A stretch of DNA of 47,757 nt from a virus (lineage: Duplodnaviria; Heunggongvirae; Uroviricota; Caudoviricetes), in the IMG/VR virus record IMGVR_UViG_2529292906_000010. One strand, written 5' to 3'. Of the stretch, positions 1 to 47,757 are shown piece by piece. The notes below the pieces were generated by a model. The model was given only the letters and a program-made list of their open reading frames with translations. It had not been told where the DNA came from and did not search any database. How positions within the stretch are numbered: the stretch's first letter is position 1; the number at the start of each line of letters is the position of its first letter. A program made the position numbers and the translations under genes.

Positions 1-1
1 G

Positions 2-226
2 GTTAAACGGATTTATACGGCAGATGAACAGCAACAACAGGCCGAATCACAAAAGGCCGCGTTACTTTCCGAAGCAGAAAGCGTTATTCAGCCACTGGAA
101 CGCGCTGTCAGGCTGAATATGGCAACGGATGAGGAACGCACACGACTGGAAGCATGGGAACGCTACAGTGTTCTGGTCAGCCGTGTGGATACGGCAAATC
201 CTGAATGGTCACAAAAGCCTGAATAA
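2..226 (+). CDS. tail fibre assembly protein (Tfa), C-terminal fragment; 5' end outside window
   Basis: Open frame from window edge to TAA 224-226; shares a VKRIYT-EEQ-QQAE core with the 255-788 Tfa but has a different C-terminus. Confidence 0.6.
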
Positions 227-232
227 AAATTA

Positions 233-250
233 AGGCCCGCTATCGGGCCT
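233..250. terminator. hairpin between convergent Tfa genes
   Basis: AGGCCCG-CTAT-CGGGCCT stem-loop between stops at 226 (+) and 255 (-). Confidence 0.35.
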
Positions 251-254
251 TGTC

Positions 255-788
255 TCATTCAGGTTGTTCGGGAAATGTTACTGGCAGGCTGGAGGTGTCT
301 GTGGATTCGACTTTCTGCGCATAGAGCATCCACTCGGTTAATTTTTGTTTATTCTCGTCGGAAATGATTCCCAGCCGTAGCTGTGAATCCCATAGCTGGG
401 TTTTATCCCTGACAAGTTGCAACAGGCTTTGCTTTTCATTCTCTGCCTGCTGCCTCTGTTCCTCCTCGGTATAAATTCGCTTTATCACTACTCCATCTTT
501 GAACTTCCATTTACCCGAAATATCAGCCCGGCGATTTGCTGTAATATCTGGAACCTCAACGACGCTTGCGCCTTCTGGATTAATTGCTGAAACATCCTTT
601 TCAATACAAATAATAACGTCGTTGTGGTCATAGACCATTTTCAACGTATCAGGCTGAAAGTTCTTTTGTTCCTCATACCAGTTTTTTCCATCATCTGAAT
701 AAAGCCATTTGATGTTAAATTGTTTCGTTAGCTGGTATTGCTCTTTTGTTTTAGGGTTGCCAGCAGTAATGTTTTTTAAGTGCATCAT
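255..788 (-). CDS. tail fibre assembly protein (Tfa), inverted copy
   Basis: 177-aa ORF; first 20 nt identical to the partial gene at 47738-47757; lies immediately downstream of the inverted fibre cassette. Confidence 0.8.
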   Translation of the reverse strand: MMHLKNITAGNPKTKEQYQLTKQFNIKWLYSDDGKNWYEEQKNFQPDTLKMVYDHNDVIICIEKDVSAINPEGASVVEVPDITANRRADISGKWKFKDGVVIKRIYTEEEQRQQAENEKQSLLQLVRDKTQLWDSQLRLGIISDENKQKLTEWMLYAQKVESTDTSSLPVTFPEQPE

Positions 789-790
789 AA

Positions 791-1486
791 TTAAATACTC
801 CCCGCGTTATACCACCTTCCATTAATGCAATACTGAATTGGCCTTGCCTGCGTTGTATCAATTAATTCATCACGGTTCCCGTTAACTGAACCCGTAACGA
901 CATAACCTGACCTGTCAGACCAGCCGGGACCATTCCATGTCTGAACAGATGACAGACCGCCAAGGCGAATACCTGTAATAAACCTTGAGTTACATTCTGC
1001 CTGTGTATATGCACCAACATCTCCTGCTGAAGGTTTTCGTGTCGTGGTATAGAAATCTGACCAACCTAATTCAAACCCATAACCATCACGAGCCGACCTG
1101 TAGGAAATGCCACCATTTTTATAATTCACACGGAATTGTACGGCAGGACAGCTACCAGCATTTATATTAAAGTGAAGAATTAATGCAGTTGCACCACCAA
1201 TTATGGCGTTATATGCACCACTATCCCAATTCCATCCAACGGATGTATCACCATTAACAGTATTACCTGTTTGTCGGAGTGCAAATGCATTGACATTTTT
1301 GGCACTAATTGAAATATCGCTAGAACCATCAAAACCAACTCCAGCAATTTTTCGTGCTGTTTTCAGCTTTGTTGCAGTAGCGGCATTGCCGGACAGTTCC
1401 CCAGAAAGGCCACCACTGAATGTTTGTCGATTGGTCCAGGTATTCGCCGTACTGAGTAACGGTATTTTTTCCCCGCTTGTGCCGAG
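791..1486 (-). CDS. silent tail-fibre C-terminal cassette (no own start; in-frame up to crossover site)
   Basis: Reverse complement of 47040-47735; translation identical to C-terminus of tail fibre 45702-47735 (NYKNGGISYRSARDGYGFELGW...RWYNAGSI). Confidence 0.7.
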   Translation of the reverse strand, partial: LGTSGEKIPLLSTANTWTNRQTFSGGLSGELSGNAATATKLKTARKIAGVGFDGSSDISISAKNVNAFALRQTGNTVNGDTSVGWNWDSGAYNAIIGGATALILHFNINAGSCPAVQFRVNYKNGGISYRSARDGYGFELGWSDFYTTTRKPSAGDVGAYTQAECNSRFITGIRLGGLSSVQTWNGPGWSDRSGYVVTGSVNGNRDELIDTTQARPIQYCINGRWYNAGSI

Positions 1487-1512
1487 TTCTCGTAAACCGA
1501 GGTTTTTGAGAA
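1487..1512. other. DNA invertase crossover site (gix/hix-like), invertase-proximal
   Basis: TTCTCGTAAACCGAGGTTTTTGAGAA; resembles gix/hix 26-bp sites as recalled; sits where inverted-repeat identity ends. Confidence 0.6.
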
Positions 1513-1576
1513 TTGCCTCTGTGTCGTCTGGACGATATTTTTTTCCGCTTTTAGCAACAATCGCGGTTTAGAAAGT

Positions 1577-2131
1577 ATGCAATATGGTTATGCGAGGGTG
1601 TCAACTTTTGACCAGAATTTGGAATTACAACTGGAGGCGCTCAGGAGTTCAGGATGTGACCGGATTTTTGAAGATAAAATATCCGGTGCTAAATCAAAAC
1701 GTCCAGGACTTGATAAGCTACTGAAGGTGTTACGACCGGGCGATACGGTTATTGTCTGGAAGCTGGACCGAATGGGGCGTTCTCTGATTCATCTTGTTGA
1801 TTTACTTAACCATTTTTTATCAAACAACATTGAGTTCATTTCGATTACGGAAGGAATAAAAATTAGCACTTCAATTGGCCGCTTTGCCTACACGATGCTG
1901 AGTGCAGTCGCAGAGATGGAGCGGGAAAATATGATTGAAAGAACGCGTGCAGGATTGGCGGTGGCAAGGGCTAACGGCAGGATAGGAGGACGCCGCTCAA
2001 AGCTGTCACCAGAGCAATGGGAACAGATCGGAAGGCTTATTGCGAATGGTGTTTCACGTAAGCGGATAGCGATTATCTTCGATGTTACTTTATCCACGCT
2101 TTACCGCAGGTTTCCGGCTGGGAATCATTGA
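1577..2131 (+). CDS. site-specific DNA invertase, Hin/Gin/Pin/Cin family serine recombinase
   Basis: 184 aa; N-terminal GYARVSTFDQ catalytic-serine motif; C-terminal HTH; adjacent to crossover site and fibre cassettes. Confidence 0.9.
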   Translation: MQYGYARVSTFDQNLELQLEALRSSGCDRIFEDKISGAKSKRPGLDKLLKVLRPGDTVIVWKLDRMGRSLIHLVDLLNHFLSNNIEFISITEGIKISTSIGRFAYTMLSAVAEMERENMIERTRAGLAVARANGRIGGRRSKLSPEQWEQIGRLIANGVSRKRIAIIFDVTLSTLYRRFPAGNH

Positions 2132-2260
2132 CTGGAGTTAGGCCAGTAGTATGATGCTCGCAAAACGAGATCCAATTTAGATCCTTTTACTGGTGGATTA
2201 TCGTTCGATCAGTGAGAGACTTCGTGCATGACCGAAAGTGTTGTGGTAGAGTTCTCTCAA

Positions 2261-2277
2261 AACCACGTAACGTGGTT
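2261..2277. promoter_or_regulatory. operator-like palindrome AACCAC-N5-GTGGTT upstream of repA
   Basis: AACCACGTAACGTGGTT; same palindrome family as the sites flanking the CI-like repressor gene. Confidence 0.4.
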
Positions 2278-2312
2278 ATGATTGTGGGTGTCTGGTTGGA
2301 AAGTGACCAGAT

Positions 2313-2440
2313 ATGGAAACAAAAAGCCCGCAGATAAATCTGCGGGCTTCTTGCGACATCCACGGAAAACCAACAACTAACCATGGGCGCCTCGACAACT
2401 CCCATTATACGTTGGTTTTCCGTGGACGCAAGAGCGAACA
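2313..2440 (-). ncRNA. candidate antisense control RNA of repA (CopA-like), with minus-strand terminator at 2322-2350
   Basis: Hairpin AGCCCGCAG-N6-CTGCGGGCT followed by a T-run on the minus strand; 15-bp stem 2360-2374/2411-2425 immediately upstream of the RepA start. Confidence 0.35.
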
Positions 2441-2441
2441 T

Positions 2442-3290
2442 ATGGATAGACCAATGCCGTCTCTACGTTCAGCTTACGTTTGTAATTTGTCGCCGGAGTT
2501 CCAGCCTCCAAAGCACCATACGCACAAGCTGCCGCTGGTGTTATCTGATGCTTTACAGCGCATTAATGGGCGTGATCTTACGTGTGAGGTTGCGTTCTAC
2601 GTTAATCAACCGTCAGAGCGGAAGCGCCGGATAAACGAGCATCGTCGTCGGGCGATTAATGCTGTGATCGCTGCGATTTTGCACCATGTAAACATCATTT
2701 CTAAGCGGGTTCTGGCTAGTGCTGAGGCGTTGGCTGATTTTTGCGGCCTGTCTACCGTATCCGAAGCTGGGAACAAGTCTATAACGCGCTGTACAAGGGC
2801 GTTGTCGCAACTGAAAGCGTTAGGTTTTATTGATTATGAACGTCGCTGGGATCGGGTGAATAAACAGTATTGGCCAGCGAAAATAGAGATTCGTGATCAA
2901 CTGCTGGAAACCGTTGGTATTACTGAACAAGCATGGAGACGTGCGGTTAGCCAGAAACTTAATTACTTCAATGCGAAGAATAGCGAACGGCTTAAAAAAG
3001 CGATAACGGAGGCTGATTATAAGCGTATTGTTATTCAGGAGCAGATGGAGAATGTATGGCGCCAGAGGAAGACGGCCAGAGAGATAAAGGCAAAACAGAA
3101 AGCAGCGGAGAGAGCTGCGCGTCTTGTCCGGGAAAAGGGAGAGGCCGAACTTCGTCATCAAATCACTAGAGAGGTTAGCCAGGAATTTGCTGATGGCATG
3201 TATCCAGGTGCTGACCTTGCATATTTACGATCCCTCGTTGAGCAGCGTTATAACAGGCTAAGAAAGACCTGGAAATCACTCCAACATTAA
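2442..3290 (+). CDS. repA: plasmid replication initiator RepA (IncFII RepA1-like)
   Basis: Recalled similarity to R100/R1 RepA1 (SITRCTRALSQLKALGFIDYE vs SITRATRALTFLSELGLITYQ); in-frame ATG at 2313 is an alternative start but overlaps the antisense hairpins. Confidence 0.75.
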   Translation: MDRPMPSLRSAYVCNLSPEFQPPKHHTHKLPLVLSDALQRINGRDLTCEVAFYVNQPSERKRRINEHRRRAINAVIAAILHHVNIISKRVLASAEALADFCGLSTVSEAGNKSITRCTRALSQLKALGFIDYERRWDRVNKQYWPAKIEIRDQLLETVGITEQAWRRAVSQKLNYFNAKNSERLKKAITEADYKRIVIQEQMENVWRQRKTAREIKAKQKAAERAARLVREKGEAELRHQITREVSQEFADGMYPGADLAYLRSLVEQRYNRLRKTWKSLQH

Positions 3291-3299
3291 CCCACCTGA

Positions 3300-3550
3300 A
3301 TGATGAATCCGGTTTTACCGGAGGATTATCTACGTCGCAATAAAATATCTGTTCAAAAAATAGTCTAAATTAATTTTCTCTAAACCTGGACACAGCAAAA
3401 ATATCGCCTTTACAGGCATCGGCTAATAAAGTTATCCACAGTTTTGATATGTATATGCAAATGGTTTTTTATAATAGATGCACTAAACAAATAAATGCAA
3501 AATCACTTTCTTTTATTAAGACTTTCTTTATTTAACTTACGCAGGCTTTG
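3300..3550. other. candidate replication origin (oriR-like) with DnaA box
   Basis: Consensus DnaA box TTATCCACA at 3432-3440 followed by ~100 bp of AT-rich DNA, directly downstream of repA as in IncFII replicons. Confidence 0.4.
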
Positions 3551-3828
3551 CCTGTGAATATGTTCGCCCTTGCAGCGAGCTAAAGCTCGCGCCGGTTCGA
3601 GTCGCTACGCTCAAATATACCTCCTCCGGCACTTGCCGGAGGCATGGAGCAGCCTGATCATCCTTTTCGAAACGGCGCGTTTCGAACTATACAAAATCAA
3701 TTTATATAAGGCCGAAATAAGGCCTACGGCCGGGCTTTGCAGGAGGAAGGGACGGACCTTATCAATAAACGTCGATAAATACGCACACAGTAGCAATCAG
3801 AACGCGACAAAACGTAAGAAACATCCTT

Positions 3829-3894
3829 TTCTATTAGACATAGAAAACTTGTCTTATACGCAATGTAGTAAATTTCTATTGCCACATAGGAAAA
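3829..3894. promoter_or_regulatory. two TTCTAT-N-ATAGAA palindromes upstream of HTH gene
   Basis: TTCTATTAGACATAGAAAA (3829-3847) and TTCTATTGCCACATAGGAAAA (3873-3894). Confidence 0.3.
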
Positions 3895-3921
3895 GATTTC
3901 CTACCATCGTAGATATAATAA

Positions 3922-4221
3922 ATGGAGATGGTTATGGATAAAGATACTGTTTTAAAAATGTTGAATCCGGCTTGTTTAAAAAAAGCGGATGAATGGGAAT
4001 CTCCTACATGTGGAGAAGTTCGGGCAGTCATTGGCCTGACCGGAATGAGCGGCTCGCAGTTGGCCAAAAAACTAGGCTTAAAAGATAGTCGCAATGTTCG
4101 CAACTGGCAGATGTTAAAGGAGTCCACATCCAGATCCAGCATTCCGTATGCAGCCTGGGCGCTGCTGTGTTACTTCGCTGGGTTAGGGTTAATCTTCATT
4201 GATAACAAAACAGATGTTTGA
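3922..4221 (+). CDS. helix-turn-helix DNA-binding protein
   Basis: 99-aa ORF; HTH-like segment GMSGSQLAKKLGLKDSRNVRNWQ; start may be ATG 3934. Confidence 0.5.
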   Translation: MEMVMDKDTVLKMLNPACLKKADEWESPTCGEVRAVIGLTGMSGSQLAKKLGLKDSRNVRNWQMLKESTSRSSIPYAAWALLCYFAGLGLIFIDNKTDV

Positions 4222-4508
4222 AACATGCAAATATGAGGTTTGTTATGGAACTTGTACGCAAAACACGCAAAGAGTTCTTGGACCTGTATCGCATGGGAGC
4301 TTTCACTTGTGTTGTGGCTACCCAGGACGAAGTGACAAAAAGCTGGCGGCTTTTTGCTCTCAATAAAAAAGGGATTGCCGTTTTCATTGAAAAAGCCCGT
4401 GGTGGTATCCGCGAATGGGCGGGATTGAATTATGTGGCTGATTTTTGCGCAGCTATGGGGATTCGTCGCTGGGAAGTCCATATGCCAGGAGTAAAGTCAC
4501 AAAAATAG
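4218..4508 (+). CDS. hypothetical protein
   Basis: 96-aa ORF coupled to upstream gene; true start may be ATG 4245. Confidence 0.4.
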   Translation: MKHANMRFVMELVRKTRKEFLDLYRMGAFTCVVATQDEVTKSWRLFALNKKGIAVFIEKARGGIREWAGLNYVADFCAAMGIRRWEVHMPGVKSQK

Positions 4509-4746
4509 GGCTTTCGTGTCGAAAATGAGGCGAAACTGAAAACGAGATTTCATTAACAAATAAGCAACATAAAAAACAGTGGAAAACGCCCAGGAAAACA
4601 TGATCTTTTGAGCGGATTTTTTAGATCCGACAATGAACGGTGATCCGGTGGTGCCGATAACGTCCATTATGTTAAATGGCCCCGTTTTTCTTGAAATTAT
4701 AACTCACAGGTTATATAGTTAGTGATATAAACTACAGGTTATAGGA

Positions 4747-5100
4747 TTGAGCATGTGGACGGTACTTTTTAGCCAGCGATTTGACGGCTGGCTAAATGAG
4801 CAAGAAGACGCTCTTCAGGAAAAGGTTTTGGCTGATTTGAAAAAGCTACAGGTTTACGGACCTGAGTTACCCAGGCCATATGCCGATACCGTAAAAGGTT
4901 CTCGGTACAAAAATATGAAAGAGCTTCGCGTTCAGTTTTCTGGCCGTCCGATAAGAGCCTTTTATGCGTTCGATCCGATTCGCCGGGCTATCGTTCTTTG
5001 TGCAGGAGACAAAAGTAACGATAAGCGGTTTTATAAAAAACTGGTGCGTATAGCTGAGGATGAGTTTGCAGCACATCTGAACACACTGGAGAGCAAGTAA
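4747..5100 (+). CDS. type II toxin, RelE/ParE superfamily (HigB-like)
   Basis: 117 aa; toxin-first arrangement with stop overlapping the HTH antitoxin start; probable ATG start at 4753. Confidence 0.65.
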   Translation: MSMWTVLFSQRFDGWLNEQEDALQEKVLADLKKLQVYGPELPRPYADTVKGSRYKNMKELRVQFSGRPIRAFYAFDPIRRAIVLCAGDKSNDKRFYKKLVRIAEDEFAAHLNTLESK

Positions 5101-5399
5101 TGAGAACATTAGATGAGGTGATTGCCAGCCGTTCACCGGAAAGCCAGGCGCGAATTAAAGAAATGGCAGATGAGATGATTCTTGAGGTCGGCTTGCAGAT
5201 GATGCGTGAAGAACTCCAGTTATCACAAAAGCAGGTTGCTGAGGCGATGGGTATAAGCCAGCCAGCAGTAACAAAGCTGGAGCAGCGCGGAAATGATTTA
5301 AAGCTGGCGACATTAAAGCGTTACGTTGAAGCTATGGGAGGCAAATTAAGCCTGGATGTTGAGCTTCCCACAGGAAAACGAATAGCGTTTAACATCTGA
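5100..5399 (+). CDS. HTH (XRE-family) antitoxin, HigA-like
   Basis: 99 aa; HTH segment LSQKQVAEAMGISQPAVTKLEQ; translationally coupled to upstream toxin. Confidence 0.65.
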   Translation: MRTLDEVIASRSPESQARIKEMADEMILEVGLQMMREELQLSQKQVAEAMGISQPAVTKLEQRGNDLKLATLKRYVEAMGGKLSLDVELPTGKRIAFNI

Positions 5400-5413
5400 T
5401 CAGAACGAATGAT

Positions 5414-5441
5414 AAGCCCCTGTTGCAAAGGGGCTTTTTTG
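5414..5441 (+). terminator. rho-independent terminator
   Basis: AGCCCCT-N-AGGGGCT stem followed by TTTTTT. Confidence 0.6.
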
Positions 5442-5450
5442 TGCTCATGG

Positions 5451-5562
5451 AATTATATAATTATAGATTTATATAAAAAGTGCTTTACAGGTGGGAAAAT
5501 ATTTCCTAGTGTTATACCCGAAACCGAGCGATACCCGCCCTGGTTAAACCGGAGATAACCCG
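5451..5562 (+). promoter_or_regulatory. conserved promoter-leader element, copy A
   Basis: Near-identical to 14348-14464 and 22011-22122; contains TATAATTATA palindrome, TTTACA (-35-like), GGGAAAA(A/T)ATTTCC, conserved leader and GGAGA RBS. Confidence 0.5.
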
Positions 5563-5943
5563 ATGAGCATGATTAAAATCCGCAAAAACGCTTTCCTTAA
5601 AATTCAAACTATCCTGGCTGGTTCTGTTGGCGTGATTTGCCGTTCTTCTTCAAGCCGCATCGATGACGGCTACGATGATGAGTATCGTGTGTCCTCGTGC
5701 GATGAGGCTTTAACCTGGCTGAAGGAGAATCAGGAACGTGCCCAGGTATATCTGGAAACAGAGAACGGCAATCAGATGCTGCGTATTAGCGGTCGTTATG
5801 GATTTGAAACTACATTCATTGCCTATTTTAATCAGGTTTACTTTGACAAGGAGCTGGCCTGGTACACTGATCGCATGAGCAAAAGCGAGCCAGCTCCGAT
5901 TACACCGCCGAACAATAAACCATTTTTATTCCTCGTTAAGTAA
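5563..5943 (+). CDS. hypothetical protein
   Basis: 126-aa ORF immediately after leader copy A. Confidence 0.5.
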   Translation: MSMIKIRKNAFLKIQTILAGSVGVICRSSSSRIDDGYDDEYRVSSCDEALTWLKENQERAQVYLETENGNQMLRISGRYGFETTFIAYFNQVYFDKELAWYTDRMSKSEPAPITPPNNKPFLFLVK

Positions 5944-5954
5944 ACACAATACGT

Positions 5955-5975
5955 AAAGTGTCATTTTGACACTTT
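5955..5975. promoter_or_regulatory. perfect palindrome AAAGTGTCA-TTT-TGACACTTT upstream of HTH regulator
   Basis: 21-bp palindrome ~30 bp upstream of the 6007 start; half-site repeated at 14295-14309. Confidence 0.35.
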
Positions 5976-6006
5976 GCGAGTGTTAATATTGTGCGAGGAG
6001 GATGCT

Positions 6007-6279
6007 ATGACGGGTTATGAATTGAAATTATGGCGTCGTGGGATGAACTGGACGCAGGAGCGAGCCGCCGAAGAATTTGGGATATCGTTGGCTACATATA
6101 AGCGATATGAGAAGGGGGAGCCGCCGAGGGTCATTGAGATGGCCATTCGCGTTCTGTCATTTGACGATATGGTTAAGGATCTTTCACACCTTGATAAAGA
6201 TGCGATTCTGTTAAGGCTGCAAACCCTTGTATGGGAAAAGGTTAAAGTGTCGTCAGAATTGGAACAAGAGATCAAATGA
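6007..6279 (+). CDS. XRE-family helix-turn-helix regulator
   Basis: HTH segment MNWTQERAAEEFGISLATYKRYEKG; GAGGAGGA RBS before ATG 6007. Confidence 0.6.
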   Translation: MTGYELKLWRRGMNWTQERAAEEFGISLATYKRYEKGEPPRVIEMAIRVLSFDDMVKDLSHLDKDAILLRLQTLVWEKVKVSSELEQEIK

Positions 6280-6325
6280 TCCTTTACGGATCGTTTTATG
6301 GTGGTGTAATGTAAGCGCCAGAAAG

Positions 6326-6354
6326 ACAAAAACCGCCTTGCCGGGCGGTTTTCA
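6326..6354. terminator. bidirectional hairpin terminator
   Basis: ACCGCC-TTGCCG-GGCGGT stem followed by TTTT. Confidence 0.45.
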
Positions 6355-7086
6355 GTCTGAAATTTAAATCTTGCTTGGTAGGCTGGATTTAAAAAGACAC
6401 CTCTTGATTGGGGCGGCTTTCTTGCGTCTAAAGATAATCAAATCTTTTTGCGCCTGCAACCCCTTTTTTACTGGTGCCTGTTTCAGACTCACGCTCGCGT
6501 CGTTGTCTTTGCCACTTCGTTGGGTTCGGTGTTTTTGGACGGAGTGGCGCGCGGGTATGCGTACAAGGGGAAAGTGTGCTGACGCAAGCCAGGAACAGCG
6601 ATCTAAACTAAGTCGAGTCTGAGAAAGGCAGGAGTGCGACAACTCGCCTGTGCTCAATGAGCAGAAGAAGGTATATCAGACGACCAATGGCATGATTGTG
6701 GGCCACAGGGCGCACACGGCGGCGAAGCATTGGAAACGATGTGGAGCTATCTGGTGGCATGAGTTCCGGTACTCGATCTCGAGCTTTTTTGATGCTTTTG
6801 AGAAGGGGCCGGAACTCCGGTAAAGGGCACCCTGTATGGGGGGAGGGGGGTTGTGTCTGAAGGGTGGCTATCGGTTATGGTGGAATTATGATGCGTAGAA
6901 AAGCAAGTTTGCTGCAAGCTATTGGGTCCATTATTTCTTTGTTTCCGGCAGTTGATCATTTTCGTCATATGGCGACACGTTCGAGTATGGGCTTGGTGCG
7001 TGACGCTGACGCTATTCGAAAGGATTTTCAGAAAGTCTCTGGTGTTGATAAGAGAGAAAAGAGTAAGGGGCCGTAGCCCCTTGTAG

Positions 7087-8229
7087 TTATGGTCTGCTTT
7101 TCTGTGCCAGCTTATCAGCACATGTTTTTATCAGATCCTGTAGTGTCCTGGCTGGCAGGTTTGCATCCAGTACGCTGAGTATGCTGTTGTGATCTGCTTG
7201 GTCGACTACTTTGCCTGTCGGTGGTAGTAGCTTGAGCTGAGGATTCAGGTTTTCGTCAAAACTGATAAGTGCTCTGGCGTTTCTGAGCAGATCAAGAAGT
7301 AAGGCTGATATCACATCATCTTTAGTCATTGTTGGTAGATTTAGTGCCGCTTTAGTTTTCTCCGTCGCCTTGTCAAACTCTTTGATTAGTGTCTTGCGGT
7401 AGTTTGGTTCCGTTAATAGCCGATGATGTTCTGTTGCCGTTCGGATAATCTTTGTTTCCTGATACAGTCGGTTGTATAGCATTCGCTCGTATTCTGCCTT
7501 TAACACGCTGCTGATAGCGTTAAAGGCTTCAATGTAGGCCAGCTTGATATCCTTCACGCCTGGACCGTCGATACTTTCCATGAGCAAGGTAAATCCGTCT
7601 TTTGTCATGCGATAGATTGTTATTTCGCGGTCGCTTCCTTCCAGCGGTCGTTGTTCTTTAAAGAAGTGACGCGCCGCAGCCGTGCGAGGAATGCGTAACG
7701 CATCGATGGCCATAACGATGGAATTGTTTGTGGTGCTGAATGCTTGGGCAACATCGGCTGAGGTTGTGAGTGGCTCGTTGTTGCACACCTTAACGTAATA
7801 CATTGGTTTAGCGTTGAGCGTATCGACAACCTCACGAGCATTGTTTGGTGAGACGGTTACGGTCGCGGCCGTTTGCGCGTTCTGGTTGAAGTAGCAGTCT
7901 TCCAGCCGTTCGAATACATCCCATGCCTGATCGGTTTCGAGCATTTTAGCGTGACGTGCAGCCCCGCGTTCGGTCCAGAGGATGAGCTTTCTAACGTTAT
8001 TCGCGATGGTTTGAAAATCTCTTAAAGAGATTTTCAAACTTTGGAGATCTGTACCTTTTACAACTATGAAATGTTTTCCTTCTGTAAACCGGGACTTATT
8101 ACGGTGGTGATTTCTGTGAAGACATTCGACGCTACAGCCATATAGTTTGGCAAGCAGCTCCGTGGTGATAACGGGGAGCTGCTTATGCAGGATAGGCTGT
8201 AGGGTGTTAACGGTCGGAAGCGTTTTCAT
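7087..8229 (-). CDS. phage antirepressor (ORF6N/Rha-like N-terminus)
   Basis: 380 aa; N-terminal region resembles ORF6N/Rha antirepressor domains as recalled. Confidence 0.65.
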   Translation of the reverse strand: MKTLPTVNTLQPILHKQLPVITTELLAKLYGCSVECLHRNHHRNKSRFTEGKHFIVVKGTDLQSLKISLRDFQTIANNVRKLILWTERGAARHAKMLETDQAWDVFERLEDCYFNQNAQTAATVTVSPNNAREVVDTLNAKPMYYVKVCNNEPLTTSADVAQAFSTTNNSIVMAIDALRIPRTAAARHFFKEQRPLEGSDREITIYRMTKDGFTLLMESIDGPGVKDIKLAYIEAFNAISSVLKAEYERMLYNRLYQETKIIRTATEHHRLLTEPNYRKTLIKEFDKATEKTKAALNLPTMTKDDVISALLLDLLRNARALISFDENLNPQLKLLPPTGKVVDQADHNSILSVLDANLPARTLQDLIKTCADKLAQKSRP

Positions 8230-8417
8230 TTTGCACCTCCCATAACTACTTTGGTTACGAGGGAGATTTTTGCGACAGAAACAGCGTTATCGTTGCTGGC
8301 GATGCGCATAGCTTCGCGCTCGATGATTTCAGCCAGGCGGAATTTATCGGCGTATGAGGCTTTCTTGAGAAGGATCTTTACGAGGTTGACGTAATAGTCA
8401 TGGGGTAGGTTTGTCAT
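8226..8417 (-). CDS. small protein overlapping antirepressor start (Icd-like position)
   Basis: 63-aa ORF whose stop overlaps the antirepressor start; AAGGGA RBS. Confidence 0.4.
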   Translation of the reverse strand: MTNLPHDYYVNLVKILLKKASYADKFRLAEIIEREAMRIASNDNAVSVAKISLVTKVVMGGAK

Positions 8418-8582
8418 TGTGATGATTCCCTTAAAGGTTAAGGATACTCACCACCGTCAGGTTCCAATCATTGGGTGGTGAGACGTGCAGGGTTGGAACT
8501 ACCGGACACAATGACGAACCGGCGAGTCTTACGACTCCCCCGCACGCCCCACCATAATTTGGGTGTAGCAGTGCTTTACGCA

Positions 8583-8690
8583 TAAAAAAACCGCTAACGC
8601 GGTATGCGCCATTGTGTCTACGGGGTTCCAATCCCGACCGTAGATTTTGCTACGGCTCGGAAAGTGTCCACCAATGGCGCATTCATGTCA
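8583..8690 (-). ncRNA. candidate structured small RNA upstream of antirepressor operon
   Basis: Minus-strand hairpins (GCGCCATTG/CAATGGCGC; TCTACGG/CCGTAGA) ending in CCGCGTTAGCGG + T7 terminator at 8583-8605; no ORF. Confidence 0.25.
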
Positions 8691-9173
8691 ATACGGCGGG
8701 ATTTTAACAGAGACAACCACATAGCGTGGGTTTATTGGTAGGCAGAAACAAAAAAACCGCCCTATTGAGGACGGTTCTTTCGTGCTGATCGGATTCGCGG
8801 TCCTTTCAGCATTACGTTGTTGTATAAACAACCACGCAAGCACAAGCAGCAAGTTAATTTTACCCAAAAGGTAATAATAGTCCACTATTATGCTTCAAAA
8901 AATTGTGGTTCTTGTTGTGCCTGCAAACTCACAGATTGTGGGTAGGTTACTGATTTTGTGAAAATAAACGAGTTTTTTCGTTTAATTTCTTTCCTATTAC
9001 TAATCTTAAAATAATCGTAAAATACCTGTGGACCTTCCCGCCGATTCGCACCCGGGCACCGACTTTAGGGGAGGATTCTCCGTTGCCGTACATGCAAGCA
9101 CAAGCAGCCGTGCTTGCTCTCGCGTTGTTTTCGTCGGTGGGGATGCCGTGAAACGGCCTGTAAGGGCCATACA

Positions 9174-9296
9174 ATGAAAAAATACTGTATGTGTATTTTT
9201 ATCGTTGTTACTGGAGCTTTGTTTACGCCACATGGGGAGGGTTGGAAGATTACTGATAACGCTCTGAATGTGACGATAAACATTAGCAGCAAGTAG
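9174..9296 (+). CDS. small hydrophobic protein (40 aa)
   Basis: MKKYCMCIFIVVTGALFT... with AAGGG RBS; followed by terminator at 9302-9325. Confidence 0.3.
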   Translation: MKKYCMCIFIVVTGALFTPHGEGWKITDNALNVTINISSK

Positions 9297-9301
9297 CGAT
9301 T

Positions 9302-9325
9302 AGGCCCCTTCGGGGGCCTTTTTTA
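9302..9325. terminator. hairpin terminator
   Basis: AGGCCCC-TTCG-GGGGCCT followed by TTTTTT. Confidence 0.6.
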
Positions 9326-9334
9326 TGGTTGAAT

Positions 9335-9517
9335 TTAAACGCTGGAGCGCATTAAGCCTTTCAGAACTGCTTCACGTACCCATTCTGGTCTGGTGGATAG
9401 CAGGGCAAATAAGCGGCCAGCTTGCAGCCGTTTGAGGTCGGTTAGACGAGTTTTCAGTAACCGTGTATATTGTTGTTCGGACATAACAAATTCCCCTTGT
9501 TGTGTCGCGACGGCCAA
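9335..9517 (-). CDS. hypothetical protein
   Basis: 60-aa ORF downstream of partition genes. Confidence 0.35.
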   Translation of the reverse strand: MAVATQQGEFVMSEQQYTRLLKTRLTDLKRLQAGRLFALLSTRPEWVREAVLKGLMRSSV

Positions 9518-9546
9518 CAGTTGGCGCTGGAGGCCGTCACCTTCTC

Positions 9547-9795
9547 TTACTTCTGGTTGTATTGAGCCTTGAGTAACTCAAAAGATTTTGTCAGCACTTC
9601 TTTCAATGACATATCCATTGAGCTGGCGAACGTTTTGTACTCGCGTTTAAATTCAGGGTCGACGTTAAACGCCATTTGTGCCCCACCTGATTTGGTTCTG
9701 GCTGGCGTTTCAGTCGGGTCGAAAACCTGCGGTTGTTCGATCGATGGCGGTACGCCTTTGCTGTTCTTCTTTGGTGGTTTTGATGGTGCGGCCAT
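9547..9795 (-). CDS. ParG-like centromere-binding protein (probable ribbon-helix-helix)
   Basis: 82 aa; Pro/Lys-rich N-terminal tail then short structured C-terminus; directly downstream of parA; AGAGAGGA RBS. Confidence 0.5.
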   Translation of the reverse strand: MAAPSKPPKKNSKGVPPSIEQPQVFDPTETPARTKSGGAQMAFNVDPEFKREYKTFASSMDMSLKEVLTKSFELLKAQYNQK

Positions 9796-9807
9796 GTGTA
9801 TCCTCTC

Positions 9808-9840
9808 TTATATAAATCTATAAAACTATAATTATATATT
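9808..9840. repeat. TATAATTATA palindrome site D (between parA and parG-like gene)
   Basis: Core at 9827-9836; reverse complement carries ATAGTTTTATAGATTTATATAA flank as in leader copies. Confidence 0.5.
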
Positions 9841-10507
9841 ACGCGGCAGTAGTCAGAGCCTCAAGCTGGTTGATAATCCCCTGAATAACGTCGTCTGCTT
9901 TTTTGCGTGGCGCAACGTATGAGCACTCAATGAGGCTTAAGCCCTTATCCTGAGCTTTGCTCAGAGCTGGCTTGTGGGGAATGTACTTATCGACAACAAA
10001 GTATGGCGTATTAGCCAGGTACTCTTGGGCTTCAATATAGTCAGCTTCGTTTTCAGCCGCGCCGGAAAACACCATGCAAATTTTCTTGATTGGTACACCC
10101 TTTTTAACGATGCCGTGAGCTGTGTTAACGGTGGTTTCCAGGTCATCGGTAGAGAATCTGGTTGGCAAAATAACCATATCCAGAAATTCAGAGAGCTTCG
10201 GTACTGATTCAGATGCGTAGGCACCGCCATCAACGATAACCAGGTCGTATACTTCTGATTCGATGATTTTCTGGACTTGTGATGGCGTGCCGCACGGCTG
10301 CGCCGCGATTGCAGGTTCGATATTGTTGGCCATTCTGCGTTGTACCCAACGCGTTACCGTTCCGTTAAGCACATCCATATCGATCAGGCATACATTCCAG
10401 CCAGCCTTTGCATAAGCAACTGCTAAAGCACGAGCAATGGTTGATTTGGTTACGCCGCCTTTTCCGTTGAAAATACCTACAGATATAGTCATTTGTCGAG
10501 ACTCCAT
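9839..10507 (-). CDS. parA: partition ATPase ParA (ParA/MinD family, small type Ib)
   Basis: 222 aa; deviant Walker A GKGGVTKST near N-terminus. Confidence 0.85.
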   Translation of the reverse strand: MESRQMTISVGIFNGKGGVTKSTIARALAVAYAKAGWNVCLIDMDVLNGTVTRWVQRRMANNIEPAIAAQPCGTPSQVQKIIESEVYDLVIVDGGAYASESVPKLSEFLDMVILPTRFSTDDLETTVNTAHGIVKKGVPIKKICMVFSGAAENEADYIEAQEYLANTPYFVVDKYIPHKPALSKAQDKGLSLIECSYVAPRKKADDVIQGIINQLEALTTAA

Positions 10508-10512
10508 GCGTT

Positions 10513-10618
10513 TGATTATATAATTCTATAAATCTATATTTATAGAATGAGGTAAGCATAACCAACTTTTTGGCGGATGAAAAGTGTTTTATATAATTAT
10601 ATAAATCTATAATCATAT
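10513..10618. promoter_or_regulatory. par promoter/centromere-like region with two TATAATTATA-family sites
   Basis: TATAATTCTA at 10518-10527 and TATAATTATA at 10591-10600, directly upstream of parA. Confidence 0.4.
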
Positions 10619-10638
10619 AAGCGGGCGTTAGCCCGCTT
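10618..10638 (-). terminator. hairpin terminator
   Basis: GCGGGC-GTTA-GCCCGC stem after stop of gene 10643-11017. Confidence 0.45.
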
Positions 10639-10642
10639 TCAG

Positions 10643-11017
10643 TCAGAGGTCAGCTATCGTTGATATCAGTTGATTTGCTAGCTGTCGCTGTTTACGTGAG
10701 AGGGTTAGAGCAGCTTCTGAGCGGTCGCTAAGAGGGGTGTTTTCATCGAGAATCATGAGGCATACAGAAATAATAGCCCTGTTATATGCCATCAATGGCT
10801 GGCACAGCTTCGATATCGCTGGCACATCGTATTGTAAGGCCGTTTTGAGGCAGACTTTTTGTTCTGATGCCAGATGAAGGATAGATTCTATCCAGTCGAT
10901 ATCTTTCTCATTATCAATGAGTTGGCATAACATACACTCAATCGCTATGTTCAACGCTTGGATTTCGATTCCAGCAGTGATCAGAGTTTCGTTTTTATTG
11001 GCTGTATGTAATTCCAT
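10643..11017 (-). CDS. hypothetical protein
   Basis: 124-aa ORF downstream of the repressor gene. Confidence 0.5.
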   Translation of the reverse strand: MELHTANKNETLITAGIEIQALNIAIECMLCQLIDNEKDIDWIESILHLASEQKVCLKTALQYDVPAISKLCQPLMAYNRAIISVCLMILDENTPLSDRSEAALTLSRKQRQLANQLISTIADL

Positions 11018-11050
11018 GCGTAGCCTCTTTTATACTTTTTCATGTTGTCA

Positions 11051-11069
11051 AAACCACAAAGCGTGGTTT
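11051..11069. promoter_or_regulatory. operator-like palindrome AAACCAC-N5-GTGGTTT (may also act as terminator)
   Basis: AAACCACAAAGCGTGGTTT followed by T-run. Confidence 0.35.
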
Positions 11070-11109
11070 TTTTGAGCGTAGAAATGCACGGCTTTCGCCG
11101 TGCTGTGTA

Positions 11110-11772
11110 TCATAACCAGTTGACAACACTAACTACGCGGCCAAGAACTTTATAACGCTTAAATTCCTCGTTATTCAGATGCTTAGTGTTCATTTCAGCA
11201 TCCCTTTCGGTTGACAGCATAACAGCATTGTCACCCGGTATGACTCTACAGTGCCTCAAAACAACCAGGCCATTTCTGTCTTCAAGGGCATAGATCCCCT
11301 CATGAACCTCTGTATCGTCTGTATTAATCAGGACTTGGGAGCCAGGGGATATTGTTGGTGACATTAGCTTTAGCTCATCGTTGCTCTGGAGAACAGACAG
11401 AGACGATGGGTTGATGTTCTTGCTTCGTAGAATCTCCTGTTCTATCGCCAGCACTGGCTTTTCTCCGGCGTGCGATGCTATGTCATTTTTTATAGCTACA
11501 AGCCCAGGAATAACAGGTGCGTTAGTATTCTGGGGTGGGAACGGGTTATCTGTTAAGCACGCGATATAAGGCGCTGATGCTTTCAGGGCGTGCGCGATTT
11601 TCTTGATGGCAGGTATAGATGGTTGTCTTAATCCGGCCTCATAGTTCTGCAAGGTGCTTAAGCCTATTCCAGTGACTTGCTGGAGATCTCCGGCAGTCAT
11701 GCCGGATTGTTTCCGTAGAGTCTGAATGCGCAGACCTATTTCTTTCTTGATGTTCTCGTCGTTGCTTTTCAT
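11110..11772 (-). CDS. CI-type repressor (N-terminal HTH, C-terminal S24/LexA-like domain)
   Basis: 220 aa; XRE HTH (LQQVTGIGLSTLQNYEAG); C-terminus has MSP and KVLGRVV motifs at the positions of the LexA-type Ser/Lys dyad; divergent from Cro-like gene. Confidence 0.75.
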   Translation of the reverse strand: MKSNDENIKKEIGLRIQTLRKQSGMTAGDLQQVTGIGLSTLQNYEAGLRQPSIPAIKKIAHALKASAPYIACLTDNPFPPQNTNAPVIPGLVAIKNDIASHAGEKPVLAIEQEILRSKNINPSSLSVLQSNDELKLMSPTISPGSQVLINTDDTEVHEGIYALEDRNGLVVLRHCRVIPGDNAVMLSTERDAEMNTKHLNNEEFKRYKVLGRVVSVVNWL

Positions 11773-11807
11773 TTCTCATCAATCGTGAATGGGGGGTTAT
11801 TTATACA

Positions 11808-11929
11808 TTACCACATTTAGTGGTTTTCACACGGTAAGACGAGAGGTAGACCACAAATAGAAGGTTATTTTTGTTTCCCCATTGAAAAACTCACGATTTG
11901 TGGTTTTAATACCACATATCGTGGTTTAA
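11808..11929. promoter_or_regulatory. immunity operator/promoter region (OR-like) between repressor and Cro-like gene
   Basis: Palindromes ACCACATTTAGTGGT (11810-11824) and ACCACATATCGTGGT (11911-11925) plus half-sites at 11850 and 11891; TTGAAA -35-like at 11882. Confidence 0.5.
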
Positions 11930-11943
11930 CTGGAGTTAGTTAA

Positions 11944-12438
11944 ATGACCTTTCAGGAGTGGGTTGATGAAAATGGAGGCCAAATTGGTGTTGCCAGAAAG
12001 TTTGGCTTTACGTCATCACTGATTGGTGCCTGGTATCGCTTCGAGAGATTCCCTCGTGCGGATAACCTGACGCTGCTGGTGGCGTATTCGGAAGGCCGGA
12101 TTAATGTCCAGCAATGGGCGGCAGATTTTGCCGAACGTCAGCGCCAGCGTAGCGATGGCACATCGGTTCGGCAGAACAAGATCAAAGGGAATCTCCCTGT
12201 TAACTGCTTATCAAGGCTGAAAGCGGTTTTCTCTGAGCTGGGGATACCTGCGGAGCGTTGCAATCTACGCGGTCCGCGATTCATTGCTCGCTGGAAACAC
12301 TCACACGTAACCGTTTCAGAGGTTCGTGATGCGATTGCCGTGCTGGAGTTTAAGAATAAAGATTCCAGCGATATCGAGCTGATTCATAAGGAGATTAGCA
12401 ACGCCCGGCGTTCAGCACTTGGGAGGCTTGAGGAATGA
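11944..12438 (+). CDS. Cro/YdaS-like HTH regulator
   Basis: 164 aa; N-terminal Cro-like segment (GGQIGVARKFGFTSSLIGAWY); divergent from repressor. Confidence 0.5.
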   Translation: MTFQEWVDENGGQIGVARKFGFTSSLIGAWYRFERFPRADNLTLLVAYSEGRINVQQWAADFAERQRQRSDGTSVRQNKIKGNLPVNCLSRLKAVFSELGIPAERCNLRGPRFIARWKHSHVTVSEVRDAIAVLEFKNKDSSDIELIHKEISNARRSALGRLEE

Positions 12439-12950
12439 TGATTCTGGCCTTCTTTGGTGATAATCACCAGATTCAATCGCAGGTGGTGCACTACCTTGAT
12501 CAAACGATTAAAGGATTTGTTATCGATCATATTGATAACGATAGTAAACGTCTATCTGTAGAGCAGAAAATTGGACGTGTGCAGCGACTGGTTGCCAGCC
12601 GTAACAGACGTGACGCCGTAACAGTCGTCACGGGGATAACGGAGGTCATGGAGTACCAGATGTTGCTGCATCGTGGAGCTGTTTTCTGCGTTCTTCCTGG
12701 CATTCTGCCAGCAATTCTTGCTCGTGGTTTTGTCCCTATTGATGAGTCGTTTTTATATGTAACTCCAAGCCGTTCCCTTCTGGATTCGGAGGCGAAACGT
12801 CGCATTTATATGCTGCCGGACGAGGCATTTTCTGAATGTTACCGCCGTGAAATGAGGTTGGGTAAACGAGATGTGTCTGTTTCTCGTGATGGCAGGTTTT
12901 TAAGCAGCCGCACGGTGAAAAGCACCTGGAATGACGGGGGCCATCAATGA
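12435..12950 (+). CDS. hypothetical protein
   Basis: 171-aa ORF, overlapping start. Confidence 0.5.
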   Translation: MMILAFFGDNHQIQSQVVHYLDQTIKGFVIDHIDNDSKRLSVEQKIGRVQRLVASRNRRDAVTVVTGITEVMEYQMLLHRGAVFCVLPGILPAILARGFVPIDESFLYVTPSRSLLDSEAKRRIYMLPDEAFSECYRREMRLGKRDVSVSRDGRFLSSRTVKSTWNDGGHQ

Positions 12951-13180
12951 GTGGTTATGTTCGCGGTGCTGCGATGCATTGCCAGAATCCCCAATTCTGG
13001 CGCTTTCTGACCAGTAAAACAGGGAAGAACATTTCAAACAGTTCTGAGGCCTCTGTGATTCTGCGTGAGTTTTGCGGGATCTCATCCCGTAAAGAGCTGG
13101 CAAAGAACTACGCGGCCAGAAGCATGTATGTCCAGTTAATTAACGAGTTCAACCTCTTTATCAATGGTAAGGGGCGTTGA
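12947..13180 (+). CDS. hypothetical protein
   Basis: 77-aa ORF, overlapping start. Confidence 0.4.
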   Translation: MSGYVRGAAMHCQNPQFWRFLTSKTGKNISNSSEASVILREFCGISSRKELAKNYAARSMYVQLINEFNLFINGKGR

Positions 13181-13584
13181 TGAACGGACGTACACCAACG
13201 AAGAAAGAGAAACTTTATATACAAGCGGTGCTCACTCACGTGGGTTGCATAGCTTGCATTATTGATGGCCGTGAAATTGATAATCCAGAGCTGTGGACGG
13301 AGCTGCATCACGATCCTGATTACGGCAGCGTTGATGAGAATTGCCACTTCCATAGCTTTGGGTTGTGCGCACCACATCATCGCGGTGTTGTGCCTGGTGG
13401 TGGGCGTGTGCCTCCGCATATTGCCGTTCGTCACCCTCCCCTGAGTAATTGTGCTCGCTTTGTTGAGCGTTATGGCACCGATGAATTTTTGTGTGCGCAG
13501 ACGTGGGAGCTGTTGCCGCAGTCAGTTAAAGACGAAATTGGGTTTGATCTTAGTCTTGGTGAAGTACCAGGGGATACCAAATGA
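13177..13584 (+). CDS. His/Cys-rich protein, possible HNH-type nuclease (Ref/NinG-like); tentative
   Basis: 135 aa with H/C clusters (HVGCIAC...HHDPDYG...CHFH...CAPHH). Confidence 0.4.
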   Translation: MMNGRTPTKKEKLYIQAVLTHVGCIACIIDGREIDNPELWTELHHDPDYGSVDENCHFHSFGLCAPHHRGVVPGGGRVPPHIAVRHPPLSNCARFVERYGTDEFLCAQTWELLPQSVKDEIGFDLSLGEVPGDTK

Positions 13585-13913
13585 GATATACCGGCTTTCG
13601 CAAACCAGCGACCAGAAAAAGCAAATACGGCAATAAAAAAACGGTTGTCGATGATATCGCTTTTGATAGCAAAAAAGAGGCTGATTACTACTGCGAACTG
13701 AAGCTACTGAGAAAAGCTGGCCGCGTTGTGACGTTTCTTATGCAGGTGCCTTTTCATCTGCCAGGTGGTGTCGTTTATAAACTTGATTTCATGGTGTTTT
13801 ATGACGATGGGACGATTGATTGTGTCGACACTAAAGGTGTGCGAACAGACGTCTACATCATGAAGAAAAAGCAGGTAGAGGCGCTTTATCCCGTCACGAT
13901 ACGGGAGATCTGA
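13581..13913 (+). CDS. hypothetical phage protein
   Basis: 110-aa basic protein (KYGNKKTVVDDIAFDSKKEADYY). Confidence 0.5.
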   Translation: MRYTGFRKPATRKSKYGNKKTVVDDIAFDSKKEADYYCELKLLRKAGRVVTFLMQVPFHLPGGVVYKLDFMVFYDDGTIDCVDTKGVRTDVYIMKKKQVEALYPVTIREI

Positions 13914-13916
13914 ACA

Positions 13917-14294
13917 GTGAGACGCGATCTGGATAGCTTGTTTGAGCTATGGGCGCTGTGGGTGCGCAATGGCTGCAACGCCCGTAGCGGTTTCGCGTCG
14001 ATGTTAGAAATGATGATGGTTACGCGTTGCCAGTTTACCGGAGGGGGCGGCGCACCAAATGACTCACTGGAAACCAGTATCGAGGGAGCGGTGACGGCCC
14101 TCACGGTAGTTGATGAGACTGCGGCGCTGGTTGTCCGAATTGAATACGGGGCGTGGGAGATTCGGGGCCTCGACATAAATGCACCGCATATTGATAAAGC
14201 CCACGCCCTTTCTCTTAGTCTCAGACAGTATCGCCGGAAGCTGGCAAAAGCCAGGGCGTATGTTGTCGACTACTTGAAAAAGAGAAGAGAATGA
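13917..14294 (+). CDS. putative antitermination protein Q-like
   Basis: 125 aa; N-terminal LFELWALW motif recalled from phage Q antiterminators; GTG start with GGAGA RBS; followed by leader copy B. Confidence 0.4.
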   Translation: MRRDLDSLFELWALWVRNGCNARSGFASMLEMMMVTRCQFTGGGGAPNDSLETSIEGAVTALTVVDETAALVVRIEYGAWEIRGLDINAPHIDKAHALSLSLRQYRRKLAKARAYVVDYLKKRRE

Positions 14295-14347
14295 AAGTGT
14301 CATTTTGAGCTGTTTTGGTGATTTGTAGGCACCGGGAATATCGGAAA

Positions 14348-14464
14348 ATCTATAAATATATAATTATAGATTTATATAAAAAGTGCTTTACAGGTGGGAA
14401 AAAATTTCCTAAGGTTATACCCAAAACCGAGCGATACCCGCCCTGGTTAAACCGGAGAAATCTG
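14348..14464 (+). promoter_or_regulatory. conserved promoter-leader element, copy B
   Basis: Near-identical to copies A and C; TATAATTATA core at 14359-14368. Confidence 0.5.
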
Positions 14465-15532
14465 ATGAATAAACAAGTAATTATTTCTGACTGGATCAAC
14501 AACCCTAACAGCCTGTTGAGCACTGATACTGGCTATAGATTACGTCATGTTAATGGCCGTATGGTCAAAAGCGATGAGCACGAAACCTTTTTCGTTGTTG
14601 AAGACGATGGACGTCTTTATGAGGATGGTCACTCTTATGAATCCCAAACAGGTTGTATCCCTGCAGAGTTGGTAGACGTAACAGAAAAGCTGCGCAAAGC
14701 ATGGCTTGAACAGCAGCAGCGCGGAGATGATTACGTAAATACCTATCAGGAACGCCAGAACGCGCGTCTTGCCCGATATATTGCTCGTGCAGAAAAAGCC
14801 AGAAAAGAAGGTGCGGTGGCGCATAAGCGAGCGCATGAACTGTTGGATGTGATCCCGTTAGGCCAGCCGATTTTAGTTGACCATTATAGCGCGAAAGGCC
14901 ATCGCCGCCGTTTGTCTAAAGCTGATGCGTTATTCAGAAAATCGTTTGTTGAGTGTGAAAGCAGAGCATCGTACTACGAAAGCAAAGCCGCAGGTGTCGG
15001 CCGTAATGGAGTTTCGTCTGATGATCCTGATGCGCTATTTAAGTTGCTTCGTAAGCTGCAAGGCTGCATGAAGTCACACATCAAAATGAAGGCCGCAAAT
15101 AAGGCTATTCGCAAATACAAAAAAGACCAATTACAGCAGCTTTCCGCATTAATTGACCTTGAGTTTACTGAAAGCGAAGCCAAAGGGTTACTCGCCGGAG
15201 ATTTCTGTGGGCACATTGGCTTCCCTTCATACTCACTGAGTAACAATAATGCCGAAATCAAACGACTACAGAGCCGTATTAAGGAGCTTGAATCGGTCAA
15301 GTCTGTAACAGGAGCACAGCGCGAAGAATACGACGGCTTTTCTATGGAGATAGATCCAGAGGATAACCGTATCCTGTTTTATTTCCCTGGCAAACCAGAG
15401 GCAAACATTCGTTCGCTGCTTAAATCACGCGCCTTTAAGTGGAGTCCAACCCGTAATGCATGGGTTCGCAAGATTACTCCAAACGCCCTGGCTGATGCCC
15501 GATATCTGAAAGAATCGCTATTGAAAGCCTGA
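14465..15532 (+). CDS. hypothetical protein (356 aa)
   Basis: Starts at ATG 14465 after GGAGA RBS; the longer ORF from 14315 would read through the leader. Confidence 0.6.
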   Translation: MNKQVIISDWINNPNSLLSTDTGYRLRHVNGRMVKSDEHETFFVVEDDGRLYEDGHSYESQTGCIPAELVDVTEKLRKAWLEQQQRGDDYVNTYQERQNARLARYIARAEKARKEGAVAHKRAHELLDVIPLGQPILVDHYSAKGHRRRLSKADALFRKSFVECESRASYYESKAAGVGRNGVSSDDPDALFKLLRKLQGCMKSHIKMKAANKAIRKYKKDQLQQLSALIDLEFTESEAKGLLAGDFCGHIGFPSYSLSNNNAEIKRLQSRIKELESVKSVTGAQREEYDGFSMEIDPEDNRILFYFPGKPEANIRSLLKSRAFKWSPTRNAWVRKITPNALADARYLKESLLKA

Positions 15533-15566
15533 CAGTAAGTCTACGGCGGGATGTCTCCCGCTGTAT

Positions 15567-15598
15567 ATAGAATTATATATTTATATAAATGTATAAGG
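15567..15598. repeat. TATAATTATA-family site F (variant AATTATATA)
   Basis: ATAGAATTATATATTTATATAAATG immediately upstream of gene 15610. Confidence 0.4.
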
Positions 15599-15609
15599 AC
15601 GCCTCGACA

Positions 15610-15891
15610 ATGAAACGCAAAATTATTAACCCCCAAGATGTGATTAATTTCCTGACCGATCACCCATGTTCAAAAGTGGACGTAATCGCGGAACACATTG
15701 GTGTGTCGCAGAACTCTATGCGTTGCAGACTGAGAAGCATGGTTGCCGAAGGACAGATAACAACCAGGAAAATAAATGGTTGCCTGTACTACTCCGCTAA
15801 ACCGGAATTGCCATTTGGCATGAATCCTAACTCCATGTTGTTTAACACCTTATTAGCCAAAGTTAAGCCGTTGAGAGGGGCTGTGGCATGA
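15610..15891 (+). CDS. hypothetical DNA-binding protein
   Basis: HTH-like segment VDVIAEHIGVSQNSMRCRLRSM; alternative start 15589. Confidence 0.5.
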   Translation: MKRKIINPQDVINFLTDHPCSKVDVIAEHIGVSQNSMRCRLRSMVAEGQITTRKINGCLYYSAKPELPFGMNPNSMLFNTLLAKVKPLRGAVA

Positions 15892-16253
15892 GCATCAAAA
15901 CCCATACCGGAATAATCATTACCAATGATGGTGAGAAAAGAGTGAAGTTGCGCGAAACGCCGACAACCTGGTGTGTTGGTCCGAAAGAAACATATCGCAA
16001 GGAAGATGGCCGTCGTTGTGGGGCACCACTTTCCCGCCGTCGCCTCCTTTTGAGCACGATAAAACCTATCGGGCAGGTTGAGCAACCAACGACTCCGGTA
16101 ACGAAGATTTCAGACAAGAGTCTGTCAAACCTGATCGCCGATGCGGACAAGGTGCTGGAGCGGAACACCCCCGTTGCAGATGAGGAATGGTGGCAGGATT
16201 TCCGAGCCGCAATGCTAGAGCTTCAGGAACGTCGTCGGGAGGAGTTGAAGTGA
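15888..16253 (+). CDS. hypothetical protein
   Basis: 121-aa ORF, overlapping start. Confidence 0.5.
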   Translation: MSIKTHTGIIITNDGEKRVKLRETPTTWCVGPKETYRKEDGRRCGAPLSRRRLLLSTIKPIGQVEQPTTPVTKISDKSLSNLIADADKVLERNTPVADEEWWQDFRAAMLELQERRREELK

Positions 16254-16441
16254 GCAAGAAAAATGCCGGATGGGTCAGGCCAATGAAGGCGAATAAACAT
16301 CATTATTTTAATGAAGGTGAAGTAACCAGCATTTGCGGCCGTTGGATGTATTTTGGTGATTACCGTGAGCCAGACACTTTTGAGAGTCCTGATGATTGCG
16401 TGTCTTGTCGCCGGAAATTGAACAAGGTGGCTTCTAAATGA
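16250..16441 (+). CDS. hypothetical protein with CxxC pair (possible zinc ribbon)
   Basis: GTG start overlapping upstream stop; ICGRW...CVSCRRK. Confidence 0.4.
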   Translation: MSKKNAGWVRPMKANKHHYFNEGEVTSICGRWMYFGDYREPDTFESPDDCVSCRRKLNKVASK

Positions 16442-17121
16442 AAGAACGTGGTGTTGTTTTTAATGACGATATGGTTAGGGCCATCCTCGAAGGAAGGAAG
16501 ACGCAGACTCGCCGACCCGTAAAAAATGTCAGGGCCGATAACTGCCTGGTTATCCGTAAACCGACAAAGAAACGCAATGGTGTCTATACCCACGTTATGG
16601 ATGCACCTGAACATAGTTTATGCCCGTTCGGTAACGTTGGTGATCGCATATGGGTCCGTGAAGCGTGGGCGATATTAGGCAATGAGGATGGTTGCAGTGT
16701 GGACTGGAACGACAACCTTTGTCGTGGCGATGAGAAGAACGCAGCAAGGATTTATCGGGCCAGTTGTGAGCAAAAACCGGGGGATTATGGCTTATGGTCG
16801 ATACCCGATGATGCCGACTGGAAGCCTCACACTGTGAATGAAAAGTTTGATGGCGGGTGGTGTCCATCAATTCACATGCCGCGCTGGGCTTCGCGTATTT
16901 TGCTGGAAATTACCGACGTGCGTGTGGAACGGCTGCATGACATGAGCGAGGCAGATGCTAAAGCGGAAGGCGCATCTCCGGCGACGTACAAGATTACACA
17001 GCCGGAAGCTGTTTATCGCGTTGGTTTTGGTGATATCTGGCGCGGTATTTACGGGCAAGAGAACTGGCTATCTAACCCGTGGGTATGGGTAATTGAGTTT
17101 AAGCGTATTCAGGAAGCATAA
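16438..17121 (+). CDS. conserved phage protein of unknown function
   Basis: 227 aa; N-terminal FNDDMVRAILEGRKTQTRRP motif. Confidence 0.5.
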   Translation: MKERGVVFNDDMVRAILEGRKTQTRRPVKNVRADNCLVIRKPTKKRNGVYTHVMDAPEHSLCPFGNVGDRIWVREAWAILGNEDGCSVDWNDNLCRGDEKNAARIYRASCEQKPGDYGLWSIPDDADWKPHTVNEKFDGGWCPSIHMPRWASRILLEITDVRVERLHDMSEADAKAEGASPATYKITQPEAVYRVGFGDIWRGIYGQENWLSNPWVWVIEFKRIQEA

Positions 17122-17123
17122 CT

Positions 17124-17465
17124 ATGAGCAAATCACTTAATGCACGTTGTATTCGCCGTTGGGAAGTCAAATTTAAGCCTATTTGTGATTCGAAAGTTAG
17201 TCCTCACATGCGTAAGAGTTTTTTGTGTGGGATGCGTGAATTGGGGCTTATTACGGCTGAAAACATGGTTGAAAGCATGGCTGAGAAAAATGCCAAGTTT
17301 GACTACGACGGCAAGGACACTGGCTGGTCGCCTGAGTTTTCTAACTGGTATGAAGCGCATAGAGAAAAGTATCGTAAAGAGGCTCGTGACCATCTGGATG
17401 AAGAAGCCACAAACGATGAGATCGATAAAGAAATTGAAACAGAGCTGGAGTCTTGGAATGACTAA
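17124..17465 (+). CDS. hypothetical protein
   Basis: 113-aa ORF with acidic C-terminus. Confidence 0.5.
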   Translation: MSKSLNARCIRRWEVKFKPICDSKVSPHMRKSFLCGMRELGLITAENMVESMAEKNAKFDYDGKDTGWSPEFSNWYEAHREKYRKEARDHLDEEATNDEIDKEIETELESWND

Positions 17466-18183
17466 CAGCACAGCAATTAATTATCAGGCGCTGCGTGAGA
17501 TAGCAAAACAGGCAACACCAGACGAATGGGTCGCATTTATTTCGACGGATACTGGTACTTATGCGGTGCACACGCCCGGTGATGAACGATGTGAAGACGT
17601 TATCAAATGGACCGGCTTTGATGGACAGAAAAATGCAGAGAACAACGCTCGTTATGTTGCCGCGTTCAACCCAAAGGTTGCTTTGGCACTACTGGATGAA
17701 CGGGAAGCCAAAGACAAAGCATGGTCCGCACAGGACAACCATATCAACCAGCAGGCTGAACGAATTGAATCGCTGGAGAAGAAGAATGGAGAGCTGGGCA
17801 GAGAGCTGGAATCCGCAGAGAAGCGCATTGCAGAACTGAAAAAACAATGCGCTGAATGGGAGCGGAAAGCATTAAGCAATTTTGAAGAGTGTGCTGCGAT
17901 GGCTGAACGTATCGAAGAGTTGGAGCAGGCTACCACAGGGCAGGACGCCAATGTAAACAGCCAACAGGAACGCGTGGCTCAATCAGCTAATAGGCACGTA
18001 TATCACTACAACGCAGTGAGCAATGTTAGCGGCATTACTATGTCCGGGATTGCGCAGTCACCTTTCAGAATCAAATCGCAATCCGACCTTGAAGAGTTTA
18101 AAAGCGCACTTAGCAAGGTTTGTGGTTTCCATGCAACAGCAGTCACATCTCTTTCATATCTTGGGCGTGAGGAAGAAGAATAA
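17458..18183 (+). CDS. Ead/Ea22-like protein
   Basis: Starts MTNSTAINYQALREIAKQATPDEW (recalled Ea22-like N-terminus) then coiled-coil; the longer ORF from 17140 is not supported. Confidence 0.5.
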   Translation: MTNSTAINYQALREIAKQATPDEWVAFISTDTGTYAVHTPGDERCEDVIKWTGFDGQKNAENNARYVAAFNPKVALALLDEREAKDKAWSAQDNHINQQAERIESLEKKNGELGRELESAEKRIAELKKQCAEWERKALSNFEECAAMAERIEELEQATTGQDANVNSQQERVAQSANRHVYHYNAVSNVSGITMSGIAQSPFRIKSQSDLEEFKSALSKVCGFHATAVTSLSYLGREEEE

Positions 18184-18187
18184 AGCG

Positions 18188-18379
18188 ATGAAAAACCGTA
18201 AAGCAAAGATGCTTATCTCCCGTGTATACAAACTTTGCTATCCCAGCCAGTGGTTGAGAGTTAGCAATCGCCGTGTGGTGTTGTACTTATATTCTGGAAT
18301 TGCCAGAGAGGGAGTCAAAGAGAAGCGCAGCGCGGCGCAAAACCGCTGGAAAAAACACTTGCGCACTAAAGGAGCCTGA
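18188..18379 (+). CDS. hypothetical small protein
   Basis: 63-aa ORF from ATG 18188. Confidence 0.3.
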   Translation: MKNRKAKMLISRVYKLCYPSQWLRVSNRRVVLYLYSGIAREGVKEKRSAAQNRWKKHLRTKGA

Positions 18380-18589
18380 TATGTCTATTGCCGCAAGTTA
18401 CACCATGCATCTCTATTGTGACTGCCGCCAGTGTACGGAAGGTGTATATCCAGTGCCAGACTTCGGTGAGTATATCGGTACGTCATGGGCTGGCTGTGCA
18501 AAAGAGGCGCGCAAGGATGGCTGGCGAATAAGCAAAGACAAAACGCGTGCTTTTGCGCCAGGGCATAAAGTTTTGAGGATTAACAAATG
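18380..18589 (+). CDS. hypothetical Cys-rich small protein
   Basis: 69 aa from ATG 18380; CDCRQC motif. Confidence 0.4.
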
Positions 18590-18889
18590 ACCACTTTTAC
18601 CGACAAAGAACTGATTAAAGAAATCAAAGAGCGCATAGGCAGCTTGGATGTGCGAGACAATATTGAGCGCCGGGCTTATGAAATAGCGTTAGCCTTGCTG
18701 GAAGCAGAACCGGTGGCATATCAGTATCGCCAGTGGGATGCAGAATATGATGAATGGGGAGAATGGGAAGATTGCGGGGAATGTGCTTTCGAATGGTTTG
18801 TTGAGGAAGAGAAATGTCAGGGGGCAGGTGTTCAGACCCGTAAGCTATATGCCGCGCCGCCAGTTTCGGTAACTCCGGGTGTTGGATAA
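18587..18889 (+). CDS. hypothetical protein
   Basis: 100-aa ORF, overlapping start. Confidence 0.5.
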   Translation: MTTFTDKELIKEIKERIGSLDVRDNIERRAYEIALALLEAEPVAYQYRQWDAEYDEWGEWEDCGECAFEWFVEEEKCQGAGVQTRKLYAAPPVSVTPGVG

Positions 18890-19264
18890 GCTGTAGTGAG
18901 AATCCATGCGCTTACGAGCAGTATTCAGAGCGGGTAATGAAGCACATACAACCGAAAACATGGCAGAAACTGGACTCTATGGGAGTTAAGTTGGAGAAGA
19001 TTACTCAACTTAAGCAGTGGCATATCGGCGAATATTATGGAAGTCTTGGCCGGGATGTTCGTTTGGCAAAAAGTTGAGTATTGTTTTTTATTGATTGATT
19101 AACCACGATTTGAAGGTTTTTTATGGGAAAACCTTGTTTTAGGTGGTAACTGGGTGTAGTGTTTCATTTAACGTAGTAAAACTGCGTTAAGCGATTACCG
19201 CGTAATTTGTTGCTTTATGAAGCCCTGCCTTTTCGGTGGGGCTTTTTTTTTAACGAGGATTTCA

Positions 19265-19660
19265 ATGTCAGCAGAACCAATTTCCGGTACGGCCGTTGCT
19301 GCTGGTGGCCTGATGGGTGCCAGCGTTTTTGGTATTGCAACTGGTATTGATTACGGCGTTGTATTCGGGGCATTTGCTGGCGCTGTTTTCTATGTTGCTA
19401 CAGCGGTGAATATTAGCCGTCTCAAGCTGATTGGCTATTTCTTTACATCGTTCATTGTTGGAGTGATTGGAGCGCCGTTAGTTGGCTCATTTCTTGCCAA
19501 ATGGACCAGCTACAACGATCGTCCTCTTGATGCGCTTGGTGCGGTTATTGTGGCTGCATTGACAATTAAAATCCTCACGTTCGTAAACAGCCAGGATCTC
19601 GGTAGCATCTTTGGAATGCTTTCCCGCTTACGTGGAGGGGGTTCAAATGGTAAGCAGTGA
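19265..19660 (+). CDS. putative holin
   Basis: 132 aa with several hydrophobic helices and charged C-terminus; GAGGA RBS; first gene of lysis cassette. Confidence 0.5.
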   Translation: MSAEPISGTAVAAGGLMGASVFGIATGIDYGVVFGAFAGAVFYVATAVNISRLKLIGYFFTSFIVGVIGAPLVGSFLAKWTSYNDRPLDALGAVIVAALTIKILTFVNSQDLGSIFGMLSRLRGGGSNGKQ

Positions 19661-19943
19661 CCCGTCAGCACTGATTAATGCGGTGCTTTGCACAGTAATA
19701 GTAATGGCGCTGATGCTTTATCGACGGAAAGACTCCAGGCATCGTCCATTTGTTTCCTTTCTGGCTTATATCTACGTCATTGTATACGCCAATGTTCCCT
19801 TCCGTTATGTGTTCGGTCTTTATCAAGAATCCCACTGGCTGGTGGTTATTGGAAATCTGATTATCTGCATCGTTGTTCTGTATTTCAGGGGCAATCTGGC
19901 GCGGATAGTTGACGCATTAGGGTTTAATCATGACCAAAGATGA
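19647..19943 (+). CDS. membrane protein (holin/antiholin candidate)
   Basis: 98 aa, hydrophobic segments, between holin and endolysin. Confidence 0.45.
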   Translation: MVSSDPSALINAVLCTVIVMALMLYRRKDSRHRPFVSFLAYIYVIVYANVPFRYVFGLYQESHWLVVIGNLIICIVVLYFRGNLARIVDALGFNHDQR

Positions 19944-20472
19944 GATTTTTAACAGCGTTCTTGGAAAAGAGGGCGGCTATGTGGATCACCCTGACGACAA
20001 GGGAGGCCCAACAAAGTGGGGCATTACTCAGAACACTGCCCGTGCTCATGGATACCGTGGCGATATGCGCGATTTAACCCGCGAACAGGCACTGGAAATC
20101 CTTGAGGCTGATTACTGGTACGGACCACGCTTTGATCAGGTGGCCGCATTATCCTCTGATATTGCCGCAGAGCTGTGTGACACGGGGGTGAACATGGGGC
20201 CAACAGTGGCGTCAAAAATGCTTCAACGCTGGCTGAATGTGTTCAACCTGCGCGGGAAGCTGTATCCCGATTTGGATGCAGACGGACGAATCGGTCCACG
20301 TACCATTAATGCGCTACGTGCTTATCTTGGGAATCGGGGAAAAGACGGCGAACGGGTGATGCTGACGTCGCTGAACTGTACGCAGGGCGAACGCTATCTG
20401 GAGCTGGCGGAGAAGCGCGAGGCTAATGAGTCGTTTGTCTACGGCTGGATGAAAGAGCGAGTGGTGGTATGA
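19930..20472 (+). CDS. endolysin, GH108-type N-acetylmuramidase with peptidoglycan-binding domain
   Basis: GGYVDHPDDKGGPTKWGIT signature near N-terminus. Confidence 0.85.
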   Translation: MTKDEIFNSVLGKEGGYVDHPDDKGGPTKWGITQNTARAHGYRGDMRDLTREQALEILEADYWYGPRFDQVAALSSDIAAELCDTGVNMGPTVASKMLQRWLNVFNLRGKLYPDLDADGRIGPRTINALRAYLGNRGKDGERVMLTSLNCTQGERYLELAEKREANESFVYGWMKERVVV

Positions 20473-20747
20473 CTGGTTTGAAAGCCGTTTTGTCATTTAT
20501 CGGCACCGTTATATTGGTTGCATTCGGTGCGTTTGGTTTTGGTCGTATGAAGGGGCGAGAAAAGGCCGAAGATGAAGCTGAAAAGCAGCGCATTAATGAG
20601 AATGCAGCCGCCGTAAAAGCCACTGCGGAGCGGCGTATAGAAGTGACAAAAGAGGTGGGGAATGTACAGCAGAGTGTTAACCATATGGCTGATGACGATG
20701 TTGATCGCGAGCTGCGGGAGTCGTGGAAGCGTCCCGGTGGTGGTTGA
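20469..20747 (+). CDS. i-spanin (Rz-like)
   Basis: N-terminal TM helix then charged coiled-coil; directly after endolysin. Confidence 0.6.
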   Translation: MTGLKAVLSFIGTVILVAFGAFGFGRMKGREKAEDEAEKQRINENAAAVKATAERRIEVTKEVGNVQQSVNHMADDDVDRELRESWKRPGGG

Positions 20748-20871
20748 TACCGCCTGTGATTGGGTAAAGCCCATCTACCTGACTGATCACGACATCGATG
20801 TTATGGACCGCCAGACAAAGAAAGATATTCTGGCTCATAACAGGGCATGGGAAATCAACTGCCGAAAGTAA
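20662..20871 (+). CDS. o-spanin (Rz1-like lipoprotein), overlapping i-spanin
   Basis: Lipobox LIASC; probable start at internal Met (20692/20698). Confidence 0.55.
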   Translation: MYSRVLTIWLMTMLIASCGSRGSVPVVVDTACDWVKPIYLTDHDIDVMDRQTKKDILAHNRAWEINCRK

Positions 20872-20912
20872 TATATATTTCTATAATTATATAAATATAT
20901 AGTTACAACATT
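20871..20912. repeat. TATAATTATA palindrome site G
   Basis: Core at 20882-20891 in AT-rich DNA after lysis cassette. Confidence 0.45.
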
Positions 20913-20946
20913 CTATGCGCTTTTCTCATGGCGCACGCATCAACCA

Positions 20947-21029
20947 TGTTTGTCTGATATGCCGCCGCGCCCAAAAATCCTGAATTTATTGGCTGGGATT
21001 TTCGTGCGCGGCGCCACACCAGACAAACA
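20947..21029. repeat. long imperfect inverted repeat upstream of tRNA
   Basis: TGTTTGTCTG...GCCGCCGCGC (20947-20970) pairs with GCGCGGCGC...CAGACAAACA (21006-21029); loop has AAAATCC/GGATTTT. Confidence 0.4.
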
Positions 21030-21039
21030 AATCAAATAT

Positions 21040-21115
21040 GGCCCCTTAGCTTAGTGGTTAGAGCAGGCGACTCATAATCGCACGGTCATCGGTTCAAATC
21101 CGGTAGGGGCCACCA
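21040..21115 (+). tRNA. tRNA with CAU anticodon (Met or Ile2/lysidine type)
   Basis: 76-nt cloverleaf: acceptor GGCCCCT/AGGGGCC, anticodon loop CTCATAA, T-loop GGTTCAAATCC, 3' CCA; recalled as close to E. coli tRNA-Ile2. Confidence 0.8.
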
Positions 21116-21423
21116 ATTCACCCTCACACATAAAGATAAGCGCGGTGGAGTTACTTCTTCGTGCTCATCTTTATGCGTGCCTGGTGCACATTTCGGGAAG
21201 CCGTTGGTTAGTGAGTACAGGCAGGGCCTGTTATCCGCAAAGGGGTAAAAGCTGGAGCGGCACGGAACTGTAGCCGTGTTACCAAAACAGCGTTGTCGGG
21301 CGATATCCGGCACACAACAGGCAAGGGCATTAATCAGTCTGGTTAGTGCCCTTTTCGTTGTGTCTGCTGTAGAGCTGGCCAGCGTTATGACTGCCGGAGA
21401 TAAGCGCCGGAGGCACAACTAAC

Positions 21424-22011
21424 ATGGAGGCAATTGCATTGTTTAATCTGATTTATGCAGATCCCCCCTGGGAATACAAAGATAAGTGTAAGGATGGGAA
21501 TCGTGGAGCTGGTTTTAAGTATCCAACGATGAAAGCTGAGGATATTGCTCGTATTCCTGTCTGGCAGCTTGCTAATCCTGAATCGTGTTTGTTGGCCATG
21601 TGGTGGGTTCCGACTCAGCCAGAAGAAGCGTTGCTGGTGGTGAAAGCATGGGGATTCAGGCTTATGACCATGAAGGGCTTCACATGGAACAAATGTGGTA
21701 GCCGACAACCAGATAAGCTGGTGATGGGGATGGGGCATATGACTCGTGCAAACAGTGAAGATTGCTTGTTTGCGGTAAAAGGCAAATTGCCGACCCGCCT
21801 TGATGCGGGGATCATTCAGTCGTTTACATCGCCTCGTCTGGAGCATTCTCGGAAGCCTGATGTGGTTCGTGACAAGCTGGTAAGGCTGTTAGGTGATGTT
21901 CCTCGTATTGAGCTGTTTGCTCGCGGTGATTTACCTGATGGTTGGCATGGCTGGGGCAACCAGTGCAATGGAGGTATCCAGTTGCATGATGCTCTCTGGC
22001 AAGTGGCATAG
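21424..22011 (+). CDS. orphan N6-adenine DNA methyltransferase, MT-A70 family
   Basis: DPPW motif (IYADPPWEY) near N-terminus; no adjacent restriction endonuclease. Confidence 0.75.
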   Translation: MEAIALFNLIYADPPWEYKDKCKDGNRGAGFKYPTMKAEDIARIPVWQLANPESCLLAMWWVPTQPEEALLVVKAWGFRLMTMKGFTWNKCGSRQPDKLVMGMGHMTRANSEDCLFAVKGKLPTRLDAGIIQSFTSPRLEHSRKPDVVRDKLVRLLGDVPRIELFARGDLPDGWHGWGNQCNGGIQLHDALWQVA

Positions 22012-22122
22012 AATTATATAATTATAGATTTATATAAAAAGTGCTTTACAGGTGGGAAAAAATTTCCTAAGGTTATACCCGAAACCGAGCGATACCCGCC
22101 CTGGTTAAACCGGAGAAATCTG
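22011..22122 (+). promoter_or_regulatory. conserved promoter-leader element, copy C
   Basis: Near-identical to copies A and B; core at 22017-22026. Confidence 0.5.
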
Positions 22123-22419
22123 ATGAAAGTACAAGACCGTGAAGTAGTAAAAAACCTCCTGCAATACCTGACCTCAAAAAACCTGACGGGCAGCGTTGAG
22201 TTCCGTGAAGCGTTAAAACATTTCAACGTCACTACGGTTTATCGTTGGGAAAACAAACATTCTGAAAGACCGTATGTGGTGGATGTTTTTGCGCCTGATA
22301 TTGAGTGCGGTTTTGAGCGTCATTCGTTCAAGGAGAAACATTCTGCTGATTTTTTTGTGAGGTTGTATGTGCGGCAGGAGATGATGAGTGATGCGTATTT
22401 CCTTCAAACGTGCGACTGA
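22123..22419 (+). CDS. hypothetical protein
   Basis: 98-aa ORF after leader copy C. Confidence 0.5.
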   Translation: MKVQDREVVKNLLQYLTSKNLTGSVEFREALKHFNVTTVYRWENKHSERPYVVDVFAPDIECGFERHSFKEKHSADFFVRLYVRQEMMSDAYFLQTCD

Positions 22420-22588
22420 GCAGCAACGCAAAGAGTTCCTGGCTGATGATGTAGCGGCCGTTTATGACCTCATGAAAGAGGTTGTGGAATCAGGGAACTA
22501 CACGGCGGCAAAGATGCTTAAACTGCAATTCTTGCTGGGCGACCTGAAATACAAATCCGAAGTTGTCGCCGGACGACGCGAGCATTAA
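22391..22588 (+). CDS. hypothetical protein
   Basis: 65-aa ORF (alternative GTG start 22388). Confidence 0.4.
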   Translation: MRISFKRATEQQRKEFLADDVAAVYDLMKEVVESGNYTAAKMLKLQFLLGDLKYKSEVVAGRREH

Positions 22589-22610
22589 ACCGTAACGATA
22601 ACGAACAACG

Positions 22611-22637
22611 AGCCTCGGCAATTGCCGGGGCTTTTTT
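22611..22637 (+). terminator. rho-independent terminator
   Basis: CCTCGGCAA/TTGCCGGGG hairpin + TTTTTT. Confidence 0.55.
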
Positions 22638-22662
22638 ACATCCAGACAAAGGAGAACATGGG

Positions 22663-22962
22663 ATGCCTTCGACAAGCACCAAAAAAGAAATGGCGGTTAG
22701 TGATGTGCTTTACGCGCTTTCGACTATATGTGACGGAGCAATGATGAGGATGAAAGTCCTCCGTGAAGCATACGGAAAAAGTCACGATGAGGCAGCTAAA
22801 GAATGCCTGAATGAGATTGTGGACTTCATTGATAACCATCGTTCAGTTATATCGCGTCAACCGACAGAGTCGTCCATCACGATTAGCGCACCGGTTATCA
22901 ATATATCAGTAACTGCGGCGTGTAAATCAGCAGCGGAAGATGATCGTGCTTATGCCGAGTGA
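22663..22962 (+). CDS. hypothetical protein
   Basis: 99-aa ORF. Confidence 0.5.
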   Translation: MPSTSTKKEMAVSDVLYALSTICDGAMMRMKVLREAYGKSHDEAAKECLNEIVDFIDNHRSVISRQPTESSITISAPVINISVTAACKSAAEDDRAYAE

Positions 22963-23152
22963 TTTGTTCTGGTTTCCGCTTCCAATAAGAGATTTGTTGG
23001 TATTTCTGGCTGGCGCTTACGTCTGGAGAAAAGCGAAAGATACCTCGTTATCTTTGAGGTTTGTCTTAGCTATATCGGTAGGAACCGCGCTGGGTACGGC
23101 GTATCTCTTGATATTACTGGAGGTATTCATTGAAAAATGGATAGTTTCATGA
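22940..23152 (+). CDS. small membrane protein
   Basis: 70 aa with two hydrophobic helices. Confidence 0.45.
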   Translation: MIVLMPSDLFWFPLPIRDLLVFLAGAYVWRKAKDTSLSLRFVLAISVGTALGTAYLLILLEVFIEKWIVS

Positions 23153-23301
23153 ATGGTCTTGGCATTTTTCTGATGGTTGTGGCTGTGTGTTTTTGTATCT
23201 CGCTGGTGGTTATTGCTGGTGTCCTGTGGCGCATCTTAGTGGCGCAGAGAGCTTTTCGGCTTAAGCGGGAGCAAATGCGCCTTGATTTCTATCGAAAGTA
23301 A
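23149..23301 (+). CDS. small membrane protein (50 aa)
   Basis: ATGA start-stop overlap with upstream gene; one TM helix then basic tail; below ORF-track length cutoff. Confidence 0.4.
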   Translation: MNGLGIFLMVVAVCFCISLVVIAGVLWRILVAQRAFRLKREQMRLDFYRK

Positions 23302-23308
23302 CTCTTAC

Positions 23309-23336
23309 AGCCTCGCGTGTCGCGGGGCTTTTATTT
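23309..23336 (+). terminator. rho-independent terminator
   Basis: CCTCGCG-TGT-CGCGGGG + T-rich tail. Confidence 0.5.
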
Positions 23337-23348
23337 TCAGGTGATGTT

Positions 23349-23759
23349 ATGGAAAAGAAAGAAGATAAACCGATTGCCATTGGTGCAGAGTCTGTTCCGT
23401 TTAAGTTTGAATTATCCCAACTGGTAACAATGCGTATCAGTGAAGAGTGGGGAGAAGTTCAAGCCCGTGCTCAGTATGCAAATGGCGAAAACCAGTATTT
23501 GATTCACTATCAGGCGGCTGATGGTCGTGCTACCACAGAGTGGTTCGGTGAATCGATGTTGATTGCGATGGAAGATGATCGTTATCCAGGCTGCCCTGTT
23601 TTTGCCTGTGTTGATTTGCCAGAAGGCGCGGTACTTGAAGACGACAAAGAAGAATGCTCGTCTGATGGCGAACTTGTCATTACTGGAATCGTTGATGGTA
23701 AGCCGGAATACTCTCGTATTGAGGTAAATAACGGCCGCATCCGTTTGATCCCTGCGTAA
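23349..23759 (+). CDS. hypothetical protein
   Basis: 136-aa acidic ORF. Confidence 0.5.
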   Translation: MEKKEDKPIAIGAESVPFKFELSQLVTMRISEEWGEVQARAQYANGENQYLIHYQAADGRATTEWFGESMLIAMEDDRYPGCPVFACVDLPEGAVLEDDKEECSSDGELVITGIVDGKPEYSRIEVNNGRIRLIPA

Positions 23760-23820
23760 CGCATTACAGCAGCTCTTGTGCTTACCAGGGGCTGCGATAA
23801 TGCGCAAACCAAAGCTGCCT

Positions 23821-23866
23821 CATTAACTCCAGCTCGCTGTGGAGTTAATGCTGGTGGCTTTTTTAT
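23821..23866 (+). terminator. hairpin with downstream T-run
   Basis: CATTAACTCC-N10-GGAGTTAATG then TTTTTT at 23860. Confidence 0.4.
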
Positions 23867-23993
23867 TACTGGAAGGTGGGCGACCGCCGTCAGTTGCGAC
23901 CTGACGACAGTCATTCATACCCACAGGGTGCCGTGGATACAAACCGAGGCCCACTTGCTTGCACAAGCGAGGGGATTTTAGCGGATAAACGGC

Positions 23994-24617
23994 ATGACAA
24001 AACATCTTAATGTGGTTTCTTTACCACTTTCTGTGTTGATTGGTTATGAAAAGAACGCTCGCACACACTCCGTGGAGCAGGTAGATCAGATTATTGCCAG
24101 CATACAGGAGTACGGATGGACTAATCCGATCCTGATAGACGAGAACAACGTTGTAATTGCTGGTCATGGTCGAATTGCTGCGGCCACTCAGTTGGGGATG
24201 GATGATGTTCCCTGCATTGTTCTGGCTGGGCTAACGGAGAATCAGAAGAAGGCATATCGTCTGGCCGACAACCGTATTCCGCTGAATGCTGGTTGGGATG
24301 AAGAGTTGTTAAGCGCGGAGCTTGCAGATCTTGCGGCCGATGATTTTGCTCTGGACTCAATTGGTTTTACTCAGCGCGAACTGGATAACTTATTGAGTGC
24401 GGCGGTCTACGATGACACAGAGGGTATGGATATCCCATTTGAGAAGGATGAGGCCAAATCAGGCGTAAAAGTTCAGTACCTGTCATTTGGAGGTCATAAA
24501 ATCCCGGCAACGGATGAGGAAGCGGATCGTTTTGACTGCGCGGTGTCTCGTTATGTTGATGATAATGGCAGCTATATCGGATTTGTATCCGCATTGCTGG
24601 CTGGGGAGGTGTGCTGA
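23994..24617 (+). CDS. ParB/Srx-like nuclease-domain protein
   Basis: 207 aa; IAGHGRIAA box; paralogue of 27284-27874. Confidence 0.6.
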   Translation: MTKHLNVVSLPLSVLIGYEKNARTHSVEQVDQIIASIQEYGWTNPILIDENNVVIAGHGRIAAATQLGMDDVPCIVLAGLTENQKKAYRLADNRIPLNAGWDEELLSAELADLAADDFALDSIGFTQRELDNLLSAAVYDDTEGMDIPFEKDEAKSGVKVQYLSFGGHKIPATDEEADRFDCAVSRYVDDNGSYIGFVSALLAGEVC

Positions 24618-25990
24618 TGCTTCACCTCAATTACGACATAACGCACCTACGCGGCGCGGAATATAACCCGCGTTTTATCGGTGAGGATGATCTTGCGAGG
24701 CTGGCGGAAAGCGTCAGGGAGCTGGGGCTTGTGAAGCCATTGATAGTGCGCGGCGATTTGCTGGTGGCGGGACACCAAAGGACGAAGGCGCTACGTAAGT
24801 TGGGAATAACGCGTGCTGCGGTGTATGTGTTGCCCTGTGAAACGACGGTATACGACGAAGTACGGTTTAACCAACTGCATAACGGAACGGATTTTGATAG
24901 CGGAGATGAGCGTTGCAGGGTGTCCGGTCTGGAAGATAAGCATGGTTTTGTTCAGGTATCGGCAAGCCAGATCTCAGGCAATATGCGCGCGAAAATGGCA
25001 TATGTTCGAAAGAACATAGCGGAACTGGTTATCAAGTATGGTCCGTGGGGTGGTTGTGTTGCTACTCAGTCTGGTGAGGTTATTCACTGTGCTCAGTATG
25101 CATTAGCAGCGAAAATGACGCGCACACCGCTAACGGTGTTTGTGATCCCTGATGTTGAGAAGGAAAAATACCAAAGTTATCTGAATAAAACTTATGGTGT
25201 ATTTGAGTATTCTCATCTGGAGAAAACAACATACATCCAGACGTATGCGCAGCTTATGCGGTTGCGTAATGGTGGCAGCCTGAAATCAAATCTGTATGAG
25301 TCGTTGATCCTCCCGATCGTTGCCAAGACGCCAAGAGGAATTGATTTTGGTTCGGGGCAGGGAGACTACGCGCGAATGCTCAGGGCAAAGGGATATAACC
25401 TGCATGATCTTGAGCTTTTTCGCCGTAAGGGCGCTGGAAACACTCTGGATAGGGCTGCAACAAACCGAATGATTGATACGCTGGTGGACGACTTAAAAAC
25501 GCGAGGGCGTTACGACTACGTGATTTGCGATAGCGTTTTGAACTCGGTCGATAGTGTCGAGGCTGAATGGTCCGTTCTGACGGTTCTGAAAGGCCTGTGT
25601 AAAGCTGGTGGGTCAATATTCTTTTCTGGTCGTAGCCGTGGAGAGCTGGAAACAGTCCTGAAGCAAACACAAGCGGCGAGTTCCAAAAGCCGGCTTTATT
25701 TTATTGATCATAACGGTTTTACCGCGTTGTACCGGAAGGGGCACTGGTTTTACCAGAAGTTTCACTCTGATGATGAAGTGAAGCAGTTGTGTCGTGTACA
25801 TGGTTTCAGGATTAAGCGGTCAATATTCAACTGTAAGAGCTGGTATTTGCACGTCATTAACGATGATTCCCTTAGTTGGGCGAGTCTGGAGAAAGCTGTT
25901 CGTTTTGAGTTTGAGTTGCCGTTGCCTGGTGGTTCAACAATCGGACGATCTGATGATGTGCTGGCGGCTTTCCGGCCGTTGATTAAGTAG
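24611..25990 (+). CDS. ParB/Srx-like N-terminal domain fused to class I SAM-dependent methyltransferase domain
   Basis: 459 aa; VAGHQRTKA box; motif I GIDFGSGQGDYARML; no DPPY/NPPY motif. Confidence 0.6.
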   Translation: MLMLHLNYDITHLRGAEYNPRFIGEDDLARLAESVRELGLVKPLIVRGDLLVAGHQRTKALRKLGITRAAVYVLPCETTVYDEVRFNQLHNGTDFDSGDERCRVSGLEDKHGFVQVSASQISGNMRAKMAYVRKNIAELVIKYGPWGGCVATQSGEVIHCAQYALAAKMTRTPLTVFVIPDVEKEKYQSYLNKTYGVFEYSHLEKTTYIQTYAQLMRLRNGGSLKSNLYESLILPIVAKTPRGIDFGSGQGDYARMLRAKGYNLHDLELFRRKGAGNTLDRAATNRMIDTLVDDLKTRGRYDYVICDSVLNSVDSVEAEWSVLTVLKGLCKAGGSIFFSGRSRGELETVLKQTQAASSKSRLYFIDHNGFTALYRKGHWFYQKFHSDDEVKQLCRVHGFRIKRSIFNCKSWYLHVINDDSLSWASLEKAVRFEFELPLPGGSTIGRSDDVLAAFRPLIK

Positions 25991-26006
25991 TGTGTAGGAG
26001 GCGCTG

Positions 26007-26726
26007 GTGGCTGACAGAATTGAGATAAAGATGGATTTTTCTTCTCAGGATATTCAACGACAACTCCAGCGCCTTGAAGAACGCGAATTGCCGTTCGCAA
26101 TGGCGCTTGCGGCAACCAGAACGGCAAAGGCTTCTCAGGCTGCGATTAAGAATGAAATTAATCGGGTATTTGACAGGCCCACGCCGTGGATTCAGAACTC
26201 TACTTACGTTTTGGCCGCAAAGAAGAGTGATCCTACAGCCATTGTGTATGCTCGTGAATGGGGAGGAACGCCAGCCCCTGTAACGTTGACTCCGCAAATT
26301 GAAGGTGGCCAACGACAGTACAAACGCTCAGAAGGGGCGCTAAGGGCTGGTGGATATTTGCCTAACGGCTGGCAGCTTGCTCCTGGTCCCGGCGCAAAGC
26401 TGGACAAATACGGGAATATTTCGCGGGGGCAATTACAGAAGGTCTTATCTGGCCTAAGAGTTCAGCGAGATGCGCATCAAAATCGCCGTCAGGGCAAGCC
26501 TACGGAGTTTTTTGTTGTTCGACCTGGTACAGGTAACCCGCTTCAACCAGGCGTCTGGCAGCGCGTTGGGCGGCGTCCTACGTTGATCCTTACGTTTATC
26601 CAGCAACCTAACTATTCACAGCGTCTTGATTGGCATGGCGTGGCGCTGCGTGCTGGTGAGGATGCGTTTGCTGATGAAGTCACAAAGGCTATTGATGACA
26701 TTCTTTCTAAGACCTTCTCTCGTTAA
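26007..26726 (+). CDS. hypothetical protein
   Basis: 239-aa ORF with GTG start. Confidence 0.5.
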   Translation: MADRIEIKMDFSSQDIQRQLQRLEERELPFAMALAATRTAKASQAAIKNEINRVFDRPTPWIQNSTYVLAAKKSDPTAIVYAREWGGTPAPVTLTPQIEGGQRQYKRSEGALRAGGYLPNGWQLAPGPGAKLDKYGNISRGQLQKVLSGLRVQRDAHQNRRQGKPTEFFVVRPGTGNPLQPGVWQRVGRRPTLILTFIQQPNYSQRLDWHGVALRAGEDAFADEVTKAIDDILSKTFSR

Positions 26727-27283
26727 TCATCGTGTGGTTGATGGTGTTGTTATGCAGAGTGTATTCACTGTGTTCTGTAGCGTCGCTCGCTGGCTGTCTG
26801 TGGGGGAGCACGAGCATCGTTTCATCGTCCGGCAGAATTGGGTCCTTCTGGCCAAAAGCGTTGGATGCGGGTCATTCGAACCCCGATGTTCGGCTAGCTA
26901 AACGTGAAAAAAGTTAGGTTAAAAGTTGCGGTAAAAGAAATTTACTCATCTCATTGAAAAATATCGGGAAAACGTGATTTTTTGCTGTATTTGTGCTGGT
27001 AAAAAGAAAGTAGGAAATTTTCTTTTAGATCATCAAGATACGCGCAGATCTTTAACCAATGTGATGTTGTTCTGATAAAAATCGTTATAAATCATGTAAA
27101 TACATCCAATCTTTTAACCAAAACACCATCGCAAGATCCTTTTTACTTATAAAAACTTAATAAAATCAGATAATTATGCTGGTTTGTGTGATTTTTTATG
27201 AGTAAAAAGATCGTCATTTTTCTCTTTTAGTATCAATAAGTTAAACAGTTTTCTTTAACCTGTTGTGTTATGGCGGTTAAAAA

Positions 27284-27874
27284 ATGGCTCTAAAAATCGA
27301 ATATTTACCAGTCGGTAAGCTGCTCAGATATGCCAAAAATTCACGGACTCATTCAGATGAGCAAGTTGAACAGTTGGTGAACAGTATCCGTGAGTTCGGT
27401 TTCACTAATCCTGTGCTGATCGATGAAAAGAATGAACTGATTGCGGGGCATGGTCGGCTTGCAGCAGCCGAAATTCTGGAAATGGATAAAGTTCCGGCGA
27501 TTCGGTTGAGTAACCTTTCTGAAAAACAGAAGAAGGCTTACAGGATTGCAGATAACAAGCTGGCCTTAAATGCTGGTTGGGATATGCAGCTTCTGGCCGA
27601 AGAAGTCAAAGAGTTAATGGATGATGATTTTGATATTGATCTGCTTGGGTTTAATGATGCAGAGCTTGACGAAATGTTAAGCGATGAACAGCCGCAGGAA
27701 GAAGACGATAATTCTTCCCCTGTTGTTCAAATTAAGTACCTGGCTATTGATAAAGAACGTATTCCCGCGACGGATATGGAAATTGCATTGTTGCTGGATG
27801 TTTATCGTCAGTACCACGATGCGCATGAAACGCATGAGGGATTTGTTCAGTATCTTGCTAATGGTTGCAAGTAA
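27284..27874 (+). CDS. ParB/Srx-like nuclease-domain protein
   Basis: 196 aa; IAGHGRLAAA box; immediately upstream of terminase small subunit. Confidence 0.6.
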   Translation: MALKIEYLPVGKLLRYAKNSRTHSDEQVEQLVNSIREFGFTNPVLIDEKNELIAGHGRLAAAEILEMDKVPAIRLSNLSEKQKKAYRIADNKLALNAGWDMQLLAEEVKELMDDDFDIDLLGFNDAELDEMLSDEQPQEEDDNSSPVVQIKYLAIDKERIPATDMEIALLLDVYRQYHDAHETHEGFVQYLANGCK

Positions 27875-28425
27875 TGGCCATCGTCAGTAAGTCAGAGTTT
27901 GCCCGCCGGAAAGGTATTTCTCCGGCAATGGTTACGAAGCTCTGTCGTTCCGGTCGCATTCCAGTGCTGAAAAGCGGCAAGCTGGATTTTGATAAAGCCA
28001 GTGCGGCTTATGAAGCGAGCCGACAGGTTGGTCGTGAGGTATCTGCTGAAAATGGAAAAAGAGGGCATGGGATATCTTCGGAACAACCAGAGTTACCCGC
28101 TGATGATGTCGGATTAGCTGGTGGTACTTCCGGTGTTGCGGTGCAATTCAACAAGGCTAAGACCGCAGAAAAAATTTATCAGGCAAAGCTGAAACGCCTT
28201 GAATTTGAAGAAAAGGAAGGCTCTCTCATCGCTAAAGATACGGTCAGGGATGATGCATTTCTGGCAGCTAATGAATTGCGTAGCCGCTTATTTAGTATTG
28301 CTCCAAGAGCAGCTCCCCGTTGTGAAGGCAAAACAGCCAGGGAGATCGAACGCATTATTGAAGACGAGATTAATTTTGCGCTTCAGGCGCTCCAGGAATC
28401 CCGATTTATTAAGCAGGAAGAATAA
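27865..28425 (+). CDS. terminase small subunit
   Basis: N-terminal HTH (SKSEFARRKGISPAMVTKL); directly upstream of terminase large subunit; start may be ATG 27874. Confidence 0.6.
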   Translation: MQVMAIVSKSEFARRKGISPAMVTKLCRSGRIPVLKSGKLDFDKASAAYEASRQVGREVSAENGKRGHGISSEQPELPADDVGLAGGTSGVAVQFNKAKTAEKIYQAKLKRLEFEEKEGSLIAKDTVRDDAFLAANELRSRLFSIAPRAAPRCEGKTAREIERIIEDEINFALQALQESRFIKQEE

Positions 28426-28430
28426 ACCTC

Positions 28431-30287
28431 ATGGGCGAAACAGTATGGAGCACCGCTTTTTTCCGTGCGCTTCGCCCTAAATCACGGCTAACTGTTTCCG
28501 AATGGGCTGATAAGTATCGTCATGTAGCGCCGGGAACGTCTCCAGAGCCAGGGCCGTGGCGTACAAGCCGAGTGCCATATTTGCGTGAACCAATGGATGT
28601 TATTGGTGACGCTGATACAGAAACAGTAGTGATGCAATGTAGCTCGCAAATTGGTAAATCCGAATTACAGCTAAATGTTATGGGTTACTTTGCAGATCAG
28701 GAGCCATCTCCTCAGTTGATGATTTATCCAACGGTAGAGGCGGCTGAGGCTTTTTCAAAGGAGCGTATTGATCCGACGTTCAAATATTCCCCTGGTTTGA
28801 AACACAAGCTGCATGAAGGAAAAGAGGGGCGCGGTGCAGCCAAAAAGTCCAGCACGACTATACGTATGAAGCATTACGCTGGTGGATATATAGCACTTGT
28901 TGGTGCTAATTCCCCAGCAGGTCTTGCATCCAGGCCAATTCGAATACTGTTAGCTGATGAGATTGATCGTTACGGTGTGACGCAGGAGGGCGACCCACTA
29001 AAACTAGGTATTCAGCGTACTACCAACTTTCATAATCGTAAGAAAGTTTTTGTTTCTACTCCTGTTTTTGAGGAAACGAGCAAAATCCACAAGTGGTTTA
29101 AGCTCTCCGATCAGCGTTACTACCATGTTCCTTGCCCATGTTGTGGCACCATGCAGGTGATGAAATGGTCGCAAGTCAGATGGGATAAGAGCGATTCAGG
29201 TGAGGCGTTACCGGAAACGGCCAGATATGAGTGCTGTGAGTGCGGCGGGATTATGCGCGGATCTGGTAAACCAGACGTTGATTGGTTGGCAAAGGGGGTA
29301 TGGATAGCTGAACATACTGGAGTTAAAGGTATTGTTGGTTTTCATATTAACAGTCTTTACTCCCCGTGGGTTGCATTGTCAGAGCTGGTTGAAGAATTTA
29401 CGGAAGCAACCAGAAACCGCGATAAAAATGGATTAATGGAGTTTATTAACCTTAAGCTGGGTGAGCCATGGAAAGAGGATGCTAAAGACGATATCGATCC
29501 TGAATACTTGTTGCAACGCAGAATAAGGTTTGAAGAGTTTTTACCAGATGATGTTTTATTGTTAAGTGCTGGTGTTGACGTACAGGACACGTATTTAGTT
29601 TGTGAATTGGTCGGTTGGGGAAAAGGTAAGGAGTCATGGGGGATAGAATATAAAATATTCCCAGGTGATCCCGCACAAGATGTTGTCTGGAAACAACTTG
29701 ATGAATACTTACTCCGTAGCTGGTCATTCCGTGACGGTCGAAAATTACAGATTTCTTCTGTTTGTATTGACTCTGGTGGGCATTTTACGACAGAGGTATA
29801 TCGCTTCACTAAGCTGAGAGAATCAAGGCGAATATACTCTATCAGGGGGCGTGGTGGGGTAGGTTTACCATTTATAGGAAAGCCAAGTAATAATAACCGT
29901 GTGGGTGCTATGTTGTTTAATTTGGGGGTTGATGATGGTAAAGGGACCATCATGGCAAGAATTAAACTACATGATCCTGGTCCTGGTTATATGCATTTCC
30001 CATTAGATTCTGACAGAGGATATGATACCGAATACTTTAAAGGATTATTATCAGAGAAAAAAATATTTGAATATAAAAATGGGCAGACAAAAGAAAAGTG
30101 GGTGAAAGTCTACGAGCGTAACGAGCCTCTTGATTGCCGTAACTATGCAACTGCCGCGATGGAAATTCTGAACCCTAATTTTAACTGGCTTGCCGAACAG
30201 GAAATGCGAGGTAATGTGTATGTGCAGAACTCGTCAGGTATACGTAGAAGACGCCGTAGAGTTATAAGTAAAGGCGTAAACATATAG
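28431..30287 (+). CDS. terminase large subunit (lambda gpA family)
   Basis: 618 aa; position and length typical of gpA-type terminase. Confidence 0.85.
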   Translation: MGETVWSTAFFRALRPKSRLTVSEWADKYRHVAPGTSPEPGPWRTSRVPYLREPMDVIGDADTETVVMQCSSQIGKSELQLNVMGYFADQEPSPQLMIYPTVEAAEAFSKERIDPTFKYSPGLKHKLHEGKEGRGAAKKSSTTIRMKHYAGGYIALVGANSPAGLASRPIRILLADEIDRYGVTQEGDPLKLGIQRTTNFHNRKKVFVSTPVFEETSKIHKWFKLSDQRYYHVPCPCCGTMQVMKWSQVRWDKSDSGEALPETARYECCECGGIMRGSGKPDVDWLAKGVWIAEHTGVKGIVGFHINSLYSPWVALSELVEEFTEATRNRDKNGLMEFINLKLGEPWKEDAKDDIDPEYLLQRRIRFEEFLPDDVLLLSAGVDVQDTYLVCELVGWGKGKESWGIEYKIFPGDPAQDVVWKQLDEYLLRSWSFRDGRKLQISSVCIDSGGHFTTEVYRFTKLRESRRIYSIRGRGGVGLPFIGKPSNNNRVGAMLFNLGVDDGKGTIMARIKLHDPGPGYMHFPLDSDRGYDTEYFKGLLSEKKIFEYKNGQTKEKWVKVYERNEPLDCRNYATAAMEILNPNFNWLAEQEMRGNVYVQNSSGIRRRRRRVISKGVNI

Positions 30288-30298
30288 AGGAAATATAA

Positions 30299-30538
30299 AT
30301 GAACAATGAAGCATTTTCTCTGACTGAAGCCAGAGAGATGTTATCTGTCTGGCGGGAAGCATATCGCGCTATTGCTATTGGCGGTCAGTCATATAAATTT
30401 GGTACGCGGCAGTTAACTCGTGCGGATTTATCAGAAGTCAGAAAAGAGATGGATTACTGGCGTAATGAAGTAGAAAGATTATCAGCAGGTATACGCCGAG
30501 GCCCACGAATTAAACGAGTGGTGATAAGAGATTTATGA
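30299..30538 (+). CDS. head-tail joining protein (lambda gpW-like)
   Basis: 79 aa between terminase and portal; RRGP motif near C-terminus. Confidence 0.65.
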   Translation: MNNEAFSLTEAREMLSVWREAYRAIAIGGQSYKFGTRQLTRADLSEVRKEMDYWRNEVERLSAGIRRGPRIKRVVIRDL

Positions 30539-32108
30539 ATATTCTTGATCGAGTTATTGCACCGTTTTCACCTCAGAGGGCATTAAATCGAGCTTTGGCA
30601 AGAAAACGGTTAGAAGCACTTGAAGGTATTAATAACCTTGGATATTCACGTCATGGTGCAAGCACTCATAAAAAATCATTAAGGGGTTGGTTTAGTAAAG
30701 CTGGTTCTCCTGATGAGGATATTGTTAAAAATATAGATAAATTGCGTGAGCGTTCTCGTGATCTCTTCATGGGAAACCCGCTATCGGTTGGCGCAATAAA
30801 AACTATCAGGACAAACGTTGTTGGTTCCGGTTTAAAACTAAATGCGAACATTGATGCCGATTTCTTGGGGATGACGCAGGAAGAAGCGCGAGCATGGGAA
30901 AAACATGTTGAGCGTGAGTTTAGATTATGGGCTGATTCTCCAAATTGTGATGCATCAAGAATGTGTACTTTTGGACAATTGCAATCATTGGTTCAAATAT
31001 CTGCGTTAACATCTGGCGATATATTTGCTGCGCTACCAGTTATTAAGCGTAATGGTGTTATATATGATTTGTGCGTCTATTTAATTGAAGGTGATCGTGT
31101 TTGCAATCCAGAGGATCGTTTTATACCAAATCTTTACGGTGGCGTAGAGGTTGGTGAATTTAGCGAGCCTGTGGCGTACTGGGTTGCAAAACATCACCCA
31201 GCCGGGACTTCTGGTTTTGTAACCCGCAAGTGGGAACGTATTCCCGCATATGGGAGTAAAACAGGAAGAAGAAATATTCTGCATGTCATGCAGGATTTTG
31301 AAAGGCCTGGGCAACGCCGTGGCGTTCCTGTCCTTGCTCCTGTAATTGAAGCATTGAAGCAGTTAGGACGATACACCGATGCTGAATTGGTTGCTGCGGT
31401 TGTGTCAGGGATGTTTACTGTCTTTATTAAAACAGACGCTCCTGATGGACCAGTCGGTGAATCGGGTATCCCTCAGTACGAGCAGATCGATAACCATGAT
31501 GATAACACCCAAGAAATGGGGAATGGCTCCATAGTAAGTTTGGGTGAAGGTGAGTCGATAGATACAGCAAATCCCGGGCGACCAAATACGGCATTTGATG
31601 GTTTTGTTGTCGCCATATGCCGTCAAATTGGGGCTGCTTTAGAACTCCCTTACGAACTCTTGGTAAAGCATTTTACAGCAAGTTATAGCGCAAGCAGGGC
31701 CGCATTACTTGAAGCCTGGAAAATGTTCCGTATGCGACGTGACTGGATGGTTCAGTCATTTTGCCAACCGATCTATGAGGAATGGTTGGCCGAAGCCGTT
31801 GCTAAAGGTCGTGTTATTGCCCCTGGTTTTTTTATGGGCCTGAATATCGCTCTGCATGGAGTGGCGCTCAATGGTATGGCCCATCACAAGGCCAATTAGA
31901 TCCCCTTAAAGAAGTCAAAGCTGCAAAACTGCGTGTTGAGGAAACATTCTCTACCCGTGAAAAGGAAGCGGCTGAAATGTCAGGTCTTAACTGGGAAGAA
32001 ACCGCACAAATCTGTGGCAGAGAAGAGAATGCTCGCCGTGAGTTGGGGCTTATTACACCTCCTGTTTCTGAGGTAAATGAACAAAATATGGAGACTGATG
32101 ATGCCTAA
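30535..32108 (+). CDS. portal protein (lambda gpB family); frame interrupted near 31888-31897
   Basis: 454-aa ORF ends at TAG 31897-31899; the -1 frame stays open from 31806 to TAA 32106-32108 and reaches the protease start. Confidence 0.7.
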
Positions 32109-33165
32109 TTGGTGGGAAATAAAAAATAGCACGGGTGAAGATGACTCTCCGGCTGAACTTTTAATTTACGGGTATATTGGTGAATTTGATGAGGTTTCTT
32201 CTTCTGACATAGTTAATAAATTAAAGGATATTTCATCAAATACTATCAGCGTAAAAATTAATAGTTATGGTGGTTCTGTTTTTACTGCTCAAGCTATTCT
32301 TTCATCATTAAAGCGTCATAAGGCGAATATTACGGTTTATATCGACGGGATTGCTGCATCGGCTGCAACCATTATTGCAATGGCGGGTGATAAAATTATT
32401 ATCCCATCTAATGCTATGATGATGATCCATAATCCATGGACATTTGCTGCTGGCGATGCGGATGAATTGCGTGATATTGCTGAGATGATGGATAAGATAC
32501 GAAATAGTATTTTATCTGCATATAAGGAGAAAACAGGGCTTTCTGAGGATAAATTAATTGAACTAATGGATCAGGAAACATGGCTAAATGCAGAAGAGGC
32601 TGTAGAGCTTGGATTTGCTGACGAAGTTGAAAAACCTATGCGCTTATCCGCTTCTATAAAGGAAGGGATGCTTTCGCTTAATGGAATAACTTTTGAAGCA
32701 TCAAGGTTTTCAAAATTACCTGATTCACTCGCAAAGTTGCCGCAAAATAAAAATGAGTTATCTACTGAATCAAATGAACAAAATGAGGACGATATTGTGA
32801 CTCTTGATGAATTAAAAAACAAATATCCAGAATTATACAATCAGGTTTTTAATGCTGGTAAAGACGAGGGCGTTAAATCAGAACGCGAGCGCATTGAAAC
32901 AATCGAGAATAGCGTGATTCCTGGTCATGACGACCTGGTTAAGAATGCAAAATTCAAAACAGGAGTTTCTGCGGCTGACCTTGCTTTGGAAATTATGAAT
33001 GCAGAGCGAGCGCGTAACAAAAACTTTCTTAATCAACGGCAAGAAGACGCAAGTGAGGTGAATGATTCAGTTGATGTTAATCAACCAGAAAACAACGGCA
33101 ACAAACAGGCTGAAGCAGTAAAAAATGTTATTGGGTCAGTATTTAAAAACCGCGATAAAAATTAA
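32098..33165 (+). CDS. prohead protease, ClpP-like, with C-terminal scaffold-like extension
   Basis: ClpP-like motifs (NSYGGSV, GIAASAA, MMIHNPW); acidic/coiled C-terminal half. Confidence 0.8.
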   Translation: MMPNWWEIKNSTGEDDSPAELLIYGYIGEFDEVSSSDIVNKLKDISSNTISVKINSYGGSVFTAQAILSSLKRHKANITVYIDGIAASAATIIAMAGDKIIIPSNAMMMIHNPWTFAAGDADELRDIAEMMDKIRNSILSAYKEKTGLSEDKLIELMDQETWLNAEEAVELGFADEVEKPMRLSASIKEGMLSLNGITFEASRFSKLPDSLAKLPQNKNELSTESNEQNEDDIVTLDELKNKYPELYNQVFNAGKDEGVKSERERIETIENSVIPGHDDLVKNAKFKTGVSAADLALEIMNAERARNKNFLNQRQEDASEVNDSVDVNQPENNGNKQAEAVKNVIGSVFKNRDKN

Positions 33166-33174
33166 GGTGAGTTT

Positions 33175-33558
33175 ATGCGAGAGTCTTTTTCATTTGAACC
33201 AGATAATCTGATTATTTCTGGTGGTATGCCAGCAATTCCAACAAGTATTAAACTTGCCAGCGGTAAAGTAAAACGAGGTGAGTTACTTGCTTTTGTCAGT
33301 ATTGATCAGACAACAAATGTTGTCACTGTGGCTCCGATAAATCTCTCTGGAGAGGGAGTGGCAAAAGAACCGTATTGTATTGCTCAACACAGTATTGATG
33401 CGACTGATTCAGCGCAAGTAGGAACAGCATGGTTGACCGGAATGTTCAATGCACGTGCGGTTATCCTTCCTGAATCAGCAAAGGTTGCCGATGTATATCT
33501 GGCTTGCCGGAAGGTTGGAATATTCCTTAATACCGCACAACAAAATCCATCTGCATAA
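33175..33558 (+). CDS. head decoration protein (lambda gpD-like), tentative
   Basis: 127 aa between protease and major capsid gene. Confidence 0.45.
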   Translation: MRESFSFEPDNLIISGGMPAIPTSIKLASGKVKRGELLAFVSIDQTTNVVTVAPINLSGEGVAKEPYCIAQHSIDATDSAQVGTAWLTGMFNARAVILPESAKVADVYLACRKVGIFLNTAQQNPSA

Positions 33559-33578
33559 TATAAAGAGGTCGTATTTTT

Positions 33579-34622
33579 ATGCCGAATATTGATATTTTTG
33601 AACGACGTACAATGCTTGAGCCTGTTATTCAGAATTTCAAGGCTCGTCGTTTTCTTCTTCGTACTTTTTTTCCTGGTGTTCAGACCTTTAATACAAAGAA
33701 AGTTGATCTGGATTTTGTTCGCGGTGGCCGTACTATGGCTCCGTTTGTTGGTAAAGGTTTTGGCTCAAAAACCGTTGAGCGACGCGGCTTTGTAACGAGA
33801 ACTCTGGAGCCACCACTTGTTGCACCTGATTTGGTAACAACAGCAGAGCTGCTTTTAAACAGGCTTCCGGGTGAGAATATTTACAACGCAAAATCGCCAG
33901 CAGAACGAGCCGCCGAGCAATTAGGTAAAGATTTGCTTGAGCTTGATGAAATGGTTAACCGCCGTGAAGAATGGATGTGTGCACAAGTCTTGTTTACGGG
34001 GCAGGTTGATATTGTTGGTGAAGGAGTGGATGACACAGTTTATTTTTGGCCTGAAGAGGAAGGAGATAAACCATATCTTGAACTGACAGGTGATGATTTA
34101 TGGAGTGCAGCAAACTCAGATCCGTTAGTCAATGTTCGCAACTGGAAACGTCGGGTATCACTAACTTCAGGTTTTACACCTCGTGTTGCCGTAATGGGCG
34201 CAAAAGTTGTTGATGCCTTCGTTAAAAATGAAGCAGTAACTAAATATCTTGATAATCGCCGAAAAGAGCTTGGGTATATTGAGCCTAAGGAGTTAGAAGA
34301 AGGCGTAACTCATTATGGCAATCTTGAAGGTGTCGATTTTTATGGTTACGACGAACTTATTCGCAATGATAAAACAGGAAAACCAGAACCATTAGTACCG
34401 GAAGATAAGATCCTCTTTGGCTCTCCTGGTCGAGGAACGATGCTGTATGGTGCTGTAGAGCTTGTAGATGACGCCGAAAAGACTCTAACGATTGTTGAGT
34501 CACCACGAGTTCCAGACACCTGGGTAACTCGTAAGCCGGCTGGCCGTTATGTTGCCATGAAGTCATCTCCACTGCCTAATCCTGGTGTGGCTGATGCCTA
34601 TCTGGTGGCTAAGGTGGTTTAA
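33579..34622 (+). CDS. major capsid protein (lambda gpE family)
   Basis: 347 aa; N-terminal FLLRTFFPGVQTF resembles gpE FLRLFFRESYPF as recalled. Confidence 0.85.
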   Translation: MPNIDIFERRTMLEPVIQNFKARRFLLRTFFPGVQTFNTKKVDLDFVRGGRTMAPFVGKGFGSKTVERRGFVTRTLEPPLVAPDLVTTAELLLNRLPGENIYNAKSPAERAAEQLGKDLLELDEMVNRREEWMCAQVLFTGQVDIVGEGVDDTVYFWPEEEGDKPYLELTGDDLWSAANSDPLVNVRNWKRRVSLTSGFTPRVAVMGAKVVDAFVKNEAVTKYLDNRRKELGYIEPKELEEGVTHYGNLEGVDFYGYDELIRNDKTGKPEPLVPEDKILFGSPGRGTMLYGAVELVDDAEKTLTIVESPRVPDTWVTRKPAGRYVAMKSSPLPNPGVADAYLVAKVV

Positions 34623-35015
34623 ATGGCCAGACTGATTAAAAACATTGATACGATAAGCCACGGCTCGCTAAAAGCGGGCCGTTTGCTTAATGGGCTAATG
34701 GATAACTCCAGAATTGCCGAACTGATTGCGTCAGGACATGCTATTGCCACCGAAGAGGATGGTGATTTGGCATCGGCTGGGGGCTATGATGCTGCTAAGT
34801 TAGCTTTTGAGCATGGATACGCATCTGCTGTTAATGATGCTGTGGACGCGGGGTTGATTACGCGAACGGAGGCGGGTAGCTGTGTATTCGAGGTTGAGTT
34901 TGAGGATGATGGCGGCAATGAGGAAACGGTTGCTGATGATTCATCTGAATCTGTAGCTACTTCTGATACCAGTAATGCGAAAAAATCAACGCAAAAAAAA
35001 GGTAATAAGAAGTAA
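34623..35015 (+). CDS. hypothetical head-associated protein
   Basis: 130 aa, acidic C-terminal tail. Confidence 0.45.
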   Translation: MARLIKNIDTISHGSLKAGRLLNGLMDNSRIAELIASGHAIATEEDGDLASAGGYDAAKLAFEHGYASAVNDAVDAGLITRTEAGSCVFEVEFEDDGGNEETVADDSSESVATSDTSNAKKSTQKKGNKK

Positions 35016-35359
35016 TGAACTCATTCAAAGAGGTTATAGCGCAAGATATTTCTGCAATATTCCTCAATGAAAAAGAGTTTGCCGATACATATAACATAGA
35101 CGGCAAGGATATCCTTGCCGTTATTGATACAGACCTTATTCATGAGCGGAATAAACGCTCATATGCTGAGTTTGCAGAGGGAATAAATCAGGGGCAAATA
35201 ATATTATTTGTTTCAAGAAAAGATTTTCCTGTTCTCCCTGTCAAAGACCAGTCAATGAAAATCAACGGTAAAAATTATATTGTTGATGAAGTATCAGATA
35301 ATGTTGGTGTATTGGAAATAACTCTCACTGTTAATACTAACAGAGGAATGCCGATTTGA
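35015..35359 (+). CDS. putative head-tail connector/completion protein
   Basis: 114 aa; assigned by position. Confidence 0.4.
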   Translation: MNSFKEVIAQDISAIFLNEKEFADTYNIDGKDILAVIDTDLIHERNKRSYAEFAEGINQGQIILFVSRKDFPVLPVKDQSMKINGKNYIVDEVSDNVGVLEITLTVNTNRGMPI

Positions 35360-35841
35360 TTAATCTTTTGATAGATGCAATAAAAAATCGGTTGGAACAT
35401 GAGGTTTTCCATGATTTATTAGTGCAGGGACCTCCTTATGATGAAACAGACAGCGATATTAAATTGTTTGTTCCAACAATATTTAAAGGGTACTTGCCTC
35501 CTAAATCACAACCATCTCCAGATAAACCGCCAGAATTTCCTCATGTGATTATCAGGCCCACGGAAGGAGGAATGCAGCCTGAAACGGATGAAGTTAAGGT
35601 TAAGTTTCTTCTAGGTGGTTTTTGTGAGGACCATACTGGATATGAATGGGTAATGGCTCTTCTTGAAAGGATGATGTTTCATTTTCAGGAGAAGCCTTTA
35701 CTTGAAGAGAAATTTCTCTTTCAGGGCGATATCAGATGGCGAATGTTTGATGATCAACCGTATCCATATTGGATAACGGAAGCAACTGGAACGTGGATAG
35801 TATTAAAGCCTCAGAATATTCAGTCTCAGGAGTTTATCTAA
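35356..35841 (+). CDS. putative head-tail/tail completion protein
   Basis: 161 aa; TTG start overlapping upstream stop. Confidence 0.4.
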   Translation: MINLLIDAIKNRLEHEVFHDLLVQGPPYDETDSDIKLFVPTIFKGYLPPKSQPSPDKPPEFPHVIIRPTEGGMQPETDEVKVKFLLGGFCEDHTGYEWVMALLERMMFHFQEKPLLEEKFLFQGDIRWRMFDDQPYPYWITEATGTWIVLKPQNIQSQEFI

Positions 35842-36132
35842 ATGGCTAATAAGAAAAGTAGTAAAGAAGATATAGAAAAGAAGGAAGATGTTGCTCAAAC
35901 ATTTGTATATATAGGACCAACAATCCCTCAACTCTCAATTTTGAAGCATAAACTATTTAAGAATGGCTTATCTCCAGAGTGTAAAAAATTAATATCACAT
36001 ATTCCTGGTGCAAAGTGTTTGTTTGTGGCAACCAGTGATTTTGCAGATGCAGAGAAAAGACTTTCTGATAAAACCAGTGTCGAGTATGTAATGTACTCTA
36101 GAGTTTCTTCTTCTATCATGGAGATTAAATAA
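35842..36132 (+). CDS. hypothetical structural-module protein
   Basis: 96-aa ORF before sheath gene. Confidence 0.4.
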   Translation: MANKKSSKEDIEKKEDVAQTFVYIGPTIPQLSILKHKLFKNGLSPECKKLISHIPGAKCLFVATSDFADAEKRLSDKTSVEYVMYSRVSSSIMEIK

Positions 36133-37595
36133 TGGGATATCGCCACGGTATTTATATATCTGAACTGGCTACATCTATAACTCCTCCAGTGCAAGTTAGT
36201 GCTGGGTTGATTGTCGCATTTGGTACGGCTCCTGTTAATCAGTTAGAAGATCCAGCCTCAGCGGTAAATAAACCTATCATTGCTTATACATACGCAGAGG
36301 CCGTATCTAAAATAGGATATAGCACAAACTTCGAGAAATATACTTTAAGCGAAGTAATTAAAGTCGCATTTGGAATATATGGTGTTGCGCCAGTTGTATT
36401 TATCAATGTGCTTGATCCAGCAAAACATAAGAAAGACGTTACTGATGAGTTAGTAAAACTTTCTGGCGGGAAAGGTACGCTCTCTAACGATGGTGTCTTA
36501 TATAAATCTGTTGTTGTGAAAAAAGCAGATGGTGATTCGCCTGGGTTAACGCTTGATACCGATTATGTGCTGGCGCTGGATGATAATGGCTATACGGTCA
36601 TTACAGCTATTAGCGGAGGAAAAATTACCGAAAAAGACGCTACTCTTAAGGTTAGTTATACGCATCTTGATCCCGGTGCCGTAACTAAAAATGACATTAT
36701 CGGTGGTGTGGATTCCAACACTAAAGCCAATACAGGGCTTGAGTTACTGTCAGATGTGTATCCCCGCTTCAAGTTAGTTCCTGGACAAGTGATTGCACCT
36801 GGATTTAGTTCTGATAGTGAAGTTGGTCAGCTAATGGCGGCTAAAGCCGCGCTGATTAGTGAATTGTTCAAAGCTGAAGCTATAACGGATGCGCCGACCG
36901 ATAAATCTACTATCAGTGATTACTCGGCTGTTCCTGAATGGAAACAGAACAATAATCACATGGCCGCTAACCAGACAGTGTGCTGGCCGATGGTGAAACT
37001 TGGTGACAATATTTACCATCACTCAACCCATTTAGCGGCCGCAACATGCTTGCTGGATAGTCAGTATGGTGATATTCCATCACGTTCTCCGTCAAATATA
37101 AAACTACAGATGGACGGTGCTGTACGTAAAGATGGCAGTGAAGTATGGCTTAACATTAGTCAGGCAAACTACTTAAATGGACAGGGGATTGTAACAAGCC
37201 TTAATTTTGATGGTTGGAAATCATGGGGAAACCGTAATGCTATTTATCCAACATCTACAGACCCCAAAGACGCATTTCGTGTTTGCCGACGTATGTTTAA
37301 CTGGGTGGGTAATACGTTAATTCTTTCGCATTGGTCAAAAATAGACAATCCTGCAAACCGTCGATTAATTGAATCGATTGTTACAAGTGCGAATATTTGG
37401 CTTAACGGCCTCACAGGTAATCAGGATATTGCAGGTGGTGTTGTTACCTTTGATCAGTCTGAAAACACGATTACGTCATTAATGGACGGGATTGTTAAAT
37501 TCCATGTAAAAATGACACCATTCTCACCTGCCAGAGATATTGAGTTCGTCATGGAATATAATCCTGATTATCTGCTGAACTTGTTTTCTGAATAA
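36132..37595 (+). CDS. tail sheath protein
   Basis: 487 aa, followed by tube gene; typical contractile-tail order. Confidence 0.85.
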   Translation: MGYRHGIYISELATSITPPVQVSAGLIVAFGTAPVNQLEDPASAVNKPIIAYTYAEAVSKIGYSTNFEKYTLSEVIKVAFGIYGVAPVVFINVLDPAKHKKDVTDELVKLSGGKGTLSNDGVLYKSVVVKKADGDSPGLTLDTDYVLALDDNGYTVITAISGGKITEKDATLKVSYTHLDPGAVTKNDIIGGVDSNTKANTGLELLSDVYPRFKLVPGQVIAPGFSSDSEVGQLMAAKAALISELFKAEAITDAPTDKSTISDYSAVPEWKQNNNHMAANQTVCWPMVKLGDNIYHHSTHLAAATCLLDSQYGDIPSRSPSNIKLQMDGAVRKDGSEVWLNISQANYLNGQGIVTSLNFDGWKSWGNRNAIYPTSTDPKDAFRVCRRMFNWVGNTLILSHWSKIDNPANRRLIESIVTSANIWLNGLTGNQDIAGGVVTFDQSENTITSLMDGIVKFHVKMTPFSPARDIEFVMEYNPDYLLNLFSE

Positions 37596-37611
37596 ATAAT
37601 AGGAGGTTGCT

Positions 37612-38133
37612 TTGAGCAATCAAATTCCTGAGAGACTTATTAACTTTACAGTATACGGTGAGGGAAACCGTATTATCGGTGTTGCTGACGCAAAGCTGCC
37701 ATCAATTGAGATGATGACAGAAACTGTTAGTGGTGCAGGTATCGCTGGAGAGCTTGAGAGCGGAACGCTGGGGCATTTCAAACCAATGACTGTCTCTCTT
37801 AAATGGCGAACTCTGACCTCTGCTGGTACAAAATTATTTCTATCCTCATCGCATCAGGTAGATTTTCGCGGTAGCCAGCAGGTTTATGATGCAGGAACAG
37901 GAAAATATAAAACGGTTCCTATTCGGGCTTCAATGAAGCTAAATCCTAAAAAACTGGATTTAGGTTCGCTACAGGTGGCAAAGGCTACTGATTCAGAGAA
38001 TGAATTTGAAGTTCTCTATATCAAATTATTTATTGATGGGAAAGAAGTCCTGGAAATTGATAAGTTGAACTTTATTTGTATCTTTGATGGTGAAGATATA
38101 TTAAAAAGCGTTCGTGATGATTTAGGTTTATAA
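37612..38133 (+). CDS. tail tube protein
   Basis: 173 aa; TTG start with AGGAGG RBS. Confidence 0.7.
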   Translation: MSNQIPERLINFTVYGEGNRIIGVADAKLPSIEMMTETVSGAGIAGELESGTLGHFKPMTVSLKWRTLTSAGTKLFLSSSHQVDFRGSQQVYDAGTGKYKTVPIRASMKLNPKKLDLGSLQVAKATDSENEFEVLYIKLFIDGKEVLEIDKLNFICIFDGEDILKSVRDDLGL

Positions 38134-38142
38134 GGTGACAAA

Positions 38143-38424
38143 ATGGAAACCGTTAAATTAAGTAAAGAATATCGTTTTGAAGACTTTGAGCCGGTGACTG
38201 AACTCAACCTTGATTTAGACAACCTAAAAGGCAGTGATATTTTAGAGGTATCGGACTTACTGCAATCTCAAGGGCATGTTTCAGTTCAAACATCACTTGA
38301 TAATAAAGTCCATGCAGCCTTGGCTGCTCGCTGTATTGGTCGTCCAATAGAGTATCTGAATGGATTACCAGCGAAAGACTTTGTTAAAGTTTGTCAAAAG
38401 GTACAGAATTTTTTGCTCTCGTAG
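38143..38424 (+). CDS. tail assembly chaperone (P2 gpE-like)
   Basis: 93 aa upstream of tape measure; ends just after slippery TTTTTTG. Confidence 0.65.
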   Translation: METVKLSKEYRFEDFEPVTELNLDLDNLKGSDILEVSDLLQSQGHVSVQTSLDNKVHAALAARCIGRPIEYLNGLPAKDFVKVCQKVQNFLLS

Positions 38425-38573
38425 GTTTTGATGAGCAAAAACCTATTGATAAGCAAATAATGAGGGCCGCGAGTTCTCTATCTCAATCATCTCAATCAAC
38501 ACCTATATCCTACTGGCTTTCGCTTCGGTTGAGGCGAATCGTCGCATGGATTGACGTGTTTAATGAGGATTAA
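38143..38573 (+). CDS. tail assembly chaperone frameshift product (E+E'-like), via -1 shift at 38409-38415
   Basis: Heptamer T TTT TTG in frame; -1 frame continues FFALVGFDEQ... to 38573. Confidence 0.5.
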
Positions 38574-38578
38574 TACTA

Positions 38579-41370
38579 ATGGCCAGCAATAAGAACTTTA
38601 AGCTGGCTTTTGAAATTGGCGGCAAAGTTGCCGCCTCTCTCCCCAAAAGTTTTACTACAGCTAATCAGGCTGTTGCTAAATTAAATGCCGAGCTTGCTGG
38701 ATTAACGAAAGAACATGGGGAAATTCAAAAGCTACAATCTGTAAAAGTAAAGGTTGGACAGACTGCCCTCGAATATCATAAAGCTGCCGCTCGCGTTGAA
38801 GAGTTACAGAAGCAAATAAAAAACACGGCCAATCCAACCAGAGCGATGCTTCGTGACTTTGAGAAGGCAAAAACACATTCATCGAATTTACGAGCATCAC
38901 TACGTTCTCAGCGTGAAGAACTGGCCGCTTTAAAGTCTGCCTATCAGGGAGCTGATACATCTGCCAGAGCTTTGGCCTCAAGAGAGAAAGAGCTTAAAGC
39001 CAGCATTGATCGTAATCGTGAGGCTCAGGCCCGTAGCGTTGAGCAGGTTAACCGCTACAGAACGGCTTTGGCTTTAGCCAGAGCAAATGTTCAGCAAGTG
39101 AAAAACAGCAGGAGGAACTTAACCGGGCATTAGAAAAACAACGTATTGATAAAATTAACAGCTATAAAAATGCGTTGGCTGAAGCACGGAAAAATGTTCT
39201 TGCAGTAAAACGTGCTCAGGAGGAGTTAAACCGCGCGTTGGAAAGGCAGCGTGAATTGAAGCGAGAGCATCTTGGTGAGGCAAAGAGTCAACTTGTAAGG
39301 ACAGGATTACAAACTGGTGCTGTAGCGGCTGGTGCATTTGCTGCTGCTAATAATGCAGCAAATTTTAATCGTGAAAACAAAATGATTGGTCTTACGGCAG
39401 ATATGAAGCCGGAGGAAGTTCAGGCGATGGGGCAAGCGATGCTTGTTACCGGGGCGGCTACCAACCAGTTTGCATCTGATATTCAGGCCGCTCAGGGTTT
39501 TCTTGTCGCTGCTGGGCAGGATTATAAAGAGGCTCAGGCGAATCTACTAACTATTGGGCGAACAGCTACAGCTACTGGCTCTGATATCCTCGATGTCTCG
39601 AAAGCATCATTTACATTAAGTGACTCATTGAAGATTGATCCATCTCAAATGAAGTCTGCAATGGGGATTCTGGTTCAGGCAGGGAAAGAGGGAAACTTTG
39701 AATTTAAAGATATGGCCAAAAATCTTCCTGTGCTTGGTGCTCAGTTCCAGGCATTAAAAATGGGAGGTAAAGAAGCCGCCGCGACGATGGGGGCAGCTTT
39801 GCAGATAGCTCGCAAAGGTGCTGCAACTTCGGATGAGGCTGCTAATAATATGAACAACTTTTTGGCGAAAATACTTTCCCCTGAAACACTAAAAAAAGCA
39901 AAGAAAAATTTCGGTGTAGATTTATATAAAATTGTCACAGCAGCGCAGAAAAAAGGGAAGAATCCATTCGAAGCTGCAATGCATTCTGTCATGAAAATGA
40001 CTAAGAACGGAGATCAGAAGTTACTTGGTGAGCTATTTGGCGATATGCAGGTTCAGAACTTTGTTCGTCCGATGATTCAAAACTGGAAGGAATACCAGAG
40101 AATCAAAGCAACATCTCTTGGAGCTGGAAGTGCTGTTATTGACCGCGATTTTGCCAACATAACGAAAGATAATGCGGAGCGATTGAAACAATTACGTATT
40201 CAGGCTAGCAATGCATCATTAAGTTTTGGTCAGGCCTTGCAACCTGCTTTAAATGCCGCGCTTAGTGTTTTGGTTCCGCTGATTACAAAAATCAGTGAAT
40301 TTGTAGCTAACAACCCCAATTTTGTTTCTCAGATTGTGATGGCGGCAGGTGCGTTTCTAACCATGAAAAGTGTGGTTATAGCGTGTAGGGTAGCTATGCT
40401 GGCTTTATCTGTAGCGACAAAGCTAACCCCTTTCGGGTGGATTCAGATGGCCATATCAGCCATTGTGGCGTTAGGTATATTGTTGTATCAGAATTGGGAT
40501 AAAATAAAAGAATGTGCATCAAAAGTTTGGCCTGCTATTAAGGATTACACTGTTAAGTCTTTTGAGACTATAAAAAACTTTATCTTAAACTTTGATCTCA
40601 ATGGATGGATTATATCTATGTTTGGTAAAGCATGGTATTATCTTTCCAACATAAACTGGAGTTCGGCAGGAGTAAGAATTTACAGTGCATTAATTAGTGC
40701 TTTTAAATGGATGTCTCCGCTTCCGTTCTTAATTAAAGCATTTAAACTTACAACAAATTACCTTTCTGGCATTAACTGGAGCGAAACAGGAAAGAAAATC
40801 ATAGATACACTGGTGTCTGTTTTTATGCGTTTTTCGCCAGTTGGACTATTTATAAGAGCATTCCAATCTGTAACGGCTTATTTATCTGGAATAAACTGGA
40901 GTGAGTCAGGTGCAAAAATAATTGAGACGTTAATCACTGGGATAAAATCAAAAGCAAATGCTTTAATTAATGAAGTGAAAGGCGTTTTTTCTTCTGTACG
41001 TGAGTATTTACCGTTCTCTGACGCGAAAAAAGGTCCATTCTCACAGCTAACAAAGTCAGGTGGTGCAATAATGACTACTCTGGCATCAGGTGTTAGCAGG
41101 AATAACAGCTTACAGAATGCAATAGCAACCAAGTTCGGGCAATCAAATTTATCACCTCACGGGATATCTGCCGCCGGGACTTCTGGACCTCGCCAGAACG
41201 TTAACGCTGTGACTGGTGGAATAACCTATTCACCTGTAATCAATCTTCCGGCTGGTTCACCAAAGGAAACTGAGGCGGCAGCTAAAAGAGCATTAGATGC
41301 GGGATATTCTGATTTTGAGAAGAAATTGAGTGCTCATATGTTCCAACAACGGAGATTAAGTTTTGGATGA
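38579..41370 (+). CDS. tail tape measure protein; frame interrupted in A5 run at 39101-39105
   Basis: Coiled-coil N-terminus continues across the apparent stop at 39131 in the -1 frame; C-terminal TM and GINWSE repeats. Confidence 0.8.
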
Positions 41371-41581
41371 TTATAGAACGGTTCAAGGGGACTCATGGGA
41401 TAGTATCGCGTTAAAGTTGTATGGTAATGAGTACCTGTCTTATCTTCTTATTGATGCTAATACTGAGCACCGCTTTACGGTGCTTTTTTCTGCGGGAATT
41501 ATTCTTAAAGTTCCTGATGCTCCGGTTATGCCAATATCAGTAAACAATTTGCCTCCGTGGAGACGCAATAGTGTTACGTAA
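41363..41581 (+). CDS. tail protein X-like (LysM-like)
   Basis: 72 aa; TTG start; DYRTVQGDSWDSIALKLYG motif. Confidence 0.45.
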   Translation: MDDYRTVQGDSWDSIALKLYGNEYLSYLLIDANTEHRFTVLFSAGIILKVPDAPVMPISVNNLPPWRRNSVT

Positions 41582-42572
41582 AACGCTTTTTGATGTTGTA
41601 TATCAGAGTGTAAATATTACCGCTCATATGTCACCTGATGTTTTGTCAATGTCTTATACAGATAATGAAGATGGTCAGGTCGATGATATTTCTATTATAT
41701 TAAAAAATGATGATGGGAAATGGTCTGGAGACTGGACACCTAAAAAGGGTGATTTTATTGATTTGAGCTTTAAGCCTATAAATCAAATCGTCCTTGAGTG
41801 TGGGAAATTCCAGGTGGATGGCATAACTTGCTCTGGACCACCTTCTGTTGTTGAGGTGACTGCTGTTTCTGTTCCTGTTTCATCAGGCATTAGACGTGAT
41901 TTAAAAAGTAATGCATGGGAAAAAACAACTCTTAAAGATATAGCGACTTCTATAGCTAAATTAGCTAACCTTGAACTGTTGTTTCTTATTGATGGTGATA
42001 GTAATCCATATTATGCGCGTGAAGATCAAATGGAGGAAAGCGATTTAAAATTTCTCCATCGACTTTGCCAGGATGAAGGGGTGTCGTTAAAGGTCACTGA
42101 TAGCCAATTAATAATATTTGCTCAAGAGATGTTTGAGCAAAAAGATCCTATCGCTACGCTTACGTTAGGTATTGATGAGATAATCAGATATAGCTTTAGC
42201 ACACAATCTACAGATTTGTATAAAAGTTGCACGTGCAAATATCGCGTACCTAAAAAAAGAAAGTCGCTTTCGTATACTTGGGTAGATCCATCCGTAGAAG
42301 AAGGGGCGAATCTTAAGATAAGAAAACTGGTAGCTAATTTAGATGAAGCAAAACGTAAGGCAAAGGCTGCTTTGCGGCTTAAAAATAGATATCAAAATAC
42401 CGGATCTTTAGTTTTGGTTGGAGACACCAGATTGGTAGCTGGTGTAACTATAAATCTGGACGGATTCGGTTCATTTTCTGGAAAATATCTTATATCGAAA
42501 GCTGTGCATTCAATTGGGGCTAGTGGTTATACCACCTCGATTGATGTCCGAAGAGTAATTAATGGGTATTAA
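41571..42572 (+). CDS. tail protein (P2 gpD-like late control D family)
   Basis: 333 aa after tape measure; GTG start. Confidence 0.65.
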   Translation: MLRKTLFDVVYQSVNITAHMSPDVLSMSYTDNEDGQVDDISIILKNDDGKWSGDWTPKKGDFIDLSFKPINQIVLECGKFQVDGITCSGPPSVVEVTAVSVPVSSGIRRDLKSNAWEKTTLKDIATSIAKLANLELLFLIDGDSNPYYAREDQMEESDLKFLHRLCQDEGVSLKVTDSQLIIFAQEMFEQKDPIATLTLGIDEIIRYSFSTQSTDLYKSCTCKYRVPKKRKSLSYTWVDPSVEEGANLKIRKLVANLDEAKRKAKAALRLKNRYQNTGSLVLVGDTRLVAGVTINLDGFGSFSGKYLISKAVHSIGASGYTTSIDVRRVINGY

Positions 42573-42574
42573 TT

Positions 42575-43195
42575 ATGAATGATTTAGAAACATTATTACG
42601 TCAGACTATAAGAGTTGGCGTTGTTTCTGATATTGATGATGGTGATGTTACAGCAAGAGTTACTTTCGATGATCAGGATAACGTCACTTCGGCAAAGTTA
42701 TCAGTTATTGTGAAAAATACAGATAAGAATGCTGATTACTGGATGCCAGATATTGGTGAGCAAGTTTTGTGTATCTTTCATCCCGCAGGGCCGCAACAAG
42801 GTTTTATTCTTGGTAGTTTTTATGATGAAACACAGAAGCCGCCATCTAATACTGTTAATAAACGCGTAATTAGATTTAATAACGGAACTCGTATTGAGAT
42901 AGACAGAGAATCTAATTTACTCCTTGTTGATGCTGTCGGAGATGTAACCGTTAAGGCTACAGGAACCGTAACTATTGATGCTCCAGAAACCATCATTACC
43001 GGAAATGCTACAGTTGAAGGATTACTAACCTTCAAAGGTGGAATGAAAGGATCTTCTGCTGGAGGTGTTGCAGCTACAATTTCTGGGAATGTTAAGGTTG
43101 TTGGTGGTGATATAGATGTTGATGGGATTAAATCTAAAGGCCACCATCACACAGCTCAGGGGGAATACGCTCCGACAACGGAGGCTCAGGCATGA
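42575..43195 (+). CDS. baseplate spike/assembly protein V-like
   Basis: 206 aa; repetitive Gly/Val-rich C-terminal region. Confidence 0.65.
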   Translation: MNDLETLLRQTIRVGVVSDIDDGDVTARVTFDDQDNVTSAKLSVIVKNTDKNADYWMPDIGEQVLCIFHPAGPQQGFILGSFYDETQKPPSNTVNKRVIRFNNGTRIEIDRESNLLLVDAVGDVTVKATGTVTIDAPETIITGNATVEGLLTFKGGMKGSSAGGVAATISGNVKVVGGDIDVDGIKSKGHHHTAQGEYAPTTEAQA

Positions 43196-43659
43196 TTGTG
43201 GGTATGCTTGGTACAATGCCTTTTGTTGCCTCATCAATAGTAGTGAATACGTTCAACAATTTTAAAAGGACGTCAAAGCGTCGTGTAGCGCGCCATGATG
43301 TTATTGGGCTTAAACCTGTTCTGGAGGATATAGGTCCAGATCTGGATGAAGTTAGTTTTAATATGCGGTTGGATACAACACTTGGCATTGTTCCATTGGC
43401 TGCGCTTTCATTACTTAGGACGATGCAATCAATTCAGGAAGTAAATCCTGTTGTAATTGGTATTCAGTATTTTGGTAATTTTATAATTACAGATATAGAG
43501 GAATCATGGACTTATTTCGGTCCAACTGGGAATCCGCGAGTGATTATCGTCGGCATTAAATTACAGGAAGTCGGACAGACCTCTCTGAAAGAAGCATTAG
43601 TTGATATTGCTGGCAATATAGAGTCAAAAACTAGAAGTGCGTTAGGTAAATTATTATGA
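43192..43659 (+). CDS. putative baseplate/tail protein
   Basis: 155 aa between V-like and W-like genes. Confidence 0.45.
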   Translation: MIVGMLGTMPFVASSIVVNTFNNFKRTSKRRVARHDVIGLKPVLEDIGPDLDEVSFNMRLDTTLGIVPLAALSLLRTMQSIQEVNPVVIGIQYFGNFIITDIEESWTYFGPTGNPRVIIVGIKLQEVGQTSLKEALVDIAGNIESKTRSALGKLL

Positions 43660-43976
43660 ATAATACGTTTACCATATTATCACCTTCTTACTCGATTGAT
43701 TGGTCGCCCAAAACAGTTGTAGAAGAAGTTTTGCAAAATGTCTCTACTATTATTAACACTCAGATTGGCACTGTACCATATGCCAGAAAATTAGGAGTTA
43801 ATTCAAGTCTTGTTGATAGCCCCAGTCCAATTTTTATTGCTACAGCAACACGAGAAATAATTCAAAAAATTAGTGAGTTTGAGCCTAGAGCGATTATCCA
43901 TTCTGTTACTTTTGAAAGAACGGACGTTTCTGATGGTTTTATTAGGCCAAAACTTGTGATAGGAGTTAGAGAATGA
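43656..43976 (+). CDS. baseplate wedge protein W (gp25-like)
   Basis: 106 aa immediately upstream of baseplate J. Confidence 0.65.
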   Translation: MNNTFTILSPSYSIDWSPKTVVEEVLQNVSTIINTQIGTVPYARKLGVNSSLVDSPSPIFIATATREIIQKISEFEPRAIIHSVTFERTDVSDGFIRPKLVIGVRE

Positions 43977-45097
43977 CGTTGCCGCGTGGTGGTTTGCCAG
44001 ATATTACTTTCGCAGATTCTAACCCGACTGATATAACAACTCGTTCAATCAGGGCTTTTGAGAGTATAACAGGTGAAACATTAGCACCTGCTGATCCACG
44101 TAGATTATTCATCTTATCATTGTGTGAGATTATTATACAGCAAAGAAAAGCTATCGATTTTTCTGCAAAACAAAACCTTCTTACATATGGTGAAGGTGAA
44201 TATCTCGACCATATAGGCTATCTGACGGATACGCCTAGGCTGGAAGCTCAATCTGCTTTGACTACATTTGAGTTTAATCTGTCAACAAAATTATCGGGGA
44301 TATATACAATACCTGCTAGCACTCAAGTTTCAACTGGAAATGGTGTTATTTTCCAAACAGATATTTTGTTGGAAATACCTGCTGGGAAAACAGTTGGTAC
44401 AGTCTCAGGATATGCTGTTATACCTGGTTTATCTGGGAATGGCTTTTTACCAGGGCAAATAAATGAGTTGGTGACTCCGTTGCCGTATGTTTCCAGCGTA
44501 AGGAATGTAACAACATCTAATTCTGGTGCTGATACGGAGTCAGATGATAATTATGCTGAAAGAATAAAACTGTCGCCGGAAAAACTGTCTACAGCAGGGC
44601 CGGAGGATTCTTATAAATATTGGACAAGAACAGCCAATCAGAATATAAAAGATGTGAATGTATATACACCATCGCCCGGAATTGTAGAAATCCGTTCTTT
44701 GTTAGAGAACGGAGATATACCTTCTGATGAACTATTAGAGCAGATAAATAGCGTTCTCTCTGCAACTAATATTCGACCATTCACAGATAAAGTTCTTGTT
44801 AAGAAACCAGAGAGCATTGAATACGATATAATAATTAAATACTGGATTAACTCATCGGACAAAAACAGAACAACTTTAATTCAAAGTGAGGTTGAGAAAG
44901 CTATTGATGAGTATAAACAATGGCAACGTTCGGTTATGGGAAGAGATATAAATCCAGATGAAATTATTCAACGTTTAAAAAATGCTGGGGCTAAAAGATT
45001 AGAAATATCAAGTCCTGTTTTTACTGTGGTTGGAGAGACACAGGTCGCCAGAGAGAGAAATATAAATTGCCAGTATGCGGGGTTAGAGGATGGCTGA
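43973..45097 (+). CDS. baseplate protein J-like
   Basis: 374 aa between W-like and I-like genes. Confidence 0.8.
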   Translation: MTLPRGGLPDITFADSNPTDITTRSIRAFESITGETLAPADPRRLFILSLCEIIIQQRKAIDFSAKQNLLTYGEGEYLDHIGYLTDTPRLEAQSALTTFEFNLSTKLSGIYTIPASTQVSTGNGVIFQTDILLEIPAGKTVGTVSGYAVIPGLSGNGFLPGQINELVTPLPYVSSVRNVTTSNSGADTESDDNYAERIKLSPEKLSTAGPEDSYKYWTRTANQNIKDVNVYTPSPGIVEIRSLLENGDIPSDELLEQINSVLSATNIRPFTDKVLVKKPESIEYDIIIKYWINSSDKNRTTLIQSEVEKAIDEYKQWQRSVMGRDINPDEIIQRLKNAGAKRLEISSPVFTVVGETQVARERNINCQYAGLEDG

Positions 45098-45671
45098 TAT
45101 CTTTAATGTTAGCTTGTTGGATGTTTTACCTCCTAACTTAGCTAGCGATCCCAACGTGATAGCTATGTCGAAAGCTATCGATGATGAACTACAAGCAATT
45201 AACAATTTAATATATAAGACAGAAATATATAGCGTTGTTGATAACCTGGATTCAGTTGTCCTCGATCATTTAGCTTGGCAATGGAATGCTGATACATGGA
45301 GGGATAGTTGGCCTGTATCGTTAAAGCGTTCTGTTTTCAATTCAATAATACGAACAAAGCGAATAAAGGGTACAAGGGCAGCGGTTGAAGATGTAGTAAA
45401 TAGCTTGGGTGGAGAGGTAAACATAATAGAATGGTTTGAAACATCACCACCTGGCGAACCATATACAGCCTCAATTGTTGCTTCGATTAACTCTTTTGAT
45501 GGTGCCGTTCCTTCGAAAGAGATGTTGGAAGATACGTTAAGAAGTATCAAGAGCGCAAAGTCGGCAAGAACATTATTTACATTTTCGCAAGCAGCCAATG
45601 TTTCTGGTGGTGTCGGTATTGTTGGTGCTTGTCAGCCTGTGTCTTATATACGATTAATTGGCGAGTGTTAA
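45090..45671 (+). CDS. tail protein I-like
   Basis: 193 aa between J and tail fibre. Confidence 0.65.
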   Translation: MADIFNVSLLDVLPPNLASDPNVIAMSKAIDDELQAINNLIYKTEIYSVVDNLDSVVLDHLAWQWNADTWRDSWPVSLKRSVFNSIIRTKRIKGTRAAVEDVVNSLGGEVNIIEWFETSPPGEPYTASIVASINSFDGAVPSKEMLEDTLRSIKSAKSARTLFTFSQAANVSGGVGIVGACQPVSYIRLIGEC

Positions 45672-45701
45672 TTCGCAATTTGTTTATTCAAGGAATTAAG
45701 C

Positions 45702-47735
45702 GTGAGTAAATTATTATTTACGATGACTGACGCCGGGCGTCAGGAGTTGGTTAATGCCAACAAAACAGGAACAAATAAAGTTGAGATTGTTTCTGTTGGT
45801 TTAGGTGGTAGATATTATGTCACGTCAACCTCACAAACAAATATAACAAACGAAATAAAACGACTTACCACAATAGGTGGCAAAGTTGTTTCCCCTGATA
45901 CAATTCATGTAACGGCGAAGGATGATAGTAAAGATGAGTATGTTGTCCATACAATAGGATTGTATACAAATAAGGGAACGTTGTTTGCTGTATACTCGCA
46001 AGAACAAGCAATAATAAATAAAGCATCATCTACTATTGCTTTAATATCAAGTGACATAGCAATCAAGACTCTTGATACTAAAAATATTATATTTGGTGAT
46101 GTTGAGTTTATTAATCCTCCCGCGACCGAAACTGTTGTTGGGGTTGCAAGATTTGCTAATGAACAAGAAATTGATGCAGGTACAGATGATTCCCTTGCTG
46201 TTTCAGCAAAGCGGCTTAAGCAAGCCATTGTGAAACATGAGCAATCACGTAATCATCCTGATGCAACTTTAACCTCAAAAGGCTTTGTTCAACTTAGCAG
46301 CGCCACCAATAGCACGTCTGAAACGCTTGCTGCGACGCCTAAGGCTGTTAAGGCAGCATATGACCTGGCTAACGCTAAATACACCGCACAGGACGCTACC
46401 ACTGCGCGGAAAGGGATAGTTCAGCTCAGTAGCGCCACCAACAGCACGTCTGAAACGCTTGCGGCAACGCCAAAGGCTGTTAAGGCGGCATATGACCTGG
46501 CTAATGGCAAATACACCGCACAGGACGCTACCACTGCGCGGAAAGGGATAGTTCAGCTCAGTAGCGCCACCAACAGCACATCTGAAACGCTGGCTGCGAC
46601 GCCAAAAGCTGTTAAGGCGGTAATGGATGAAACGAACAAGAAAGCGCCCTTAAACAGTCCTGCGCTGACCGGAACGCCAACAACGCCAACTGCGCCAAAA
46701 GGGACTAATAATACTCAGATCGCAAGCACGGCTTATGTGATGGCCGCGATTGCCGCACTTGTAGACTCGTCGCCTGACGCACTGAATACGTTGAACGAGT
46801 TAGCGGCGGCGCTGGGAAACGACCCGAATTTTGCGACCACCATGACTAAAGCGCTTGCGGGTAAGCAACCGAAAGATGCCACTCTGACGGCGCTGGCCGG
46901 GCTTGCTACTGCGGCAGACAAGTTTCCGTATTTTACGGGGAATGATGTCGCCAGCCTGGCAACCCTGACAAAAGTCGGGCGGGATATTCTTGCGAAATCG
47001 ACCGTTGCCGCTGTTATCGAATACCTCGGTTTACGAGAACTCGGCACAAGCGGGGAAAAAATACCGTTACTCAGTACGGCGAATACCTGGACCAATCGAC
47101 AAACATTCAGTGGTGGCCTTTCTGGGGAACTGTCCGGCAATGCCGCTACTGCAACAAAGCTGAAAACAGCACGAAAAATTGCTGGAGTTGGTTTTGATGG
47201 TTCTAGCGATATTTCAATTAGTGCCAAAAATGTCAATGCATTTGCACTCCGACAAACAGGTAATACTGTTAATGGTGATACATCCGTTGGATGGAATTGG
47301 GATAGTGGTGCATATAACGCCATAATTGGTGGTGCAACTGCATTAATTCTTCACTTTAATATAAATGCTGGTAGCTGTCCTGCCGTACAATTCCGTGTGA
47401 ATTATAAAAATGGTGGCATTTCCTACAGGTCGGCTCGTGATGGTTATGGGTTTGAATTAGGTTGGTCAGATTTCTATACCACGACACGAAAACCTTCAGC
47501 AGGAGATGTTGGTGCATATACACAGGCAGAATGTAACTCAAGGTTTATTACAGGTATTCGCCTTGGCGGTCTGTCATCTGTTCAGACATGGAATGGTCCC
47601 GGCTGGTCTGACAGGTCAGGTTATGTCGTTACGGGTTCAGTTAACGGGAACCGTGATGAATTAATTGATACAACGCAGGCAAGGCCAATTCAGTATTGCA
47701 TTAATGGAAGGTGGTATAACGCGGGGAGTATTTAA
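45702..47735 (+). CDS. tail fibre protein (constant N-terminal part plus invertible C-terminal cassette from ~47040)
   Basis: 677 aa; three tandem ~44-aa fibre repeats; C-terminal 232 aa identical to the inverted cassette 791-1486. Confidence 0.9.
   Translation: MSKLLFTMTDAGRQELVNANKTGTNKVEIVSVGLGGRYYVTSTSQTNITNEIKRLTTIGGKVVSPDTIHVTAKDDSKDEYVVHTIGLYTNKGTLFAVYSQEQAIINKASSTIALISSDIAIKTLDTKNIIFGDVEFINPPATETVVGVARFANEQEIDAGTDDSLAVSAKRLKQAIVKHEQSRNHPDATLTSKGFVQLSSATNSTSETLAATPKAVKAAYDLANAKYTAQDATTARKGIVQLSSATNSTSETLAATPKAVKAAYDLANGKYTAQDATTARKGIVQLSSATNSTSETLAATPKAVKAVMDETNKKAPLNSPALTGTPTTPTAPKGTNNTQIASTAYVMAAIAALVDSSPDALNTLNELAAALGNDPNFATTMTKALAGKQPKDATLTALAGLATAADKFPYFTGNDVASLATLTKVGRDILAKSTVAAVIEYLGLRELGTSGEKIPLLSTANTWTNRQTFSGGLSGELSGNAATATKLKTARKIAGVGFDGSSDISISAKNVNAFALRQTGNTVNGDTSVGWNWDSGAYNAIIGGATALILHFNINAGSCPAVQFRVNYKNGGISYRSARDGYGFELGWSDFYTTTRKPSAGDVGAYTQAECNSRFITGIRLGGLSSVQTWNGPGWSDRSGYVVTGSVNGNRDELIDTTQARPIQYCINGRWYNAGSI
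46281..46620 (+). repeat. tandem 132-bp repeats within tail fibre gene (~2.6 copies)
   Basis: GGGATAGTTCAGCTCAGTAGCGCCACCAACAGCAC... recurs at 46413 and 46545. Confidence 0.7.
47014..47039. other. DNA invertase crossover site (gix/hix-like) inside tail fibre gene
   Basis: Reverse complement TTCTCGTAAACCGAGGTATTCGATAA; inverted-repeat identity with 769-1500 begins at 47026. Confidence 0.6.
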
Positions 47736-47737
47736 TT

Positions 47738-47757
47738 ATGATGCACTTAAAAAACAT
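47738..47757 (+). CDS. tail fibre assembly protein, first 6 codons (3' end outside window)
   Basis: ATGATGCACTTAAAAAAC identical to the start of the inverted Tfa at 788. Confidence 0.5.

Follow-up and report, generated by a model that had tools for sequence, protein, structure and literature searches.

What controls the antirepressor gene of a plasmid-borne phage, and what part does the structured RNA in front of it play? The question is raised by a locus in a 47,757-nucleotide stretch of viral DNA (the window) that represents a ~48-kb E. coli phage-plasmid, a plasmid-borne phage of the myovirus type. The original prediction described a 63-aa open reading frame (ORF) overlapping the start of a gene for a 380-aa Rha/ORF6N antirepressor and likened the locus to the ImmI region of P1 and P7, a likeness that holds for the leader RNAs and for how the operon is laid out but fails for the proteins, as there is neither an Icd nor kinship to P1 Ant1. 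The locus is very probably an ImmI-type secondary-immunity module of a temperate phage-plasmid, in which the antisense RNA C4 silences a two-gene antirepressor operon. With this antirepressor switch a known mechanism gains a clear further example, and no novel type of system is involved.

Both genes lie on the minus strand, where the TGA of the 63-aa ORF (8226..8417) and the ATG of the 380-aa ORF (7087..8229) overlap as ATGA. The Shine-Dalgarno (SD) sequence of the antirepressor, GGGAGGUG (8241-8234), is inside the last codons of the 63-aa ORF, and the operon ends at a terminator-like hairpin on the same strand (7065..7082; AAGGGGCUACGGCCCCUU followed by a U-rich tail). Both domains named in the original prediction are present in the 380-aa protein: ORF6N (PF10543) at residues 12-96 (E 2.7e-17, 63.3 bits against a gathering score of 27.8) and Phage_pRha (PF09669) at residues 155-239 (E 3.9e-12, 47.0 bits against 29.9). 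The protein also matches anti-repressor PHROGs, while its C-terminal third has no domain match and searches by sequence found no relative of solved structure. The antirepressor is homologous to AnrP of Gifsy-1 (48% identity, residues 1-150, 153 aligned columns, E 1e-44), and its SD and ATGA junction are conserved. No significant alignment was obtained with P1 Ant1, which is a PF03374 (KilAC/ANT) protein.

Upstream of the two genes is a leader of ~260 nt, as structured as had been anticipated (-101.1 kcal/mol, z -5.06, with 0 of 200 shuffles as stable). The ~250 bp in question had been described as free of ORFs, which proved incorrect, since a 66-aa ORF with a TTG start (8631-8431) and a 34-aa ORF are listed there over the RNAs; the 66-aa ORF has no Pfam match. 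A putative sigma-70 promoter for the operon can be read from the sequence on the minus strand (8663..8691; -35 TTGACA at 8691-8686, a 17-nt spacer, -10 GACACT at 8668-8663), and transcription is expected to start near 8657-8655. A consensus promoter scan missed this promoter because its -10 hexamer is weak. Divergent relatives, and Gifsy-1 as well, have a TTGAC(A/G/T)-17-hexamer at an equal distance from their IsrK-like RNA.

The leader contains members of two RNA families, both on the minus strand and both above their Rfam gathering scores, in line with the check proposed for c4- and isrK-like families. The first is an IsrK-like leader RNA (8584..8656), equivalent to the a1/b1 region of P1, that matches isrK (RF01394; 8656-8584, 67.7 bits against 50) and comprises two hairpins and its own intrinsic terminator. 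That terminator had been placed at 8583-8605 and was found as ACCGC-GUUA-GCGGU plus U7 at 8603-8584 (stem 8603-8590, U-run to 8584). The second is the C4 antisense RNA (8471..8559), in which a 17-bp basal stem surrounds two hairpins; it matches the C4 model (RF01695) over its full length (model positions 1-87, 8559-8471, 77.8 bits against 45), and the minimum free energy (MFE) fold of the region (-46.6 kcal/mol, z -5.69) agrees with the family model. The c4-a1b1 model (RF03163) scores 38.8 bits in the window, below its gathering score of 46.7, and exceeds that score in the related locus L018, P1 and Gifsy-1. RNAs of the C4 family are cut at the 5' end by RNase P from a longer transcript to give an RNA of ~77 nt that represses in trans. 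The mature C4 of the window is predicted to be 80 nt long (8553-8474), as judged by aligning it with P1 c4, whose ends are annotated.

C4 carries two short single-stranded segments, a' (GUUCCAA, 8499-8493, at the 3' junction) and b' (GUCAUUGUG (GUCAUUGUGU), 8515-8506, in the loop of hairpin 2), that are complementary to paired sites on either side. Upstream, the IsrK-like RNA has a1 (UUGGAAC, 8631-8625) in the loop of its hairpin 2, followed by b1 (ACACAAUG, 8617-8610). Downstream, a2 (UUGGAAC, 8467-8461) occupies the 18-nt loop of a hairpin (8447..8482) just 3' of C4, and b2 (CACAAUGAC, 8421-8413) spans the AUG (8417-8415) of the 63-aa ORF within a translation initiation region (8413..8432) that also includes an SD-like AAGGGA (8432-8427); all of these sites are on the minus strand. 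The stem of the a2-presenting hairpin, CUCACCACC (8482-8474, the 3' strand of the C4 stem) paired with GGUGGUGAG (8455-8447), is the 9-bp stem CTCACCACC/GGTGGTGAG that had been noticed before the ribosome-binding site of the small ORF. The hairpin enclosing a2 is kept in C4-type relatives, and in P1 its stem reads CCUGCCACC/GGUAGCAGG, with three compensatory changes relative to the window.

Complementarity between this region and the leader of the small ORF, whose absence had been named as telling against the ImmI reading, is present as Watson-Crick matches of 7 + 9 nt downstream and 7 + 8 nt upstream. Each of the four matches is reached in 0.2-0.8% of shuffles (0.16% for the 9-nt b2:b' match), and all four jointly in 0 of 200,000. 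Scoring was based on runs of Watson-Crick pairs and on duplex energies, each within a restricted interval. If contiguous G-U pairs are allowed, a G-U-rich 'b2' arises at -40..-30, which was rejected as spurious.

The complementarity is upheld by covariation among relatives, which come mostly from viral and metagenome scans (the scan of a genome collection contributed two loci). In 27 full leaders there are 7 types of a', 13 b' loops and 15 a'/b' combinations, and all three sets of sites covary. In these leaders a1 is fully complementary to a' except in the TTTCGAA types, where 6 of the 7 positions pair; a2 shows complementarity to a' in every leader, including one G-U, and b1 and b2 pair with b' in 27 of 27. 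The b2 site falls within -24 to +9 of the start codon in every specificity type. Mean duplex energy is -20.8 kcal/mol for cognate pairs versus -12.4 for non-cognate pairs, and in 22 of 23 rows this measure placed the cognate target first or second. A formal count of pairs found 98.8% of cells paired, compared with 35-43% in slid controls, and 17 pairs have changed on both sides; the a1:a' helix has compensatory changes at 4 of its 7 pairs. None of 500 shuffles matched the observed percentage paired, the counts of both-side changes or the covariation score, and three of 500 reached the observed count of further pair types. The C4 basal stem and hairpin 1 each have three pairs changed on both sides, with 99.6-100% of cells paired. 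The a':a2 and b':b2 pairs were counted by anchored extraction, as the MAFFT alignment shifts a2 by one column in some rows.

The 63-aa ORF is protein-coding. Its gene is under strong purifying selection (median dN/dS 0.09), and its length is kept across several genera of Enterobacterales. The AF2 model is a plain three-helix structure (pLDDT 79) for which no fold match was found in the PDB. The protein has no Pfam match and only a far sub-threshold chance match in NCBIfam, its PHROG family (phrog_7886) has no assigned function, and BLASTP against P1 Icd gave no alignment at E <= 100. Across 15 divergent loci the junction with the next gene, ATGGGAGGTGC(A/C/T)AAATGA, hardly varies, with single substitutions in three, and the gene that follows it varies among relatives, encoding ORF6N, Rha or P22_AR_N antirepressors (three unrelated families). 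In 17 of 17 related loci tested, C4 or the look-alike sRNA-Xcc1 lies directly 5' of the homologue of the 63-aa ORF. We put forward tentatively, and at somewhat below even chances, that the gene is an unrecognised small effector or adaptor forming with the C4 leader a cassette that can be plugged in before at least three unrelated antirepressor families, with an a/b code that reassorts to give many specificities. Such a protein could be the positional analogue of Icd in P1 (e.g. a host-directed inhibitor) or a partner that the antirepressor needs.

Upstream of the -35 hexamer, at a distance of 26 nt, is a palindrome of the form CCAC-N5-GTGG, CCACATAGCGTGG (8717..8729), which is kept in place in E. 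coli relatives that share the operon promoter. The motif occurs at 6 sites in the window versus 0.39 expected (0 of 100 shuffles), including 11811 and 11912 in a cI/cro-like intergenic region. A CI-like repressor may bind the operator-like site at 8717-8729. The candidate, also for the repressor that the antirepressor would attack, is a 220-aa CI-like protein (11110-11772) in which Pfam finds a helix-turn-helix (HTH) domain only and shows no LexA-like cleavage domain. Control of the operon by LexA was rejected as there is no SOS box nearby, and the sole CTGT-N8-ACAG in the window, at 35328, is at chance level.

A model for the operon can be assembled from these elements. A single promoter would drive the IsrK-like leader, C4, the 63-aa ORF and the antirepressor. 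Most transcripts would stop at the IsrK terminator, and those that read through would carry C4, which would be excised as an RNA of ~80 nt. In the proposed interaction, a' of C4 would touch a2 in the hairpin loop just 3' of C4 while b' would pair across the AUG of the 63-aa ORF, thereby blocking ribosome binding. Because the SD and start of the antirepressor are inside the end of the 63-aa ORF, an untranslated 63-aa ORF is proposed to give little or no antirepressor, in which case the primary CI-like repressor would remain active. Resident C4 would also silence a superinfecting phage whose a/b type is the same, and thus the a/b sequences are proposed to set the specificity of immunity. The a1/b1 sites of the IsrK-like RNA would act as decoy targets, either locking C4 into an inactive long-range helix in cis or titrating it in trans to turn the operon on. 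The processing of C4, the translational block with its coupling and polarity, the decoy role and the identity of the repressor attacked by the antirepressor are carried over by inference from P1/P7 and Gifsy-1. Since neither the 63-aa protein nor the antirepressor is homologous to its P1 counterpart (Icd, Ant1), it is the layout that speaks for coupling and polarity.

The closest characterised relative of the locus is the isrK-orf45(STnc1160)-anrP locus of the Salmonella prophage Gifsy-1, not P1. There, IsrK acting in trans activates the translation of anrP, whose product induces the prophage (Hershko-Shalev et al. 2016, PMC4825925). The two loci share isrK followed by C4 (79.3 and 69.0 bits in Rfam for Gifsy-1) and then the antirepressor gene, the position of the promoter, the logic of a'/a1/a2 and b'/b1/b2, and the ORF6N domain at the N terminus of the antirepressor (48% identity); the a' of Gifsy-1, ACGCCAA, is that of the related loci L001, L009 and L018. 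They differ in that anrP comes directly after the leader in Gifsy-1, coupled to an orf45 within the C4 region, whereas the window has a separate ATGA-coupled 63-aa gene and an antirepressor twice as long, with an extra Rha domain and C-terminal region. In addition, Gifsy-1 is an integrated lambdoid prophage whereas the window is a plasmid-borne phage of the myovirus type, and antQ and isrJ of Gifsy-1 are absent near the locus. A similar leader is found in Stx-converting lambdoid phages, where an isrK-C4 leader 74-79% identical occurs in 257 phage records; in vB_EcoP_24B it is followed directly by the annotated Ant, unlike the window, with no 63-aa ORF between.

The P1 locus (c4, icd, ant1/ant2; NC_005856, 48140-49731) has the same order of promoter, a1, b1, C4, a2, b2, small ORF, 4-nt overlap and antirepressor. 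In both, a2 comes just after C4, b2 is at the ribosome-binding site, the overlap is of the ATGA type (icd/ant1 in P1), the hairpin enclosing a2 is present with compensatory changes, and the prophage is a plasmid. The C4 and a1/b1 RNAs are homologous, the P1 leader matching C4, c4-a1b1 and, below threshold, isrK. The proteins set the two apart: the small ORF of P1 is Icd, to which the 63-aa protein has no similarity, Ant1 is of the KilAC/ANT type rather than ORF6N+Rha, and the primary repressor is C1 in P1 whereas the candidate in the window is a CI-like HTH protein. Also unlike in P1, b2 in the window covers the AUG and not the SD. Between P1 and P7, differences in the a/b sequences set heteroimmunity, and in P1 ImmI the translational block is followed by Rho-dependent polarity. 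The a/b sequence differences among the relatives of the window plausibly set heteroimmunity in the same way.

The folding of the whole leader bears on how much of this control is exerted by C4 itself. In the predicted MFE structure of the 261-nt leader, the a1-b1 segment is paired to the b'-a' segment, a long-range helix backed by the covariation of a1:a' and b1:b', and this fold resembles 'structure A' of the Gifsy-1 paper (PMC4825925). In a third computed fold, that of the leader after removal of C4, a hairpin of its own hides the SD, and given this predicted hairpin C4 might be dispensable for part of the silencing. Together with the homology to AnrP, the score of 67.7 bits for an isrK model that includes the terminator, and an a1/b1 pair that covaries with C4 nearly as strictly as a2/b2, the long helix speaks for positive control of the Gifsy-1 type, in which the read-through RNA is untranslatable through IsrK-C4 pairing in cis, the short IsrK-like RNA is the activator in trans and C4 is mainly inhibitory in cis. 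That this mode dominates is nevertheless rather unlikely, as it leaves unexplained why, across 15 specificity types, a2 and b2 downstream of C4 covary with its loops, and the P1 record assigns a2/b2 to repression of icd-ant translation by C4. Even in Gifsy-1, the stable processed RNA STnc1160, from the C4-matching region downstream of IsrK, fits a diffusible C4. Positive control is compatible with the C4 model, which already contains the decoy role.

Antisense RNAs lying between copies of their own target are also known to act by premature transcription termination, as does the CA RNA of the phage-plasmid N15. The CI RNA of the satellite phage P4 (seqA/seqC) resembles C4 in being a processed antisense RNA flanked, on the same transcript, by two copies of the sequence it targets; unlike C4 here, it is described as acting by premature termination and controls replication genes rather than an antirepressor. 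CI RNA pairs with sites on both its sides and STnc1160 has been likened to it, IsrK being a structural homologue of seqA (PMC4825925). A mechanism of this kind, in which pairing of C4 would terminate transcription with no block to ribosomes, is improbable for the window. Although an intrinsic terminator does lie between a1/b1 and C4, the stretch from C4 to the 63-aa ORF showed no terminator-like hairpin, and b2 sits at the start codon or SD whatever the type (-24 to +9), a location expected of a translational block and needless for termination. Rho-dependent polarity as in P1 would cut transcription too, and sequence alone hardly separates the two. The view that an ordinary 5' untranslated region contains these hairpins and complementarities by chance, before a spurious 63-aa ORF, could cite the ORF's lack of a Pfam family but is refuted by two Rfam families above their gathering scores, by four complementarities that 200,000 shuffles never reproduced, by extensive compensatory covariation and by an ORF of conserved length with a dN/dS of 0.09.

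The module is not confined to the window. The 475-bp segment made up of leader plus 63-aa ORF is found in 84 of 5,426 complete E. coli genomes (~1.5%), mostly on plasmids of 47-50 kb, and the same element occurs in the reference strain ATCC 25922 (a 48.5-kb plasmid, 98.8% identical here) and in Yersinia phages. The leader RNAs are without annotation in the genome records examined. Some of these records carry a translation of the C4 RNA under the name 'ash family protein'.

The locus offers a testable mechanism for the control of lysogeny and for superinfection immunity in a ~48-kb phage-plasmid. It also brings the Gifsy-1 IsrK and P1 c4 literatures together as accounts of one RNA module, in which IsrK is the counterpart of the a1/b1 leader, and STnc1160/orf45 that of the C4 region. 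The 15 natural a'/b' types and their matching targets are ready compensatory variants for tests of RNA-based immunity.

The antirepressor operon lies on the minus strand and comprises two genes behind a structured leader. The stop codon of the 63-aa ORF (8417-8226) overlaps the start of the 380-aa ORF (8229-7087) in an ATGA tetranucleotide (8229-8226). The 380-aa protein contains ORF6N (residues 12-96) and Phage_pRha (155-239) domains and matches many PHROG anti-repressor families, bearing out the original prediction of a Rha/ORF6N-type antirepressor with a small ORF overlapping its start. The structured RNA predicted upstream is also present: ~260 nt fold at -101.1 kcal/mol (z -5.06 versus shuffled sequence) and include the intrinsic terminator (ACCGC-GUUA-GCGGU plus seven U, 8603-8584) and the 9-bp stem (CTCACCACC, 8482-8474, with GGTGGTGAG, 8455-8447). 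The leader is not literally free of ORFs as had been claimed: it includes a 66-aa TTG ORF and one of 34 aa. Both are situated over leader RNAs, and the 66-aa ORF has no family match. A promoter-like sequence, TTGACA-17 nt-GACACT (8691-8663, minus strand), is found directly upstream of the isrK match described below. Its -10 hexamer is weak and was missed by a consensus scan; divergent relatives and Gifsy-1, however, have a TTGAC(A/G/T)-17-hexamer at this position too.

An Rfam scan of the whole window placed both RNA families named in the original prediction in this leader above their gathering scores. The C4 antisense RNA (RF01695; 8559-8471, minus strand) scores 77.8 bits against 45, and isrK (RF01394; 8656-8584, minus strand), whose match includes the terminator, scores 67.7 bits against 50. 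In a more permissive scan, c4-a1b1 (RF03163, "a1, b1 targets of C4 antisense RNA") overlays the 5' part of the isrK match at 38.8 bits, below the threshold of 46.7. By itself C4 folds into the family shape, a 17-bp basal stem around two hairpins (-46.6 kcal/mol, z -5.69). In the predicted minimum free energy structure of the 261-nt leader, a1-b1 forms a long helix with b'-a', the equivalent of "structure A" of Gifsy-1.

Both pairing segments of C4 are single-stranded in the model, and each is matched by complementary sites upstream and downstream of C4. The b' segment (8515-8506, core GUCAUUGUGU) occupies the 13-nt loop of hairpin 2, and a' (GUUCCAA, 8499-8493) the junction after that hairpin. 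Upstream, a1 (UUGGAAC, 8631-8625) is in the loop of hairpin 2 of the IsrK-like RNA, the leader RNA 5' of C4, and b1 (ACACAAUG, 8617-8610) is 5' of the terminator of that RNA. Downstream, a2 (UUGGAAC, 8467-8461) is just 3' of C4 and b2 (CACAAUGAC, 8421-8413) covers the AUG of the 63-aa ORF; all six segments are on the minus strand. The complementarity to the small-ORF leader that the original prediction implied is thus found in a2 and b2. When the two target segments were shuffled 200,000 times, each single match was reached in 0.16-0.84% of trials, and all four jointly in none.

Homologues of the 63-aa protein form only 39 clusters, Enterobacterales throughout. Thirty-five loci encoding it were retrieved, and the 17 from genome and viral scans were put through Rfam. 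C4 or the look-alike sRNA-Xcc1 (RF02221) is immediately 5' of the small ORF in all 17, and isrK is present in 12, one of which also has c4-a1b1. The 27 complete leaders contain seven a' sequences and 13 b' loops in 15 combinations. In every combination a2 complements a' (with one G-U), a1 pairs with it at six or all seven positions, and b' pairs with b1 as well as with b2. Among leaders the two modules, a and b, reassort: GUUCC is seen with CAUUGUG or CAUGGUG, and CAUUGUG with GUUCC, ACGCC or AGGCU. The b2 site is within the ribosome-binding region in all types, at -6 to +9 (on the AUG) in those like the window, and at -16 to -5 (on the SD) in Xcc1-like types; two further types have it at -24 to -15. 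The summed duplex energy of C4 with its cognate target averages -20.8 kcal/mol versus -12.4 when both modules differ, and in 22 of 23 rows the cognate target takes first or second place. A formal pair count on an 18-sequence alignment took in the hairpins of isrK, the helices of C4 and the two upstream pairings, a1:a' and b1:b'; 98.8% of cells are paired and 17 pairs have changed on both sides. None of 500 shuffles reached the percentage paired, the both-side change counts or the covariation score, three reached the count of further pair types, and slid controls are 35-43% paired. The 9-bp stem is also kept in relatives, with a2 in its loop.

The 63-aa ORF is a real gene. Its pairwise dN/dS has a median of 0.09 and a maximum of 0.19 (dS up to 1.6), and the length is constant in nearly all homologues. 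An AlphaFold model (pLDDT 79) has three helices, and no similar solved fold was found. The end of the ORF, ATGGGAGGTGC(A/C/T)AAATGA, contains the next gene's SD and start and is near-invariant in 15 divergent loci, three of which have single substitutions. The next gene itself varies by locus, encoding an ORF6N, ORF6N+Rha, Rha-only or P22_AR_N antirepressor. With this near-invariant junction before a variable gene, the leader and 63-aa gene behave as a cassette before interchangeable antirepressors. Three unrelated antirepressor families, ORF6N and ORF6N+Rha being counted as one, are coupled to the ORF, with SD and ATGA kept, in the related loci L003, L013, L014, L015, L017, L018, L034 and L037. 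In L018 (2501-2690) the homologue is frameshifted after codon 22, and so either is a pseudogene or contains a sequencing error; C4, isrK and the ORF6N gene that follows are all intact. In relatives with the b' loop UCAUGAUGA, gene callers begin the small ORF within the C4 RNA (window 8471-8520, minus strand), giving a 95-aa "ash family protein" (proteins P0001, P0003, P0004, P0006 and P0008). The Pfam Phage_ASH match (PF10554) covers residues 2-39 of this product, the translated 3' half of C4 plus leader, and the family may be at least partly a translated RNA gene.

The order in the P1 record is operator Oc4, two promoters, a1, b1, c4 (77 nt), a2, b2, icd and ant1, with a2 three nucleotides past c4, b2 at the icd RBS and a four-nucleotide ant1/icd overlap. 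The P1 leader scores 68.8 bits for C4, 51.0 for c4-a1b1 and 35.1 (below threshold) for isrK. Thus, P1 and the window have the same RNA leader and operon layout. The P1 counterpart of the 9-bp stem, CCUGCCACC/GGUAGCAGG, differs from that of the window by three compensatory changes. The 63-aa gene sits where icd does in P1, but its product has no similarity to Icd, nor has the window antirepressor to Ant1, which contains a KilAC/ANT domain that the window protein lacks. The proposed resemblance to P1/P7 ImmI therefore extends to the leader and layout and not to the proteins.

The Gifsy-1 order is isrK (79.3 bits), C4 (69.0 bits) and then anrP directly, whereas the window has a separate 63-aa gene between leader and antirepressor. 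In Stx phages such as 24B, ant directly follows the same leader. AnrP is homologous to the window antirepressor (48% identity to residues 1-150, E 1e-44). Hershko-Shalev et al. (PMC4825925) showed that a fraction of Gifsy-1 isrK transcripts passes the terminator and that the long RNA is translationally silent because mid-IsrK is paired with a downstream segment (structure A). Supplied in trans, short IsrK switches on translation of orf45 and, by coupling, of anrP, and AnrP induces the prophage. A stable processed RNA, STnc1160, was detected downstream of IsrK (PMC4825925), and the Rfam C4 match of Gifsy-1 falls in its region.

The window is a phage-plasmid of ~48 kb that carries RepA, ParA and structural genes of myovirus type, a reading based on the annotation of a plasmid 96.8% identical over a 2-kb query (7000-9000). 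Among the relatives are the Yersinia phages vB_YpM_39/41/44 and a 48.5-kb plasmid carried by E. coli ATCC 25922. Of 5,426 complete E. coli genomes, 84 contain the leader and 63-aa ORF, in most cases on a plasmid of 47-50 kb. A divergent operon lies opposite the gene for a CI-like HTH protein (11110-11772, minus strand). Six copies of the palindrome CCAC-N5-GTGG (2263, 8717, 11054, 11811, 11912 and 45868) are present versus 0.39 expected by chance, two of them in the cI/cro-like intergenic region. These sites are candidate dispersed operators for the CI-like repressor, recalling the scattered C1 operators of P1. The copy at 8717-8729, 26 nt upstream of the operon -35 and kept there in relatives sharing the promoter, may be bound by the primary repressor. 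No LexA box was found near the operon. In Yersinia phage vB_YpM_41 (L001, 4150-4830), a ~680-bp insertion between window positions 8744 and 8733 carries an HTH gene (190 aa) that points away from the operon and possibly encodes a dedicated operon regulator absent from the window. The same insertion is indicated by split matches in vB_YpM_44 and in several plasmids of E. coli, that of ATCC 25922 among them. Adjoining the ParA partition gene is a full-length ryfA match (RF00126; 9028-9324, plus strand; 142.3 bits versus 80), also present in eight related loci, that contains a 40-aa hydrophobic ORF (MKKYCMCIFIVVTGALF..., about 9174-9296). Salmonella ryfA encodes a small toxin, and the window copy may therefore be a type I toxin serving plasmid maintenance. 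An unannotated small RNA may lie between ryfA and the operon: a ~100-nt segment there (8749-8844, minus strand) is strongly structured (-43.5 kcal/mol, z -5.4), with a perfect terminator and three hairpins. It is preceded by a promoter-like site (8884-8857) and matches RNAI only below threshold (26.7 bits against 47). At 21040-21112 (plus strand) there is a tRNA gene (65.8 bits) with a CAU anticodon, of the Met or Ile2 type.

The best-supported reading of the locus is a P1-type mechanism extended by the Gifsy-1 data. By analogy with these systems, C4 would be cut from read-through transcripts, its a' would pair with a2 displayed in the hairpin loop, and its b' would pair around the start of the 63-aa ORF, blocking translation. 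The overlapping junction would carry this block over to antirepressor expression, and the decoy sites on the IsrK-like RNA would tie up C4 in cis or in trans. The protein target of the antirepressor is likewise presumed from P1 and Gifsy-1, and the a and b sequences would set immunity specificity. Well supported and no surprise to a specialist, the locus is of use both in annotation and in experimental work on RNA-based immunity.

Follow-up and report, generated by a model that had tools for sequence, protein, structure and literature searches.

Between the lysis cassette and the gene of an MT-A70 methyltransferase, a phage-plasmid of E. coli carries a 550-bp non-coding island (20872-21423) with conserved ends and exchangeable cargo in its middle. 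The Escherichia lineage carries a tRNA-Ile2 gene as this cargo. Directly upstream of this gene lies an 83-nt imperfect hairpin, which is not an accessory of the tRNA but a separately conserved element, and compensatory changes among its variants show that selection maintains its pairing as a stem-loop. Our best guess is that the hairpin is an element of the minus strand which forms the fixed left border of the variable non-coding island. The picture as a whole, a tRNA-Ile2 cargo island plus a separate minus-strand stem-loop border element, we hold to be somewhat on the probable side.

The DNA analyzed here in its entirety, referred to as the window (47,757 nucleotides), is the nearly complete genome of a temperate phage-plasmid of about 48 kb. 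Its gene set combines an IncFII-type RepA, ParA, a CI-like repressor and a P1-like C4/antirepressor immunity region with a lambda gpA-type terminase and myovirus-type structural genes; no tyrosine integrase was present among the ORFs scanned. An A+T-rich gap at 26.9-27.3 kb is likely to be the cos region. GC skew is positive along the entire plus strand of the window. The features considered are the following:

2.3-3.3 kb: IncFII-type repA
9.8-10.5 kb: ParA
19217-19660: holin, upstream of the island
19930-20472: GH108 endolysin, upstream of the island
20469-20747 and 20662-20871, plus strand: overlapping ORFs in the position of Rz/Rz1 spanin genes, end of the lysis cassette (ORF list)
20872-20916: A+T-rich block, roughly 45 bp long, which contains 8-bp periodic repeats and closes with the conserved motif TAGTTACAACATTC (repeat families D1, I3-I8)
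20917-20942: small hairpin ahead of the large one (folds)
20947-21029: 83-nt imperfect hairpin (structure, energies, covariation)
21030-21039, plus strand: A/U-rich spacer AATCAAATAT of 10 nt from the hairpin to the 5' end of the tRNA, unpaired in the fold
21040-21115, plus strand: tRNA gene assigned to tRNA-Ile2, anticodon CAU, encoded CCA end (ARAGORN, Rfam)
21125-21179, plus strand: trailer hairpin on the immediate 3' side of the tRNA, with arms of 27 nt that are 78% complementary (inverted repeat I2, fold)
21217-21353, plus strand: conserved structured non-coding segment with an intrinsic terminator at its end
21354-21423, plus strand: leader of some 70 nt in front of the methyltransferase start codon, with hardly any variation between lineages (alignment)
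21424-22011, plus strand: MT-A70 family DNA methyltransferase gene, right-hand neighbor of the island (Pfam PF05063, E = 3.4e-23)
28.4 kb: gpA-type terminase

Organization of the non-coding island

An earlier note on this DNA, made from the sequence alone, had sited the tRNA and the repeat between the lysis cassette upstream and the methyltransferase downstream, and this context is correct. The island is limited on the left by the stop codon at 20869-20871. DNA of the ORF pair ending there (20469-20871) matches the Rz-like spanin genes of phage mEp390, and neither of the two ORFs gave a match in Pfam. The methyltransferase gene on the right is also supported by the PGAP annotation of a near-identical plasmid. 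Homology to divergent relatives skips the lysis genes, resumes exactly at 20872-21028 and then again from 21217 onward, where a DNA identity of 73-77% runs from the structured segment into the methyltransferase gene. The lysis cassette itself is non-homologous to that of the divergent relatives, and the large hairpin travels with the methyltransferase-side module, not with the lysis genes.

Several parts of the island besides the large hairpin are conserved in sequence or in structure. The 14-nt motif TAGTTACAACATTC that ends the A+T-rich block is invariant across lineages and occurs once in the window. At the position of the small hairpin a stem-loop persists in relatives despite different sequence: two of the 9 pairs of its helix are changed on both sides, and all 37 close relatives have one extra base at 20917-20942. 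In Salmonella-type relatives the stem homologous to the trailer hairpin encloses, in the alignment, an extra structured insert of about 100 nt. The intrinsic terminator found by the terminator scan at 21323-21353 on the plus strand is followed by a T-rich tail, and its stem shows compensatory changes in relatives (AAGGGCA/TGCCCTT versus AAGAGCG/CGCTCTT, and also AAGAGCAC/GTGCTCTT). The leader in front of the methyltransferase scored 27-29 bits against rydB RNA, below the gathering score of 50, and its core motif recurs after an unrelated methyltransferase in one other locus (L151). When 33 GTDB species loci and 70 IMG/VR loci were scanned with the methyltransferase as anchor, no similar island was detected.

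Identity and expected use of the tRNA

The 76-nt tRNA with anticodon CAU described in the earlier note was recovered by ARAGORN as the sole tRNA in the window (21040-21115, plus strand, anticodon CAT), and its cloverleaf scored 65.8 bits with the Rfam tRNA model (RF00005; gathering score 29). Of the two identities that had been offered, Met or, if lysidine-modified, Ile2, the evidence favors tRNA-Ile2 and not tRNA-Met, since the acceptor stem, the PGAP label of an identical copy and the enrichment of AUA codons all point to Ile2. The gene is 88.2% identical to the chromosomal tRNA-Ile(CAU) gene found in all 5,426 of 5,426 complete E. coli genomes. Both genes share the acceptor stem (5'-GGCCCCU / AGGGGCC-3') and positions 28-42 of the anticodon arm. 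The pairs 4:69 and 5:68 are the main identity elements for E. coli TilS (PMC11947777). The phage tRNA has both in the form C4:G69 and C5:G68, the TilS elements that separate tRNA-Ile2 from tRNA-Met.

Annotations of related genes differ. A copy with 100% identity in NZ_CP028194.1 carries the PGAP label tRNA-Ile and the homologue of P7 (93% identity) is annotated as tRNA-Ile, while the GenBank records of three Yersinia phages give tRNA-Met on the basis of the anticodon alone, as does ARAGORN. Our assignment would correct these labels to an AUA-decoding tRNA-Ile2. An initiator tRNA-fMet leaves position 1:72 unpaired and has three G:C pairs in a row (29-31:39-41) in its anticodon stem; this identity was rejected, as G1:C72 is paired and positions 29-31 are C, G and A.

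The E. coli chromosomal tRNA-Ile(CAU), an ileX-type, lysidine-dependent decoder of AUA, shares the CAU anticodon and the encoded CCA end with the phage tRNA. The phage tRNA differs by U13 (C13 in most relatives), by A43/C44 instead of U43/U44, and in the T-stem and T-loop. With A43 at the position of the U43 of E. coli, it has a G27.A43 mismatch that could affect recognition of the anticodon stem by TilS. A promoter of its own, TTGCGA-N17-TATAAT, immediately precedes the chromosomal gene, whereas the phage gene has no recognizable promoter of its own.

Supplying tRNAs for rare codons is a well-known strategy of large and of temperate phages, and the tRNA-Ile2 found here is of a known kind: 938 phage records and 663 plasmid records match it, and P7/P1-like plasmids and D6 carry the same tRNA type (91% identity to D6). 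Its setting is not the same. The tRNA of P7, located upstream of ban, and that of D6 come immediately after a small coding gene, with neither hairpin nor A+T block in front, whereas in the phage-plasmid studied here it lies within a structured non-coding island after the lysis genes.

The codon usage of late genes, proposed in the earlier note as a check, does show an enrichment of AUA. The frequency is 16.7 per 1000 codons in the whole window. Among the late structural genes (27 kb to the window end) it rises to 21.5 per 1000, where AUA makes up 32% of Ile codons, and the genes at 43973-45671 reach 47-48 per 1000. E. coli uses AUA at 4.9 per 1000 (PMC12514573), which makes the codon about four times commoner in the late structural genes than in the host. 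The phage tRNA is thus predicted to read the rare AUA codon after lysidine modification by TilS. It would be transcribed together with the late genes and excised by host RNase P and RNase E; host TilS would convert C34 to lysidine and IleRS would then charge the tRNA, so that the added AUA-decoding capacity may serve the AUA-rich late structural genes. Such use agrees with the accepted view that temperate phages bring along tRNAs for those codons which they use more heavily than their host.

The hairpin is independent of the tRNA

The inverted repeat upstream of the tRNA is real. Its description as a two-part repeat did not hold, and one continuous imperfect hairpin is the better wording: the arms at 20947-20980 and 20996-21029 are 34 nt each and 85% complementary, and they enclose a loop of 15 nt (20981-20995). 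The complementary AAAATCC/GGATTTT that had been noticed inside the repeat is present and forms the apex of the same stem. As RNA, the plus strand folds with -40.3 kcal/mol (z = -6.75, none of 200 shuffles as good) and the minus strand with -53.9 kcal/mol (z = -8.85). DNA parameters rank the strands alike, with -33.8 kcal/mol for the bottom and -25.3 kcal/mol for the top strand. The 5' arm occurs once in the window, at a chance expectation of 0.00 matches, and the hairpin is invariant in 36 of 37 full-length close copies. It is flanked on its 3' side by AATCAAATAT on the plus strand and by ATGGTTGATG on the minus strand, where the order is hairpin, small hairpin and A/U-rich tract. In one variant (L021) the minus strand has, directly beside the hairpin, an 11-bp stem without mismatches and TTTTGAT after it. 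The plus strand is certainly transcribed in lytic growth, and the hairpin is still very stable there (-40 kcal/mol).

A link between repeat and tRNA, as implied by the earlier note, was not borne out, since a hairpin without tRNA, a hairpin distant from the tRNA and a tRNA without hairpin all occur. Four Salmonella-type variants (L022/L092, L131, L154 and L155) have the hairpin without any tRNA, and in L021/L093 the two are separated by 316 nt. P7 and D6 have the homologous tRNA and no such hairpin, which rules out that the hairpin generally accompanies tRNA-Ile2 in phages. In IMG/VR, PLSDB and metagenomes the hairpin was found only in the context of this island. A covariance model of the hairpin retrieved nothing beyond the known copies, and a degenerate two-gap pattern of it gave only chance matches in IMG/VR.

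A number of known element types were considered for the hairpin region and rejected. A 22-codon ORF at 20915-20983 lacks a Shine-Dalgarno sequence, is frameshifted by a 1-nt indel in 37 of 37 close relatives and lies in a different frame in L021, which argues against a coding region or leader peptide. Membership in an Rfam 15 family was dismissed, because the only matches were to generic hairpins (microRNA precursors) with 15-32 bits at gathering scores of 70-113; at gathering and at E <= 10 Rfam returned the tRNA and generic hairpin noise only, and nothing for the divergent loci. A dispersed repeat of the MITE, REP or ERIC kind does not agree with a single copy in the window and confinement to one plasmid family. 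The terminator scan reports only 21323-21353 (plus strand) and 20623-20604 (minus strand), a standard scan finds no sigma-70 promoter at the hairpin or the A+T block, and ATATAGTTACAACATTC, considered as a repeated late-promoter motif, is unique in the window. A plasmid origin, partition, cos or attachment site is not expected here, with repA, ParA and the terminase and likely cos gap all far from 20.9 kb. The 15-nt non-palindromic loop and the imperfect arms argue against a protelomerase target (tel site), and, judged by eye, the arm ends do not fit the core sites of an integron attC.

Covariation and strand asymmetry of the hairpin

Seven of the 34 pairs of the hairpin are changed on both sides across six variants, which represent only about three deep lineages, so that few independent events underlie the counts of covariation and of asymmetry. 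On four of five measures none of 500 shuffles reached the observed covariation value, and when the alignment was slid into other registers only 24-50% of positions were paired.

The two strands are not equivalent in this respect. In all six variants the fold of the minus strand is more stable, by 3-13 kcal/mol. Read as plus strand, none of the 204 cells (pair positions in the six variants) is a G.U and each non-pair is an A.C or a pyrimidine-pyrimidine combination; read as minus strand, the A.C positions turn into eight G.U cells, with a covariation score of 0.188 instead of 0.118. The non-Watson-Crick positions of these variants all favor the minus (bottom) strand as the folding strand. One change in a metagenomic copy (L146) gives a G.U on the plus strand and runs against the asymmetry.

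Possible roles of the hairpin

The mechanism that we prefer, and consider possible though short of probable, is that the hairpin acts on leftward (antisense) transcripts leaving the cargo island. There it may serve as a stop or as a 3'-end stem-loop, with the A/U-rich tract next to it, and the lysis genes would thereby be shielded from antisense transcription. Within the window, the minus strand rightward of the hairpin yielded no sigma-70-like promoter, and all credible ORFs near the hairpin are on the plus strand; the antisense transcript is therefore hypothetical. Since no U-tract follows the hairpin on either strand, it is not a canonical intrinsic terminator. The position resembles that of lambdoid morons. 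The lambda bor moron sits at the same position downstream of Rz and is transcribed leftward in lysogens; in both cases accessory cargo directly follows the spanin genes within the late operon, and the cargo island, which has its own terminator (21323-21353), can be compared with this arrangement. A leftward transcription unit that ends beside the spanin genes, as in a lambdoid moron, would be in line with the bias of the hairpin toward the bottom strand. Unlike lambda bor, the island has no protein-coding moron and no detectable leftward promoter, and its cargo is non-coding RNA, either a tRNA or, in Salmonella relatives, structured blocks.

The same stem-loop might instead work as RNA of the plus strand: within the polycistronic late mRNA it would be a processing site of the RNase III type or a stabilizer of the 3' end. 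The hairpin would then separate the lysis mRNA from the cargo, the A/U-rich spacer AAUCAAAUAU would be an entry site for RNase E, and RNase P would trim the tRNA. Plus is the coding strand of all neighboring genes, the hairpin lies exactly between lysis cassette and cargo, its pairing is conserved, and on this strand, too, it is stable (-40.3 kcal/mol, z = -6.75). Its duplex is imperfect, some 30 bp long and interrupted by internal loops, which is the general shape of T7 RNase III sites; the T7 R-sites, lambda sib and the N leader are likewise long (about 30 bp) imperfect intercistronic stem-loops in polycistronic phage transcripts. In silico the stem has the length of an RNase III site (at least about two helical turns of double-stranded RNA), but the wobble asymmetry speaks against selection on the plus strand: G.U cells number 0 of 204 on the plus and 8 on the minus strand, and all mismatches are worse on the plus strand. 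The hairpin showed no detectable sequence or Rfam relationship to the phage RNase III hairpins, and its wobble pattern is on the strand opposite to the mRNA. This pattern also disfavors the role in tRNA processing on the plus strand suggested in the earlier note. Phage tRNA-Ile2 genes elsewhere do without the hairpin, and its movement with the methyltransferase-side module instead of the lysis genes speaks against this role as well, which we consider rather unlikely.

The strand asymmetry would also fit a signal in single-stranded DNA of the bottom strand, because G.T is the best-tolerated mismatch in DNA. This could be a hairpin for primosome assembly or priming (ssi/PAS-like) or a hairpin promoter, for which F Frpo and the M13 minus-strand origin are models, exposed in lytic rolling-circle replication. 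The greater stability of the bottom-strand DNA hairpin (-33.8 versus -25.3 kcal/mol) and the adjoining A+T-rich block are in line with it, and each arm contains a -35-like TTGTCT and a -10-like A/GAAAAT at a spacing of 17 in its most conserved parts. The match of these promoter-like elements covers no more than 8 of 12 positions, and under relaxed scan settings one turns up about every 200 nt; for the promoter or regulator role raised earlier there is thus a hexamer pair in each arm that is weak and of a kind frequent by chance. A plasmid origin is expected beside the IncFII-type repA (2.3-3.3 kb), 18 kb away. If the positive skew of the plus strand tracks replication, plus would be the exposed lagging-strand template. 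We know of no single-stranded DNA stage in cos-type phages except lagging-strand synthesis, which also counts against such a signal, and on balance we judge it quite improbable.

Least probable of all, in our estimate, is a site in double-stranded DNA, be it for a dimeric regulator, as promoter or operator of the cargo, or as a recombination linker for swaps of lysis cassette and cargo. Hairpin and A+T block do form conserved borders flanking non-homologous or variable DNA, the arm sequence is conserved in its outer (GTTTG.CTG) and apical (CGAAAATCC) parts, and L155 corrects three mismatches all on one arm, which resembles repair within a palindrome. A role as recombination border, in the sense of the recombination site named in the earlier note, would be compatible with the mosaic structure. 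A double-stranded site does not explain why seven pairs in the variable middle part of the arms show compensatory changes on both sides, or why every mismatch favors one strand. Arms of 34 nt are much longer than typical operators, and further copies of the motif, which a regulator site or late promoter might have, are absent from the window.

A broader scheme, which we put forward tentatively and regard as a little more doubtful than the antisense mechanism itself, unites a bottom-strand-specific hairpin, be it an antisense RNA end or a single-stranded DNA signal, and the A+T block into a conserved docking border. On either side of this border lysis cassettes and non-coding RNA cargo would be exchanged, the cargo being tRNA-Ile2 in Escherichia and structured RNAs in Salmonella, in a widespread family of enterobacterial phage-plasmids of about 48 kb. 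If an antisense or single-stranded DNA function holds, the island would be a small, tractable example of insulation and exchange of non-coding cargo in a phage late operon; if the bottom-strand bias is not functional, the hairpin would be one more intercistronic stem-loop.

Distribution of the module

A literature search on ileZ of Stx phages and on this phage-plasmid family yielded nothing usable. The module of hairpin and tRNA island was found in 70 of the 5,426 complete E. coli genomes, among them the reference strain ATCC 25922, where it lies on a 48.4-kb plasmid. These genomes contain 71 sites, 70 of which lie on plasmids, and identity to the query is 95% or more at every site. Among the matches listed, the plasmids bearing the module measure 46-94 kb, mostly about 48 kb, and the family is common in clinical and veterinary E. 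coli.

Genomic context

The analyzed DNA is an almost complete genome of a temperate phage-plasmid, with the following features:

1577-2131, serine invertase
2313-3290, RepA, IncFII-type
7087-8229 (-), ORF6N/Rha antirepressor, with C4 and isrK antisense-RNA matches ahead of it
8471-8559 (-), 8584-8656 (-) and 9028-9324 (+), Rfam matches of the C4/isrK/ryfA region
9839-10507, ParA
11110-11772, CI-like repressor
19217-19660, holin
19930-20472, endolysin, GH108
20469-20871, two overlapping ORFs in the Rz/Rz1 position
21125-21179, trailer hairpin 3' of the tRNA
21217-21353, conserved structured non-coding segment (terminator scan and alignment)
21424-22011, MT-A70 methyltransferase, right of the non-coding island
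23994-24617, ParB-like protein
24611-25990, ParB-N/methyltransferase fusion
27284-27874, ParB-N protein, just before the terminase genes
28431-30287, terminase, lambda gpA-type

Yersinia phages vB_YpM_39, 41 and 44 contain near-identical DNA (97-98%). The module is present in 70 of 5,426 complete E. coli genomes, among them ATCC 25922, and 70 of its 71 places there are plasmids, those listed being 46-94 kb and mostly about 48 kb in size. Further carriers are 58 plasmids in PLSDB and roughly two dozen contigs from IMG/VR and metagenomes. DNA-modification-type genes, including the MT-A70 methyltransferase, are densely clustered at 21424-27874, up to the terminase genes. C4 antisense RNA, isrK and ryfA, adjoining the antirepressor gene, score above the Rfam gathering score, and the region looks like a P1/P7-style immI immunity module with a full-length ryfA homologue on a phage-plasmid. 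At the left end (1-1129) lie minus-strand ORFs, among them a tail-fibre assembly gene, and at the right end (45702-47735) a long plus-strand ORF; together with the invertase they suggest an invertible tail-fibre segment, and also that the window is circularly permuted relative to the genome.

The tRNA is a predicted tRNA-Ile2

In the whole window of 47,757 bp ARAGORN called a single tRNA (21040-21115, plus strand, anticodon CAT), and the Rfam tRNA model scored 65.8 bits (gathering score 29). Both tools thus accept the cloverleaf of the tRNA(CAU) that an earlier note had placed at this site. That note left the isotype as Met, or Ile2 if lysidine-modified; acceptor stem, annotation and AUA usage speak for Ile2 and not Met. 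The chromosomal tRNA-Ile(CAU) gene of every one of the complete E. coli genomes matches the window tRNA at 88.2%, with an identical acceptor stem (GGCCCCU/AGGGGCC) and identical anticodon-arm positions 28-42. Pairs 4:69 and 5:68, used by E. coli TilS to separate tRNA-Ile2 from tRNA-Met (PMC11947777), are both C:G. Plasmid NZ_CP028194.1 carries a 100% identical copy annotated by PGAP as tRNA-Ile, as is the P7 homologue (93% identity). Initiator features were not found in the tRNA sequence: G1:C72 is paired and the anticodon stem lacks GGG/CCC. The label 'tRNA-Met' given by ARAGORN and in the Yersinia phage records reflects nothing but the anticodon letters. Lysidine modification and charging with isoleucine are predicted.

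The window tRNA differs from the host gene by A43 and C44 (U43 and U44 in the host), resulting in G27.A43, by compensated changes in the T arm, and by U13. This base (21052, U13.G22 wobble) is C13 in most relatives, including the aligned close ones; U13 also occurs in a few other copies.

Codon usage fits a tRNA-Ile2. In a crude ORF set of the window AUA reaches 16.7 per 1000 codons (27% of Ile codons), in the structural genes from 27 kb to the end 21.5 per 1000 (32%) and in the lysis genes 3.8 per 1000 (6%), compared to 4.9 per 1000 in E. coli (PMC12514573). The AUA enrichment in late genes for which the note had proposed to look is thus found in the structural genes. AGA (10.3 per 1000) and AGG (7.7 per 1000) levels of the whole window look high for an E. 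coli host, and the phage has no tRNA-Arg. In Stx phages ileZ is paired with argN and argO. Matches to tRNA-Ile(CAU) were found in 938 phage and 663 plasmid records; such genes on phages and phage-plasmids are widespread and already known, and the useful result here is the corrected isotype.

Mosaic structure of the non-coding island

The tRNA lies in a 550-bp non-coding island (20872-21423) between the lysis cassette and the methyltransferase gene. A leader before the holin gene (18921-19188) is common to the window and distant loci; by eye, a terminator-like hairpin with stem and T-run is visible at about 19110-19145. The lysis genes (19189-20871) show no homology with Salmonella-type relatives, while the flanking non-coding DNA is kept at 70-88% identity. 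Homology restarts exactly at the spanin stop codon, covering an A+T block and two hairpins (20872-21028), breaks a second time after 21028 and restarts at 21217, continuing through the methyltransferase gene. This suggests that the lysis cassette was exchanged between conserved non-coding borders, and the middle of the island is variable cargo. Relatives have, in place of the tRNA or besides it, a conserved non-coding block with GTATCCGAGCGGATTGCAGCGCCGGTCGACGCAAAGACCCG whose length varies between them (about 130-230 nt), and also a structured insert (about 100 nt) inside the homologue of the tRNA trailer hairpin (plasmid L154, 1960-2110 and 2185-2325; related loci L092, 7990-8690, and L093, 6170-6750). 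Neither showed an Rfam match or an obvious ORF.

The highly structured segment 21217-21353, for which Rfam gave no match, lies midway in the late operon and has an intrinsic terminator at its end. The stem of this terminator shows compensatory changes between lineages, and in Salmonella-type relatives the terminator loop is expanded by about 35 nt. The following 70 nt up to the methyltransferase start codon (21354-21423) are almost invariant in relatives otherwise about 75% identical, and include a sub-threshold rydB-like match (21366-21421, 27-29 bits, gathering score 50). The leader core ATGACTGCCGGAGATAAGCGCCGG recurs directly after an unrelated DNA methyltransferase gene on an IMG/VR contig (L151, 4000-4023). 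Within the island a standard scan called no sigma-70 promoter, so the tRNA most likely derives from read-through late transcripts; these would have to pass the terminator at 21353, implying antitermination or partial read-through.

A conserved hairpin independent of the tRNA

The inverted repeat upstream of the tRNA, described earlier as two-part, is real but forms a single hairpin with 34-nt arms (20947-20980 and 20996-21029, 85% complementary) and a 15-nt loop; the 24-nt outer arms make up the lower half of its stem and AAAATCC/GGATTTT the upper half. Predicted folding energies are -40.3 kcal/mol for plus-strand RNA (z-score -6.75) and -25.3 kcal/mol for plus-strand DNA, and -53.9 (z-score -8.85) and -33.8 kcal/mol for the minus strand. 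In each of the four cases none of 200 shuffles folded as well. The 5' arm occurs once in the window, and with 71 places in the E. coli genomes a dispersed repeat was rejected, as was a coding sequence after comparison of the reading frame with relatives. A standard scan does not call a canonical terminator there. Rfam matched no family, and a covariance model found no homologues beyond the known copies. The hairpin is a conserved, uncharacterised stem-loop that occurs only in a small group of enterobacterial phage-plasmids.

Among 37 full-length close copies the hairpin is invariant in 36 and the 30 nt immediately to its left are variable, but these relatives were too similar to be informative. 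A small hairpin to the left (20917-20942) lacks one base at 20931/20932 that all 37 possess. Using the methyltransferase gene and conserved DNA patterns we found distant relatives with five further variants (loci L021/L093, L022/L092, L131 and Salmonella plasmids L154 and L155). Among the six variants 17 of 34 pairs are constant and seven are altered on both sides. On the plus strand 84.8% of the 204 cells (34 pairs in six variants) are paired; slid registers gave only 24-50%, and none of 500 shuffles matched the observed paired cells, double changes or covariation score. A four-sequence alignment including the small hairpin agrees. The loop is variable, and the arms are most conserved at the base (GTTTG.CTG) and the apex (CGAAAATCC).

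In the Escherichia lineage the tRNA follows the hairpin immediately; in L021 a 316-nt non-coding insert precedes a diverged tRNA-Ile2. L022, L131, L154 and L155 have the hairpin without any tRNA, and in P7 and D6 the homologous tRNA lies immediately 3' of a small coding gene without the hairpin. The tRNA therefore does not require the hairpin, nor is the hairpin confined to the tRNA; it is a separate element under selection. The earlier observation itself was confirmed and its interpretation partly supported, the link between repeat and tRNA not being supported.

Strand preference and possible function

On the plus strand each non-Watson-Crick position in all variants is A.C or pyrimidine-pyrimidine, G.U being found in none of the 204 cells. 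Read on the minus strand, these positions become purine-purine or, in 8 cells, G.U; pairing then reaches 88.7% of cells and the covariation score 0.188, compared to 0.118 on the plus strand. Minus-strand RNA folds are more stable by 3-13 kcal/mol in all six variants, and DNA parameters again favor this strand for the window hairpin. From lineage to lineage the eight A.C positions fall at different places, and they originate from both G-to-A and T-to-C changes on the plus strand; we are not aware of one mutational bias that could account for this, and a G-rich coding strand with its usual C-to-T bias would be expected to yield the opposite pattern. One metagenomic copy (L146) has a plus-strand G.U. 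For comparison, the plus strand of the trailer hairpin has G.T at three positions and A.C at two (repeat listing), as expected for a plus-strand RNA structure. We conclude that selection probably acts on the folded minus strand of the hairpin, which speaks against a site acting purely as duplex DNA and makes a plus-strand processing role less likely. The feature is ordinary overall, with the strand-biased hairpin as one modest open question.

Each arm contains promoter-like boxes (-35-like TTGTCT, -10-like AAAAAT or GAAAAT, 17 bp spacing) which face each other (20950-20978, plus; 21026-20998, minus) and coincide with the best-conserved portions of the arms. They match at just 8 of 12 positions, as a relaxed scan often finds.

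A plus-strand hairpin of RNase III or stabiliser type within the late transcript would agree with the position of the element but not with its wobble pattern, and we regard it as rather unlikely. Strand asymmetry and the boxes in the arms would also suit a bottom-strand ssDNA priming signal; however, repA is far away and the strand would be wrong for a lagging-strand template if GC skew tracks replication direction, making this improbable. The mosaic borders could reflect a duplex protein-binding or recombination-linker site, a very improbable one given the compensatory changes and the strand asymmetry.

Our preferred, though tentative, reading is that the hairpin may stop leftward transcripts out of the cargo island or form their 3' end. 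No minus-strand promoter was found by standard or relaxed scan and a U-tract after the hairpin is absent on both strands, both counting against leftward termination. For it speak the location at the border towards the lysis genes and the minus-strand order of large hairpin, small hairpin and 45-nt A/U-rich tract, which would suit such a stop, as well as a perfect 11-bp stem followed by TTTTGAT directly beside the hairpin on the minus strand of L021. Lambda has its bor gene at this same location, downstream of Rz, and lysogens transcribe it leftward.

Follow-up and report, generated by a model that had tools for sequence, protein, structure and literature searches.

A possible ParB–Tls DNA-modification locus, probably split by the cos site, in a 48-kb phage-plasmid of Escherichia coli

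What is the role of three ParB-like genes, one of them fused to a methyltransferase, that lie directly upstream of the terminase genes of a phage? ParB-like genes beside terminases are among the commonest unexplained features of phage genomes, and it was only in 2025–2026 that the ParB fold was demonstrated to be a general NTP switch and a phage ParB to activate a DNA-modifying enzyme. We analyzed one such cluster in a viral sequence of 47,757 nucleotides (IMGVR_UViG_2529292906_000010), the whole of which is referred to here as the window. It was found 83 times in E. coli genomes, 80 of them as a circular plasmid. Reference strain ATCC 25922 carries it in plasmid form and some isolates form plaques, which makes it a tractable system in E. 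coli and Yersinia. The papers on phage vB_YpM_HQ103 and on an ETEC phage-plasmid do not mention these genes.

Phage and prophage loci in which modification genes are flanked by a ParB-like gene on one side and the terminase on the other are called ParB–Tls (ParB–terminase large subunit) loci, a class reportedly set out in NAR in 2013 by Iyer, Zhang, Burroughs and Aravind. Later papers predict that they modify phage DNA during packaging (PMC6536676, PMC4738411). The cluster described here is a local instance of this known layout. We put the probability at about 45% that it is a ParB–Tls DNA-modification locus of a cos-packaging 48-kb myovirus that is a plasmid in E. coli, and that it works by the mechanism proposed below.

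Organization of the cluster and a probable cos site

The four ORFs of the initial annotation are all present, and the gene order is ParB1, fusion, gp239, cos, ParB3, TerS, TerL (Table 1), so that the cluster does adjoin the terminase genes, as had been noted. The fusion had been described as a 459-aa protein. An ORF of that length exists, but the ATG at 24617 is the likelier start: RefSeq and most homologs begin there, and within TGATG it shares bases with the stop codon of ParB1; a Shine-Dalgarno sequence, GGGGAGG, lies at 24603–24609. The stop codon of ParB3 overlaps the start codon of TerS in a similar manner (TAATG). The net charge of the fusion is +12.6, against −20 for ParB1, and the stop/start overlaps and opposite charges would fit a stoichiometric acidic/basic pair. 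That each of the very acidic small ParBs overlaps the start of the gene for a basic partner (ParB1 that of the fusion, ParB3 that of TerS) is a new observation.

Table 1. Features of the ParB cluster and the adjoining terminase genes, in window coordinates.
Feature	Coordinates	Strand	Properties	Basis
ParB1	23994..24617	+	Small acidic stand-alone ParB-like protein, 207 aa, pI 4.3, net charge −20	PHROG 620, E 1e-73
Fusion	24617..25990	+	Three domains, 457 aa, pI 9.2	PHROG 5475 and Pfam
Fusion, ParB N-domain	24617-24898	+	Residues 1-94	
Fusion, cryptic ParB/Srx fold	24899-25216	+	Residues 95-200	
Fusion, class I SAM methyltransferase	25325-25987	+	Residues 237-457	
gp239	26007..26726	+	Basic 239-aa protein, pI 10.2, last gene before cos	PHROG 1924, E 9e-97
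Probable cosN	26870..26881	.	12-nt cohesive end GGTCATTCGAAC	Ends of virion-derived records
Five TTTAACC heptamers	26917..27281	.	AT-rich stretch between cosN and ParB3; 26917 (−), 27051 (+), 27113 (+), 27254 (+), 27275 (−)	
ParB3	27284..27874	+	ParB1 paralog, 196 aa, pI 4.5, net charge −19	PHROG 620, E 5e-75
TerS	27874..28425	+	Small terminase subunit	PHROG 57, E 6e-42
TerL	28431..30287	+	Large terminase subunit, lambda GpA type	Pfam GpA_ATPase, E 5e-76; GpA_nuclease, E 5e-84

The cluster is probably split in two by the cohesive-end site of the phage, which would lie in the gap between its halves (26727–27283). Two virion-derived records, vB_YpM_39 and vB_YpM_41, break between 26869 and 26870, and a third, vB_YpM_44, breaks between 26881 and 26882, exactly 12 nt away; the 12-mer between these points occurs once in the window. 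It is held in an island (26840–26925) that is the only strongly conserved part of an intergenic region that has diverged in the relatives L013, L014 and L016. The GpA-type terminase, the 12-nt offset and the conserved island together support a cos site at 26870–26881. No viral contig ends at the proposed site and all four IMG/VR contigs that contain it read through, as is expected for plasmid or prophage assemblies.

The heptamer array beside the proposed cosN accounts for five of the 14 copies of TTTAACC in the window, when shuffling of the segment predicts 0.11 and none of 2000 shuffles reached five. In L016 the array is instead composed of GTTAACC, with 10 of the 13 copies in that locus located in the equivalent gap. 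These repeats are candidate cosB-like protein-binding sites, and TerS, which is the most diverged of six proteins in L016, the relative with the changed sites, is a natural candidate for their binder. Searches of the cos gap with Rfam found no RNA family, and scans for promoters and terminators did no better than chance. The presence of a probable cos end and of the TTTAACC array within the cluster is new.

Domains of the small ParBs and of the fusion

ParB1 and ParB3 had been proposed to be paralogous ParB/Srx-like proteins, and this is borne out by their 47% identity over 201 aa (E 8e-62) and by a shared match to PHROG 620, whose label is “ParB-like partition protein”. The Pfam ParB_N model scores ParB3 over its 26.3-bit gathering cut-off (33.7 bits, E 4e-8) and ParB1 under it (22.9 bits, E 9e-5). 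In ParB1 the ParB domain with the NTP pocket comes first, and a helical linker rich in acidic residues joins it to a conserved C-terminal domain of ~45 aa. Among 32 partner ParBs, N19, G55 and R58 (ParB3 numbering) are invariant and D90 and N91 nearly so, which suggests that the NTP pocket of the small ParBs is intact. Their earlier designation as nuclease-domain proteins reflects annotation tradition and nothing observed in these sequences. The residues that are conserved are those of the ParB CTPase fold that make up its three NTP-pocket boxes.

Residues 1–150 of both small ParBs are closest to the N-terminal part of fusions that join ParB to a DNA methyltransferase (E 1e-50 to 1e-52 for PHROG 498 and 1e-37 to 1e-40 for PADLOC MTase_II), and similarity to this region was found in 402 phage records, mostly annotated as DNA methylases. 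ParB1 and ParB3 are thus clearly homologous to the N-terminal module of ParB–N6/N4 DNA methyltransferase fusions such as B. cereus Bce_0392, but where the fusions continue into a methyltransferase the small ParBs have just a short conserved domain, and the catalytic domain of the fusion comes from a different methyltransferase family. M.EcoGIX was also considered as a ParB fusion, which its paper does not bear out. No recognizable DNA-binding domain was found in the small ParBs by Pfam (E <= 0.01) or, for the C-terminal domain, by a PDB profile search. A ribbon-helix-helix fold, suspected for that domain from its sequence pattern, found no support (best PDB profile match E 0.11, nothing significant in a Pfam scan).

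The domain search that the initial annotation had named as a possible refutation of its ParB/Srx–methyltransferase fusion with a motif I recovered both folds, with Pfam and fold searches in agreement. In the 459-aa ORF, Pfam matches ParB_N at residues 9–70 (E 3e-5, 24.3 bits, under the 26.3-bit cut-off) and Methyltransf_23 at residues 238–400 (31.5 bits, above the cut-off of 27; E 1.7e-7), and the full length matches PHROG 5475, labeled “function unknown” (E 3e-265). The N-terminal part is a ParB_N-type beta-alpha-beta-beta-alpha-beta-alpha domain with the NTP-pocket residues, namely N-x-R in Box I, an arginine in Box II and an asparagine in Box III. In 41 fusions, Box I (YNPR; Y16, N17, P18, R19), Box II (AGHQR; A51, G52, H53, Q54, R55) and the Box III region (E81/F84-N85-Q86/H88-N89) are invariant. 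The C-terminal part has a Rossmann-like fold, a glycine-rich motif I and an acidic residue ending strand 2, as in class I SAM methyltransferases.

The domain between these two is a degenerate second ParB/Srx fold, detectable at the fold level only. It is without the Box II arginine, reading IHCAQY, and profile comparison showed no sequence similarity between it and the N-terminal domain. This cryptic domain, which sequence searches miss, is a new feature of the fusion. The earlier count of three ParB/Srx domains therefore holds for ParB-like genes but not for folds, of which there are four.

Recurrence of the pair in other viruses

IMG/VR contains 69 full-length fusions, 55 of which have enough upstream sequence for the neighboring genes to be assessed. 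A small ParB is present on the same strand at position −1 or −2 in 44 of these 55 loci (at −1 in 39), and in most loci the terminase large subunit is encoded <=4 kb downstream of the fusion. Of 37 distinct large ORFs there, 14 are of the GpA type, 13 of Terminase_6, three of Terminase_3 and two of the TerL_ATPase type. A prophage of Bradyrhizobium and a phage from a metagenome have the pair as well, with fusions 45–55% identical, and it is present more generally in integrated prophages and non-plasmid phages. The conserved unit is the pair of ParB1 and fusion, not three ParB genes; ParB3 is confined to this lineage among the fusion-bearing loci compared. The recurrence of the pair upstream of four unrelated terminase families is new. 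The position next to the terminase could, against our preferred reading, be a common site of insertion and not a sign of a functional link.

Both the ParB–Tls layout and the ParB–Methyltransf_23 fusion, catalogued in 2025, were already known. Kaljevic et al. [quoted passage not shown] The main text of that survey describes no tandem or second ParB domain, obligatory small ParB neighbor or terminase linkage (the words “tandem” and “terminase” are absent), and its text-form supplements mention neither PF13489 nor this protein. As described in PMC6536676 and PMC4738411, ParB–Tls loci share with ours a ParB-like gene upstream, a terminase downstream and, in between, a modification-type enzyme that can be fused to ParB. 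They differ in that their methyltransferases are N6A/N4C or C5 DNA methyltransferases, whereas the enzyme here is a Methyltransf_23-type class I protein with a second, cryptic ParB/Srx fold, in a locus with two stand-alone ParB paralogs and, probably, a cos site inside it. A further parallel is 5mYOX176/ParB176 (PNAS 2026, PMC13229309), in which a stand-alone phage ParB without an obvious DNA-binding domain activates a neighboring thymine dioxygenase and is required for its activity on dsDNA. The small ParBs that partner the fusions likewise consist of an NTP-pocket domain and a C-terminal domain and sit beside an enzyme, but here the enzyme is a methyltransferase, as opposed to a TET/JBP dioxygenase, and already includes a ParB domain.

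Substrate of the methyltransferase and role of the cluster

The initial annotation was correct that the fusion lacks DPPY/NPPY: the whole protein contains neither a [DNS]PP[YFWH] motif nor any PP dipeptide, and motif IV reads CDSVLNSVD. The PC(Q) and ENV motifs of C5 enzymes are absent from the methyltransferase domain, the sole PC dipeptide (LPCE) being in the ParB domain, and neither Pfam nor fold searches of the fusion found a C5 methyltransferase family. The catalytic domain is thus outside the established DNA methyltransferase families. Its closest structural neighbors are small-molecule, tRNA and cap methyltransferases.

We infer the following sequence of events. Late in infection, ParB1 and the fusion would assemble on newly replicated phage DNA, probably via their ParB domains, in a complex gated by NTP. 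The fusion would then methylate the phage DNA before or during packaging, so that it would be protected in the next host. ParB3, a lineage-specific duplicate, may connect a switch of this type with the complex that packages the DNA at cos. The tie to DNA methylation is the homology of the small ParBs to the N-terminal modules of ParB–DNA-methyltransferase fusions. Our best guess for the function is anti-restriction through modification of phage DNA, one of two roles suggested initially and the one predicted for such loci in print (PMC6536676, PMC4738411). The conservation of the fusion across distant hosts (mean column identity 58% in 41 fusions) argues against protection of DNA, as many restriction-evading methylases have diversifying target recognition. 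An unlikely variant is that the fusion is the catalytic subunit of an unrecognized class of DNA methyltransferase, in which an RNA- or small-molecule-type class I scaffold without (D/N/S)PP(Y/F/W) would be loaded or activated by an NTP-gated pair of ParB folds and would need the acidic ParB in trans. It would lay down at packaging a mark that standard methylome callers miss (e.g., N7-guanine, N3-cytosine or the backbone).

A rather doubtful alternative, which the structural neighbors and the lack of a DNA methyltransferase motif favor, is that the substrate is not DNA. It could be an RNA or tRNA, a small molecule such as a nucleotide, or a protein, for instance one from the packaging machinery or the host nucleoid. 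The two ParB/Srx folds would then act as they do in sulfiredoxin, SerK and SbnI, binding NTP or working in a kinase-like way, in the service of host takeover or counter-defense. The uniform architecture and high conservation of the fusion point to one fixed substrate, and the methylome of the ATCC 25922 lysogen contains only motifs already assigned to other enzymes (PMC12679398), although this carries little weight since expression of the late genes is not expected in the lysogen. Against this alternative, the partner ParBs are homologous to modules of true DNA methyltransferases and the locus lies where phage DNA-modification genes cluster; the strongly basic fusion fits a nucleic acid, be it DNA or RNA. 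If the substrate is DNA, as we prefer, the enzyme would represent a new catalytic class for phage DNA modification; if it is not, the “ParB–Tls” slot houses more than DNA-modification enzymes. The system could address whether a ParB switch also drives a methyltransferase, what is methylated and whether a duplicated ParB is wired to the small terminase subunit.

The other role initially suggested, processing of the packaging site by ParB nucleases, or a broader need of the terminase for these proteins to recognize or cut cos, we regard as quite improbable. ParB3 is the first gene past cos and its stop codon overlaps the start of TerS, the repeated sites are arrayed immediately before it, and the ParB domain of a B. 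cereus methylase fusion reportedly nicks DNA non-specifically (cited in PMC5512222). TerL, however, has its own complete GpA nuclease domain, and the ParB and fusion pair accompanies terminases of four unrelated families. Furthermore, ParB3 is restricted to one lineage, the small ParBs are highly acidic with no DNA-binding domain recognized by Pfam, and TerS is a natural candidate for binding the repeated sites. Hardly credible is a role as centromere-binding partition proteins of the plasmid prophage, despite the circular plasmid state and the names “ParB” or “plasmid partitioning protein” in RefSeq and phage records. The N-terminal fold and three NTP-pocket boxes are shared with Spo0J, Noc and KorB, but Pfam (E <= 0.01) finds neither the HTH nor the C-terminal dimerization domain of canonical ParB, Box II reads GHxR as opposed to GERR, and NCBIfam ParB (TIGR00180) gives 16–40 bits against a cut-off of 58. 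The sole ParA gene (9839–10507, minus strand) is ~14 kb away on the other strand and is followed by its own 82-aa ORF. The genes also belong to the late region that encodes packaging, and the same pair is present in phages that are not plasmids.

Several further genes were considered in the context of the DNA-modification locus. An MT-A70 enzyme is encoded separately at 21424–22011 (Pfam, E 3e-23) and was rejected as part of the conserved module, being present in the closest relatives only; this phage has no hypermodification genes. A Cys/His-rich gene of 132–175 aa, which in many other phages comes next after the fusion, was rejected as a relative of gp239 (hhalign probability 0.1%) and has no homolog anywhere in the window. 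The gp239 protein, initially described as without a family, matches PHROG 1924, which carries the putative label “minor tail protein”, and has no Pfam, NCBIfam or PDB match. Among fusion-bearing loci it occurs in close relatives of this element only, and in Pseudomonas F10/MD8/JBD68-like phages its homologs are located ~250 bp or less from the genome end.

Proteins of the ParB–methyltransferase cluster

The four ORFs that the initial annotation placed in the cluster were all found on the plus strand, with small corrections to their limits (see the table below). ParB1 and ParB3, the small acidic ParB-like proteins that flank the cluster, are indeed paralogs (47% identity, E 8e-62). Both matched PHROG 620 (E about 1e-74 each), and their matches to Pfam ParB_N were weaker, with ParB3 alone exceeding the gathering cut-off. 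The predicted fusion of a ParB domain to a methyltransferase was also borne out (ParB_N at residues 9-70, Methyltransf_23 at residues 238-400), as was the claim that it has no DPPY/NPPY motif, since a search of the fusion for (D/N/S)PP(Y/F/W) found none. The observation is therefore real and well supported, and proteins identical to these are already in RefSeq.

Over its whole length, the fusion matched PHROG 5475 (E 3e-265), a family with no assigned function. An AlphaFold2 model built with 41 homologs was confident (pLDDT 93.8, pTM 0.89), and in this model the fusion is predicted to carry two ParB/Srx folds. In the alignment of the 41 homologs, all three NTP-pocket boxes of the first fold are invariant. 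The second, cryptic fold has lost the Box II arginine and has invariant residues of its own (H157, Q160, Y161, W144, G145, N122, and R131). Among 1.84 billion proteins, the family comprises about 306 representatives of 50%-identity clusters (E <= 1e-30), almost all of them 450-490 aa long with full-length matches, in phages of Proteobacteria, Bacteroides, and Brochothrix.

When 32 small ParBs adjoining fusions were aligned, they shared an N-terminal ParB domain (N19, G55, and R58 invariant; D90 and N91 near-invariant), followed by a helical linker that contains WD, then a variable acidic stretch, and finally a conserved C-terminal domain of ~45 aa in which E166 and G186 are invariant. This last domain had no significant match in PDB or Pfam. 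Over residues 1-150, ParB1 and ParB3 show clear homology to the module at the N-terminus of ParB–DNA-methyltransferase fusions (PHROG 498; PADLOC MTase_II; 402 phage records, most of which carry a DNA methylase annotation). Both small ParBs are very acidic (ParB1, pI 4.3, net charge -20; ParB3, pI 4.5, net charge -19), and the fusion (+12.6), gp239 (+11.7), and the small terminase subunit, TerS (+3.6), are basic. In the sequence TGATG, the stop codon of ParB1 runs into the fusion's start codon, with a good Shine-Dalgarno sequence upstream, and in TAATG that of ParB3 runs into the TerS start codon; thus, the two acidic paralogs each share bases with the start of a basic partner, a different one in each case. 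Overlaps of this kind usually give translational coupling.

The remaining protein, gp239, is a member of PHROG 1924 (E 9e-97), a family labeled "minor tail protein", and had no match in Pfam, NCBIfam, or PDB. In many Pseudomonas siphophages (F10, MD8, JBD68, LPPA, CF55b, and others), genes of this family are found no more than about 250 bp from the end of the genome. A position as last gene before the end recurs in unrelated phages, and the family label looks doubtful.

Features of the window and of related loci (window coordinates unless a locus, L, or record is named)
Feature	Position	Strand	Size or description
ParA ATPase	9839-10507	minus	222 aa; 14 kb from the ParB-like genes
ParA plus following ORF	9547-10507	minus	second ORF 82 aa
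tRNA gene	21040-21112		Rfam 65.8 bits
MT-A70 gene	21424-22011		DPPW motif; 2 kb upstream of ParB1
Terminator-like hairpin	23309-23329		9 pairs (7 G-C), then T run
ParB1	23994-24617	+	207 aa
Fusion ORF	24611/24617-25990	+	459/457 aa (two possible starts)
gp239	26007-26726	+	239 aa
Conserved island	26840-26925		in gp239–ParB3 gap
Probable cosN	26870-26881		12 nt
TTTAACC array	26917-27281		AT-rich; five heptamers
ParB3	27284-27874	+	196 aa
TerS	27874-28425	+	small terminase, after ParB3
TerL	28431-30287	+	lambda GpA-type large terminase
Cys/His-rich post-fusion gene	L021:1610-2038, L024:9189-9632, L008:2210-2641, L006:11419-11880, 16 more		from alignment
Modification-type genes, Bradyrhizobium prophage	L006/L007:13054-19196		between fusion and terminase
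Possible invertible segment	NZ_CP009073.1:10150-12887		tail-fibre genes

Gene arrangement and the host element

A full-length fusion was present in 69 IMG/VR loci. A small ParB gene was encoded on the same strand at position -1 or -2 in 44 of the 55 loci with enough upstream sequence (39 at -1), and a large ORF lay downstream in 47 of the 54 having 4 kb there. Among 37 distinct downstream large ORFs, Pfam identified 14 as GpA, 13 as Terminase_6, 3 as Terminase_3, and 2 as TerL_ATPase-type. The pairing is conserved while the terminases vary, and therefore the functional unit is the small ParB plus the fusion, upstream of a terminase of any type. The pair was also found in a Bradyrhizobium prophage and a metagenomic phage; ParB3, gp239, and the MT-A70 gene are confined to close relatives of this element.

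Other genes accompany the fusion in particular groups. In many other phages, the gene after it encodes a 132-175-aa Cys/His-rich protein (near-invariant W, H-C, C, and H; invariant N78 and R131) for which Pfam, PHROG, and PDB gave no match. It bears no relation to gp239 and has no counterpart anywhere in the window. Its conserved residues suggest that it might bind metal. The MT-A70 gene, found in the closest relatives only, encodes a stand-alone DNA adenine methyltransferase, and as ParB–MT-A70 fusions occur in other phages (PHROG 21315), this enzyme, too, might have ParB1 or ParB3 as its partner. Genes of the Amidoligase_2, GGACT/AIG2, and N6_Mtase/MTS-like types, which are associated with DNA base hypermodification, place the Bradyrhizobium fusion in a richer modification locus.

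The element itself is a phage-plasmid. The region shares 99.4% identity with a circular 48.5-kb plasmid carried by E. coli ATCC 25922 and was found in 74 of 5,426 complete E. coli genomes, with 80 of 83 occurrences on plasmids. Several genomes deposited as those of phage isolates are nearly identical to that of the element (Yersinia phages vB_YpM_39, 41, and 44; Escherichia phage vB_EcoM-613R2), and the plasmid record encodes RepA and ParA together with a head module of the HK97 type and a contractile tail like that of P2. The small ParA gene is followed by an ORF without a family match, and together these look like the plasmid's own partition cassette, the ORF encoding a putative small centromere-binding protein.

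Additional features were noted. In NZ_CP009073.1, two opposed tail-fibre assembly genes, a truncated tail-fibre gene, and an adjacent gene annotated "recombinase family protein" resemble a Gin/Cin-type invertible segment for host range. The tRNA gene is annotated as tRNA-Ile in the RefSeq plasmid record and as tRNA-Met in the Yersinia phage record, which suggests a CAU anticodon of ambiguous identity. The strong hairpin, directly upstream of an ORF at 23349-23759, separates the ParB cluster from the small ORFs following the MT-A70 gene. It may serve the late operon as a regulated terminator.

A probable cohesive end within the cluster

The breaks in these independent phage genome records are not placed at random. 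The vB_YpM_39 and vB_YpM_41 records start at window position 26870 with GGTCATTCGAAC and the vB_YpM_44 record stops with the same 12-mer at 26881, so that the break points are spaced by exactly 12 nt. The 12-mer occurs once in the window. The cohesive end of lambda is 12 nt long, and the terminase of this phage is of the GpA family. The gp239–ParB3 gap is largely diverged in relatives with 90% and 70% identical fusions, and its sole strongly conserved island is centred on GGGTCATTCG(A/T)ACCCCG. This 12-mer is, therefore, probably the cohesive end, cosN. With cos inside the cluster, ParB1, the fusion, and gp239 would be last and ParB3, TerS, and the large terminase subunit, TerL, first on linear virion DNA; the cluster is contiguous only on a circular or concatemeric form.

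To the right of cos, up to ParB3, are five of the window's 14 TTTAACC heptamers (shuffle expectation 0.11; at least five copies in 0 of 2000 shuffles). In the relative with the 70%-identical fusion, the array is instead GTTAACC, with 10 of 13 locus copies in the same gap (L016:10289-10777). The sites have thus changed together, as binding sites co-evolving with their binder do. TerS, at 57% identity to its counterpart the most diverged of six proteins compared, is the likeliest candidate binder, and ParB3 may be an alternative. Phage vB_YpM_44 has a deletion of ~90 bp right of cos (window about 27011-27097) that removes one of the five sites; as this phage forms plaques, that site is dispensable.

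Possible roles of the small ParB–fusion pair

In the best-supported model, which is tentative and to which we assign a probability of about 0.45, the basic fusion and its acidic small ParB partner would assemble late in infection into an NTP-gated complex, plausibly via their ParB domains. We infer that this complex would engage replicated phage DNA and that, before packaging or while it proceeds, the fusion would methylate this DNA and so protect it in the next host. The observations underlying the model are the protein identities, folds, synteny, stop/start overlap, charge complementarity, and NTP-pocket conservation. An anti-restriction role, as the initial annotation suggested, is plausible. 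The main weakness of the model lies in the catalytic domain: it resembles those of methyltransferases that act on small molecules or RNA, and none of the signatures of DNA methyltransferases is present. This makes a substrate other than DNA the serious rival, although we consider it rather unlikely.

The domain calls of the initial annotation stood, but its proposals of a nuclease function and of packaging-site processing were unsupported. We regard processing of cos by ParB nucleases as improbable, since TerL brings a nuclease domain of its own and the ParB plus fusion pair occurs independently of terminase family. Least probable is that the ParB-like proteins of the late region serve in plasmid partition: canonical ParB domains are missing, ParA is 14 kb away with its own 82-aa ORF, and the pair is also found in integrated prophages. 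The methylome of the ATCC 25922 lysogen contained only motifs already assigned to other enzymes (PMC12679398), which is weak evidence against methylation of phage DNA because the cluster genes are probably silent in the lysogen. The fusion is a widespread, rigidly conserved phage enzyme, and this E. coli and Yersinia phage-plasmid is convenient for resolving its function.

Neither the type of locus nor the architecture of the fusion is new to the literature. The cluster shows the arrangement of the ParB–terminase large subunit (ParB–Tls) locus, in which, as Iyer et al. [quoted passage not shown] A 2025 survey of the ParB-CTPase fold lists the same ParB–Methyltransf_23 architecture as phage-enriched, and reports that proteins with this fold differ in whether they bind CTP, ATP, or GTP, with a specificity unreadable from sequence (PMC12704722). 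In 2026, a stand-alone phage ParB without a DNA-binding domain was reported to activate an adjoining thymine dioxygenase on dsDNA (PMC13229309). What appears to be new relative to this literature is the cryptic second ParB/Srx fold of the fusion, its regular pairing with a small acidic ParB encoded by a gene that overlaps the start of the fusion, the overlap between the second ParB paralog and the TerS gene, and the probable cos site within a ParB–Tls locus.

Follow-up and report, generated by a model that had tools for sequence, protein, structure and literature searches.

The packaging site of phage lambda is laid out as cosQ-cosN-I2-cosB, the last of these with R3, I1, R2 and R1. It combines a 12-nt staggered cut that has CG|GG at the left nick with the heptamer GGGTCCT 30 nt upstream, a T/A-tract segment after cosN, a first repeat at about bp 48, and repeats of both orientations, an inverted pair of which encloses an IHF-consensus site. 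Counterparts of these traits, with a putative staggered cut and a candidate IHF site, are seen at the locus described here, and in both cases genes for a GpA-family large terminase subunit (TerL) and a small subunit (TerS), here with a putative N-terminal helix-turn-helix, lie downstream. Phage P1, on the other hand, packages its DNA by the headful mechanism and uses PacA/PacB and seven TGATCA/G elements. The plasmid prophage N15 resembles the present element in lifestyle and in having cosQ, a highly conserved 7-bp site (PMC4669245), at -30; its record annotates a 12-nt 5′ sticky end, such as is predicted here. R3 of both lambda and N15 has been placed at bp 48-65 (PMC9026076). In the papers on Vibrio phages X29, phi 2, XM1, PVP-XSN, R19R and Rostov 7, the proposed 'Weiviridae', we found no description of cos; for X29, defined ends with steep coverage drop-offs are reported (PMC5690320).

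The locus of interest is a 557-bp intergenic region (26727-27283) in a 47,757-nucleotide stretch of DNA, the whole of which is referred to as the window. It separates the stop codon of a 239-aa ORF (26007-26726) from the ATG of a ParB_N gene (27284). Unlike N15, a linear plasmid siphovirus, the source element is a circular IncFII-RepA myovirus plasmid, namely a ~48-kb phage-plasmid of E. coli and Yersinia. Members of this family occur in 72 of 5426 complete E. coli genomes (~1.3%), the reference strain ATCC 25922 included, and in 71 of these 72 the element is present as a plasmid. The window also contains P1-like c4 antisense RNA immunity, and the element encodes an MT-A70 methyltransferase.

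Sequence comparison leads us to conclude that the intergenic stretch is very probably the lambda-type cos (DNA-packaging) site of this phage-plasmid. The element itself is of a familiar kind, here mapped at base level, with an unusually long cosB and a ParB_N gene between cos and terS. The original prediction, which had called the region noncoding and devoid of a credible ORF, is borne out, as it harbours short ORFs only and none is annotated within it in RefSeq plasmid or phage records. Its description as AT-rich holds for 26893-27283 (29% GC) and fails for 26727-26892 (54% GC). The further suggestion of a cos or pac site was right as to cos, which is strongly supported and does lie inside the region, though for the wrong reasons: the core consists of cosQ (26840-26846) and cosN (26870-26881) in the left part, which has a normal GC content and had not been highlighted. 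No RNA gene was identified in the region by ARAGORN or by Rfam at gathering thresholds, and a BLAST search against the rest of the window returned neither a second copy nor a related regulatory region.

The position of cosN follows from the breakpoints of the records of relatives, which delimit a cohesive-end sequence, GGTCATTCGAAC, at 26870..26881 on the + strand, with putative nicks at 26869/26870 in the top and 26881/26882 in the bottom strand. In GenBank, each record of a near-identical Yersinia phage has its break at one or the other of these points, 12 nt apart: those of vB_YpM_41 (Yp41) and vB_YpM_39 (Yp39) have 26870 as first and 26869 as last base, and that of vB_YpM_44 (Yp44) begins with 26882 and ends with 26881. 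These Yersinia records are unpublished and carry a circular flag, so that software or the submitting authors could have chosen where they start. In the records of the Vibrio phages XM1, PVP-XSN, X29 and R19R, the breaks lie 0-2 nt from the homologous points, making seven independently deposited virion genomes from two genera with breaks at most 2 nt from one or the other of the two points. The defined ends of relatives and a TerL of the GpA type speak against headful packaging and contradict the pac part of the original prediction.

Three records bear on the polarity of the overhang. That of XM1 has a copy of the 12-mer at each end, together with a terminal A, which is what fill-in of a 5′ overhang would leave, and that of N15 annotates its 12-nt sticky end as a 5′ extension. 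In Acinetobacter phage HFM1 (TerL 46% and TerS 35% identical), PhageTerm called an 11-nt 5′ cohesive end whose nick flanks, GCG|GG...AC|CCC, are those seen here. On the grounds of the XM1 end duplication and the HFM1 and N15 annotations, the 12-nt overhang is most likely a 5′ one.

The heptamer GGGTCCT occupies 26840..26846 (+), its first base lying 30 nt before the left nick, and its sequence and offset are identical in lambda and N15. We take the lambda 7-mer to be cosQ, as reportedly described by Wieczorek & Feiss 2001. The Vibrio phages XM1, X29 and Rostov 7 and the related loci L048 and L050 also have the heptamer, at -30 or -29, and it is invariant in all IMG/VR relatives carrying the region (24/26 loci). 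A third related locus, L051, has AGGTACT instead, and no cosQ heptamer was found at -30 in HFM1, which further differs from the present element by its 11-nt overhang and the absence of a ParB_N gene. By our own estimate, the chance of a heptamer match within +/-1 nt of this offset is ~2e-4, and the combined pattern cosQ-N23-cosN has a single occurrence in the window. A literature search for GGGTCCT together with cosQ gave nothing relevant, and a full-text search for the 12-mer returned one unrelated yeast paper only. Scanning 596 Gb of contigs for the 16-mer GGGTCATTCGAACCCC produced 79 matches in unrelated bacteria and archaea, which we estimate to be at chance level.

The block from cosQ to I2 is the most conserved part of the locus (84-89% identity versus 73-78% for coding DNA). 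To the right of cosN, a flank and I2-like segment (CCCGATGTTCGGCTAGCTAAACGTGAAAAAAG) spans 26882..26913 on the + strand; here, CCCG..TT.CG.CTAGCTA followed by an A-tract is common to the Vibrio phages and resembles CGCGGGTTTTCGCTAT...GAAAA of lambda and N15. The right-nick flank is CC, whereas lambda-like phages, lambda included, conserve CG, and the cohesive-end sequence is unrelated to that of lambda beyond GG.C. The spacer between the stop of the 239-aa ORF and cosQ (26727..26837) appears free of constraint: its 111 bp are unalignable between clades, at 32% identity versus 73-78% for the flanking genes, and its + strand has no terminator-like site.

The AT-rich ~400 bp from 26882 to 27283 can, again from sequence, be read with high confidence as an extended cosB-like array of GGTWAAAAG/CTTTTWACC repeats, which would be candidate TerS sites. 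The TTTAACC repeats pointed out earlier are real, all three copies being confirmed (27051, 27113 and 27254), and form the core of this larger, positionally conserved array; inverted GGTTAAA copies are located at 26917 and 27275. Thus, 5 of the window's 14 TTTAACC/GGTTAAA copies fall into 0.84% of its length. In 2000 dinucleotide shuffles of this sequence, the mean number of TTTAACC copies was 0.15 and the maximum 2, so the five observed represent an enrichment far beyond chance. The degenerate form GGT[AT]AAA[AG] accounts for 7 of 16 window copies in 402 bp (shuffles: mean 0.18, maximum 3) and does not cluster elsewhere in the window; overall, 7-9 copies in these 402 bp compare with 0.2-0.5 expected.

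At least six copies are positionally fixed, at +36, +49 and +117 in the forward and at +166, +228 and +369 in the reverse orientation, with additional copies at +256(-) and +320(+) on either side of an IHF-consensus site. The first two, GGTTAAAAG (26917-26925, +, +36) and the GGTAAAGA-type GGTAAAAGA (26930-26938, +, +49), together occupy the R3-equivalent position (26917..26938, +; bp 48-69 counted from the left nick), and the first copy, at bp 48-56, coincides with R3 of lambda and N15. Here, TTAGGTTAAAAGT is invariant across three clades, L048, L050 and L051 keep both sites with a different motif, and X29 and HFM1 keep a site at +37/+38. Further copies are GGTAAAAAG at 26998..27006 (+, +117; +116 to +118 in all enteric lineages), TCTTTAACC at 27049-27057 (minus strand, +166), CTTTTAACC at 27111..27119 (-, +228; +226 to +229 in all enteric lineages) and TCTTTAACC again at 27252..27260 (-, +369; +362 to +370 in all enteric lineages). 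Relatives with the motif GGTTAACAAA nonetheless have their sites at the offsets +36, +49, +117, +166(-), +228(-) and +369(-). The array also includes a variable, dispensable segment (27008..27097) that comprises the GATC sites at 27028 and 27047 and the first TCTTTAACC copy, has the lowest identity of the locus (47-50%) and is deleted in the viable phage vB_YpM_44, where the deletion shifts the +256(-) copy to +166(-). Given that these 90 bp are dispensable in Yp44, the distal half of the array may be accessory or serve another role.

Within this distal half, an inverted pair of R-like copies, each arm abutting a GATC site, spans 27135..27212. Its arms, GATCCTTTTTACTTAT (27135-27150) and ATGAGTAAAAAGATC (27198-27212), vary in concert between clades, with CT[TC]AT in the clade of the window and [TC]CCAT in clade ii. 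The pair encloses a predicted, perfect IHF-consensus match, AATCAGATAATTA (WATCARNNNNTTR; 27164..27176, +), which has the inverted copies at 27139 and 27201 on its two sides and is one of 9 perfect matches on both strands of the 47.7-kb window. All three close clades retain it in the form AATCAG-NNNN-TTA, where the N positions vary, but L048-type relatives lack it. A second perfect match, TATCAATAAGTTA (27231..27243, +), likewise predicted, persists in clade iii but has degenerated in clade ii.

With its ~390 bp and 6-9 copies, the array has three times the length of the 120-bp, three-copy cosB of lambda, from whose R sequence the motif GGTWAAAAG differs, and its IHF-like site lies ~280 bp from cosN rather than ~80 bp. 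N15, whose cosB is minimal (R3 only), marks the opposite extreme. The Vibrio phages have a homologous cosQ-cosN with GGGTCCT at -29/-30, the 12-mer GGTGCTCGCGAC and the flank CCCG..TTTCGTCTAGCTAC, the same gene order ParB_N-terS-terL (ParB_N 59%, TerS 43% and TerL 62-65% identical), and a first repeat at +37. They differ in that cosN and the first gene are only ~130 bp apart, a distance that accommodates five GTTAACAC repeats of one orientation, as well as in lacking GATC sites and a plasmid replicon. In HFM1, a TAACAC repeat at +38 is followed by inverted copies, similar to the array described here.

The array is followed by a ParB_N (ParB/Srx) gene of 196 aa (27284..27874, +; Pfam PF02195, PHROG 620; 59% identical to the gene that opens the X29 genome), terS (27865..28425, +; PHROG 57) and terL (28431..30287, +). 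TerL belongs to the lambda gpA family, as indicated by Pfam matches to GpA_ATPase (PF05876, E 5e-76) and GpA_nuclease (PF20454, E 5e-84) and by 28% identity to gpA itself (E 5e-62). TerS has no BLASTP similarity to Nu1 of lambda, no phmmer match among PDB sequences and, in a search for related loci in genome contigs, no relative. Using hhalign, TerS residues 7-38 were placed on Nu1 residues 3-33 (E 0.0012, probability 19%), and the AlphaFold (AF2) model of the N-terminal domain (pLDDT ~89) had MerR/Xis/RacA-type wHTH domains and 6hn7_B as its best, non-significant fold matches (every E-value > 0.1). The repeat motif co-varies with the TerS helix-turn-helix: SPAMVTK is paired with GGTWAAAAG and SRAA[IV]TK with GGTTAACAAA, and in Vibrio as in Acinetobacter SHV.. 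goes together with TTAACAC. Unlike in lambda, terS does not directly adjoin cosB, as the ParB_N gene intervenes; direct adjacency is a typical, not a strictly defining, trait of the lambda family. Between relatives that are otherwise 97-100% identical, cosB, parB_N and terS have been swapped as one block. An earlier interpretation of this mosaic as a specificity swap of the lambda-versus-21 kind was toned down, the TerS helix-turn-helix being identical in the three close clades.

Could part of the array serve another purpose? It is possible, though we would give it clearly less weight than the cos assignment with which it could coexist, that the distal AT-rich half (~27100-27283) is chiefly regulatory, i.e. 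a late or IHF-dependent promoter/operator of parB_N-terS-terL whose repeats would be operators for a regulator or for TerS autoregulation. The distal block is indeed better conserved than the middle (65-68% vs 47-50%), an inverted repeat surrounds the conserved IHF consensus ~110 bp upstream of the ATG, weak 8/12 sigma-70 matches occur at +265 and +269 in the window and clade ii, and the Vibrio relatives manage with their short distance from cosN to the first gene. Yet the distal and the cosN-proximal repeats share the same motif at fixed offsets from cosN, and this motif precedes no other operon in the window. Moreover, a scan of the intergenic region for sigma-70 hexamers (-35 and -10) at proper spacing revealed no match of at least 9/12, and a relaxed scan of six lineages found 8/12 matches only, at no common position. 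The late promoter of the original prediction is therefore left without a strong or positionally conserved match, though an activator-dependent one may exist. A terminator scan of the intergenic region was negative, so that transcription could arrive by read-through from the long co-oriented gene block upstream.

The protein that binds the repeats might also be a different one. Classical ParB proteins recognise repeats close to the genes that encode them, and the ParB_N gene comes immediately after the array in every enteric and Vibrio relative and travels with array and terS as one mosaic block, which would fit a centromere-like or packaging-accessory array bound by ParB_N instead of TerS. We consider this unlikely: HFM1 has no ParB_N gene but has TAACAC at +38 and inverted GTGTTAA between cosN and terS, and it shares both the SHV residues of the TerS helix-turn-helix and the TTAACAC motif with the Vibrio phages. 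In addition, the 196-aa protein matches the ParB_N domain only, with no helix-turn-helix domain by Pfam, and a separate ParA locus exists elsewhere on the plasmid.

Even less probable is a Dam-methylation-controlled packaging or regulatory site, comparable to P1 pac or Dam-sensitive promoters, with the GATC sites at its core. As in P1, a GATC cluster is situated near the packaging genes of a plasmid prophage, and the four sites noted originally (27028, 27047, 27135 and 27209, each within AGATC) were confirmed. Four sites in 190 bp are the maximum for a window that has only 3 such clusters and is depleted in GATC (125 found vs 179 expected), an R-like repeat (GATC[C]TTTWAC) is immediately adjacent to three of the four, three clades share the sites at +254 and +328, and the element's MT-A70 methyltransferase could be cited in favour as well. 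However, the enrichment is modest, and the sites are not conserved. The pair highlighted as AGATC-N16-AGATCT, whose spacer is in fact 14 nt, sits where conservation is lowest (47-50% identity): Yp41 has a mutation in GATC 27028, Yp39 has one in GATC 27047, and viable Yp44 has lost the two by deletion. The three close clades mostly, though not uniformly, retain the +254 and +328 sites; neither is present in L024 or L044, no GATC occurs at any of these sites in L048, L050 or the Vibrio phages, and the overall count is 0-1 in relatives at 52-57% TerS identity and in the Vibrio phages. Defined ends and a GpA-type TerL further set the locus apart from P1 pac and headful packaging. Because two sites are lost or deleted in viable sisters and none is kept in more distant relatives, the cluster appears to be mostly incidental.

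Finally, a replication origin or partition site of the plasmid prophage, to which the plasmid state of the element and the AT-, repeat- and GATC-rich composition of the region might point, was rejected as extremely improbable, given that the IncFII-type repA (2313-3290) and, just downstream of it, the window's sole perfect DnaA box (3432) lie elsewhere, 26727-27283 has no DnaA box, the ATCC 25922 plasmid has its annotated ParA ~16 kb away from cos, and a homologous array is present in Vibrio phages that are not plasmids.

On the cos reading, then, the end positions, the cosQ/cosN homology, and the architecture and conservation of the repeats are supported by sequence comparison, and we infer from them the nicking chemistry, the overhang polarity, TerS as the repeat-binding protein and the binding of IHF. 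During lytic growth, a GpA-type terminase, anchored by TerS on the repeats to the right of the cut site, would nick the two strands 12 nt apart, yielding virion DNA with GGTCATTCGAAC cohesive ends, most likely as 5′ overhangs. The DNA would be packaged rightward, into the parB_N-terS-terL side, until packaging terminates at the next cos, presumably aided by the cosQ heptamer. In this process, the AT-rich 26882-27283 would serve as an extended cosB within which IHF may bind its consensus site, and late transcripts may read through cos from upstream.

A more elaborate version, which we regard as rather doubtful, posits a three-component initiation module made up of a 6-9-site array that folds ~400 bp, TerS and a dedicated ParB_N protein, combined with Dam sensitivity in the enteric branch. 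In such a module, the TerS sites would form two blocks of opposed orientation, ParB_N may contribute its ParB/Srx fold, and the GATC sites fused to the inverted pair (27135 and 27209) may render complex assembly sensitive to methylation. If this were true, cos cleavage would be coupled to replication status in a replicon that also has to persist uncut.

For the family as a whole, the analysis provides base-level coordinates of the packaging site of phage-plasmids that also infect Yersinia pestis, which can be used for annotation, for predicting virion ends and for cosmid-like or transduction tools. The retention of the cosQ heptamer and its 30-nt offset at only 28% TerL identity to lambda suggests a wider reach of the lambda termination signal. 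Lastly, the relatives constitute a natural cosB series, with the same site positions and three motifs that track the TerS helix-turn-helix, and such a series may probe how small terminase subunits read DNA.

The noncoding stretch at 26727-27283 is a lambda-type cos site. A 239-aa ORF (26007-26726; PHROG 1924, 'minor tail protein') terminates just before it, and the ATG of a ParB_N gene follows. The element that carries it is a myovirus phage-plasmid, with an IncFII-type RepA encoded in the window. Of 5426 complete E. coli genomes, 72 matched a 601-bp query around the region, in 71 cases on ~48-kb plasmids such as that of ATCC 25922, whose annotation includes ParA, lysis genes and a contractile tail. 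Three plaque-forming phages of Yersinia pestis (vB_YpM_39, 41 and 44) are 97-99% identical to the window across the region. The stretch contains short ORFs only, and neither a RefSeq copy nor the phage records annotate any of them. Its supposed AT-richness applies to 26893-27283 (29% GC) and not to 26727-26892 (54% GC); the left 111 bp could not be aligned between related clades.

Four GATC sites (27028, 27047, 27135 and 27209) are indeed present, every one as AGATC, although the first pair has a 14-nt spacer instead of the 16 nt once assigned to it (AGATC-N16-AGATCT). Four sites per 190 bp is the window maximum, reached by three such clusters, in a sequence depleted of GATC overall (125 found vs 179 expected). 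The three reported TTTAACC copies exist as well, at the corrected positions 27051, 27113 and 27254, and are joined by inverted copies at 26917 and 27275; taking both orientations, five of the 14 window copies fall within 0.84% of its length (shuffled sequence: mean 0.15, maximum 2). These counts therefore mean that the underlying observation was real, with small coordinate corrections.

The cut site can be placed using the ends of phage records. Those of vB_YpM_41 and vB_YpM_39 start at 26870 (GGTCATTCGAAC CCCGATG...) and end at 26869, while the last bases of vB_YpM_44 are GGTCATTCGAAC (to 26881) and its first base is 26882; thus, one 12-mer is left-terminal in two records and right-terminal in the third. 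The closest non-identical TerL relatives (62-65% identity) belong to the Vibrio phages X29, phi 2, XM1, PVP-XSN, R19R and Rostov 7, all with the window's gene order ParB_N-terS-terL and with records that break at places homologous to its two points: PVP-XSN begins with GGTGCTCGCGAC, X29 and R19R break 1-2 nt or less from the right-hand point, and XM1 carries GGTGCTCGCGAC at both ends, the right copy being followed by one extra A. In Rostov 7, the homologous site is internal. For X29, defined genome ends have been published (PMC5690320). Fill-in of 5′ overhangs leaves the 12-mer duplicated at both ends. Acinetobacter phage HFM1 (TerL 46% identical) has an 11-nt 5′ cohesive end annotated by PhageTerm, with the same end flanks as the window (GCG/GG...AC/CCC). 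Because the 12-mer at both ends fits fill-in and the HFM1 cohesive end has these flanks, we infer cosN to be 26870-26881, where this element would be nicked at 26869/26870 and 26881/26882 to give cohesive ends that are likely 5′-protruding.

Exactly 30 nt upstream of the left nick starts a cosQ-like GGGTCCT (26840-26846). In the lambda record, this heptamer (bp 48473-48479, the cosQ of lambda) is likewise found with its first base 30 nt from the end, and so it is in N15; its offset is 30 in XM1 and 29 in X29, Rostov 7 and the IMG/VR contigs L048 and L050. We estimate the chance of a 7-mer match within ±1 nt at ~2e-4, and the combined cosQ-N23-cosN pattern occurs once in the window. Conservation within the locus peaks from cosQ through the I2-like flank (84-89% identity vs 73-78% for the flanking genes), and cosQ itself is a highly conserved 7-bp site needed for termination (PMC4669245). 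By sequence and spacing, cosQ and cosN of the window are homologous to those of lambda, and the original cos reading is right. In contig L051 (~1955-1996), AGGTACT stands at -29 in place of GGGTCCT, and the right end of HFM1 has no recognisable cosQ heptamer at -30, in contrast to lambda-like phages, among which cosQ is reported not to vary (PMC4669245).

To the right of cosN, footprinting across three IMG/VR clades and the contigs L048, L050 and L051 (TerS only 52-57% identical) showed a longer motif, GGTWAAAAG (complement CTTTTWACC), with TTTAACC at its core. Seven of its 16 strict copies in the window, and nine of 17 under a relaxed definition, fall within 402 bp (shuffle means 0.18 and 0.5, respectively). 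Counted from the right nick, these R-like copies are forward at +36, +49, +117 and +320 and reverse at +166, +228, +256 and +369; a further forward copy at +394, which reaches the start codon of parB_N, is doubtful. L048, L050 and L051 carry a different motif, GGTTAACAAA, at the same offsets (+36, +49, +116-118, +165-167(-), +226-229(-) and +362-370(-)); the Vibrio phages have five GTTAACAC copies, all forward and the first at +37, and HFM1 has TAACAC at +38, then inverted copies. The first window copy, bp 48-56 from the left nick, occupies the position of R3 in lambda and N15 (bp 48-65), whose distance to cosN is critical (PMC9026076).

Two of the nine perfect IHF-consensus matches in the window lie in the region (27164-27176 and 27231-27243) and may bind IHF. 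The first is kept in three clades as AATCAG-NNNN-TTA and is flanked by GATCCTTTTTACTTAT and ATGAGTAAAAAGATC, inverted copies whose arms vary in concert between clades; this resembles the R3-I1-R2 logic of lambda, yet ~280 bp from cosN. To our knowledge, the array is much longer and richer in copies than any described cosB. A natural 90-bp deletion (27008-27097) in the viable vB_YpM_44 removes two GATC and one repeat and shifts the +256(-) copy exactly to the vacated +166(-) offset, which may be coincidence or selection for position.

The array is adjoined by the ParB_N gene (27284-27874), followed by terS (PHROG 57) and terL, whose product has GpA_ATPase and GpA_nuclease domains and is 28% identical to lambda gpA. 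Across relatives, the repeat motif tracks the TerS helix-turn-helix: ...GISPAMVTKL... pairs with GGTWAAAAG, ...SRAA[IV]TKL... with GGTTAACAAA, and ...SHVWVKKL / SHVRINKL... with TTAACAC, in Vibrio and Acinetobacter alike. HFM1 has the repeats and lacks the ParB_N gene, which argues for TerS, not the ParB_N protein, as the putative binder. A profile comparison matched TerS residues 7-38 with the Nu1 helix-turn-helix at low probability (E 0.0012), and BLASTP and PDB sequence searches returned no similarity; its N-terminal domain is confidently modelled by AlphaFold, the best matches being MerR/Xis-type winged helices and 6hn7_B, with non-significant E-values.

Two IMG/VR relatives, L025 and L029, share 97-100% identity as far as cosN and beyond the terS 3′ end, with only 50-85% identity in between (window ~26880-28380) and a sharp mosaic boundary. 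Therefore, cosB, parB_N and terS travel as one block, suggesting cassette-like exchange of the packaging-recognition block; since the TerS helix-turn-helix is identical in both, the exchange shows linkage rather than a specificity switch. Compared with lambda, the window has the ParB_N gene inserted before terS and a much longer cosB-like array beside cosQ/cosN. This ParB_N copy is conserved from enteric phage-plasmids to Vibrio myoviruses (59% identity). Three ParB_N (ParB/Srx) paralogues bracket cos (23994-24617, 24611-25990 and 27284-27874), one of them, of 459 aa, also carrying a fused Methyltransf_23 domain.

The plasmid origin does not lie within 26727-27283, as the only perfect DnaA box of the window (TTATCCACA, 3432) lies ~140 bp downstream of the IncFII-family repA (2313-3290), with which it probably forms the origin. 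Elsewhere on the element, C4 antisense RNA, isrK and ryfA have adjacent Rfam matches (8471-8559(-), 8584-8656(-) and 9028-9324(+)), adjoined in the ATCC 25922 plasmid by an ORF6N/Ant-like gene, which suggests that this non-P1 phage-plasmid carries an antisense immunity module of the P1/P7 type. A tRNA with CAT anticodon (21040-21115), closely followed by an MT-A70 methyltransferase gene (21424-22011), is tRNA-Met according to ARAGORN and may be a lysidine-type tRNA-Ile2, because its homologue is annotated as tRNA-Ile in the RefSeq plasmid. In that plasmid (NZ_CP117232.1, 43036-48163), a tail-fibre gene, oppositely oriented tail-fibre assembly genes, a truncated inverted tail-fibre fragment and a recombinase family gene form a layout that resembles invertible host-range segments such as Mu G and P1 C.

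As for a late promoter, the intergenic region contains no promoter-like site of at least 9/12 and no plus-strand terminator, and a relaxed scan of six lineages gave weak hits only, none conserved. Since the upstream genes are co-oriented, transcripts could plausibly read through cos as they do in lambda.

Dam control could still act at the two GATC sites fused to the inverted pair. GATC at +254 and +328 is shared by most of the three close clades, though not by all. The least conserved segment (27008-27097, 47-50%) contains the +166 copy and the AGATC-N14-AGATCT pair; vB_YpM_44 lacks this segment, and vB_YpM_41 and vB_YpM_39 each have one site of the pair mutated; GATC is absent from the region in L048, L050 and the Vibrio phages. 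Dam control is thus no feature of the family, and the earlier reasoning on GATC was largely wrong.

Follow-up and report, generated by a model that had tools for sequence, protein, structure and literature searches.

The window analysed here, i.e., the whole stretch of 47,757 nucleotides (positions 1-47757), is the entire NCBI draft contig AIFV01000057.1 (GCA_000249595.2), whose accession prefix AIFV we take to be that of the DECA collection, and it represents a complete E. coli phage-plasmid of ~47.8 kb. The annotation of its relatives assigns to the element repA, parA and a RelE/ParE toxin-antitoxin pair, together with virion modules whose head is lambda-like and whose contractile tail is P2-like. 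Such relatives are found in about 72-75 of the 5426 complete E. coli genomes (~1.4%), almost always as plasmids of 47-51 kb, and near-identical elements are known as infectious phage isolates from Yersinia pestis and E. coli. We dropped vB_YpM_HQ103 (PMC11177050) as a lead on this phage family, since it is an unrelated 32-kb peduovirus. The tail-fibre and tail-fibre-assembly segments (window 1-1512 and 46278-47757) are inverted relative to those in the relatives (for example, window 769-1512 corresponds to 23795-23052 in the relative L006), where they are adjoined by a recombinase gene; the arrangement points to a host-range segment that can be inverted, of the Cin/Gin type, and within which the contig was linearised. 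The window also contains a single tRNA gene with a CAT anticodon (21040-21115), called tRNA-Met by ARAGORN and tRNA-Ile in the RefSeq annotation of the relatives, the latter reading needing a lysidine-modified CAT anticodon.

The genes of the head module are arranged in the order large terminase, DUF6148, portal, ClpP-like protease, decoration protein and lambda-E-type capsid, so that the portal gene sits in a head-morphogenesis module, adjoining the large terminase and the prohead protease. As deposited, the portal ORF occupies 30535-31899 on the plus strand and encodes 454 aa, ending at the TAG at 31897-31899. Its authentic frame comprises 30535-31833 (plus strand; residues 1-433, ending ...APGFF), as judged by tblastn with the relatives' portal, residues 1-435 of which match window 30535-31839 at 99.3% identity. 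The rest of the ORF (31834-31899, plus strand) is an out-of-frame read-through of 21 spurious codons plus the TAG; its residues 434-454, MGLNIALHGVALNGMAHHKAN, are the product of the wrong frame and have no counterpart in any homologue. After a TAA at 31803-31805, the -1 frame runs without a stop from 31806 up to the next TAA at 32106-32108, translating as ...FFYGPEYRSAWSGAQWYGPSQGQLDPLKEVKAAKLRVEE... and ...PWFFYGPEYRSAWSGAQWYGPSQGQLDPLKEVKAAKLRVEE.... This segment shares 97.9% identity with the relatives' portal over residues 430-524 of the latter, a match far beyond chance, and its part at 31833-32108 (plus strand) constitutes the true portal C-terminus, namely, residues 434-524 of the repaired protein plus the TAA. 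Gene callers mark only a 43-aa ORF (31977-32108) in this region. The stop of the -1 frame lies 8 nt inside the gene of the ClpP-related head maturation protease, which is intact (ATG at 32101; 32101-33165, plus strand; PF00574, E = 8.4e-32), and the same 8-nt overlap between portal and protease genes appears in the annotation of the intact genes of the relatives.

To locate the lesion, we compared the 1574-nt portal region with five phage genomes, i.e., Yersinia phages vB_YpM_39, vB_YpM_41 and vB_YpM_44, and Escherichia phages vB_EcoM-613R2 and vB_EcoM-473R2, which match it at 99.0-99.3% identity but span 1575 nt. In the relatives the portal gene is one continuous 1575-nt CDS annotated as portal protein. 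The sole gap in the alignment to these phages falls in the T-run at 31827-31833, which is T7 in the window versus T8 in the relatives, and T8 was found in all of the 19 relative loci retrieved. The run lies directly 3' of a CCTGG motif (31822-31826). Adding one T yields a portal of 524 aa that differs from WP_001022885.1 at 3 residues. An earlier note on this sequence had described a portal stopping at the TAG at 31897-31899 after 454 codons and a -1 frame open over 31806-32108 that reaches the protease start, and had proposed that a 1-nt repair would restore a portal of ~524 aa. We recovered the same coordinates for both, and the split and the -1 frame C-terminus therefore stand, as does the length of the repaired protein. 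The proposed site of the indel, near AAGGCCAATTAG (31888-31899) just upstream of the stop, does not. An insertion there would formally join the two frames, as the -1 frame is open from 31806. However, no indel and only one substitution separate the window from its relatives over 31834-31960, and the homologues continue with FFYGPEYRSAW... immediately after APGFF. Thus a lesion at 31888-31899 is refuted, and alignment places the true site ~60 nt upstream, in the T-run.

The Pfam domain Phage_portal_2 (PF05136) covers residues 46-402 with 338 bits against a gathering cut-off of 32.9, in the truncated and the repaired protein alike (E = 7.6e-101 for the repaired 524-aa protein). As this match stops at residue 402, short of the break, Pfam alone cannot reveal the truncation, and alignments to solved structures are needed. 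In phmmer searches, residues 33-506 of the repaired portal aligned to 8vhx_D and residues 36-509 to 8k38_A (lambda gpB), both spanning the 433/434 junction and taking in the post-break segment FY.P..R.A...A.W.G.S.GQ.D..KE. The C-terminal extension that the earlier note expected from an alignment to lambda-family portals is thus borne out. The note had also considered that homologues might end at the same position as the deposited ORF; they do not, since the break site is read through without a stop in 80 of the 80 viral-contig relatives (59-99% identity). By tblastn, at least 80% of the 524-aa query is covered in one place in 691 of 846 phage records. The repaired portal therefore resembles lambda gpB (PF05136; 8k38) and 8vhx in its homology over the full length and in the head gene order, but it is only ~27% identical to lambda gpB (tblastn), and in contrast to lambda, the head module here is combined with a P2-like contractile tail and with a plasmid replicon, the portal being split by one missing T.

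The T7 allele is private. The full-length matches comprise 57 plasmids of PLSDB and 71 RefSeq records of E. coli; across the T-run, not one of them agrees fully with the window, and all but one span one extra base; likewise, none of the five phage genomes is identical to the window across this run. Three contig collections (viral, GTDB-genome and metagenome) do not contain the exact 30-mer with T7, whereas the T8 version of this 30-mer is present.

A second break of the same kind affects the tail tape-measure gene (38579-41370, plus strand), which is split into 38579-39133 and 39175-41370. Alignment to the relatives locates this lesion in an A-run at 39101-39105, which is A5 in the window versus A6 in the relatives, and the repaired tape measure has 930 aa, 2 of which differ from the relatives. 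With one extra base spanned, the top-ranked of the 71 finished E. coli records (99.2%) all differ from the window across the A-run. When every annotated CDS of two relatives was mapped onto the window, 56-58 of 66-67 genes were intact, including the ParB/Srx gene at 27284-27874 (100% intact). Only the portal and tape-measure genes are frame-broken, the other failing genes being divergent or absent accessory and tail-fibre alleles, and we found no nonsense mutation, IS insertion or internal deletion among the relatives' genes mapped onto the window. A small ORF at 22123 was tried as a third broken gene and rejected. Near its end, this gene is polymorphic at 22350-22356 (T7/T8), its product having 98 or 89 aa accordingly; public assemblies contain either allele, and the T7 allele (98 aa) is widespread in independent assemblies, metagenome contigs among them.

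Set against up to 15 relatives, the window shows 52 substitutions, five deletions and no insertions that are private to it; each of the deletions removes a single base from a homopolymer (at 11868, 19117, 19230, 31827 and 39101). The proportion of shortened runs grows with run length, from 0 of ~450 runs of four to ~4% of runs of six and ~25-35% of runs of seven. The three deletions outside the portal and tape-measure genes are intergenic single-T losses at 11868, 19117 and 19230 (T5, T6 and T4 versus T6, T7 and T5 in all covering relatives), one of them in the divergent repressor/early-operon region and two upstream of holin genes; they may be real polymorphisms or miscalls. We had taken the one-sided deletion bias as strong proof of error, but downgraded it when more relatives showed several of the sites to be shared polymorphisms. 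Moreover, since the lineage has truly diverged, as its 52 private substitutions indicate, the 5:0 bias alone is not proof of error.

A second assembly that contains the same element is the Logan re-assembly of the SRA run SRR094143, which encodes the identical 454-aa portal product and also has T7. As it shows 0 substitutions relative to the NCBI contig over 19.8 kb, the same strain lies behind both assemblies. The two agree on T7 in the portal gene and on A5 in the tape-measure gene, and these calls are therefore not a quirk of one assembler. However, the NCBI and Logan assemblies conflict in run length at three other positions, i.e., 22350 (T7 versus T8), 26508-26513 (T6 versus T5) and 34993-35000 (A8 versus A7). 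The NCBI call is backed by 12 relatives at 26508-26513 and by 8 relatives at 34993-35000, so that the Logan calls at the two sites are under-calls; they break two further genes in that assembly. In addition, the Logan contig ends right after the A7 run at 42252-42258. The three conflicts indicate that run lengths in the SRR094143 reads are unreliable and biased to contraction. Such contraction-biased run lengths are typical of flow-based chemistries. They are also typical of long-read data (PMC8011154, PMC12007338), and homopolymer indels, mainly false deletions, dominate the errors of such assemblies and give rise to false frameshifted pseudogenes (PMC8011154, PMC12007338).

The same shortened runs recur in other datasets. 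The run SRR5998741 shows 0 substitutions but 3 homopolymer deletions in 10.3 kb relative to its sister run SRR5998721, one of which is the same portal T8 to T7 change and another of which breaks the terminase. T7 is also present at the portal run in CP165565.1 (L107), a record with many shattered genes, and CP042622.1 (L093) has 8 short indels in 6.1 kb, several of them at CCWGG motifs, with the portal site reading C3-TGG-T6. In both of these records, short indels shatter the terminase, portal and other genes, and they look like unpolished long-read assemblies rather than degraded elements. The A6 to A5 change of the tape-measure gene occurs in six other SRA runs (Logan assemblies) with differing backbones, four of which are rich in homopolymer deletions (6 of 7, 14 of 17, 7 of 10 and 3 of 3 indels). 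The lesions in the window resemble the type of error addressed by Homopolish (PMC8011154) and Kastor (PMC12007338) in that they are private single-base deletions in homopolymers, commoner in longer runs, are contradicted by homologues and break conserved genes, and in that homopolymer lengths shift between assemblies of the same reads. On the other hand, the indel density in the window is low compared with CP042622.1 and CP165565.1, being at most ~5 in 47.8 kb.

Since the T7 run reads as the slippery heptamer U_UUU_UUU, the two portal frames might instead be joined by programmed recoding, i.e., through a -1 shift of the ribosome or the addition of a U by transcriptional slippage. The sequence GG U UUU UUU AUG at 31827-31833 fits the X_XXY_YYZ pattern in the zero frame, a -1 shift there would produce exactly the 524-aa protein, and low unprogrammed slippage is plausible at slippery runs. 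However, the gene is one continuous ORF in about 130 close relatives and in 80 relatives at 59-99% identity, with no split seen. The T-run varies from T2 to T8 through codon choice (e.g., GGC TTC TTC GAT), whereas the peptide APGFF is invariant in the 80 relatives. The 100 nt downstream of the T-run show no sign of a stimulatory RNA structure, having an MFE of -21.3 kcal/mol versus a shuffle mean of -25.2 (z = +1.18), with 173 of 200 shuffles folding at least as well. Furthermore, as the C-terminal region would be needed in every portal subunit, a mostly truncated product would have no rationale. Given the lack of a split in relatives, the variable T-run and the lack of a downstream fold, we reject recoding, which we consider extremely improbable. 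The likeness of the portal T7 to the programmed -1 frameshift sites of phage tail-assembly chaperones (P2 E/E+E', lambda G/GT) is that of a U-rich slippery heptamer in sequence only; unlike those systems, it has no conserved run, two-ORF layout or stimulatory structure. Elsewhere in the window, a TTTTTTG heptamer (38409-38415) in X_XXY_YYZ phase lies at the end of the tail-assembly chaperone gene (PF10109, Phage_TAC_7; 38143-38424), and the -1 frame of this region (38143-38573) is open for 52 codons, to just upstream of the tape-measure start. This heptamer looks like a genuine programmed -1 frameshift site of the P2 E/E+E' type.

The earlier note had left the choice between a sequencing indel and an inactivating mutation; a single-base indel is indeed present, the homologues do not end at the truncation, and the run-length conflicts between assemblies of the same strain, together with the recurrence in noisy datasets, favour the former. 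We therefore consider it likely that the portal split is a homopolymer under-call in the draft assembly, in which T8 was read as T7 at 31827-31833. Reads with unreliable homopolymer lengths would have led to T8 being called T7, the A6 to A5 break in the tape measure would have the same origin, and in the real element the lambda-family portal is most likely intact at 524 aa, with the -1 frame ORF supplying its C-terminal 91 residues. Accordingly, we infer that T7 is a miscall and not the true allele of the strain, and that the sequencing platform of SRR094143 was of the pyrosequencing type; if the SRR094143 reads were Illumina reads, T7 and A5 would probably be real. A true -1 slippage from T8 to T7 that inactivated the portal, with a second one (A6 to A5) in the tape measure, the plasmid persisting without virions, is a much less probable alternative. 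Both alleles are reproduced in the two assemblies, repA, parA and the toxin-antitoxin pair would make persistence possible without virion genes, and private indels are to be expected in a lineage with 52 private substitutions. Homopolymers are genuine mutational hotspots, and since slippage in them is also a route of mutation in vivo, the recurrence at these sites is also compatible with a biological hotspot. However, the two assemblies share their read chemistry and conflict at three other runs, and this alternative calls for two independent knock-outs of essential genes without other signs of decay, the repaired proteins having only 2-3 aa changed. Neither allele is found among ~130 finished relatives (T7) or the top-ranked of the 71 E. 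coli records (A5), and outside this strain the two were encountered solely in re-assemblies by Logan or in records laden with errors, the majority of which show numerous homopolymer deletions. It is very unlikely that the portal T8 and the tape-measure A6 are hypermutable contingency sites that switch reversibly between a virion-producing and a plasmid-only state; if they were, T7 and A5 in unrelated read sets could be true subpopulations, and the T7 allele might yield a little full-length portal via spontaneous -1 slippage on U_UUU_UUU.

Read literally, the record points to a defective phage-plasmid whose portal is truncated, whose tape measure is split and which has an orphan ORF of 43 aa. 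Were the frameshifts real, the strain would harbour a derivative locked in the plasmid state, a finding of modest interest. Under the preferred reading of a homopolymer under-call, the portal T8 beside CCTGG and the tape-measure A6 would be positions at which public assemblies of this phage-plasmid family err repeatedly, and the correction would keep the contig out of counts of domesticated or decaying phage-plasmids, a relevance that lies mostly in annotation quality. Beneath the split lies an ordinary portal gene of the lambda family, with nothing novel about it, from a lineage of E. coli phage-plasmids that is already known, and the virion module of this phage-plasmid is most likely intact, like that of the relatives isolated as infectious phages.

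Follow-up and report, generated by a model that had tools for sequence, protein, structure and literature searches.

Does this phage-plasmid's gene for the tail assembly chaperone give rise to one protein or to two, the second being read through a shift into the −1 frame shortly before the stop codon? The window, i.e. the whole stretch of 47,757 nucleotides analysed here, is a phage-plasmid of about 48 kb that is near-identical to plasmid pATCC25922_4 and to the Yersinia phages vB_YpM_39, vB_YpM_41 and vB_YpM_44. Among 5426 complete E. coli genomes, 71 contain the element, at 78 places in total, and the reference strain ATCC 25922 is one of them; in each case it was found on a plasmid and never in the chromosome. 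It combines a lambda-type terminase and portal with a contractile tail of the P2/Mu type. The landmarks outside the tail region are as follows.

2313-3290: IncFII-type RepA
9839-10507: ParA
28431-30287: lambda-type large terminase
30535-31899: lambda-type portal

Our analysis makes it very probable that a programmed −1 ribosomal frameshift produces a short and a long tail chaperone from one start codon. The features on which this reading is based lie within the tail gene cluster.

36132-37595, + strand: tail sheath gene, 487 aa (phrog_23, E 8.6e-96)
37612-38133, + strand: tail tube gene, 173 aa (PF04985 Phage_tube (FII), E 3.5e-44, 151 bits)
38143-38424, + strand: tail assembly chaperone, 0-frame product, putative gpE/gpG analogue, 93 aa, 10.4 kDa (ORF, PF10109)
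38409-38415, + strand: putative slippery heptamer T TTT TTG (sequence, phasing, retention in relatives)
38415-38573, + strand: predicted −1 extension, E′/T-like domain, 52 codons plus TAA (translation, phrog_30074 match, conservation)
38422-38445, + strand: candidate hairpin of 8 bp with an 8-nt loop, 6-nt spacer after the heptamer (MFE structure)
38579-41370, + strand: tape-measure gene, presumed binding partner of the chaperone (PF10145, phrog_28)

The chaperone ORF is preceded by the sequence AAGGTGA 6 nt upstream of its ATG. It lies directly 3′ of the tube gene, and the tape-measure gene is the next gene downstream, followed by genes for a gpX-like LysM protein, a gpD-like hub and a gpV-like spike. 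The sheath gene opens the block of sheath, tube, chaperone and tape-measure genes, and its product is named 'phage tail sheath family protein' by RefSeq in pATCC25922_4. The match of the 93-aa ORF to PF10109 (Phage_TAC_7) is marginal. It covers profile positions 1-78 of 79 and reaches 25.4 bits (E 1.5e-5), with a gathering cut-off of 25 bits for the whole-protein score; the 143-aa fusion scores 23.7 bits, which is below this cut-off. All 16 of the 16 aligned relatives match the same family, on which P2 gpE, scored separately, reaches 47.8 bits. By these profile matches, the 93-aa ORF is a PF10109 tail assembly chaperone of the P2 gpE/Mu gp41 family. Residues 1-137 of the conceptual fusion align to PHROG 3140, 'tail assembly chaperone', as one continuous segment that spans the junction (E 2.4e-47), and the extension matches phrog_30074 with residues 89-143 (E 2.9e-33). 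Among solved structures no match was found at E ≤ 1. An AlphaFold2 model built with homologues of the N domain only reached a pLDDT of 58.5, with values below 50 in the extension, and is too poor for claims on partner binding.

The heptamer TTTTTTG is read directly on the + strand at 38409-38415, embedded in CAG AAT TTT TTG CTC TCG TAG G when written in the 0-frame codons of the ORF. As the 0-frame codons are AAT TTT TTG, the heptamer has the phase X XXY YYZ, i.e. T TTT TTG, in agreement with the coordinates and phasing given in the first-pass annotation. The same annotation placed the heptamer seven codons before the chaperone stop. This distance has to be corrected, as only two sense codons, CTC and TCG, separate TTG from TAG, and the 0-frame protein of 93 aa ends in ...KVQNFLLS*. 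Upstream of the heptamer, the −1 frame is closed by many stops. From 38415 to 38570 it is open for 52 sense codons that translate as ALVGFDEQKPIDKQIMRAASSLSQSSQSTPISYWLSLRLRRIVAWIDVFNED, and TAA follows at 38571-38573; the 53 codons to 38573 counted previously thus hold true if the stop codon is included. The location of the end just ahead of the tape-measure gene was also given correctly, the TAA being completed 5 nt before the ATG at 38579.

How much of this would be expected by chance? The window contains 19 copies of TTTTTTG, compared with 22.2 ± 4.8 expected from shuffles. Since the heptamer is not enriched, the motif is unusable as evidence by itself. For 7% of the codon positions within ORFs of 80 aa or longer, the −1 frame runs through 52 or more codons before a stop. 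In-frame X XXY YYZ heptamers no more than 10 codons from the stop are found only four times in these ORFs, including the site under study. Two of the other three have −1 extensions of 1 and 6 codons, and the third is a TTTTTTT at 1538. The latter was rejected as a frameshift site, as its ORF looks non-coding and merely reads into the serine recombinase gene at 1577-2131. Separately, we noted an in-frame T TTT TTT at 31827-31833, 21 codons before the stop of the portal gene (30535-31899), with a −1 frame open for 91 codons to about 200 nt past the stop; because 7% of positions have long −1 frames, this arrangement is probably due to chance. A heptamer and a long −1 frame are each common, and therefore the case rests on context and conservation. 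The site is unremarkable on the window alone, and it is its position and its conservation in relatives that, at the level of sequence comparison, put it above chance.

The relatives available for comparison fall into three ranges of similarity. Near-identical copies (95-100%) comprise the three Yersinia phages, the Escherichia phages vB_EcoM-613R2 and vB_EcoM-473R2, IMG/VR and metagenome contigs, and E. coli plasmids. Sequences from Hafnia, Klebsiella, Citrobacter, Salmonella, Enterobacter and Symbiopectobacterium share 69-77% protein identity, and Vibrio phages X29, PVP-XSN and R20L, Faecalibacterium phage Epona, Paenibacillus phage Lily and a Cloacibacillus MAG share 36-45%. A profile search of genome contigs with a narrow alignment added two distant loci, of which that from Cloacibacillus was useful and the other (L015) was discarded as unrelated; a search of metagenome contigs returned mostly near-identical copies. 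TTTTTTG is present near the stop in 34 fetched relatives, P2 included, down to 36% protein identity, and Epona has TTTTTTC. The distance from heptamer to stop is two codons in 32 relatives, three in the Cloacibacillus MAG and six in P2. In every relative whose sequence reaches that far, the −1 frame continues for 52-60 codons, and its stop lies at the start of the tape-measure gene or just ahead of it; one short contig (L022) breaks off after 4 codons of the extension. Of the two residues at the slip site, the protein alignment shows F90 to be invariant and L91 almost so. Within the extension, G95, P101, A109, L113, T120 and W125 are invariant from E. coli to Vibrio, and a motif TP-I-S-Y-W-L-S-L is kept among the relatives. 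By eye only, the extensions of Lily, Epona, Cloacibacillus and P2 share a pattern ...P-x-x-[YFW]-[WFL]-x-[ML]-x-L....

The distribution of nucleotide substitutions over codon positions is consistent with this protein-level conservation. Counted as pairwise differences per codon position between seven enterobacterial lineages, the values for positions 1/2/3 were 0.18/0.09/0.49 in the 60 codons before the heptamer read in the 0 frame, 0.25/0.21/0.46 in extension codons 1-15 and 0.19/0.09/0.37 in extension codons 16-52, both read in the −1 frame. Over nine lineages, the whole extension gave 0.24/0.14/0.46 in the −1 frame. The substitution peak at the wobble position switches from the 0 to the −1 frame exactly at the heptamer. 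As the third-position bias is already seen in codons 1-15, selection on the −1 protein begins at the slip site and not at a later start codon. The anatomy of the site, the family of the N domain, the conservation of the heptamer and of its position, and the protein-level selection on the −1 extension can thus be taken directly from the sequences.

The last result bears on the suggestion that the −1 ORF is a small independent gene with its own start, TTG at 38391 or ATG at 38460, and that the heptamer is incidental. The program-made ORF list does contain an ORF from 38391 to 38573 that opens with TTG, in two Vibrio phage records the extension is entered as a CDS of its own starting from TTG, and an ATG at extension codon 16 is present in enterobacterial relatives and is the start from which one 37-aa library protein was called. 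A start common to the family does not exist, however. TTG or GTG six codons before the heptamer is found only in some enterobacterial sequences, and in 7 of 16 lineages (L017, X29, PVP-XSN, Lily, Epona, Cloacibacillus and P2) the stretch from the upstream −1 stop to the heptamer lacks any start codon. Within 16 nt upstream of the candidate starts, the codon-16 ATG included, there is no SD sequence. Moreover, extension codons 1-15, which precede this ATG, show the third-position-biased substitutions together with the invariant residues G95 and P101, and the members of PHROG 3140 are colinear with the fusion. A separate gene is therefore highly improbable. It is barely credible that the arrangement reflects chance or a sequencing error in the T run that splits what is truly a single ORF of 143 codons. 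The count of the heptamer at expectation and the long −1 frames at 7% of positions would agree with chance, and the window does contain at least one homopolymer discrepancy, as the tape-measure gene has a run of A5 that is A6 in 20 relatives. Yet T6 followed by G is identical across independent phage isolates, plasmid assemblies, metagenomes and distant genera, and the two-frame arrangement is kept at 36-77% protein identity, over which neither chance nor error could persist.

Another route to the same fusion would be transcriptional slippage, in which RNA polymerase stutters on the T6 run and adds an extra U to some mRNAs, bringing the extension in frame. The T6 run is the invariant part of the signal, a conserved downstream RNA stimulator was not found, and a single inserted U should yield an identical downstream frame. 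Runs of only six are weak slippage substrates, which counts against polymerase stuttering. In addition, the codon phase X XXY YYZ is conserved, which a tandem tRNA slip needs and the polymerase does not, and so is the base that follows the T run (G in 34 relatives, C in a single one). Conserved phase and conserved following base, as seen in the alignment, favour the ribosomal over the transcriptional route. Although transcriptional slippage is a documented way to such products (PMC5009743), the identical heptamer of P2 is recorded as a translational frameshift both in the P2 record and in PMC3091744. Taken together, slippage of the polymerase appears quite improbable.

Under the preferred reading, a programmed −1 ribosomal frameshift, ribosomes translating the 93-aa chaperone gene (38143-38424) would arrive at T TTT TTG, where a minority would slip back by one base. 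In a tandem slip, the P-site tRNA-Phe would re-pair from TTT to TTT and the A-site tRNA-Leu from TTG to TTT. The slipped ribosomes would bypass the TAG two codons further on and read 52 more codons in the −1 frame to 38573. The abundant product would be the 93-aa protein of 10.4 kDa, analogous to gpE or gpG, and the rarer one a protein of 143 aa and 16.2 kDa, analogous to gpE+E′ or gpGT, with the N-terminus common to both. The predicted junction is ...VQNFL|ALVGF..., giving the junction peptide VQNFLALVGFDEQKPIDK in the case of the tandem slip; if the P-site tRNA slipped with an empty A site, the peptide would be VQNFFALVGFDEQKPIDK (the ...NFF... variant). If the two proteins act like lambda G/GT and P2 E/E+E′, their common N domain would coat the tape-measure protein encoded just 3′, the extension would bring in the tail tube protein for polymerisation of the tube to the measured length, and both proteins would be expected to be absent from the finished virion. 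From sequence and analogy we infer the ribosomal nature of the slip, its efficiency, the residue at the junction and the protein partners.

Downstream of the heptamer, the minimum free energy structure contains a candidate hairpin with the 5′ arm UAGGUUUU at 38422-38429, which includes the 0-frame TAG, the loop GAUGAGCA and the 3′ arm AAAACCUA at 38438-38445. Downstream stimulators of frameshifting are hairpins or pseudoknots located 5-9 nt after the heptamer. Over 92 nt, the MFE z-score is −2.24. The pairing is possible in 76% of the cells of 11 enterobacterial relatives, compared with 70% for shuffled sequences and no more than 59% when the partners are slid. Pair 18-36 swaps between GC and UA among these 11 sequences. 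This support is modest and biased, as the structure was derived from the window sequence itself and conserved Gly and Pro codons dictate its G-C core. It is further weakened by RNAalifold, which returned no consensus stem downstream and paired the U run only with upstream purines. The hairpin is not kept in the Vibrio phages, Lily, Epona or P2, and nothing notable was seen in Lily, Epona, Cloacibacillus and P2. The Vibrio phages have a different 10-bp hairpin, GYUGCCGAUC ... GAUCGGCAGC, that begins 18 nt after TTTTTTG (2788-2822 in L002, 1773-1807 in L010 and L011) and is, with z-scores of −3.0 to −5.9, much stronger than that of the window. A stimulatory role of the hairpin at 38422-38445 is unproven. 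We regard it as unlikely that frameshifting in the enterobacterial phage-plasmids is tuned by this clade-specific hairpin together with the strict two-codon distance to TAG-G. If it were, the Vibrio relatives would have evolved a different, stronger hairpin at +18, and interchangeable, lineage-specific stimulators would set the ratio of short to long chaperone.

The phenomenon itself is textbook knowledge, and our results change nothing in the understanding of frameshifting or tail assembly. What is new is its presence, unannotated, in a widespread phage-plasmid lineage. In RefSeq/PGAP and GenBank records, the 154 nt between chaperone and tape-measure genes carry no feature at all (3326-3479 in L040, NZ_CP117232; 3283-3436 in L001 and L003), and among 1.84 billion representatives in protein libraries the extension is represented by a single fragment of 37 aa. 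A joined CDS would supply the records of this element with a tail assembly protein that is probably essential, and the main value of the finding lies in annotation.

In the window, the tape-measure gene is split into two ORFs, 38579-39133 and 39175-41370, whereas relatives have a single CDS of 2793 nt. The difference goes back to a run of A5 at 39101-39105 that is A6 in 20 of 20 fetched relatives, and it is due either to an error in sequencing the homopolymer or to a genuine deletion that inactivates the gene. If the deletion is genuine, this copy of the element is unable to make tails regardless of frameshifting, and its frameshift site is a relic. In another assembly of ATCC 25922 (NZ_CP037450, L041), the sheath gene is marked 'frameshifted' and the tape-measure gene is distributed over four hypothetical ORFs; given these broken genes, homopolymer errors are common in public copies of the element.

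Several further observations concern the element as a whole. Rfam matches above the gathering score, at 8471-8559 (−), 8584-8656 (−) and 9028-9324 (+), comprise C4 antisense RNA (P1/P7-type immunity), isrK and ryfA, and adjoin a Rha/ORF6N antirepressor-like gene at 7087-8229 (−). A tRNA-Met (CAT) gene is located at 21040-21115 (+). The serine recombinase at 1577-2131, which is Hin/Gin/Cin-like, adjoins small ORFs in opposite orientation at 255-788 and 791-1129 (−). The translation of the latter resembles, by eye, the C-terminus of a tail fibre, and a tail-fibre gene with PF03406 repeats is found at the other end of the window (45702-47735). For the regions 255-2131 and 45702-47735, this arrangement suggests an invertible segment that determines host range, like Mu G or P1 C.

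How does the site compare with known systems? The first-pass annotation had assigned it to the E/E′ or G/GT type of arrangement. This assignment is supported by the PF10109 match, the position between tube and tape-measure genes, the alignment to PHROG 3140, the conservation in relatives, the gpGT annotation in phage X29 and the heptamer of P2. Mu gp41 shares the PF10109 name, the location between the tube (M) and tape-measure (gp42) genes and a similar order of downstream baseplate genes. Unlike the ORF of the window, it is 144 aa long and has no TTTTTTG near its end, so that its recoding signal, if any, must be different and Mu was ruled out as a model for the signal.

In lambda, G and GT both bind the tape measure, GT through its G part, and the T part binds the major tail protein; both proteins are made from one start in a fixed ratio, and neither is found in the virion. 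Production of the two proteins in vivo in a fixed ratio, the requirement of both for tail assembly and their absence from virions are known for lambda and P2 only (PMC5009743, PMC3091744). The lambda findings are taken from PMC5009743, which summarises Levin, Hendrix & Casjens 1993 and Xu et al. 2013 and 2014 and also states that frameshift efficiency in P2-like phages is two to three times that of lambda. The logic of a chaperone and a −1 extended chaperone and the position of the gene are the same here as in lambda, the function being assigned by analogy only. In contrast, the slippery sequence of lambda is G GGA AAG, its tail is non-contractile, and its protein has no detectable sequence similarity to that of the window.

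P2 is closer in its signal. According to PMC3091744, which cites Christie et al. 2002 and Xu, Hendrix & Duda 2004, P2 makes an E protein of 91 aa and an E+E′ protein of 142 aa at TTTTTTG, with no downstream structure reported there. In the P2 record, this heptamer is marked as an experimentally defined −1 translational frameshift site leading to the essential E+E′. The comparison with the slippery sequence of P2 E/E′ recommended in the first-pass annotation revealed an identical T TTT TTG in the same phase. The N domain is PF10109 in both cases, the site lies between an FII-type tube gene (PF04985) and the tape-measure gene of a contractile tail, the extension ends at the start of the tape-measure gene, and the product sizes are 91/142 aa in P2 and 93/143 aa in the window. 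The two differ in that P2 has GGT TTT TTG followed by six sense codons and TGA, compared with two sense codons here, in the gene order of the window (tape measure, X-like, D-like, V, W, J) with its lambda-type terminase and portal, and in the possible small hairpin 6 nt downstream, where PMC3091744 describes none for P2. Neither the 52-aa extension nor the X29 fusion matched PF06528 (Phage_P2_GpE) at E ≤ 10, a profile to which P2 E+E′ scores 76.3 bits. The fusion and P2 E+E′ were compared by BLASTP (E 4.6) and hhalign (probability 0.4%), neither of which is significant; the hhalign alignment lines up the F-L slip site and the W motif. Homology between the extension and P2 E′ is thus not demonstrated, and a distant relationship is possible on the sequence pattern.

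The nearest annotated example is Vibrio phage X29 (NC_024369, SBVcX29_0050/0049). It differs in being a Vibrio phage with a linear genome and not an element borne on an E. coli plasmid, and in its strong 10-bp hairpin 18 nt after the heptamer, compared with the weak one of the window at +7. Nevertheless, X29 encodes a true homologue, 44% identical in the chaperone. In X29, too, AAT TTT TTG stands two codons before TAG, the extension has 57 codons and the TP-I-P-Y-W motif, and a joined CDS labelled 'lambda gpGT analog' is annotated at this TTTTTTG. Over all relatives compared, the PF10109 family retains the P2-type TTTTTTG signal in Proteobacteria, Firmicutes and Synergistota alike.
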